Part shown: positions 1-20,000 of the stretch, in pieces
How positions within the stretch are numbered: position 1 is the stretch's first letter
Layout: each line of letters opens with the position of its first letter
Assembly: GCA_004377185.1 (NCBI GenBank)
Contig: SOIM01000059.1
Span: 100,325-120,324, forward strand
Reading direction: 5' to 3'
DNA length: 20,000 nt
Origin: Methanomassiliicoccales archaeon
Lineage (GTDB): Archaea > Thermoplasmatota > Thermoplasmata > RBG-16-68-12 > SOIM01
Notes under the pieces: generated by a model
What the model was told of the DNA's origin: nothing
Database searches by the model: none
What the model saw: the letters and a program-made list of their open reading frames with translations, nothing else
Made by a program: the position numbers and the translations under genes

Positions 1-2
1 GA

Positions 3-869
3 AGGGAGACCAGCGTCACAGTCCGTCACGGTGAGAGCGGATGGGTGGACAGCGTCATGCTCACGGAATCTGACAACGGGAGCAAACTGGCCAAAGTGAA
101 GGTCAGAGATCTGAGGGTTCCGGAGCTGGGAGACAAGTTCGCCTCAAGACACGGGCAGAAAGGTGTTATTGGGCTGATCGCTCCACAGGAAGACCTGCCA
201 TTCACAGCGGACGGAGTGGTCCCCGACCTGATAATCAATCCTCACGCCATCCCTTCACGAATGACAATAGCCCATGTTCTAGAGATGATCGGAGGGAAGG
301 TAGGTTCCCTTGATGGGAGATGGGTGGACGGAACTCCCTTCAGTGGGGAGAGAGAGGAAGCGATGAGGCAAGCGCTAGAGGACAACGGATTCAAACACAA
401 TGGGAAGGAGATCCTATACGACGGCTTCTCCGGGAACATGATAGAAGCTGAGCTCTTCGTAGGTGTCATCTACTATCAGAAACTGCACCACATGGTCTCC
501 GGTAAGCTGCACGTGAGATCCAGAGGACCCATCCAAATCCTTACAAGACAGCCCACCGAGGGTCGGTCAAGACAGGGCGGCCTCAGATTCGGAGAGATGG
601 AGAGAGATTGTTTAATCGGACATGGAGCTGCCATGGTCATCAAAGACAGGCTGCTGGACGAATCGGACGGGACCCTTCAATACGTATGCGGGAATTCAGA
701 GTGCGGACATTTCGCCATAAAGGACAGGAAAGGGAACTTGCGCTGCCCGGTCTGCGAGAACAATTCGAAGATATATCCAGTTCAAACAAGCTATGCGTTC
801 AAGCTCCTGCTGGATGAGCTGCTTTCACTAGGTGTGGCCATGAGACTGCAATTGGAGGACCTTACGTGA
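3..869 (+). CDS. rpoB: DNA-directed RNA polymerase subunit B, C-terminal part (5'-truncated by the window edge)
   Basis: The frame is open from nt 3 ([26 protein letters not shown]...) upstream of the called ATG at 45. It contains the RpoB signatures [28 protein letters not shown] and [19 protein letters not shown], plus the C-terminal zinc site CGNSECGH...CPVCENN. Confidence 0.97.
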
Positions 870-878
870 GGTGGTAAC

Positions 879-3647
879 ATGATAGAGAGAGGAATATCCA
901 AGAGAATTGAGTCCATCAAATTCGCCTTGCTGTCACCTGATGAGGTCAGGAGGATGTCCGCTACCAAAATCATTACGGCGGACACCTATGACGATGATGG
1001 TTTTCCAATAGACATGGGGTTGATGGATTCACATCTGGGAGTCATAGAACCAGGTCTCAGATGCAAGACATGCGGAGGCAGGGTGGACGATTGTCCCGGA
1101 CACTTCGGGCACATAGATTTGGCAATGCCTGTCATCCACGTAGGTTATGTGAAGGAAATCAAGAAGCTCCTTCAAGCCACATGCAAGTCCTGTGGCCGAC
1201 TCTTGCTCACCAAGAAACAACTGGACGAGTATGAGAAAGAGAGGGAAACCATAGAGGAAATGGGAGGAGGCTACCTTGAGATCCGCCTTGTTACGAAGGA
1301 AACAGCGAAGGACGCCAGCAAACGTCAAATCTGCCCCCATTGTGCGACAGAACAGTCCAAGATAACCTTGGACAAGCCCACCACGTTCAGAGAGGACGGG
1401 CATAAGCTCACTCCCAAGGAGGTGAGGGAGCGGTTGGAGCGCATACCTGACGAGGACCTAACGCCTCTGGGTATAGCACCGGGAGTTGCCCGGCCGGATT
1501 GGATGATCCTGACGGCACTTCTTGTTCCACCTGTGACTGTTCGGCCCTCCATCACACTGGAAAGTGGCGATAGATCTGAGGACGACTTGACGCACAAACT
1601 GGTCGATGTGCTGAGGATAAACCAGAGATTGAGGGAGAACAGGGACGCTGGGGCACCGCAGTTGATTGTGGAGGACTTGTGGGAGCTCTTGCAGTACCAT
1701 ATTACAACCTATTTCGACAACCAAACGAGCGGAATACCTCCTGCGAGACACAGATCCGGGCGCCCACTGAAGACGCTGGTCCAAAGACTCAAAGGAAAGG
1801 AGGGTAGATTCAGGTCCAACCTCTCCGGCAAGAGGGTGAACTTCTCCGCCAGGACGGTGATATCGCCAGACCCCCTGCTCTCGATGAACGAGGTCGGAGT
1901 GCCTTTGGAGGCGGCAAGGGAACTGACAGTGCCCATACGCGTACAGGATTACAACATCGATTATGTTAGGGAATGGGTGAGAAAGGGCCCCCTCCCTAAA
2001 GGTGACATCTACGAGCCCGGAGTCAACTACGTCATCAGGTCGGACGGCAGAAGGATACGGATCACCGACAAGAATGCCGAGACGGTCGCGGAAACCATCG
2101 AGAACGGATACACGGTGGAAAGGCAGCTGATGGACGGTGACATCGTACTGTTCAACAGACAGCCCTCGCTCCACAGAATGAGCATGATGGCCCACGAAGT
2201 GCGCGTCATGCCGCACAAGACGTTCAGACTGAACCTGTCTGTATGTCCTCCGTACAATGCTGATTTCGACGGGGACGAGATGAACCTGCACGCGCTTCAG
2301 AGCGAGGAGGCTAGGGCTGAGGCGAAGATACTGATGAAAGTCCAGGAGCACATACTTTCGCCGAGGTTTGGGGGTCCAGTGATTGGGGCCATCCATGATC
2401 ACATAACCGGAGCCTTTCTGCTAACCTATAAGGATTCCAAATTCACAAAAGATGAGACCATCAATCTGCTATCCACGTTGCGTACGGCCAAGATGCCGAA
2501 ACCCAAAATCAAGAAGAAGAAAACCGAGTACTGGACGGGCAAGCAGCTGTTCAGCATCGCTCTCCCGAAGGACTTGACCATCAGTTTCAGAGCTTCCATT
2601 TGCCAGGCATGCGACAAATGCAAGAAGGATAATTGCGAGAACGATGCCTATGTCAAGATAAGGAAGGGAGAGGTCATATGCGGGACGATAGATGAGAAGG
2701 CGATAGGAGCCTTCAAAGGGAAGATATTGGACAAGATTGCCCGCGACTATGGACCAGACAGAGCCAGGGTATTCCTAGATGACGTCACCAAACTGTCGAT
2801 CGGTGCGATCATGGTCAGGGGATTCACAACGGGGATAGACGATGAAGACATCCCGGAAGAAGAGAAGAGGCAGATCAGTGAAGTATTGAAAAACGCTGCT
2901 AACAGGGTCAAGAAACTGGTCGTGGCCTACAAGGAAGGCCTACTTGATCAGATACCTGGCCGGTCTCTCGAGGAAACACTTGAAGTGGAGGCAATGAAAG
3001 TGCTTGGAAAGGCCAGGAACACTGCGGGAGAGATCGCGGGAAAGCATCTCGGGCTGGAGAATTCGGCCGTCATAATGGCCAAGAGCGGTGCGAGAGGTTC
3101 CATGCTCAACCTGAGCCAGATGGCGGGTTCCATTGGCCAGCAGGCTGTGAGAGGCGAAAGACTGTCCAGAGGATATTGGAACAGGACCCTCCCCCACTTC
3201 GAAGTCGGTGATTTGGGAGCTGACGCCAAAGGTTTCGTCAAGTCCTCATACAAGAGCGGCTTGCGCCCCACCGAGTACTTCTTCCACAGCATGGGAGGGA
3301 GGGAAGGTCTCGTGGACACAGCAGTCAGAACATCCAGATCTGGTTATATGCAGAGGAGGCTCATCAACGCGCTCGAGGACCTCAAGGTCAAAGAGGACAG
3401 GACAGTGAGGAACACGGCCGATACAATCATCCAATTCACATTTGGAGAGGACGGGATCGATCCGTCAAGGGGTGTGCAGGGAGAAGCGGTCGACATAGAC
3501 GACACCTTGCTCGAAGTGCTGGGCGAGGACGAGTTCTTGTTACTTGCAGGAGAGAAGGAAATCGCTGGATACGGTAAACAGGAGAAGGACATGATGAACG
3601 TGGAAATGGAGGAAGAAGCGTTCGCACCTGAAGAAGGAGAAGACTAA
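879..3647 (+). CDS. rpoA1: DNA-directed RNA polymerase subunit A'
   Basis: 922 aa. Contains the active-site motif NADFDGDEMNLH, N-terminal zinc motif CKTCGGRVDDCPGHFGH, KRVNFSARTVISPDP and the Cys-rich insert CQACDKCKKDNC. It lies directly between rpoB and rpoA2. Confidence 0.98.
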   Translation: MIERGISKRIESIKFALLSPDEVRRMSATKIITADTYDDDGFPIDMGLMDSHLGVIEPGLRCKTCGGRVDDCPGHFGHIDLAMPVIHVGYVKEIKKLLQATCKSCGRLLLTKKQLDEYEKERETIEEMGGGYLEIRLVTKETAKDASKRQICPHCATEQSKITLDKPTTFREDGHKLTPKEVRERLERIPDEDLTPLGIAPGVARPDWMILTALLVPPVTVRPSITLESGDRSEDDLTHKLVDVLRINQRLRENRDAGAPQLIVEDLWELLQYHITTYFDNQTSGIPPARHRSGRPLKTLVQRLKGKEGRFRSNLSGKRVNFSARTVISPDPLLSMNEVGVPLEAARELTVPIRVQDYNIDYVREWVRKGPLPKGDIYEPGVNYVIRSDGRRIRITDKNAETVAETIENGYTVERQLMDGDIVLFNRQPSLHRMSMMAHEVRVMPHKTFRLNLSVCPPYNADFDGDEMNLHALQSEEARAEAKILMKVQEHILSPRFGGPVIGAIHDHITGAFLLTYKDSKFTKDETINLLSTLRTAKMPKPKIKKKKTEYWTGKQLFSIALPKDLTISFRASICQACDKCKKDNCENDAYVKIRKGEVICGTIDEKAIGAFKGKILDKIARDYGPDRARVFLDDVTKLSIGAIMVRGFTTGIDDEDIPEEEKRQISEVLKNAANRVKKLVVAYKEGLLDQIPGRSLEETLEVEAMKVLGKARNTAGEIAGKHLGLENSAVIMAKSGARGSMLNLSQMAGSIGQQAVRGERLSRGYWNRTLPHFEVGDLGADAKGFVKSSYKSGLRPTEYFFHSMGGREGLVDTAVRTSRSGYMQRRLINALEDLKVKEDRTVRNTADTIIQFTFGEDGIDPSRGVQGEAVDIDDTLLEVLGEDEFLLLAGEKEIAGYGKQEKDMMNVEMEEEAFAPEEGED

Positions 3648-5125
<1,478 letters not shown>

Positions 5126-5126
<1 letters not shown>

Positions 5127-5398
5127 TGGACATAGAAAGGAATCTGAGAACGGCAATCAACTCTGGGAAGGTCCTCTTTGGGGTGAGAGAGGCAGAAAAG
5201 GCCATCGAGAACAGGACGGCCAAGATGATCGTGATTGCGAAGTCCTGTCCGAGCGACTTCCTGAAGGGTCAGAAGAAGACAAAGGTCCTTGAATTCACGG
5301 GAGACAATATAGCGCTCGGTGCTCTGTGCGGAAAGCCCTTCTCGATATCTGCGGTCACGATCGTTGATCCAGGCGAATCAAACATACTATCCGGGTAG
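5126..5398 (+). CDS. rpl30e: 50S ribosomal protein L30e
   Basis: 90 aa: MDIERNLRTAINSGKVLFGVREAEKAIENRTAKMIVIAKSCPSD... It overlaps the rpoA2 stop (TAATG) and is in the conserved archaeal position after rpoA2. Confidence 0.93.
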
Positions 5399-5406
5399 GA
5401 TGGGAA

Positions 5407-5832
5407 ATGGCTGACATAAGGTTCAATGAAGAGACGCTTCGCTACGTATCATTGTTTCAAAGAGTCACAAGGTCGACCGTGAAGGACTGTCTGGACACTC
5501 CAGAAGGGATTATCTTTGTCGTCAGCCAGGGAGAAGGGGGCAAGGCGATCGGGAGGGGTGGAAAGAATGTCTCCAGACTCAAGGACACACTTAACAAAGA
5601 CGTGCATGTCATTGAGTATTCACCCATTCCTGAACAGTTCCTGAGGAACATATTCAGGAGTTACAAAATCAAGAGCGTCGAGATAGAGAAGATGGAAAAG
5701 GGGATGCATGCGACCGTGTCTGTTGACGCAGTTCAAAAGGGGATGGCGATCGGGAGAGATGCGAGGAATCTGAGAATCGCCCAGGAGCTGATGAGCAGAC
5801 ACCACAAAATAGACAGTGTAAGTATCGCCTGA
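5407..5832 (+). CDS. nusA: NusA-like KH-domain transcription factor (archaeal NusA)
   Basis: 141 aa with two KH-type GxxG sites (GKAIGRGGKNVSRLKDTLNKDVHVIEY and GMAIGRDARNLRIAQELM). It follows rpl30e in the conserved order. Confidence 0.94.
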   Translation: MADIRFNEETLRYVSLFQRVTRSTVKDCLDTPEGIIFVVSQGEGGKAIGRGGKNVSRLKDTLNKDVHVIEYSPIPEQFLRNIFRSYKIKSVEIEKMEKGMHATVSVDAVQKGMAIGRDARNLRIAQELMSRHHKIDSVSIA

Positions 5833-5885
5833 GGGACTGGGCGGTTTTCACGCAACAAGTACGGGCTTTTTAGCTACCAGGAAGA

Positions 5886-5893
5886 TTTATATT
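5886..5893 (+). promoter_or_regulatory. Candidate archaeal TATA box (TTTATATT) upstream of the Cys-rich ORF
   Basis: AT-rich box in the intergenic region. The predicted TSS is about 5916, 24 nt before the ATG at 5940. Confidence 0.5.
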
Positions 5894-5939
5894 CCTCCCT
5901 CCACTACGAGGAACTGCTATTGAAAGGGATGGGATACAC

Positions 5940-6200
5940 ATGTGTAGGTATTTCTACGGGCAAGGACGATGCGCCAATTCTGAAATCGCCAGCACTATTT
6001 GCACTGGCGAACGGGATTGTGAATCCTTCTCAGAGTCCACCCATCGGAAGGAGAGCAGTTGCGATTTCGATTCCTGGTACGGCCTCTACTGCGCGAAATA
6101 CAAGCGCTTCTTCTGTCCAGGAAAAGAGAGCTGCGAATCCTATGAAGAGTATGCACAAAGCCTGCAAGAGCATCGAAGAATGGATGAACGTCCCCTCTAG
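5940..6200 (+). CDS. Small Cys-rich protein with a tandemly duplicated four-Cys unit
   Basis: 86 aa: MCRYFYGQGRCANSEIASTICTGERDCESFSE... / CDFDSWYGLYCAKYKRFFCPGKESCESYEE. Two similar Cx8-9Cx7-9Cx5C-ES(F/Y) units in one frame argue for real coding. TATA box upstream. Confidence 0.6.
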   Translation: MCRYFYGQGRCANSEIASTICTGERDCESFSESTHRKESSCDFDSWYGLYCAKYKRFFCPGKESCESYEEYAQSLQEHRRMDERPL

Positions 6201-6232
6201 CTCACAATGTTCCACTGGAGCCTAGGGGGTAA

Positions 6233-6526
6233 CTATAGAGGTCGCTTGCACCTGGCGCAAACGAGCTTGCATTCCTTCTTGCACTCGAGGCAGACACCGT
6301 GTAGGAACCTCTCTCGGACCATGGCGTGATGGCAATCTGACACTGCCGTGACCATGTGTCCGCAGTAGTCACAGAGATGATGAACCGCTTTCTTACTGGC
6401 TATGTAGCGCTGGTAGGCCCACAGGAGTAATAGAGCTATTAAAAGAGCCACAATCGCGACCAGCAAGACCCAGCAAGGAGGGCCACCATCACCGTTTTCC
6501 AAGGGGATAGGCATTTCCTCTTCCAT
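6233..6526 (-). CDS. Small single-TM protein with a C-terminal zinc-ribbon-like domain
   Basis: 97 aa: TM segment CWVLLVAIVALLIALLLLWAYQRYI followed by CDYCGHMV...CHHAMV...CLECKKECKLVCARCKRPL. A TATA at 6536-6544 favours the internal ATG at 6514 as a leaderless start. Confidence 0.65.
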   Translation of the reverse strand: MEEEMPIPLENGDGGPPCWVLLVAIVALLIALLLLWAYQRYIASKKAVHHLCDYCGHMVTAVSDCHHAMVRERFLHGVCLECKKECKLVCARCKRPL

Positions 6527-6535
6527 TCCATTCTG

Positions 6536-6544
6536 TTTATATAA
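6536..6544. promoter_or_regulatory. Shared or bidirectional TATA element between the zinc-ribbon ORF and ksgA
   Basis: TTTATATAA lies in the divergent intergenic region, about 27 nt from ATG 6514 (minus) and about 43 nt from ATG 6583 (plus). Confidence 0.45.
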
Positions 6545-6582
6545 TACTTGTTTAGAACAAGGGCGTCCCTGAAAAGTATATT

Positions 6583-7419
6583 ATGGCCAAGCCTCATGGA
6601 CGCATGATGTCCCTTTCAGAAGTGAAAGAGCGGATCAGAAAGATGGGGTTGCGACCCAGCAAGAGACTGGGGCAGCATTTCTTGGTGGACGAAGCGATTG
6701 CCAACCGCCAGGTGCAGTACGCCGATATCGGAAGAAGGGACACAGTTCTGGAGATTGGACCCGGATTGGGGACTCTAACAAGAATTCTCGTTGAGAGAGC
6801 AGCAAAGGTCATTGCTGTTGAGTTGGACCCTCTGGCGGCCGATTATCTGCGGAAAGAGCTCAGTGATGTTGAGGTCATCCAAGATGATGTTCTGAAGATA
6901 GAGCTGCCAAAGTTCGACAAAGTTGTCTCGAATCTTCCTTTCAAGATCTCATCTCCCGTGACCTTCAAGCTTCTTGAGCAGGAATTCGAAGGGGGCATCC
7001 TGATGTATCAGAAGGAGTTCGCGCAACGACTGGTTGCCACCAAGGGAGACTCCAGCTATTCAAGGCTCTCTGTCAGCACATACTACAGAGCAAGATGCGA
7101 GATTCTGGAAACGGTTCCCAGGTCTGCGTTCTTTCCCGAACCCAGGGTGGAATCCTCAATAATCAGAATCGCTCCCCGACCTCCGCCTTTCGAAGTGAAG
7201 AGCGAAGAACATTTCCACAAGCTGGTCAAGGCCCTGTTCACCCACAGACGCAAGAAGATTGGGAATTCGCTCCTTCTCGCCTGGAATAAGCTGTGTGATA
7301 GTAAAGAGACAATGAGCCAGATAGTCTCGGACCTACCCAATTCCCACATGAGGGTGGAACAGCTCAGTCCCGAGGAATTGGGAGGCCTGTCCAACAGGAT
7401 TCTACAAGGAAAAGTTTAA
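6583..7419 (+). CDS. ksgA: rRNA adenine-N6,N6-dimethyltransferase (KsgA/Dim1 family)
   Basis: 278 aa: LRPSKRLGQHFLVDEAIA, SAM motif VLEIGPGLGTLT, DDVLK, catalytic motif SNLPFKISSP, and a C-terminal FTHRRKKIGNSL. Confidence 0.95.
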   Translation: MAKPHGRMMSLSEVKERIRKMGLRPSKRLGQHFLVDEAIANRQVQYADIGRRDTVLEIGPGLGTLTRILVERAAKVIAVELDPLAADYLRKELSDVEVIQDDVLKIELPKFDKVVSNLPFKISSPVTFKLLEQEFEGGILMYQKEFAQRLVATKGDSSYSRLSVSTYYRARCEILETVPRSAFFPEPRVESSIIRIAPRPPPFEVKSEEHFHKLVKALFTHRRKKIGNSLLLAWNKLCDSKETMSQIVSDLPNSHMRVEQLSPEELGGLSNRILQGKV

Positions 7420-7471
7420 TTTAGGGAATGGTCATCATTCCAGCCCTTCCAGCAAGCAAGGAAAGATCACA

Positions 7472-8341
7472 ATGGTTAGGAAGAGAACCAGGACAGAACT
7501 GCAGCTCGCAGAGATCAAGTACCGTAACCTTCTCGACAAAAGGGATGCACTCAATGAAGATGCGAATGTCTTCAGGGATGAGAGGGACACGCTGAACGAA
7601 GAGAGGAGAGAGTCGAACGAGAAGATGCAGGCCATGAAGGAGCAGAGAGACGCACTGGTTACCGAGATGAGAATCCACAAGAAGGAACGGAACGAGTGCC
7701 AGAAGAAGGCAAAGGAGCTCATCGAGATACGGAGAAAGAGGAGAAAGGATGTCGGGAAGAATCTCGGTCTTCACCTAGAAAGGTTGAGGAAGGACATAGA
7801 GAACCTCCAGAAGAAGCAGGAAACCGTTCCAATGGAGCTCAAGGATGAGAACCTCCTCCTTGAAGAGATGAAGCGAAAGAGACTGGATATTGAAGAATGC
7901 GAGAACATCTACAAAGAGCAGCAAGAAATCTCTGAGGACATCGAGAACCTGGATGATTCAATAGATAGCCTTTTCAGAAAGGCGGACGCAGAGCACGAAA
8001 TGGTCGTCAGACTGTCTGAAGAAGCCCAGGGCATTCACGAGAAGATTGTCGATTTGATGAAGGAAATCTCCCACCTGATTGCGGAGGCGAACAAGAAACA
8101 TGACGAATTTTCCGAAATAAGGGAAAAGGCGGACCACTATCACAGAAGAGCAATGGAAATGAAGTCAAAGGTTCTGTCAATAAAGAGAGTGAAGAGGGAA
8201 GAAGAGAGAGAAGCCCGAAAGATTCTCAAACAACAGAAAATAGAGGTGAAGGAGGCTCTGGACAGCGAGGAGAAGCGAGAAAAAGCGGCCGATGAAGCCC
8301 TGGAGACCCTTCTGAAAAAAAAGAAAGTGGAAATGGGGTGA
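7472..8341 (+). CDS. Archaeal coiled-coil protein (COG1340-like)
   Basis: 289 aa, almost entirely charged heptad-rich coiled coil (KYRNLLDKRDALNEDANVFRDERDTLNEERRESNEKMQ...). The stop overlaps a GTG in a GTGA arrangement. Confidence 0.8.
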   Translation: MVRKRTRTELQLAEIKYRNLLDKRDALNEDANVFRDERDTLNEERRESNEKMQAMKEQRDALVTEMRIHKKERNECQKKAKELIEIRRKRRKDVGKNLGLHLERLRKDIENLQKKQETVPMELKDENLLLEEMKRKRLDIEECENIYKEQQEISEDIENLDDSIDSLFRKADAEHEMVVRLSEEAQGIHEKIVDLMKEISHLIAEANKKHDEFSEIREKADHYHRRAMEMKSKVLSIKRVKREEEREARKILKQQKIEVKEALDSEEKREKAADEALETLLKKKKVEMG

Positions 8342-8405
8342 TCGTACGAAAGCCATAATCCTAGCCGGGGGCGCAGGCACGAGACTGAGGCCCCTCACGG
8401 AGAAG

Positions 8406-9434
8406 ATGCCCAAACCGCTCATTCCCGTCGCGGGCAGGCCGTGCATCGATTTTGTGATCAAGTCTCTGGTCGCTTCGGACTTTCGAGAGATTGTCATAGC
8501 GACGGGATACATGTCTGACTACTTGATGAAGAGAATGGGGGACGGACTCAAGTACAACGCATCCATTCTTTACTCGTTTGAGGACACACCAGCTGGCACG
8601 GCCGGGGCGGTCAAGAAAGTTGGAGACTTCATAGATGACACGTTCATAGTTGCCAGCGGTGACGTCTTGGCCGATGTGAACATGCGCGATCTGTACGACT
8701 ACCACAGAAGGACCGGGTCGGTTGCGACAATGGCCCTCACGGAAGTCAAGAACCCCGAAGGGTTCGGAATCGTGGAACTGGATGAGAGGAACAGAATAAC
8801 CAGGTTCAAAGAGAAACCGAAATCGCATGAGGTATTCTCGAACCTCATCAACGCAGGGATCTATGTCCTTGAACCCGAAGTCCTTGATTTCATTCCTCCG
8901 GACGAGATGTTCGACTTCTCGAAGAATGTGTTCCCCGCACTGCTCGAAGAAGGACTCATAATCTATGGAAAGAAGTTGGACGGGTTGTGGATGGATATTG
9001 GGAAACCGGACGACTTGATGAAGGCAAGTAGAGAGGTGATAATGCGTCAAGGGAAGGAGTTCCACAAGGAGGGTGTGGAGTCCAACGCAAAATGTATCAT
9101 ATCCGATTCTGCCGACATTGAGACAGGTGTAAGGCTGGTTGGCCCCTGTTTCATCGGCAACCACGCATCAATCCGCAAAGACACCGTGATAGAGAACTCA
9201 TGCATCTATGAGGACGTCCTCGTTGAGAGCGGCGCTGTAATAAGCAATAGTATAGTGTTGGAAAAGACCAGAATCGGACTTCAGAGTGAGATTCTTGACA
9301 GTATACTCTCGAGGAACTGTACGGTGGAAGAGGACGTGAAGATAAGCAAGAGTATAATAGGGGACGAGATGACGATAAAGACCCAGTCTCGTTTGGAGAA
9401 CGCGAACGTATCTCCACCTGCAGAAGAATCCTGA
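8406..9434 (+). CDS. NDP-sugar nucleotidyltransferase (mannose/glucose-1-phosphate type) with left-handed beta-helix C-terminus. The true N-terminus probably lies upstream, around 8338-8352
   Basis: The 342-aa called ORF contains PKPLIPVAGRPCIDFVIKSL and a hexapeptide-repeat C-terminus. The in-frame sequence upstream of the ATG encodes RTKAIILAGGAGTRLRPLTEKM, the nucleotide-binding signature, but has no start codon after the in-frame TGA at 8313. Confidence 0.9.
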   Translation: MPKPLIPVAGRPCIDFVIKSLVASDFREIVIATGYMSDYLMKRMGDGLKYNASILYSFEDTPAGTAGAVKKVGDFIDDTFIVASGDVLADVNMRDLYDYHRRTGSVATMALTEVKNPEGFGIVELDERNRITRFKEKPKSHEVFSNLINAGIYVLEPEVLDFIPPDEMFDFSKNVFPALLEEGLIIYGKKLDGLWMDIGKPDDLMKASREVIMRQGKEFHKEGVESNAKCIISDSADIETGVRLVGPCFIGNHASIRKDTVIENSCIYEDVLVESGAVISNSIVLEKTRIGLQSEILDSILSRNCTVEEDVKISKSIIGDEMTIKTQSRLENANVSPPAEES

Positions 9435-9452
9435 AACTCCTCTTCACCAACC

Positions 9453-9460
9453 TTTATAAA
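9453..9460 (+). promoter_or_regulatory. TATA box for the antiporter gene
   Basis: TTTATAAA centred about 27-28 nt before the ATG at 9484, consistent with a leaderless mRNA. Confidence 0.6.
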
Positions 9461-9483
9461 GTATTTGTCGCATTCGCAATCTA

Positions 9484-11385
9484 ATGCGAAAGCGGATGGG
9501 AGCACTCGTAACCTTCGCACTTTTTCTTGGGATACTGTTCTCCAGCACCGCATTGGCTCAAGAACACATTGGGAACACGGATGTGATAATCCTCCCGGAA
9601 GGAGAGTATCAAGAAAGGGTGGAAATCGGATCCTCGGCCAACTACTCCTGGAAGCTTCTCAATTCCAACAGCGCAACATACCTGGTGAACATCAGTTTTG
9701 ACACGGACAACTTGGACGTGGAGGTGAACCTCTCATCGGTTCAACTCCAGCTCTTGCCCATGGATCTGAAAGAGGTCTTCCTGATCGTTGGGTCTGGAGA
9801 GGCTGGTGCCGGAGACGTTGCAATCGTCAGCGTAACCTTCAACGCAACAGACCTGGCGACGCTGGTGAGCCAAGAGGAAACCGTCACTACGACAACTGAG
9901 ATATTTGCTCAGGAACCGGTCACCGAGATACCAACAGTTCTGCTCGCATTCATAGCTGTGGCTGCGATCATCTTCATAGGGTTCTTCGCCACCCTCATAT
10001 TCCAGAAAACAAAAGTGCCAGATTTGCTCATACTGGTCATTCTTGGATTGATACTCGGTCCTGTCGCCACGACCTACTTTGGGATCGAGCTCATCCCGCA
10101 CAACATTTTGGATTTCGTGATGCCCTATTTCGCCGCACTCGCTCTTGTGATAATCCTTTTTGACGGCGGACTCAACCTGAACTTTGACCTGGTGCTGAGG
10201 AAGATAAACATCGCCTTCATCCACACGATGGTGGCATTCATTCTGACGATCGTCTCTGTTGCGTTAGTTGCTCACTTCATCCTCGGCTACCCCTTGATCT
10301 TGGGTATTCTGCTTGGATGTGTCCTTGGAGGCATCAGCGGAGCGGTGGTCATCACCTTAGTGAGAAGAATGAAGATAAGTGAGGAGACCAAGACGGTGCT
10401 CACCCTCGAATCCGTTCTGACGGACGTCATATGCATTATTGTTGCTTTGGCCCTCTTGGAATTCATCGTAGGAACGGAAGACCCGGCGGGCGCGGTCACC
10501 AGTCTCTTTGCAGGCTTCTCGATTGCATTCTTTGTCGGACTGATATTCGGGATTGCCTGGCTGAAGATACTCAGGAGGCTGTACGGCAAGCCGTTCTCCT
10601 TCATGATCACAATTGCTGCTCTCTTCATGCTCTACGGCATTGTCGAGTTCGTGGGCGGAAGCGGAGCGATGGCCGCTCTGATATTCGGTCTGGTCCTCGG
10701 AAACAAGGAAGAGATTGCCAGGATGTTCAAGATCAAAACTAAGTTCGTGATTGATGAGAAGATAAAACAATTCCATTCTGAACTTTCCTTTGTTGTCAGA
10801 ACGTTCTTCTTCGTTTTCTTAGGTTTGGTCTTCACCCTTTCCTTGAGCGACGATATGGCGGTCACGACACCCATACCAGGCTTGGATCTTCTGAACAACA
10901 CCGCTACTCTCTTTATTCTCGGTGTAATCATAATCTTCATAGTTCTGATGGCAACCCGTTATCTGGCTTCCGTCATCACCACAAGAATACATCCGGAGAG
11001 CAGGGACGACAGATTCGCAATATGGATTATGATGGGGAGAGGACTGGCCGCGGCAGTCTTGGCATCTCTGCCCTTCACGATTGCTGCTTTCAGGGAAGGG
11101 ACTGCGTACTACGATCTCATGAGCCCATACAAGGAACAGTTCCTGAACATAGCATTCTTGATAATCGTCATGAGCGTGGTGGTCACTACAATGGGAGTCG
11201 TCATGTCTGAGAGAAGAAGAGCGGGATTGCATCCCATCGATATAGAGAAAATGAGACTCCAGAGAAAGCAGGAAGCGATGAAGAAGAGGGAACTGAAGGC
11301 GAAGATGGAACAGGAAAGAAGAATTAGGATTCATAAGAAGAAGCACAGAAAAAGGAAAGAGGAGAGGAGGAAGCCGAAGCAATAG
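9484..11385 (+). CDS. CPA-family Na+/H+ antiporter-like protein with signal peptide, secreted N-terminal domain and basic C-terminal tail
   Basis: 633 aa. Signal peptide (ALVTFALFLGILFSSTALA), a ~110-aa extracytoplasmic domain, then a CPA-type core (VPDLLILVILGLILGP, IILFDGGLNLNFDLV, GGISGAVVITLV, TLESVLTDV, IMMGRGLAAAVLA). Lys/Arg-rich tail. Confidence 0.88.
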   Translation: MRKRMGALVTFALFLGILFSSTALAQEHIGNTDVIILPEGEYQERVEIGSSANYSWKLLNSNSATYLVNISFDTDNLDVEVNLSSVQLQLLPMDLKEVFLIVGSGEAGAGDVAIVSVTFNATDLATLVSQEETVTTTTEIFAQEPVTEIPTVLLAFIAVAAIIFIGFFATLIFQKTKVPDLLILVILGLILGPVATTYFGIELIPHNILDFVMPYFAALALVIILFDGGLNLNFDLVLRKINIAFIHTMVAFILTIVSVALVAHFILGYPLILGILLGCVLGGISGAVVITLVRRMKISEETKTVLTLESVLTDVICIIVALALLEFIVGTEDPAGAVTSLFAGFSIAFFVGLIFGIAWLKILRRLYGKPFSFMITIAALFMLYGIVEFVGGSGAMAALIFGLVLGNKEEIARMFKIKTKFVIDEKIKQFHSELSFVVRTFFFVFLGLVFTLSLSDDMAVTTPIPGLDLLNNTATLFILGVIIIFIVLMATRYLASVITTRIHPESRDDRFAIWIMMGRGLAAAVLASLPFTIAAFREGTAYYDLMSPYKEQFLNIAFLIIVMSVVVTTMGVVMSERRRAGLHPIDIEKMRLQRKQEAMKKRELKAKMEQERRIRIHKKKHRKRKEERRKPKQ

Positions 11386-11405
11386 CTCCTCCTGCCATGT
11401 GATGC

Positions 11406-12956
11406 CTAAATCTTCTCCTCACCATGCATGTAAATCACTCGTTGCGGGAACGGAATCTCTATGTTTTCTTCCTTGAAGCGTTTGTCAATCAATTCCTTCA
11501 GTTCGCTCTCCACGCGCCACTTGTTCTCGACCGCGTCTAACCAGAAAATCACTTTCAGATTGACGCTCGAGTCCGCAAACTCCGTCACCCGGAACACGGG
11601 ATCCTGTTTGTCGCCTTTCAGGACGTTTGGATGGCTCTTCACGAGATCAAGCAACACTTTCTTGACACGATCCATGTCCGTTCCATATGCCACGCCGATC
11701 GTGATACTGGATCTACCCCTGGCATCAGGCATGGTCACATTCACGACCCTCTGTTCGGCCAACATGTTGTTGGGCAGGACTATCATCTCATGAGTGGCCA
11801 TATGGTACAACTTCGTGCTTCTCAGGCCCACCCAAGCAACTCTGCACACCTCTCCTGAGTTCAACTTTATCAGGTCGCCCGCTTCGAAAGGTCGGTCCAG
11901 CATCAGGAATATCCCACTGAAGAAGTTGGAGAGCGTGTCCTGGGCTGCGAAAGCAATGATAAGACCCATCACCCCCATTCCTGCCAGGAACAACGTTATG
12001 TCATAGCCGAGAGACTGCATGACGAATATCATCCCAATAAGGATTATGACCACTCCCCCCACCTTACCGATGACGGGTATCAATCGATCATCCAAATCGG
12101 TCTGGGTCTTCGCCGAGAGTATCCGGCCGTAGTAGATGAGGATGTCTTTGAAAAGCTTGTATGCTATCCAGGTGAACAATATGACCATCACAAGGCCGAA
12201 AACCGTGTCGAAAAGGCCTGCCATATCGGACGGGAGCCCGATTATGCCAAGACAGATGGCAAGCCCCGAAATCACAATCATAATGAAAATCGGCCCTTTC
12301 ATTATCTCAACAATCATGTCATCCAGACGGGTTTCAGTGTGAGCGACTGCCCTTGCAAAGACCTTCGTAATAAGAACCACAAGTCCAGCTAACAATACCC
12401 ATATCAGAAAGCTCACCAGGAAGGCACCCCACTTGTTGTCCAGGGGAGCGGGGAGGGGGTTGTCGTAGGGCCAGAACAGAATGAACAGCTTCCCTTCTGG
12501 ATCGGCAGGATGTGTAATACCCGTCAGTCGATTGGTGGTGTAGAAGGTCTCTTCGAAGTCATCTCCTGTGCTTATGTTGATCGCTCTGATAGACAACCCG
12601 ATTGATACCGTTGCCTCCCCCCCATCGGAAGGAGCAGTGACAATAAGGGAGACATCCTTGCAGCTATCATCACTTTGATTCGGTCCGATGTATTCATATG
12701 TCGGGGAGGCCCGGGCTTGGAAAATGGTCTCATTGATGACGGGAGTCAACCCTATGTGGTAGCGGTCCCCTCCTTGGTTGCACAATATCCATGTGTAGGT
12801 TATCTCCTCGTCCAGATGTAAGTCGGCTTCGTGATCACCGACGGGGATGACCAGGATATCAGTCCCGTCCAACTGATCCTCTGCGAGCGCATTCAGACTG
12901 AAGAATGACAATAACATCAGGCAGAACACAAAGACCATCGCAGTTCTTCTGGGCAT
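11406..12956 (-). CDS. MscS-family mechanosensitive channel with signal peptide and secreted N-terminal domain
   Basis: The called ORF begins at 13121, but MPRRTAMVFVFCLMLLSFFSLNALA is a signal peptide starting at 12956, just downstream of a minus-strand TATA at 13011-13019. MscS signatures: LIIAFAAQDTLSNFFSGIFLMLDRPFEAGDLI, HEMIVLPNNMLAEQRVVN, VIFWLD. Confidence 0.88.
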   Translation of the reverse strand: MPRRTAMVFVFCLMLLSFFSLNALAEDQLDGTDILVIPVGDHEADLHLDEEITYTWILCNQGGDRYHIGLTPVINETIFQARASPTYEYIGPNQSDDSCKDVSLIVTAPSDGGEATVSIGLSIRAINISTGDDFEETFYTTNRLTGITHPADPEGKLFILFWPYDNPLPAPLDNKWGAFLVSFLIWVLLAGLVVLITKVFARAVAHTETRLDDMIVEIMKGPIFIMIVISGLAICLGIIGLPSDMAGLFDTVFGLVMVILFTWIAYKLFKDILIYYGRILSAKTQTDLDDRLIPVIGKVGGVVIILIGMIFVMQSLGYDITLFLAGMGVMGLIIAFAAQDTLSNFFSGIFLMLDRPFEAGDLIKLNSGEVCRVAWVGLRSTKLYHMATHEMIVLPNNMLAEQRVVNVTMPDARGRSSITIGVAYGTDMDRVKKVLLDLVKSHPNVLKGDKQDPVFRVTEFADSSVNLKVIFWLDAVENKWRVESELKELIDKRFKEENIEIPFPQRVIYMHGEEKI

Positions 12957-13010
12957 GGGGCAGGCAATGGAGAGACGACTAATAAACCTTCTCAATGTGC
13001 ATCTCAATAG

Positions 13011-13019
13011 TATTAAATA
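13011..13019. promoter_or_regulatory. Near-palindromic bidirectional TATA element
   Basis: GTATTAAATAC in the divergent region. It lies 28 nt from ATG 13043 (plus, leaderless spacing) and about 58 nt from ATG 12956 (minus, about 30-nt leader). Confidence 0.5.
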
Positions 13020-13042
13020 CGGACCCATTTCTAAGCAGAAAC

Positions 13043-13966
13043 ATGGAGATTCTCTCCCTCCTGAGGTTTCTGGTTGGTGGCATTTTCCTAGGCTTTGCCG
13101 CAATCTCTGATGTGAGGACAAGGAGGGTTCCGAACCGAGTGTGGATCCTTCTTGGTTTGGTTGGTTTCATCATCCTCGCGTGGGACCTGCAACAGAGATT
13201 CCAGACCAGTTGGGTACACTATCTCATCTTCATTCCGGCAGGGGTGCTTTTGTTTGAAGTGTACATTGACAGAGACCCGATCATTGATGACGAAGGATTC
13301 CATTTCGTTCCGTTGGCATTTCTCCTATACGGGCTCGCAGTGGTGGTCTTGATTGCACAGGTCTACTTGCTGTGGGGAAATCCAGAGCAGATGCATCTCT
13401 TCTATCAGTTACTGACCATACCTATCATGATAATTGTAGCTCATATTCTATATCAAACCGGTCTGTTGAGAGGGGGCGCGGACGCAAAAGCCCTGATGTC
13501 CCTGGCGGTATTGGTCCCCTTCTACCCGATGTTCTACGACTTTCCCCTTGTGAGTATGAATGCTGGTGTTGCGGATATTATGAGCATTGCGTTTCCATTC
13601 GCGCTGGTGATCTTGATGAACAGTGCCATCCTGATGATCTTCATTCCCTTGGTTTTCCTGGCAATAAACGCCAAGAGAAGGGATTTGGAGTTTCCGCAGT
13701 GCTTGGTCGGATATAAGGTGAAGCTGAATGAATTTCCGAGATTTGCTTGGCTGATGGAGAAAGTTGAGAATGGGAAGGTTCGAATTGTCCTCTTTCCCAG
13801 GAGGAGCGGGAACCAGAAAAGAGAGGTTCGAGTGCTTCTCGAAATGGGAAGAGACAAAGCCTGGGCGACCCCTCAGTTGCCTTTCATGGTTCCAATGTTC
13901 TTTGGATTCCTGATATCCTTCCTAGTGGGCAATCTGATAATGGGGCTAGTGTACTCGTTTGTATGA
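13043..13966 (+). CDS. Archaeal type IV prepilin/preflagellin peptidase-like aspartic protease (A24 family)
   Basis: Called from 12995, but the MEILSLLRFLVGG start at 13043 fits the TATA. Contains first Asp motif SDVRTRRVPN, second Asp motif GGADAKALM, and multiple TM helices. Confidence 0.85.
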   Translation: MEILSLLRFLVGGIFLGFAAISDVRTRRVPNRVWILLGLVGFIILAWDLQQRFQTSWVHYLIFIPAGVLLFEVYIDRDPIIDDEGFHFVPLAFLLYGLAVVVLIAQVYLLWGNPEQMHLFYQLLTIPIMIIVAHILYQTGLLRGGADAKALMSLAVLVPFYPMFYDFPLVSMNAGVADIMSIAFPFALVILMNSAILMIFIPLVFLAINAKRRDLEFPQCLVGYKVKLNEFPRFAWLMEKVENGKVRIVLFPRRSGNQKREVRVLLEMGRDKAWATPQLPFMVPMFFGFLISFLVGNLIMGLVYSFV

Positions 13967-14007
13967 TTTGCGCAACCTTCGATGCACGTGGATAACATCA
14001 AAAAATC

Positions 14008-14014
14008 TTTATAT
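14008..14014 (+). promoter_or_regulatory. TATA box of the 5S rRNA gene
   Basis: TTTATAT centred at 14011, about 27-30 nt upstream of the 5S rRNA 5' end. Confidence 0.65.
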
Positions 14015-14040
14015 CCAATTAGCCTTGGAACACATTGGTA

Positions 14041-14267
14041 TGACGGCCACAGCGGTGGGGATACACCTGGTCTCATCCCGAACCCAGAAGTGAAGCCCAC
14101 CTACGTTCTCTGCGGTACTGTGGTGCGCGAGCCCACGGGAAGTTTAGCCCCTTCGGGGGTCGTGGACCTCTGGCCTAGGTACGGGAGCTGGTTTCCAGCG
14201 GCTTCGGCCAACGGTTATCGGTAACCCGTGCTGCTTTAACGGCCTTCTGGTGCATGGAAAGCCGTCA
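14041..14267 (+). rRNA. rrf: 5S ribosomal RNA with a ~108-110 nt insertion
   Basis: The core matches archaeal 5S: CCACAGCGGTGGGGATACACCTGGTCTCATCCCGAACCCAGAAGTGAAGCCCACC...GGTACTGTGGTGCGCGAGCCCACGGGAAG. Terminal helix I TGACGGC (14041-14047) pairs with GCCGTCA (14261-14267). The 3' half is displaced by an extra structured segment. Confidence 0.93.
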
Positions 14268-14273
14268 GCCACC

Positions 14274-17200
14274 TCACTCTTCTTCCTCGTCTTTTCCATT
14301 GGTCCGGTCCTGCTTATATCTCCACACAAAGAAGATGGCGAAAACACTCACAATCGGAATGACGAATGTATCGAATTCTGGAACCCTAACCACCGTATAG
14401 TCACTGCTTTCCTCAAGCGGGTATTCGTTCACGGTGGTGTAGTTGAGAAATGCCCAATTCGTGAGATACACACCATCAGGGGCGGTGGCGTTAACGGTCA
14501 CGGTTATCGTGAACGAATGGATGCCAGGATCTACGTCATAGAAATGAAAGACATAGGTGAGGCCCAATTGAGACTCGTACGGAACACTAGAGGAGGTGAA
14601 GGTTGTGTATATCGGAATTGTATCGTTCACCCAGACATGGGCTGCAGTCCCGTTTCCGGTGTTGTTGTAGTAAATCGTGTAGGTGATGGGATCTCCAGGT
14701 CCGGCATCGGTCACATCCGCAATCTTGACAACCGCGATAACTGGCCTGACTATGACCATCGTCTTGTTAGCACTAGACCATTCCATTGGCTGTCTGAACA
14801 CATCTGTGTAGTTCAATTCCACGAAGTTGTTGAACTGTGTTCCATCAACAGTCCCATTATTGACCCGTACCGTGATAGTGAACGAGTTCTGCGTGTTTGG
14901 GGCAACATTGGTGAATTCCCAGTAGTAGGTGCTCCCGGAAAAGGACTGATAAGGTTCGCTGGAAGATACGTACGTAACTTCATCAGGAAGTGTGTCGTTT
15001 ATCCAAACGTCCTTGGAGATACCCCCGCCCGCGTTGTTGTAATAGACAGTATAGGTGAAGGTGTCACCCGGAGCAGCGGTGTTCTGGCTAGATGTCTTCT
15101 CCACCGTTATCCTTGGCCGGTGTCTCTCATTGTATTTGCCCTTCGTTGGGGAAGTGGAAACATACCAATCGTCCTTGTCAGCGTCCGTATCCTCAGGTTT
15201 GCCGTCCGTTGCGCCCTTGAATCGAGCCCAGCTCTCTCCGCTTTTGAGTCTAGGCAATTTCGTAGCATCCACCACTGTTCCCGTCGAGTCCACTAAACGG
15301 ACATCGACTGATTTGTCTTTTATCGAATTCGCGGGTAGGTCGAAGGCCAAATACTCACTCCCGCTCATCCAAGCCCCAATAGAAACGGCCCCAAACGTGT
15401 GGACCGTTTTCCATTTTCCCTTGTCCTTCACTTGAAACTCCCAATTGTCCAGATTGATTGCTGAAGATGTAGGGTTCGCCAGCTCGAACCACTCACCTGT
15501 ATTCCCTGGGGAGTAGATTTCGTTCAGGACGACATTGTCACCGGCAGGAGATCTGGTTCCGATAGCCTCGGCCCTCGAACGGCCTATGGCTTGGTCTGAG
15601 AGATCGGAGGCGGACTGCCAGTCCACAATGTGGAAGAGCGCGAAGAAGTCGGGCGCCAAGGGTTGGATGGAGGACACGGGAACAGATAGCTCCAATGTGT
15701 TGGTATCCAAGCTCACTTGACTGAGATTTTCCACAAGAACCCAGGGGATGTTTCCTCCGTTGTATTTGTATAGACCCTTCAAGAGAGGAACCCCATTCCT
15801 TCCGGAAATTGCTATGAGGTAATCCATCCCGTAGGTCTGACCACCGAAATCAACGGGCAAACCTGTGGAGGCGTTATCAGCATCCAAGAGTATCGAGATC
15901 TTGTCCACTCCCATCAATTCCGAGATAGAAATAGGACCGATGTAAACTGAGACATTCTTGTTCGCGTAGTCTGGATGGAAATCGGCTGGAATGGTTGTGT
16001 TCAGCCAATAGTCAGACCCTACCGGGTAGTCAATGATGTTGTCACCATCAACATCATGGTTGGTCAGTCTGTCCGGAGTCTCATCATTGTTGAAATCACG
16101 TGGATGCAGATCCATTTCATCCGGGACGGTATCCCGATCGCTGTCCATAACAGAAGGTCCTATGGTGGGCCTTTGCCTGAATGTCGGGATATCGATCCCT
16201 CCCAACATCCTTCCGTCAACTTTCATGTAGAATGAAGCTGTGATTCCAATCTCGAGAGCGTAGCTTCTAAGGTCAACATTCTCATTCATCAACGCACCGG
16301 TTTGACCTCCCACAACGTCGTTGTCAGCATCCATTCTTATCGAGCTTGAACCCCAATCACCGAAGGCTCCGTCAATCGTTATGGGTGGTGCGACATCACA
16401 GTACACTCTCGTAAGGGCAACATCCCGAAGAGACAGAGTCGCGTTCGAGACAAATCCACTAACGCTGAGACCTATGTACCGACCCGGTGGCACATCAGTG
16501 AAGACTGCTGTCACGATTAAAGTCAATCCTTCATCCACATCAATGTCCACATCCAGTACGGCCAAATCCGTGAAGAAGTTGCCTGAAGAGATCTGTTCAT
16601 CTGGCACGCTATTCGCATCGTAATCGACATACAGAATGAGATCCACTGAAGTATCCGGGACGTTTCCCGTCTTGGTGATATTGATTTGAGAGATGTGAGC
16701 TCTTCCGTTTGCAGCGTCCATGTCAAGCCTCAGGAAATGCACGGGACCACTGGTATCGACAATCTCTGGGGCAATGGTAGTCTGAACGACCTGAAGGACA
16801 TCCTTCTGAGGGCTGATGATTGCATCAGCGAAATCGCGGTTGCCAGAAAAGTCAGAAGTTGCCACGATGACTTTCGGTGTCCCCTCGGCCTTCACGCGGA
16901 AAAGGACTTCAAGCTCGCTGTCACCAATGGCCGTGGTTGCGGATCCAATCTTCCGGAAGCCGTTCCAGTCATTCCTGCGCACCGTTTCCCTGAATTCATA
17001 CATGGCACTCTGATGAACCGAGTTGTTCCACCCAAAGGCCTCAATGAGATAGTCCGAGCCGATTCCCCCAACGGGATACCCAGTGGACGGGTCATCATCA
17101 TGATCAACGAAGATGTAGATGGATTCGACCCCACTATTGCTCGAACCGTTGAGAATCGTGCCTTCCACCTCGGCATAAACGTACACCGTGTTCTTGTGCC

Positions 17201-18881
17201 CGTCTATCTTGTATGAGATAATGTTCACATCTGGGTTCCCAATCTGGTCCAGATCTGAATCGGAGAATGACCTGACACCCAGCCAGTCGTCGAAATTCCC
17301 GTCGATTGTGATTCTTGAGACATCTTCACTAGGGGCCATCATGCCGAAAATAAGTGGTGCAAGTATCAGAACAGACATTACAGCGGCGAGACCTCCCAAC
17401 GCTTTCGGCCATTGCGCATCCCTGGGCGTGAAGCGTGGCATATGCCTGGCAGCTCTTCCGTTAACAAGGCCGTTCCCGTTTATGAGGCCGTTGACTAAAC
17501 CGTTGACCCTACCTACCCCATTCACCAGACCGTTCACCAGTCCGTTTACGAGACCGTTGAGCCGGCCTATGCCATTGATCAGCCCGTTGACCCTTCCCAT
17601 GCCGTTAATCCGGCCGTTGACCCGGCCATTGACTCGACCGTTCACACGACCGTTGACCCGGCCGTTCACCATTCCGTTAACGAGGCCATTCGTTCTTCCC
17701 AACTTCTGGATGAGCCCCTTTCCCGAAGTCTTGCCTTCGAGGAGACCCATCTTCCTCAGACCCGCAAGGTCGTTTACCTCCTTGAGCCTCTCCTGCCTGG
17801 CGGACTCGATAGCCTTATCATAACTTGCCAGAGCTTCCTCGTGCTTGCCGATCTTGTCAAGAAGTTCTCCCCTTGTCTGCCAGGCCTGTTTGAGAGTCGG
17901 ATCCGCTCTGAGAAGTTCCTCGTAATGTTCAATCGTTCTCTCGATTTCTTCTTTCTCATCCACAAGGCGGGGTTCTTCCAGTTCAATGCCCGGGACCTCG
18001 AGGCCCTCCCTCTCTTTGACGATATTGAGGACTTCGAGCTTGTATTCCCCCTCCTTCTCGGGATCGAGCTCTGCCAGTCGGTCATAGCACTCGATTGCTT
18101 CGTCAAGTCTGCCCAACTCAATCAAAATGAAGGCTTTCTTCTTCCAGGCCCTCTCCAAAGTGGGATCTACTTCCAATAGACTTTCGTAATGTCGGAGTTC
18201 TTCCCCCAGCCTTTGTACGCCTATCCCTTCCTCCCTCTCACTGATTCGCTTCCATCTCTTGAGGAAATCCTTAGCCAGGGCCTTGTCTTCTCTTGGCTTC
18301 TTCTCTAGGACATGTTTCTCCAAGGCCCTCCTGAACTCTTCCTCTGGAGGGCCTTTGATATCCTTCTCCAGCTCTTCCAGTTGGTCCTCAAGCTGCTCGA
18401 CGAGTCTTTCGAAGTCTTCGTCCCTTTCTGGTTCTTCTTCGAAAGTGACTCCGCAATGGGGACATTTCCGGATGTCCTGTGCGATGAACCTACCACAAGC
18501 TGGGCACAGATACAAGGCTGGTTCTTCCTCTTCCTCCTCTTCTACAATCTCAGGCTCTGGAGCCAGCTCTTCCTCCGCTGGCACCTCTTCAAAAACAGCT
18601 CCGCAGACTTCGCATTTCTTGGCGGACTTGCTGATGAACGCACCGCATTCTGGACAAAGATAAAGAAAGGCTTCCTCTTCTTTTATCCGAGCAATCTCTT
18701 GGGCATAGTCCTTCAGGCGCTTCGCCAGTTCCTTGCCTATGCCTTCGACCTTTGCTATCTCCTCGATTTCTGCCTCACGCAGCGATTCTGGAGTGGTGAA
18801 ACCCGCTTCCTTCAGCCATTTGGCCCTCCGTGGGCCGACTCCAGGTATGAGAGAAATCCATTGGAGGAAGTCTTCTTCCAT
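14274..18881 (-). CDS. Giant multidomain membrane/surface protein: HhH, 2x zinc ribbon, TPR, NG-repeat, TM, 2x DOMON-like with Ca-binding-like region, LTD (lamin-tail-like), 2x DUF11, C-terminal TM
   Basis: 1535 aa. HhH (LIPGVGPRRAKWLKEAGF, VEGIGKELAKRL); CPECG...CEVCG and CPACG...CPHCG; TPR repeats; GRTNGLVNGMVNGRVNG...; TM ALGGLAAVMSVLILAPLIFGMM; ITIDGNFDDW and ITIDGAFGDW; DSDRDTVPDEMD; LNEIYSPGNTGEWFELANP; two YTVYYNNAG/YTIYYNNTG repeats; VPEFDTFVIPIVSVFAIFFVWRYKQ. Confidence 0.9.
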   Translation of the reverse strand: MEEDFLQWISLIPGVGPRRAKWLKEAGFTTPESLREAEIEEIAKVEGIGKELAKRLKDYAQEIARIKEEEAFLYLCPECGAFISKSAKKCEVCGAVFEEVPAEEELAPEPEIVEEEEEEEPALYLCPACGRFIAQDIRKCPHCGVTFEEEPERDEDFERLVEQLEDQLEELEKDIKGPPEEEFRRALEKHVLEKKPREDKALAKDFLKRWKRISEREEGIGVQRLGEELRHYESLLEVDPTLERAWKKKAFILIELGRLDEAIECYDRLAELDPEKEGEYKLEVLNIVKEREGLEVPGIELEEPRLVDEKEEIERTIEHYEELLRADPTLKQAWQTRGELLDKIGKHEEALASYDKAIESARQERLKEVNDLAGLRKMGLLEGKTSGKGLIQKLGRTNGLVNGMVNGRVNGRVNGRVNGRVNGRINGMGRVNGLINGIGRLNGLVNGLVNGLVNGVGRVNGLVNGLINGNGLVNGRAARHMPRFTPRDAQWPKALGGLAAVMSVLILAPLIFGMMAPSEDVSRITIDGNFDDWLGVRSFSDSDLDQIGNPDVNIISYKIDGHKNTVYVYAEVEGTILNGSSNSGVESIYIFVDHDDDPSTGYPVGGIGSDYLIEAFGWNNSVHQSAMYEFRETVRRNDWNGFRKIGSATTAIGDSELEVLFRVKAEGTPKVIVATSDFSGNRDFADAIISPQKDVLQVVQTTIAPEIVDTSGPVHFLRLDMDAANGRAHISQINITKTGNVPDTSVDLILYVDYDANSVPDEQISSGNFFTDLAVLDVDIDVDEGLTLIVTAVFTDVPPGRYIGLSVSGFVSNATLSLRDVALTRVYCDVAPPITIDGAFGDWGSSSIRMDADNDVVGGQTGALMNENVDLRSYALEIGITASFYMKVDGRMLGGIDIPTFRQRPTIGPSVMDSDRDTVPDEMDLHPRDFNNDETPDRLTNHDVDGDNIIDYPVGSDYWLNTTIPADFHPDYANKNVSVYIGPISISELMGVDKISILLDADNASTGLPVDFGGQTYGMDYLIAISGRNGVPLLKGLYKYNGGNIPWVLVENLSQVSLDTNTLELSVPVSSIQPLAPDFFALFHIVDWQSASDLSDQAIGRSRAEAIGTRSPAGDNVVLNEIYSPGNTGEWFELANPTSSAINLDNWEFQVKDKGKWKTVHTFGAVSIGAWMSGSEYLAFDLPANSIKDKSVDVRLVDSTGTVVDATKLPRLKSGESWARFKGATDGKPEDTDADKDDWYVSTSPTKGKYNERHRPRITVEKTSSQNTAAPGDTFTYTVYYNNAGGGISKDVWINDTLPDEVTYVSSSEPYQSFSGSTYYWEFTNVAPNTQNSFTITVRVNNGTVDGTQFNNFVELNYTDVFRQPMEWSSANKTMVIVRPVIAVVKIADVTDAGPGDPITYTIYYNNTGNGTAAHVWVNDTIPIYTTFTSSSVPYESQLGLTYVFHFYDVDPGIHSFTITVTVNATAPDGVYLTNWAFLNYTTVNEYPLEESSDYTVVRVPEFDTFVIPIVSVFAIFFVWRYKQDRTNGKDEEEE
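17458..17697 (-). repeat. In-frame 12-bp-period tandem repeat encoding (N-G-x-x)n
   Basis: The + strand shows imperfect units such as ccgttgacccgg / ccgttcacacga / ccgttgagccgg. The translation has 19 NG dipeptides in about 80 aa, with xGRxNG spacers. Confidence 0.9.
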
Positions 18882-18903
18882 TCATAACATTTAGCTCTGA
18901 ACA

Positions 18904-18912
18904 ATATATAAA
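18904..18912 (-). promoter_or_regulatory. TATA box of the 1535-aa protein gene
   Basis: The minus strand reads TTTATATAT centred at 18908, 27 nt from the first base of the ATG at 18881 (leaderless spacing). Confidence 0.6.
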
Positions 18913-18982
18913 CCGTTTATCGCTCTGGAATCACCTGTTTTGACGATAAATCGGAAATCTCTCGAACAGAATTTTGTAAATC

Positions 18983-19684
18983 CTATGCCAGCACTGTTGC
19001 GAAGGGGTCGGTCGAGACATTCAGGATGCTTTTCTCGGCCCCTAAGGAGATTTCAACGATGAGAGAGACGCTTGCCCTTCTCACAATCTTCGGTTTCAGA
19101 CCCTCACCGTCCAGCTTCTTGAGAATGTTCTTCTGGAACGTTTTCTGCCTGGTGAAATTCCCCTCCCTCTTCTTCTTCAGGATGTCAGTGGGGAAGTACC
19201 TGGTGTAGATGCCGTCCTGTATCTTGGATGCCAGGCCAAGCTGTTCCAGTTTCTGGGTCGAACGTGTTGCGGTTTGGCTGCTTATTCTCATGGATTTGGC
19301 GAGATCGCTTTGAGTTGAGCCGGGATTGTCGACCAGATGGACGTAGACCTTACGCATTCTCTCTTCGCTCAGGAGCTCGAATACCCCCAGAGTGTCCTGT
19401 GAGACGAGCCCCGCTGGATAGTACAACGTCCTTCTTCCTGAGACCTTGCTCACCACCAGTTCTCCTTCCCTGAGTTTGTTCAGATGCCACTTCGCGGTAT
19501 TGGGTGAGACCTCCAGGGCTTTGGATATGTCAGAAAGATGAGAACAAGGACGGATGCAGAGATACTCGAACAGCCTTCTCCTAACGGGGTTCATGAGAAG
19601 TGATATTCCTCTTCTCCCTTCCTTTTCCTCTGGCTCCTTGCGACCAATCATTCTCTGGAAGGCTCTTCCAACCCCCTCCGGCAT
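18983..19684 (-). CDS. Transcriptional regulator with two winged-helix domains (ArsR/MarR-like)
   Basis: 233 aa. First wHTH: MNPVRRRLFEYLCIRPCSHLSDISKALEVSPNTAKWHLNKLREGELVV. Second wHTH: RKVYVHLVDNPGSTQSDLAKSMRISSQTATRSTQKLEQLGLASK. Confidence 0.88.
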   Translation of the reverse strand: MPEGVGRAFQRMIGRKEPEEKEGRRGISLLMNPVRRRLFEYLCIRPCSHLSDISKALEVSPNTAKWHLNKLREGELVVSKVSGRRTLYYPAGLVSQDTLGVFELLSEERMRKVYVHLVDNPGSTQSDLAKSMRISSQTATRSTQKLEQLGLASKIQDGIYTRYFPTDILKKKREGNFTRQKTFQKNILKKLDGEGLKPKIVRRASVSLIVEISLGAEKSILNVSTDPFATVLA

Positions 19685-19972
19685 CTATTCACCAGAGTAC
19701 TCATTCAGGATGCTTTCTATAAGATTGGAGGCTTTCATGTCCTTGAAGTCGACATCCTTGAGTTCGTCCAGCGCCTTTTCCAATCTTGAGAATACTTGAG
19801 GCGGAATGTCCGATTTCTTCTCGAGCAGTTTCTTCTTCATCTCTTGAGGAATCTTGTCGGTTGTCCCCTTTTCGAAATCGCCCTTCTCAACCACCAGACC
19901 GAGGCCTTTCATTATGTAGTAAGGATGGGACAGTTCACTGTGCCGGCTGCTCCTGCACTTCACGATCTTCAT
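19685..19972 (-). CDS. Small conserved-looking hypothetical protein, co-transcribed upstream of the wHTH regulator
   Basis: 95 aa. The stop TAG is immediately followed by the ATG of the regulator (TAGATG). No recognised domain. Confidence 0.55.
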   Translation of the reverse strand: MKIVKCRSSRHSELSHPYYIMKGLGLVVEKGDFEKGTTDKIPQEMKKKLLEKKSDIPPQVFSRLEKALDELKDVDFKDMKASNLIESILNEYSGE

Positions 19973-20000
19973 CGTCCGGCTGACTCCCCCTTCAAGCGGG

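Follow-up and report, generated by a model that had tools for sequence, protein, structure and literature searches.

Genomic context and extent of the 5S rRNA gene

The stretch of DNA that was analysed (20,000 nt, in the following termed the window) is archaeal and encodes the RNA polymerase proteins A' and A'', an L7Ae-like protein, a NusA-like KH protein and an rRNA dimethylase. A gene for an A24 peptidase is located at positions 12995-13966, and directly downstream of it lies a 5S rRNA gene, which according to Rfam is the sole RNA gene; no other rRNA or tRNA genes were found in the window. The A24 peptidase is 100% identical to an NCBI protein labelled 'MAG: Methanomassiliicoccales archaeon', which supports the original prediction that the DNA comes from a Thermoplasmata-like lineage.

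Counted with Rfam-equivalent ends, the 5S rRNA gene spans positions 14039-14269 on the + strand and comprises 231 nt, which is nearly twice the normal length. Searching the locus with the Rfam 5S model RF00001 gave a match that assigns the gene to this family (69.7 bits, E = 3.8e-13, threshold 38), but the match covers only positions 14039-14158 (120 nt), and its 3' end is misplaced inside an insert: the last 20 positions are forced onto AGC-CCCUUCGGGG, and the terminal helix formed in this way is non-canonical with several non-standard pairs. The true terminal helix I consists of UGACGGC (14041-14047) and GCCGUCA (14261-14267), which are complementary at seven of seven positions with Watson-Crick pairs. 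It is present in the minimum-energy fold of positions 14039-14270, closes the three-way junction, and its pairing is kept in 30 of 30 relatives with a change on both sides at one pair. The 5' part of the 5S core (14039-14143, + strand), which was delimited by RF00001, pair mapping and compensatory changes, takes in the 5' strand of helix I, helices II, III and IV, loops C and E, the 5' strand of helix V and the inner helix V pairs. Loop C (CCCGAAC), loop E (GUA opposite GAA) and helices II-IV are all present in the window as judged by sequence and alignment, and helices II, III, IV and the inner part of helix V show compensatory changes across the relatives. The 3' part of the core (14256-14269, + strand) contributes GGAA (14256-14259) to outer helix V besides the 3' strand of helix I. 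Thus, the core and the terminal helix are intact as had been predicted, and the structured insertion of about 110 nt was confirmed at approximately positions 14144-14255, with the motifs that had served to place it at the positions originally read: GGGAAG ends at 14142, and CATGGAA and TTCTCTG occupy 14253-14259 and 14106-14112, respectively. Two mechanically called open reading frames on the + strand, 13982-14224 and 14250-15296, overlap the 5S rRNA gene and are regarded as spurious, because the conservation pattern with its compensatory changes is that of a structured RNA.

Upstream of the gene, a purine-rich stretch is followed by the TATA-like box TTTATAT (14008-14014), which is located approximately 26-28 nt upstream of the RNA start in the window, and each of the 31 related loci has an A/T-rich box behind a run of purines, about 28-34 nt upstream of the gene. 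Therefore, positions 14000-14016 (+ strand) can be assumed to act as an archaeal promoter. The whole transcription unit (14035-14273, + strand), defined by covariation of the flanking stem and by the match to the covariance model R1 described below, includes a short basal stem outside the Rfam ends, in which UUGG (14035-14038) pairs with CCAC (14269-14272). This stem covaries between the groups of related genes, with (G/U)UGG/CCAC, AGUGG/CCACU and GGGAAGGG/CCCUUCCC (window and flanks of L001-L089). The basal stem begins on its 5' side where the TATA-like box predicts transcription to start. Judged by archaeal promoter spacing, the RNA therefore probably exceeds 231 nt by a few nucleotides and runs through the covarying stem, the ends of the mature 5S RNA being uncertain by about 4 nt. 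The basal stem may be an extension of helix I in the mature RNA or a processing stem. Downstream of the gene, the pyrimidine- and T-rich tract CTCTTCTTCCTCGTCTTTTC (14277-14296, + strand) likely acts as transcription stop, and the open reading frame 14274-18881 on the minus strand reaches into this tract with its 3' end. Similar T-rich tracts occur downstream of the 5S rRNA gene in related loci. With its own TATA promoter the 5S rRNA gene stands alone and is unlinked to 16S or 23S rRNA genes.

Architecture of the expansion segment

The expansion segment (14144-14255, + strand) splits helix V in its 3' strand, immediately behind loop E. Its boundaries follow from the inner helix V pairs G14112-U14143 and C14113-G14142, since these flank loop E; in place of G14112-U14143, most relatives have G-C and two have C-G. 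The insert-only covariance model R2 matches positions 14144-14249. Outer helix V is formed by UUCU (14106-14109) and GGAA (14256-14259) in the window and by GUUCC/GGAAC in most relatives. Originally, the entire CATGGAA had been proposed to pair with TTCTCTG as helix V. This holds for GGAA, which pairs with UUCU, but CAUG (14253-14256) more likely pairs with CGUG (14161-14164) of the insert at the base of its arm, because this pairing covaries (UGGG/UCCA, GGUG/UGCC) while the CUG on the 5' side stays constant. As G14256 is claimed by both pairings, the register of the junction is uncertain by about 1 nt.

The segment starts with the short hairpin iA, GCCCC-UUCG-GGGGU (14147-14160, + strand), which is part of the minimum-energy fold and shows changes on both sides at six of seven pairs. 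It is followed by the long arm iB. The 5' strand of the arm base with CGUG, ACC and GGCC (14161-14175, + strand) pairs with positions 14241-14256, and seven of its eleven pairs are changed on both sides. The conserved 5' motif CCUAGGUACG (14174-14183, + strand), which is nearly invariant in the alignment of 31 sequences, takes in helix iB3, the 2-nt loop side UA and helix iB4. On the opposite side, the conserved 3' motif CGUGCU-GCUUUAAC-GGCC (14227-14244, + strand) is the most conserved stretch of the insert and consists of the 3' strand of iB4, the 8-nt side of the internal loop and the 3' strand of iB3. Together, both motifs form a conserved asymmetric 2x8 internal loop, with UA (14176-14177) opposite GCUUUAAC (14233-14240), next to the 6-bp helix iB4 of GGUACG (14178-14183) and CGUGCU (14227-14232). 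The apical part of arm iB (14184-14226, + strand) is variable and ends with GGC-UUCG-GCC (14200-14209) in the window; its length and sequence depend on the group and its pairing is kept. As derived from per-group folds and manual comparison, hairpin iA, arm iB and the two halves of helix V meet in a four-way junction. A consensus fold by RNAalifold on the MAFFT alignment A2 was discarded, as it was poor and the variable arm was misaligned; per-group folds and model-based realignment were used instead.

The proposed structure was combined with fifteen genes from other species, all of one group of relatives (group C, see below), in the covariance model R1, in which the window took no part. R1 finds all other genes in full length, among them the gene of the window, which is aligned end to end (14039-14269, 151.9 bits, E = 5e-43). 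In the resulting alignment of 30 sequences, 94.4% of the cells hold standard pairs, and 29 of 67 pairs are changed on both sides compared with 16.4 ± 1.9 after column shuffling and 8-11 with slid partners, whereby these pair counts come from an alignment fitted to the structure and hence favour that structure. The covariation signal resides largely in the helices of the insert, i.e. besides iA (6/7) and the arm base (7/11) also in the tip (6/7). Moreover, compensatory changes are visible in the raw sequences as well, for example in the apex of the arm, where CUGGU/AUCGG is replaced by CUCAC/GUGAG in L005.

A side observation concerns the motif (C)UUUAACGGCC (14233-14244), which resembles the 5' end of the 5S RNA, UUUGACGGCC (14039-14048; groups C and D), at nine of ten positions, a similarity that is not significant compared with shuffles. 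This motif could pair with the 3' strand of helix I as an alternative.

Conservation among Thermoplasmata

Related loci were fetched via homologues of the A24 peptidase, and a one-genome-per-species scan with a peptidase alignment added 80 loci. With the window left aside, a search that used only the 5S core detected a 5S rRNA gene in 31 loci, of which one is a re-fetch of a region already included. The order of the peptidase gene followed by the 5S rRNA gene is kept in the loci fetched via peptidase homologues, and all 31 of the 31 syntenic 5S rRNA genes carry extra RNA at the same aligned site. Conservation in related genomes, which the original prediction had suggested to look for, is thus evident in position and also in size, the total length being 216-234 nt with the exception of a single gene of 170 nt. 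Group A contains the gene of the window and six others of 231 nt as well as the 170-nt gene (L004), group B three genes of 234 nt, group C fifteen genes of 219-222 nt, which originate according to the names of the metagenome-assembled genomes (MAGs) mostly from soil and groundwater, and group D five genes of 216-230 nt. Over all carriers, the MAG names refer to soil, groundwater, soda-lake sediment and other sediments.

This distribution bears on the quality of the assembly. The window comes from a metagenome-assembled genome, and in one related record (CP070767.1) a run of N directly follows the gene, so one might think of the insert as an assembly chimera. However, the same insert occupies the same site in 31 further assemblies (one being the re-fetch) deposited at NCBI, ENA and JGI from different studies and habitats, and the sequences differ from each other by compensatory substitutions. 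Since the insert recurs across independent assemblies in which the neighbouring peptidase is as little as 33% identical, a chimera, which had been named as an observation that would overturn the original prediction, is excluded and we give it practically no weight. The run of 100 N in CP070767.1 (L001, 11251-11350) begins about 20 nt downstream of the expanded 5S rRNA gene in a MAG whose record is that of a chromosome. On the far side of the N run follows a gene other than the syntenic neighbour found elsewhere, which suggests a scaffolding join, possibly because of a repeat.

The 170-nt gene of L004 (3994-4163) belongs to a close relative of the window, in which about 60 nt of the insert are lost and only about 50 nt remain. 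This mini-insert lacks hairpin iA and the entire 5' half of the arm but still contains GCUUUAACGGCC, the conserved motif of the 3' side, for which a GGCC of the former tip could take over as pairing partner. Therefore, the full segment is not indispensable everywhere. Of the five contigs on which the protein next to this gene occurs, one was read.

The partial deletion in L004 could also be taken as a sign of a 5S copy that is silent or degenerating, with a normal 5S rRNA gene elsewhere supplying the ribosome. Two unlinked 5S rRNA genes are common in Methanomassiliicoccales (PMC10673518), and for some bacterial genomes Stepanov and Fox described expanded and normal 5S rRNA genes side by side (PMC7812874). 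However, a silent gene would decay, whereas core, promoter box and insert are all conserved with compensatory changes although the neighbouring proteins are only 33-40% identical across the lineages. Furthermore, a pattern scan of metagenomes, which was run without a positive control, for an insert-less 5S rRNA gene with the core and 3' end of this lineage yielded 95 matches, all of them chance matches in GC-rich coding DNA and none a 5S rRNA gene. A silent locus is unlikely because the promoter is conserved and core and insert evolve in a compensatory manner, and that the ribosome is supplied from elsewhere is in our view very improbable.

Group D (L059, L071, L085, L044, L076) differs in its neighbourhood, as a gene for an H+/Na+-pyrophosphatase is located between the peptidase and the 5S rRNA gene. 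Beyond a handful of Thermoplasmata, the closest relatives of this pyrophosphatase are Chloroflexota proteins with 60-65% identity, which hints at gene transfer. Searching with it for the 5S rRNA gene of cultured Methanomassiliicoccales or of an outgroup led only to a few more MAGs and then to Chloroflexota.

Introns, duplications and mobile elements

Introns in archaeal rRNA and intervening sequences in bacterial rRNA exist, and so there is precedent for extra RNA that is removed after transcription, be it by splicing or by cutting without religation. Deleting approximately positions 14144-14252 would leave an RNA of about 120 nt with a continuous helix V (seven of nine pairs in the window, eight of nine in group C), and processing could take place at the basal stem of the arm. 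Archaeal rRNA introns with a bulge-helix-bulge motif are comparable to the insert insofar as they also are extra sequence within an archaeal rRNA gene. However, a permissive scan at the boundaries of the insert for this motif, in which a 4-bp helix separates two bulges of 3 nt each, gave candidates in 3 of 31 sequences, none of them conserved across the 31 and none in the window, compared with 4-15% per sequence in shuffles. The candidates are thus at chance level, and the reading as an archaeal intron was rejected. Moreover, the interior of the insert is conserved as structure, in loops as well as in helices, which is unexpected for such introns and far exceeds what excision needs. The closest counterpart, the insert of Halococcus, is kept in the mature 5S RNA and has been seen on the ribosome (PMC7812874, PMC7530397). 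Taken together, removal of the segment is quite unlikely.

Also other origins of the insert were considered. A duplicate of the 5S core was rejected, as local alignment of insert and core is no better than with shuffles (z -1.2 to +0.5), and an Rfam search of positions 14138-14262 by E-value returned no meaningful family match in the insert. The two-block pattern of the conserved insert motifs is absent from viral contigs and occurs in all fetched loci inside 5S rRNA genes only, and a mobile or viral origin was rejected on these grounds.

Comparison with the expanded 5S rRNA of Halococcus

The classical case of an expanded archaeal 5S rRNA was reportedly described by Luehrsen et al. in 1981 for Halococcus, with an insert of 108 nt. 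According to Stepanov and Fox (2021), archaeal expanded 5S rRNAs are known only from Halobacteriales, namely from Halococcus, Halalkalicoccus, Halomarina and Halodesulfurarchaeum, where 108 nt are inserted between core positions 104.1 and 105 (PMC7812874). Their screens were based on RefSeq annotations and BLAST (PMC7812874), and MAGs as well as divergent inserts would be missed because of this. They also noted that annotation truncates the haloarchaeal genes (PMC7812874), as Rfam does with the gene of the window. The 231-nt RNA of Halococcus was sequenced directly (PMC7812874, PMC7530397), and the insert of Halococcus morrhuae is retained in the mature ribosomal 5S RNA (PMC7812874, PMC7530397). 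By cryo-EM this insert leaves the 5S core via a four-way junction, its secondary structure having been left open (Tirumalai et al. 2020, PMC7530397). In the literature that was searched, a 5S expansion in Thermoplasmata was not found, and the archaeal cases were confined to a few haloarchaeal genera.

When a plasmid collection was searched by BLAST with the gene of the window, two plasmids of one Halococcus dombrowskii strain with rRNA operons were found, NZ_CP095007.1 (L185) and NZ_CP095009.1 (L186). In both, the end of the operon contains an expanded 5S rRNA gene (396-624, 229 nt), for which the plasmid gene table holds no feature and of which Rfam calls only 396-514. Model R1, which was built from Thermoplasmata only, aligns the H. 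dombrowskii 5S rRNA end to end with 108.3 bits, whereas insert-less haloarchaeal 5S rRNAs score 67-89. Moreover, the match of the insert-only model R2 coincides exactly with the Halococcus insert of 108 nt (L185, 501-608). It covers all 102 model positions and scores 22.9 bits, as much as the insert of the window itself; the corresponding E-values, 0.012 for a search of 187 kb and 2.6e-4 for one of 3.9 kb, are rough. Insert-less controls gave nothing comparable to this match with R2. In an independent fold of the Halococcus RNA, a short hairpin likewise comes first and then an arm that contains a 2x8 loop, here of CA opposite GUUACAAC, and the counterparts of the conserved motifs are CCCAGGAGCG on the 5' side and CGCUCC-GUUACAAC-GGCU on the 3' side. 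The adjacent 6-bp helix, GGAGCG/CGCUCC in Halococcus and GGUACG/CGUGCC in Thermoplasmata, differs by compensatory changes, and 25 of 32 insert pairs are standard pairs in Halococcus. The sequence comparison on the haloarchaeal side refers to one species, H. dombrowskii.

These data support the likeness to the 108-nt insertion of Halococcus that had been proposed originally and make it closer than assumed there, as aligned position, size and predicted architecture are the same and models trained on Thermoplasmata recognise the H. dombrowskii insert. In Halococcus and Halalkalicoccus, too, the insert interrupts helix V on its 3' strand, immediately behind loop E (core 104.1/105), and in the model alignment the inserts of Halococcus and Thermoplasmata occupy the same columns, with ..GGGAAnnCUG preceding and UGG.. 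following them. The sizes are alike with 108 nt compared with 99-114 nt in Thermoplasmata for the insert and 229-231 nt compared with 216-234 nt for the whole RNA. As far as the folds are predicted, both types share the four-way junction and the order of a 5' hairpin and a long arm, in which a 6-bp helix flanks the 2x8 loop with the common consensus YA opposite GYUNYAAC, followed by the GG of iB3. In both, the 3' end called by Rfam is false and lies inside the insert. Differences exist in the host, which is affiliated with Thermoplasmata and not with Halobacteria and thus with another phylum, and the carriers described here are not restricted to hypersaline isolates. Furthermore, the expanded 5S rRNA gene of Halococcus ends an rRNA operon, whereas the Thermoplasmata gene stands alone with its own promoter, and retention in the mature RNA is shown for Halococcus and predicted for the Thermoplasmata segment. 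Primary similarity between the inserts is low and the tips of the arms are unrelated.

The latter raises the question whether a retained segment arose in Thermoplasmata independently of the Halococcus insert, so that the likeness merely reflects what the ribosome surface tolerates at this place. The Halococcus insert escapes detection by a sequence-only profile HMM of its Thermoplasmata counterparts, the identity in the aligned insert columns is 42-51% compared with 60-68% among the Thermoplasmata groups, the apical parts of the arms cannot be related to each other, and the score of 22.9 bits is modest. The insert has diverged in proportion to the core, in which Halococcus shows 67-72% identity compared with 86-91% among the Thermoplasmata groups. 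Against independent origin, the insertion point is identical to the nucleotide under the model alignment, both inserts combine a 5' hairpin with an arm that carries the YA/GYUNYAAC loop and then the GG of iB3, the flanking 6-bp helix has changed in a compensatory way, and the Halococcus insert scores as well on the model of group C as the insert of the window does. We therefore state with high confidence that the inserts of Thermoplasmata and Halococcus are of the same structural type and with moderate confidence that they are of common descent; an independent origin is unlikely.

Expansion segments of 13 to 109 nt are known overall, and in bacteria they occur in Thermoanaerobacterales, Clostridiales, Halanaerobiales and Alteromonadales (PMC7812874). 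Like the segment described here, they are taxon-specific, internally paired, often missed by annotation and leave the 5S core intact, but they are located at other sites, such as a bulge in helix III, and often occur beside normal copies in one genome (PMC7812874). No sequence or structural relation between them and the Thermoplasmata insert was seen. A further haloarchaeal candidate, an apparent 190-nt expanded 5S rRNA on a plasmid of Natronorubrum, was rejected, as it represents two normal 5S rRNA genes in tandem. In this plasmid (N. bangense, NZ_CP031309.1, L187) the genes of normal length are located at 100-221 and 296-417, 74 nt apart, and the record contains four matching places.

A putative extra arm on the ribosome

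Altogether, it is most likely, with a probability of roughly 0.7, that the locus is a functional 5S rRNA gene of Thermoplasmata with an expansion segment of the Halococcus type, which is probably homologous to the Halococcus insert and most likely kept in the mature RNA. The 5S core would then fold normally and undisturbed by the segment, which would fold on its own into the short hairpin and the long arm at the four-way junction with the halves of helix V. By analogy with Halococcus, the segment most likely stays in a mature 5S RNA of about 231-239 nt. There it would stand out from the ribosome surface as an additional arm, on that side of the central protuberance where helix V lies, and the conserved 2x8 loop would be the likeliest contact point for a ribosomal or other partner, while the variable tip would be free. 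The long-term conservation across a deep clade argues that the segment is not neutral, even if it can be reduced as in L004. 

Since the segment is diverse in Thermoplasmata and confined to few genera in haloarchaea, an old Thermoplasmata feature that was transferred to haloarchaea would fit the pattern. One may go further and imagine an old module of a broad Thermoplasmata clade that reached Halococcus and a few other haloarchaea by transfer between phyla and whose 2x8 loop docks a specific partner on the central protuberance, which we put forward as a tentative idea that is rather doubtful as a whole. If this is true, it would be the first demonstration that an rRNA expansion segment can pass from one archaeal phylum to another, and the segment would be under selection for a function.

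With the expanded 5S rRNA genes of Thermoplasmata, a known type of feature is newly found in a phylogenetically distant lineage and with a much wider occurrence. The Halococcus insert has been a textbook oddity of prokaryotic rRNA, nearly doubling the length of an rRNA, and its secondary structure, origin and function are open questions (PMC7530397). The inserts described here supply the sequence diversity to derive the fold by covariation, i.e. hairpin and arm, 2x8 loop and four-way junction, and they point to a segment under long-term selection in a large lineage of ordinary, non-hypersaline habitats. Moreover, transfer between phyla or ancient origin becomes a testable question. As Rfam/Infernal reports a truncated 5S rRNA of 120 nt for all Thermoplasmata cases, the feature is invisible in current genome records.

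Apart from the 5S rRNA gene, the RNA polymerase A'' protein of the window (3648-5126) comprises 492 amino acids, and its orthologue has 502 amino acids in L002 and is called with 309 amino acids in L001. The match to the Pfam domain RNA_pol_Rpb1_5 covers only about 200 profile positions but extends over residues 74-432, which suggests that A'' carries an insertion of roughly 160 residues.

Follow-up and report, generated by a model that had tools for sequence, protein, structure and literature searches.

What could be the function of an archaeal protein that joins a helix-hairpin-helix (HhH) domain, zinc ribbons and TPR repeats to a very large cell-surface domain? The question is raised by a gene of a Methanomassiliicoccales archaeon, located in contig SOIM01000059.1, of which we have analyzed a stretch of 20,000 nucleotides (the window). 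The gene (14274..18881) lies on the minus strand, as do all the features located below. A preliminary description of this DNA had proposed a 1535-aa protein at this place, and it is a real gene: it starts with ATG and encodes a 1535-aa putative membrane glycoprotein with a head in the cytoplasm, a loop outside the cell and a tail of PEF-CTERM-like type.

We detected 397 homologues at E ≤ 1e-5, and the survey of the architecture that had been suggested revealed the same full-length layout in more than 100 of them; thus, the architecture recurs far beyond chance. All the homologues derive from MAGs, the host clade being uncultured Thermoplasmata, and the family is spread over up to about 400 species-level MAG genomes. 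An exact-match database look-up with the 1535-aa protein of the window returned no record, the annotations of the family members are generic only, and our literature searches found no paper on the family, and none that pairs Thermoplasmata with the lamin tail domain or DUF11 with the S-layer. This is in agreement with the previous statement that no function had been described for this combination of domains.

Topology and membrane anchoring

The protein has only two hydrophobic peaks, at residues about 492-515 and about 1505-1520. The first one, which had already been described as a TM helix, corresponds to the predicted signal-anchor helix TM1 (17337..17408), whose P509 is invariant. As a signal-anchor, TM1 would leave the N-terminal ~490 residues in the cytoplasm. 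Across 112 homologues, the loop is 11-fold enriched in N-X-S/T sequons (1.91 vs. 0.17 per 100 aa), and the net charges are +2.7 and -1.3 on the two sides of the first membrane segment and -0.9 and +4.2 on those of the second. The AF2 model of the protein also places an all-beta ectodomain between two helices. An N-in/loop-out/C-in topology is thus strongly supported by the sequences of these 112 homologues, with head and loop on opposite sides of the membrane, and the earlier premise of a cytoplasmic head and a large exterior anchored at both ends holds. Given the sequon density, the flanking charges and the sorting-signal-like C-terminus, the term "trans-envelope scaffold" used in the preliminary description is a fair one. 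TM1 might be cleaved, in which case the head would be uncoupled from the ectodomain. A regex check near TM1 revealed no demonstrable signal-peptidase or class III motif, and the motif of a class III (prepilin) signal before TM1 ([KR][GA] followed by hydrophobic residues) does not fit the sequence.

TM1 is preceded by a juxtamembrane array of (R/L)(V/I)NG tetrapeptides (residues 398-482; 17436..17690), predicted to be disordered and strongly basic (net charge +11, pI 12). The low-complexity NG repeat noticed at the outset is genuine, with 12-nt tandem repeats in its DNA. The repeat is found throughout the superfamily, including those homologues whose head is minimal.

The second hydrophobic segment had been described as a C-terminal TM, which is correct as far as its hydrophobicity is concerned, but its resemblance to a sorting signal had been missed. 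Residues 1500-1526 (14304..14384) form a tripartite PEF-CTERM-like signal with a PEF motif, a hydrophobic helix and a basic cluster (VPEF-DTFVIPIVSVFAIFFVW-RYKQDR). P1501 and E1502 are invariant in the family, and the tripartite pattern appears in 104 of 120 family tails vs. 3 of 1260 control windows. For most of the tails tested, no NCBIfam model matches better than TIGR03024. The tail of the window protein scores 19.5 bits (E 8.5e-4), below the curated cutoff of 23, and among 10 tails, 7 match this model, with the homologue P0013 alone reaching the cutoff (23.7 bits), five further homologues at 14-18 bits and three tails without match. PEF-CTERM signals are recognized by Archaeosortase C (PMC5244752). 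The C-terminal segment has the look of a sorting signal of the PEF-CTERM/archaeosortase kind, and an archaeosortase may process it. An archaeosortase gene was not found among the conserved neighbours of the family loci.

The protein resembles the PEF-CTERM substrates of archaeosortase C in that a PE[FLM] motif, a helix and a basic cluster end a large glycosylatable surface protein, and it is comparable by analogy to the PGF-CTERM substrates of ArtA, such as the Haloferax S-layer glycoprotein. It differs from PEF-CTERM substrates not only in its score below the curated cutoff but also in its N-terminus, where a long cytoplasmic domain and a signal-anchor take the place of a cleaved signal peptide. 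In addition, the tail of many homologues continues for 10-25 residues past the basic cluster, with GVADSVPxxGGR as a conserved ending.

The cytoplasmic head and the ectodomain

The HhH region, the two zinc ribbons and the TPR-like repeats of the preliminary description are all borne out by profile searches. Residues 12-61 (18699..18848) form an (HhH)2 domain with the hairpins IPGVGPRRA and VEGIGKELA, which matches HHH_5 (PF14520) with 49.6 bits against a cutoff of 27 (52.3 bits with the head alone) and is modelled by AF2 with pLDDT >93. The profile of the family (HhH)2 domain matches those of Topo V, XPF, Hef and UvrC. The hairpins of the window protein are canonical GhG (GVG and GIG), but in the family they are relaxed, the second Gly being often T, S or D. 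The domain shares its fold and hairpin signature with the (HhH)2 domains of the RadA/Rad51 N-terminus, XPF/Hef, UvrC, Topo V and haloarchaeal eL32, and differs from them in being located on a membrane protein, in not being basic and in the relaxed hairpin glycines of its family.

The first zinc ribbon (residues 76-97; 18591..18656) has the pattern CxxC...CxxC, and its cysteines (C76, C79, C90 and C93) are invariant in the family, while those of the second one (residues 126-148; 18438..18506), C126, C129, C140 and C143, are at least 90% conserved. Both were located by profile and alignment, and the zinc ribbon profile (PF13248/DZR) scores 37.6 bits against a cutoff of 27. All the Cys4 sites of the window protein are confined to its head; the number of ribbons per homologue varies from one to more than six. 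The helical/TPR array covers residues 202-383 (17733..18278), detected by Pfam TPR_1/2/8 and modelled by AF2 as helices with pLDDT >95; TPR_1 reaches 44.2 bits against a cutoff of 27.8, with two stretches at residues 244-275 and 319-351. The conserved linear motif KDFLKRWKR (residues 203-211; 18249..18275) is a candidate docking site in which F206, R209 and W210 are nearly invariant. The DFxxRW motif is found in 75 of 84 HhH heads and in none of the nine true KaiC-fused heads, a sample that is small and phylogenetically non-independent. In some relatives the heads appeared SAP/Rho_N-like, a guess from the sequence that had no Pfam support.

The family median net charge is 0 for the HhH module and -2 for the zinc-ribbon module, and the whole head, with its poly-Glu linkers, has a net charge of -25 and a pI of about 5. 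The neutral to acidic charge of its HhH and zinc-ribbon parts makes the head no more than a putative DNA binder. For the same reason, together with the relaxed hairpins, the DNA/ribosome-membrane tether envisaged in the preliminary description is not well favoured. The L32e match that could have indicated a ribosome tether is generic and reflects the (HhH)2 fold, common to RadA, NusA, XPF and Topo V.

The exterior loop begins with domain A (residues 525-684; 16830..17309), a beta-sandwich with the motifs IDGxFxDW and VDxDxxxxTGY, followed by domain B (residues 694-828; 16398..16802), which AF2 also predicts as a beta-sandwich, and domain C (residues 834-1094; 15600..16382), a duplicate of domain A according to hhalign and AF2. 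Domains A and C, compared as residues about 520-690 and 830-1100, are homologous (hhalign probability 99.1%, E 1e-18) and are modelled as beta-sandwiches with pLDDT 88. The two regions formerly called DOMON/CBM-like are therefore two homologous beta-sandwich domains, but the label itself is not supported by sequence. Residues 531-1101 gave no DOMON or CBM match in Pfam at E ≤ 10, 19 domain-A sequences matched neither DOMON, CBM nor any other Pfam family, and the ectodomain A/C sequences had no match among the PDB sequences, so that we have dropped this identity for residues 531-1100. A Foldseek search of the ectodomain model against the PDB was uninformative, since it returned generic multi-Ig proteins (integrin alpha, alpha-2-macroglobulins) with TM-scores of 0.1-0.17.

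Domain C contains an Asp-rich insertion (residues 899-959; 16005..16187; DSDRD...DVDGDNIIDYP), the Ca-binding-like segment of the preliminary description, whose DxDxDGxxD-like motif is conserved in the family and which, judging by this motif, may bind calcium. It is followed by a lamin-tail-like domain (LTD; residues 1111-1244; 15150..15551), recognized by Pfam and AF2. The LTD match (PF00932, residues 1111-1206) is borderline, with 35.0 bits against a cutoff of 34.3, and LTD is present in the precomputed annotation of most homologues, as had been proposed for this region. The two DUF11 repeats, at residues 1258-1377 (14751..15110) and 1382-1499 (14385..14738), are as originally described: they match DUF11 (77.1 bits, cutoff 24.6) and NCBIfam TIGR01451 (73.1 bits, cutoff 24), and align with each other at E 4e-53.

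A conserved KaiC-like/wHTH module and its fusions

Upstream of the big gene there is a gene (18983..19684) that encodes a 233-aa protein with two winged-helix (wHTH) domains, ArsR-like and then TrmB/MarR-like. It is in turn preceded by a gene encoding a KaiC-like ATPase, of which the C-terminal ~105 codons (19685..20000) are contained in the window before it runs off the end, and whose stop codon is immediately followed by the ATG of the wHTH gene. The ATPase partner of the module is a single-domain protein with an intact P-loop that matches KaiC structures at E 1e-35; a full-length orthologue (L002:6322-7197) matches PF06745 at E 4e-37. The order KaiC-like ATPase, double wHTH and big gene, on one strand, is kept in 48 of 57 informative loci, i.e., those with at least 1.8 kb of upstream DNA; the remaining loci are mostly permuted (wHTH, KaiC, big protein) or correspond to paralogues beside a triad. 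In most loci the KaiC and wHTH genes overlap or are separated by 0-3 nt, and between lineages whose big proteins share 33-45% identity, the KaiC partners share about 69%. The big gene thus comes third in a module conserved together with the KaiC-like and double-wHTH genes. A homologue search with the wHTH protein retrieved 19 close relatives only, which added no wider context.

A TATA-like box (tttatatatt; 18903..18912), kept in relatives, is located ~27 nt 5' of the ATG of the big gene and is its own promoter; the mRNA is probably leaderless. Across the loci this box lies 80-110 nt past the wHTH stop codon. With a TATA box of its own, the big gene could simply be under the transcriptional control of its neighbours. 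A conserved sequence block (about 18955..18969) is also found upstream of the box, where the protein of the adjacent wHTH gene might bind it as an operator. In the Rfam and tRNA scans, the sole RNA element was a 5S rRNA gene adjoining the locus.

The relatives include natural fusions that, like the KaiC/wHTH module, had been overlooked in the preliminary description. In some of them a KaiC domain (PF06745, E 1e-24 to 1e-27) with a degenerate P-loop (iKaiC) stands ahead of TPR, zinc ribbon, NG repeat, TM and domain A, and in others an ArsR HTH_5 domain (7e-13) is fused to TM and domain A. The superfamily thus contains interchangeable heads (HhH, wHTH, iKaiC, zinc ribbons) on a common chassis of NG repeat, TM, domain A and PEF-CTERM. 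Among the neighbouring genes, the divergent one encodes the PolD large subunit in 34 of 75 loci, and the convergent one is an A24 peptidase gene in 38 of 75. Glycosyltransferase genes (PMT_2-like, GT1) are often found near related loci.

A possible membrane arm of a KaiC-type signalling hub

Makarova et al. (2017, as cited in PMC5847659) proposed that the KaiC superfamily, its inactivated domains included, serves as a signalling hub in archaea. From the KaiC and wHTH neighbours, the fusions and the PEF-CTERM-like tail, we propose that the big protein would be a coupling device of such a hub rather than a plain DNA tether, i.e., a doubly anchored glycoprotein whose head docks the KaiC-like ATPase and the wHTH protein. 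We favour this reading tentatively, giving it somewhat less than an even chance. The strongly supported topology places ~980 residues outside the cell, in beta-sandwich domains that can be N-glycosylated (A, B, C, LTD and two DUF11), with their far end kept in the membrane by the tail. According to our proposal, for which we draw on gene order, on fusions and on the logic of the domains, the head would be a platform where the KaiC-like ATPase and/or the wHTH protein dock. What happens to the ectodomain (contact, Ca2+, matrix, integrity) would thereby be coupled both to a KaiC-type switch and to DNA binding by the wHTH protein, and the whole would be the archaeal counterpart of a transmembrane receptor with its regulator. 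The adjacency of a KaiC-like ATPase and a DNA-binding protein makes a link from the surface to gene control probable.

A purely structural role, as the main glycoprotein of an S-layer-like or glycocalyx coat, which the head would anchor or organize, e.g., by TPR lattice contacts, while KaiC and wHTH regulate its expression, appears rather unlikely to us. It would account well for a large all-beta ectodomain that is rich in sequons and contains DUF11 and LTD, for a PEF-CTERM-like signal of the kind seen on archaeal surface and S-layer proteins, for the strong TATA box with its upstream block as a possible operator, for the wide presence of the family in the clade, and for the nearby glycosyltransferase genes. 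To our knowledge, however, archaeal S-layer proteins have cleaved signal peptides and lack 490-residue cytoplasmic heads, and several paralogues with variable ectodomains can coexist in one genome. The fusion of KaiC and HTH domains to the same core in relatives also speaks against a mere coat, and it favours a physical cytoplasmic role over mere transcriptional control. The fusion of an ArsR-type HTH directly to the membrane core can also be read as a sign of a nucleoid-to-membrane tether or membrane-tethered DNA-binding factor, in which DNA would be bound at the membrane, without specificity, by the (HhH)2 domain, the ribbons and the R-rich NG repeat alongside the wHTH protein and a RecA-superfamily ATPase, and the output would be chromosome positioning or a ToxR-like transcriptional response.

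The canonical GhG hairpins of the window protein, the matches of the family profile to DNA-binding (HhH)2 domains, the two wHTH domains of the partner, the basic NG repeat and the PolD neighbour would fit this tether, which we nevertheless consider improbable. The head is acidic, the hairpins of the family do not keep their second Gly, and the adjacency of PolD is probably plain synteny. Moreover, an inactivated KaiC domain takes the HhH position in sister proteins, and therefore DNA binding is not an invariant function of the head. Least probable of all, and by our judgment very doubtful, is a cut precursor, whose TM1 would be removed by signal peptidase or whose head would be released at the membrane, conceivably by the neighbouring A24 GxGD-type peptidase, so that head and ectodomain would act separately or the release would be a regulated-proteolysis signal. 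The small residues after P509 near the end of TM1 resemble a cleavage region, the C-terminus resembles a processed sorting signal and the A24 gene is a frequent neighbour, but the regex check was negative, and the A24 neighbour is missing beside homologues of 1,800-2,900 aa that keep the triad. We know of no precedent for a cleaved signal with a 490-residue n-region.

Returning to the favoured signalling module, it resembles other KaiC-like hubs in that an ATPase with an intact P-loop is encoded together with a wHTH and a membrane protein, and in the iKaiC fusions of relatives. As for its input partner, our literature search found no description of a giant N-in/C-in surface glycoprotein with an HhH/zinc-ribbon/TPR head. 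With ToxR/CadC, RodZ and integrins the protein shares a cytoplasmic head of nucleic-acid- or protein-binding type, a helix that crosses the membrane once and, outside, a large domain for sensing or adhesion, but neither sequence nor fold homology, the integrin alpha matches of Foldseek being generic beta-sandwich strings. Here the DNA-binding wHTH is a separate protein (relatives such as P0263 excepted), with a KaiC-like ATPase in between.

How archaea transduce signals is poorly understood, and we know of few concrete KaiC-hub systems in which both input and output are clear. The module offers a candidate for such a hub, where a defined domain outside the cell would take the input, a KaiC-like ATPase would follow and a wHTH protein would give the output, and the natural fusions point to which of its parts touch. 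In addition, the domain-A profile defines a large superfamily of PEF-CTERM-type surface proteins, with at least 1358 clusters at 50% identity, whose new ectodomain fold family and juxtamembrane NG repeat are not covered by the Pfam models searched. These proteins bear on how the surface is built and monitored in archaea without a conventional cell wall. A further reading, to which we give a low probability, is that of a trans-envelope receptor whose head, maybe releasable, would bind nucleic acid and regulators and convey surface events to the chromosome through a KaiC-type switch; if true, it would represent an unrecognized and widespread archaeal class of outside-in signalling or nucleoid-to-envelope coupling.

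The gene and its conserved neighbourhood

The open reading frame at 14274-18881, for which the preliminary description had proposed a protein of 1535 aa, is real and located on the minus strand, with a TATA-like box at 18903-18912 (-), about 27 nt 5' of its ATG. Directly 5' of this big gene, on the same strand, there is a gene (18983-19684) that encodes a 233-aa double winged-helix (wHTH) protein, containing an ArsR-like and then a TrmB/MarR-like domain. The next ORF upstream (19685-20000) runs past the window end and corresponds to the C-terminus of a KaiC-like ATPase, since orthologous loci show the full gene. In those loci the ATPase has about 290 aa, a single domain and an intact GxxGxGKT P-loop, and matches both PF06745 (E 4e-37) and KaiC structures (E 1e-35).

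The KaiC-like and wHTH genes lie directly upstream of the big gene in 48 of the 57 related loci that have at least 1.8 kb upstream. Four exceptions are permuted, i.e., a wHTH gene, a divergent KaiC-like gene and a big protein with a KaiC-like N-terminus of its own, and the others are mostly paralogues adjoining a canonical triad of KaiC-like, wHTH and big genes. The KaiC-to-wHTH junction is an overlap or 0-3 nt in most loci, and the spacer of 80-110 nt in front of the big gene contains, in eight close relatives, a TATA box and a block further upstream, both conserved. Across lineages in which the big protein shares just 33-45% identity, the ATPase retains about 69%. The evolutionary coupling of the big protein to the KaiC-like ATPase and the wHTH protein is strongly supported.

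The block in this spacer, GTTCnAG....TTCC (~18955-18969 (-), 5' of the TATA box), recurs in relatives with 43-80% identity in the big protein and is a possible operator for the adjoining wHTH protein. The PolD large subunit gene is a divergent neighbour in 34 of 75 loci and an A24 peptidase gene a convergent one in 38 of 75; both adjacencies look like plain synteny. In the window, the peptidase (prepilin/FlaK-like, GxGD-type) is encoded at 12995-13966 (+) and converges on the big gene; the loci of the 1,800-2,900-aa homologues lack this neighbour, and the peptidase might conceivably have a proteolytic connection with the big protein. A 5S rRNA gene (14039-14158 (+), Rfam 69.7 bits) stands alone between this peptidase gene and the big gene's 3' end, with neither 16S nor 23S close by; an 80-aa ORF overlapping it (13982-14224) was discarded as spurious. 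The window also encodes the RpoB C-terminus, RpoA', RpoA'', L30e, NusA-KH, KsgA, a nucleotidyltransferase, a Na+/H+ exchanger, an MscS channel, and, after KsgA, a 289-aa DUF7121 protein (7472-8341 (+)) with a weak SMC-like (coiled-coil) match, an adjacency kept in the related loci L002 and L016. In 26 related loci a Ras/Rab-like small GTPase gene (L006:14104-14646 (+), PF00071, E 8e-34) is conserved downstream, but this window lacks it. Past PolD, upstream of the triad, 23 loci carry PMT_2-like (dolichyl-phosphate-mannose-type) and GT1 glycosyltransferase genes (L002:5-1687 and L002:1714-2808, both (-)), which may bear on ectodomain glycosylation.

Cytoplasmic head, membrane topology and ectodomain

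Profile searches recovered the modules previously recognized in the N-terminal head, i.e., an (HhH)2 domain (residues 12-61), two Cys4 zinc ribbons (76-97 and 126-148) and TPR repeats (244-275 and 319-351). The low-complexity NG repeat is an (R/L)(V/I)NG tetrapeptide array (~398-482) with a net charge of +11 and a 12-nt periodicity in the DNA. AlphaFold assigned a pLDDT above 93 to the HhH, about 80 to the ribbons, above 95 to the TPR array and about 35 to the NG repeat, which is therefore predicted to be disordered. This repeat (17436-17690 (-) in the window) is basic and abundant in deamidation-prone Asn-Gly, and it is covered by no model in the Pfam copy searched. A KDF(L)xRW(K/Q)R motif (window residues 203-211) occurs in 75 of 84 HhH heads and in none of nine true KaiC-fused heads. 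This distribution, seen in a small and phylogenetically non-independent sample, would fit a candidate site recruiting the separate ATPase.

The big protein has only two hydrophobic segments. In 112 homologues, N-X-S/T sequons per 100 aa amount to 0.17 before the first one (TM1), half of the composition-based expectation, and to 1.91 in the loop between both, nearly twice the expectation. The 15 residues on the N-terminal side of TM1 have a mean net charge of +2.7 and those on its C-terminal side one of -1.3; for the second segment, the values are -0.9 and +4.2. Since these charges obey the positive-inside rule, they strongly support, together with the sequon densities, an N-in, loop-out, C-in protein, as the preliminary description had anticipated with a head inside and a large exterior anchored at both ends.

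Within the ectodomain, the two DUF11 repeats were confirmed by profile search, and the LTD-like domain was located at 1111-1206 with a borderline score (35.0 bits vs. a cutoff of 34.3). Residues 531-1100 have no match in Pfam or PDB sequences, so the DOMON/CBM-like label given to two regions is unsupported. Residues 520-690 and 830-1100 are homologous to each other (hhalign probability 99.1%, E 1e-18), the aspartate-rich segment being an insertion of about 100 residues within the second copy. From a 63-sequence alignment, AlphaFold modeled residues 490-1535 as a string of beta-sandwiches with a helix at each end (pLDDT 88).

Distribution, fusions and C-terminal tail

A protein search retrieved 397 homologues (E<=1e-5), all from metagenome-assembled Thermoplasmata or Thermoplasmatota and bearing only generic names (e.g., 'lamin tail domain-containing', 'DUF11 domain-containing'); more than 100 align end to end with 32-65% identity. 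Relatives are encoded on 408 stretches of GTDB species representatives, the closest being CP070767.1. The architecture is constant: HhH, from one to more than six zinc ribbons, TPR, NG repeat, TM1, ectodomain and tail.

A profile of the first ectodomain domain (domain A, residues 525-684) matched 1358 clusters (E<=1e-3) among 1.84 billion representative proteins. Typical features of the members listed are the NG repeat, a TM helix followed by domain A, and an ectodomain that is rich in beta structure and differs between members (Laminin_G_3, DUF2341, FG-GAP, disaggregatase repeats or LTD); most also have a PEF-like tail. Their cytoplasmic heads vary, and Pfam confirms two types: KaiC domains with a degenerate P-loop (E 1e-24 to 1e-27; e.g., GPPGQEK, SPIPLEN), fused N-terminal to TPR, zinc ribbon, NG repeat and TM helix, and an ArsR-type HTH (7e-13) fused directly onto the TM helix and domain A. 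The xTNG/xVNG form of the repeat, immediately before the first TM helix, characterises the superfamily as a whole (carriers include P0151, P0187 and P0226), and in some proteins it is the entire cytoplasmic part. At locus L076 (JGI 3300009034, 185-11613), three genes lie in a row, encoding a KaiC-fused paralogue of 2142 aa with an FG-GAP ectodomain, a stand-alone Zn-ribbon/TPR 'head-like' protein of 351 aa and a second paralogue of 1848 aa. Such genes can thus occur in tandem arrays.

The proposed C-terminal TM does contain a hydrophobic helix, but it is probably a PEF-CTERM-like sorting signal, judging from its sequence pattern. The window tail reads VPEF, hydrophobic helix and RYKQDR, with P1501 and E1502 invariant in 57 sequences. 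Its best NCBIfam match is the PEF-CTERM model TIGR03024, below threshold (19.5 bits, E 8.5e-4; cutoff 23); this model matches 7 of 10 family tails, one homologue being at the cutoff (23.7 bits). The PE[FLMY]/helix/basic-cluster pattern is present in 104 of 120 tails from the family and 83 of 133 from the superfamily, against only 3 of 1260 internal control windows. PEF-CTERM on surface proteins is reportedly recognised by archaeosortase C (PMC5244752). The cell surface as destination of the big protein is strongly supported. After the basic cluster, 24 of 120 homologues (P0028, P0054, P0097 and others) end in a conserved cytoplasmic peptide, GVADSVPxxGGR, absent from the window protein, whose clade has an acidic C-terminus (…KDEEEE). 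The presence of this peptide and a TPR array in one protein suggests that the TPR may bind the tail in those homologues.

Possible role of the big protein

As one possibility, the preliminary description envisaged a head that binds DNA at the membrane. We consider this improbable. In its favour, the GhG hairpins of the window protein are canonical, and the HhH profile of the family finds Topo V, XPF, Hef and UvrC. Against it, both the HhH and the zinc-ribbon modules range from neutral to acidic (the head has a net charge of -25), the hairpin glycines are relaxed across the family, and sister proteins carry an inactivated KaiC domain in the HhH position. The main rival, a purely structural coat protein whose neighbouring genes are its regulators, is rather unlikely but the most serious of these alternatives, and a cleaved precursor in place of the intact big protein is very doubtful.

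All the parts are of known kinds, i.e., (HhH)2, zinc ribbon, TPR, LTD, DUF11, a PEF-CTERM-like tail and a KaiC-like partner. What appears new is their assembly into a giant surface glycoprotein of N-in/C-in topology, whose head is of the nucleic-acid type and whose partners are a KaiC-like and a double-wHTH protein: our literature and annotation search found no description of such a glycoprotein hard-wired to both partners, nor, as previously stated, of a function for the domain combination. We infer that the head would be a docking platform through which a KaiC-type switch and a DNA-binding output are coupled to the ectodomain and its state. Such a role agrees with the proposal, as cited in PMC5847659, that archaeal signalling has its hubs in ATPases of the KaiC family and in inactivated KaiC domains (Makarova et al., 2017).
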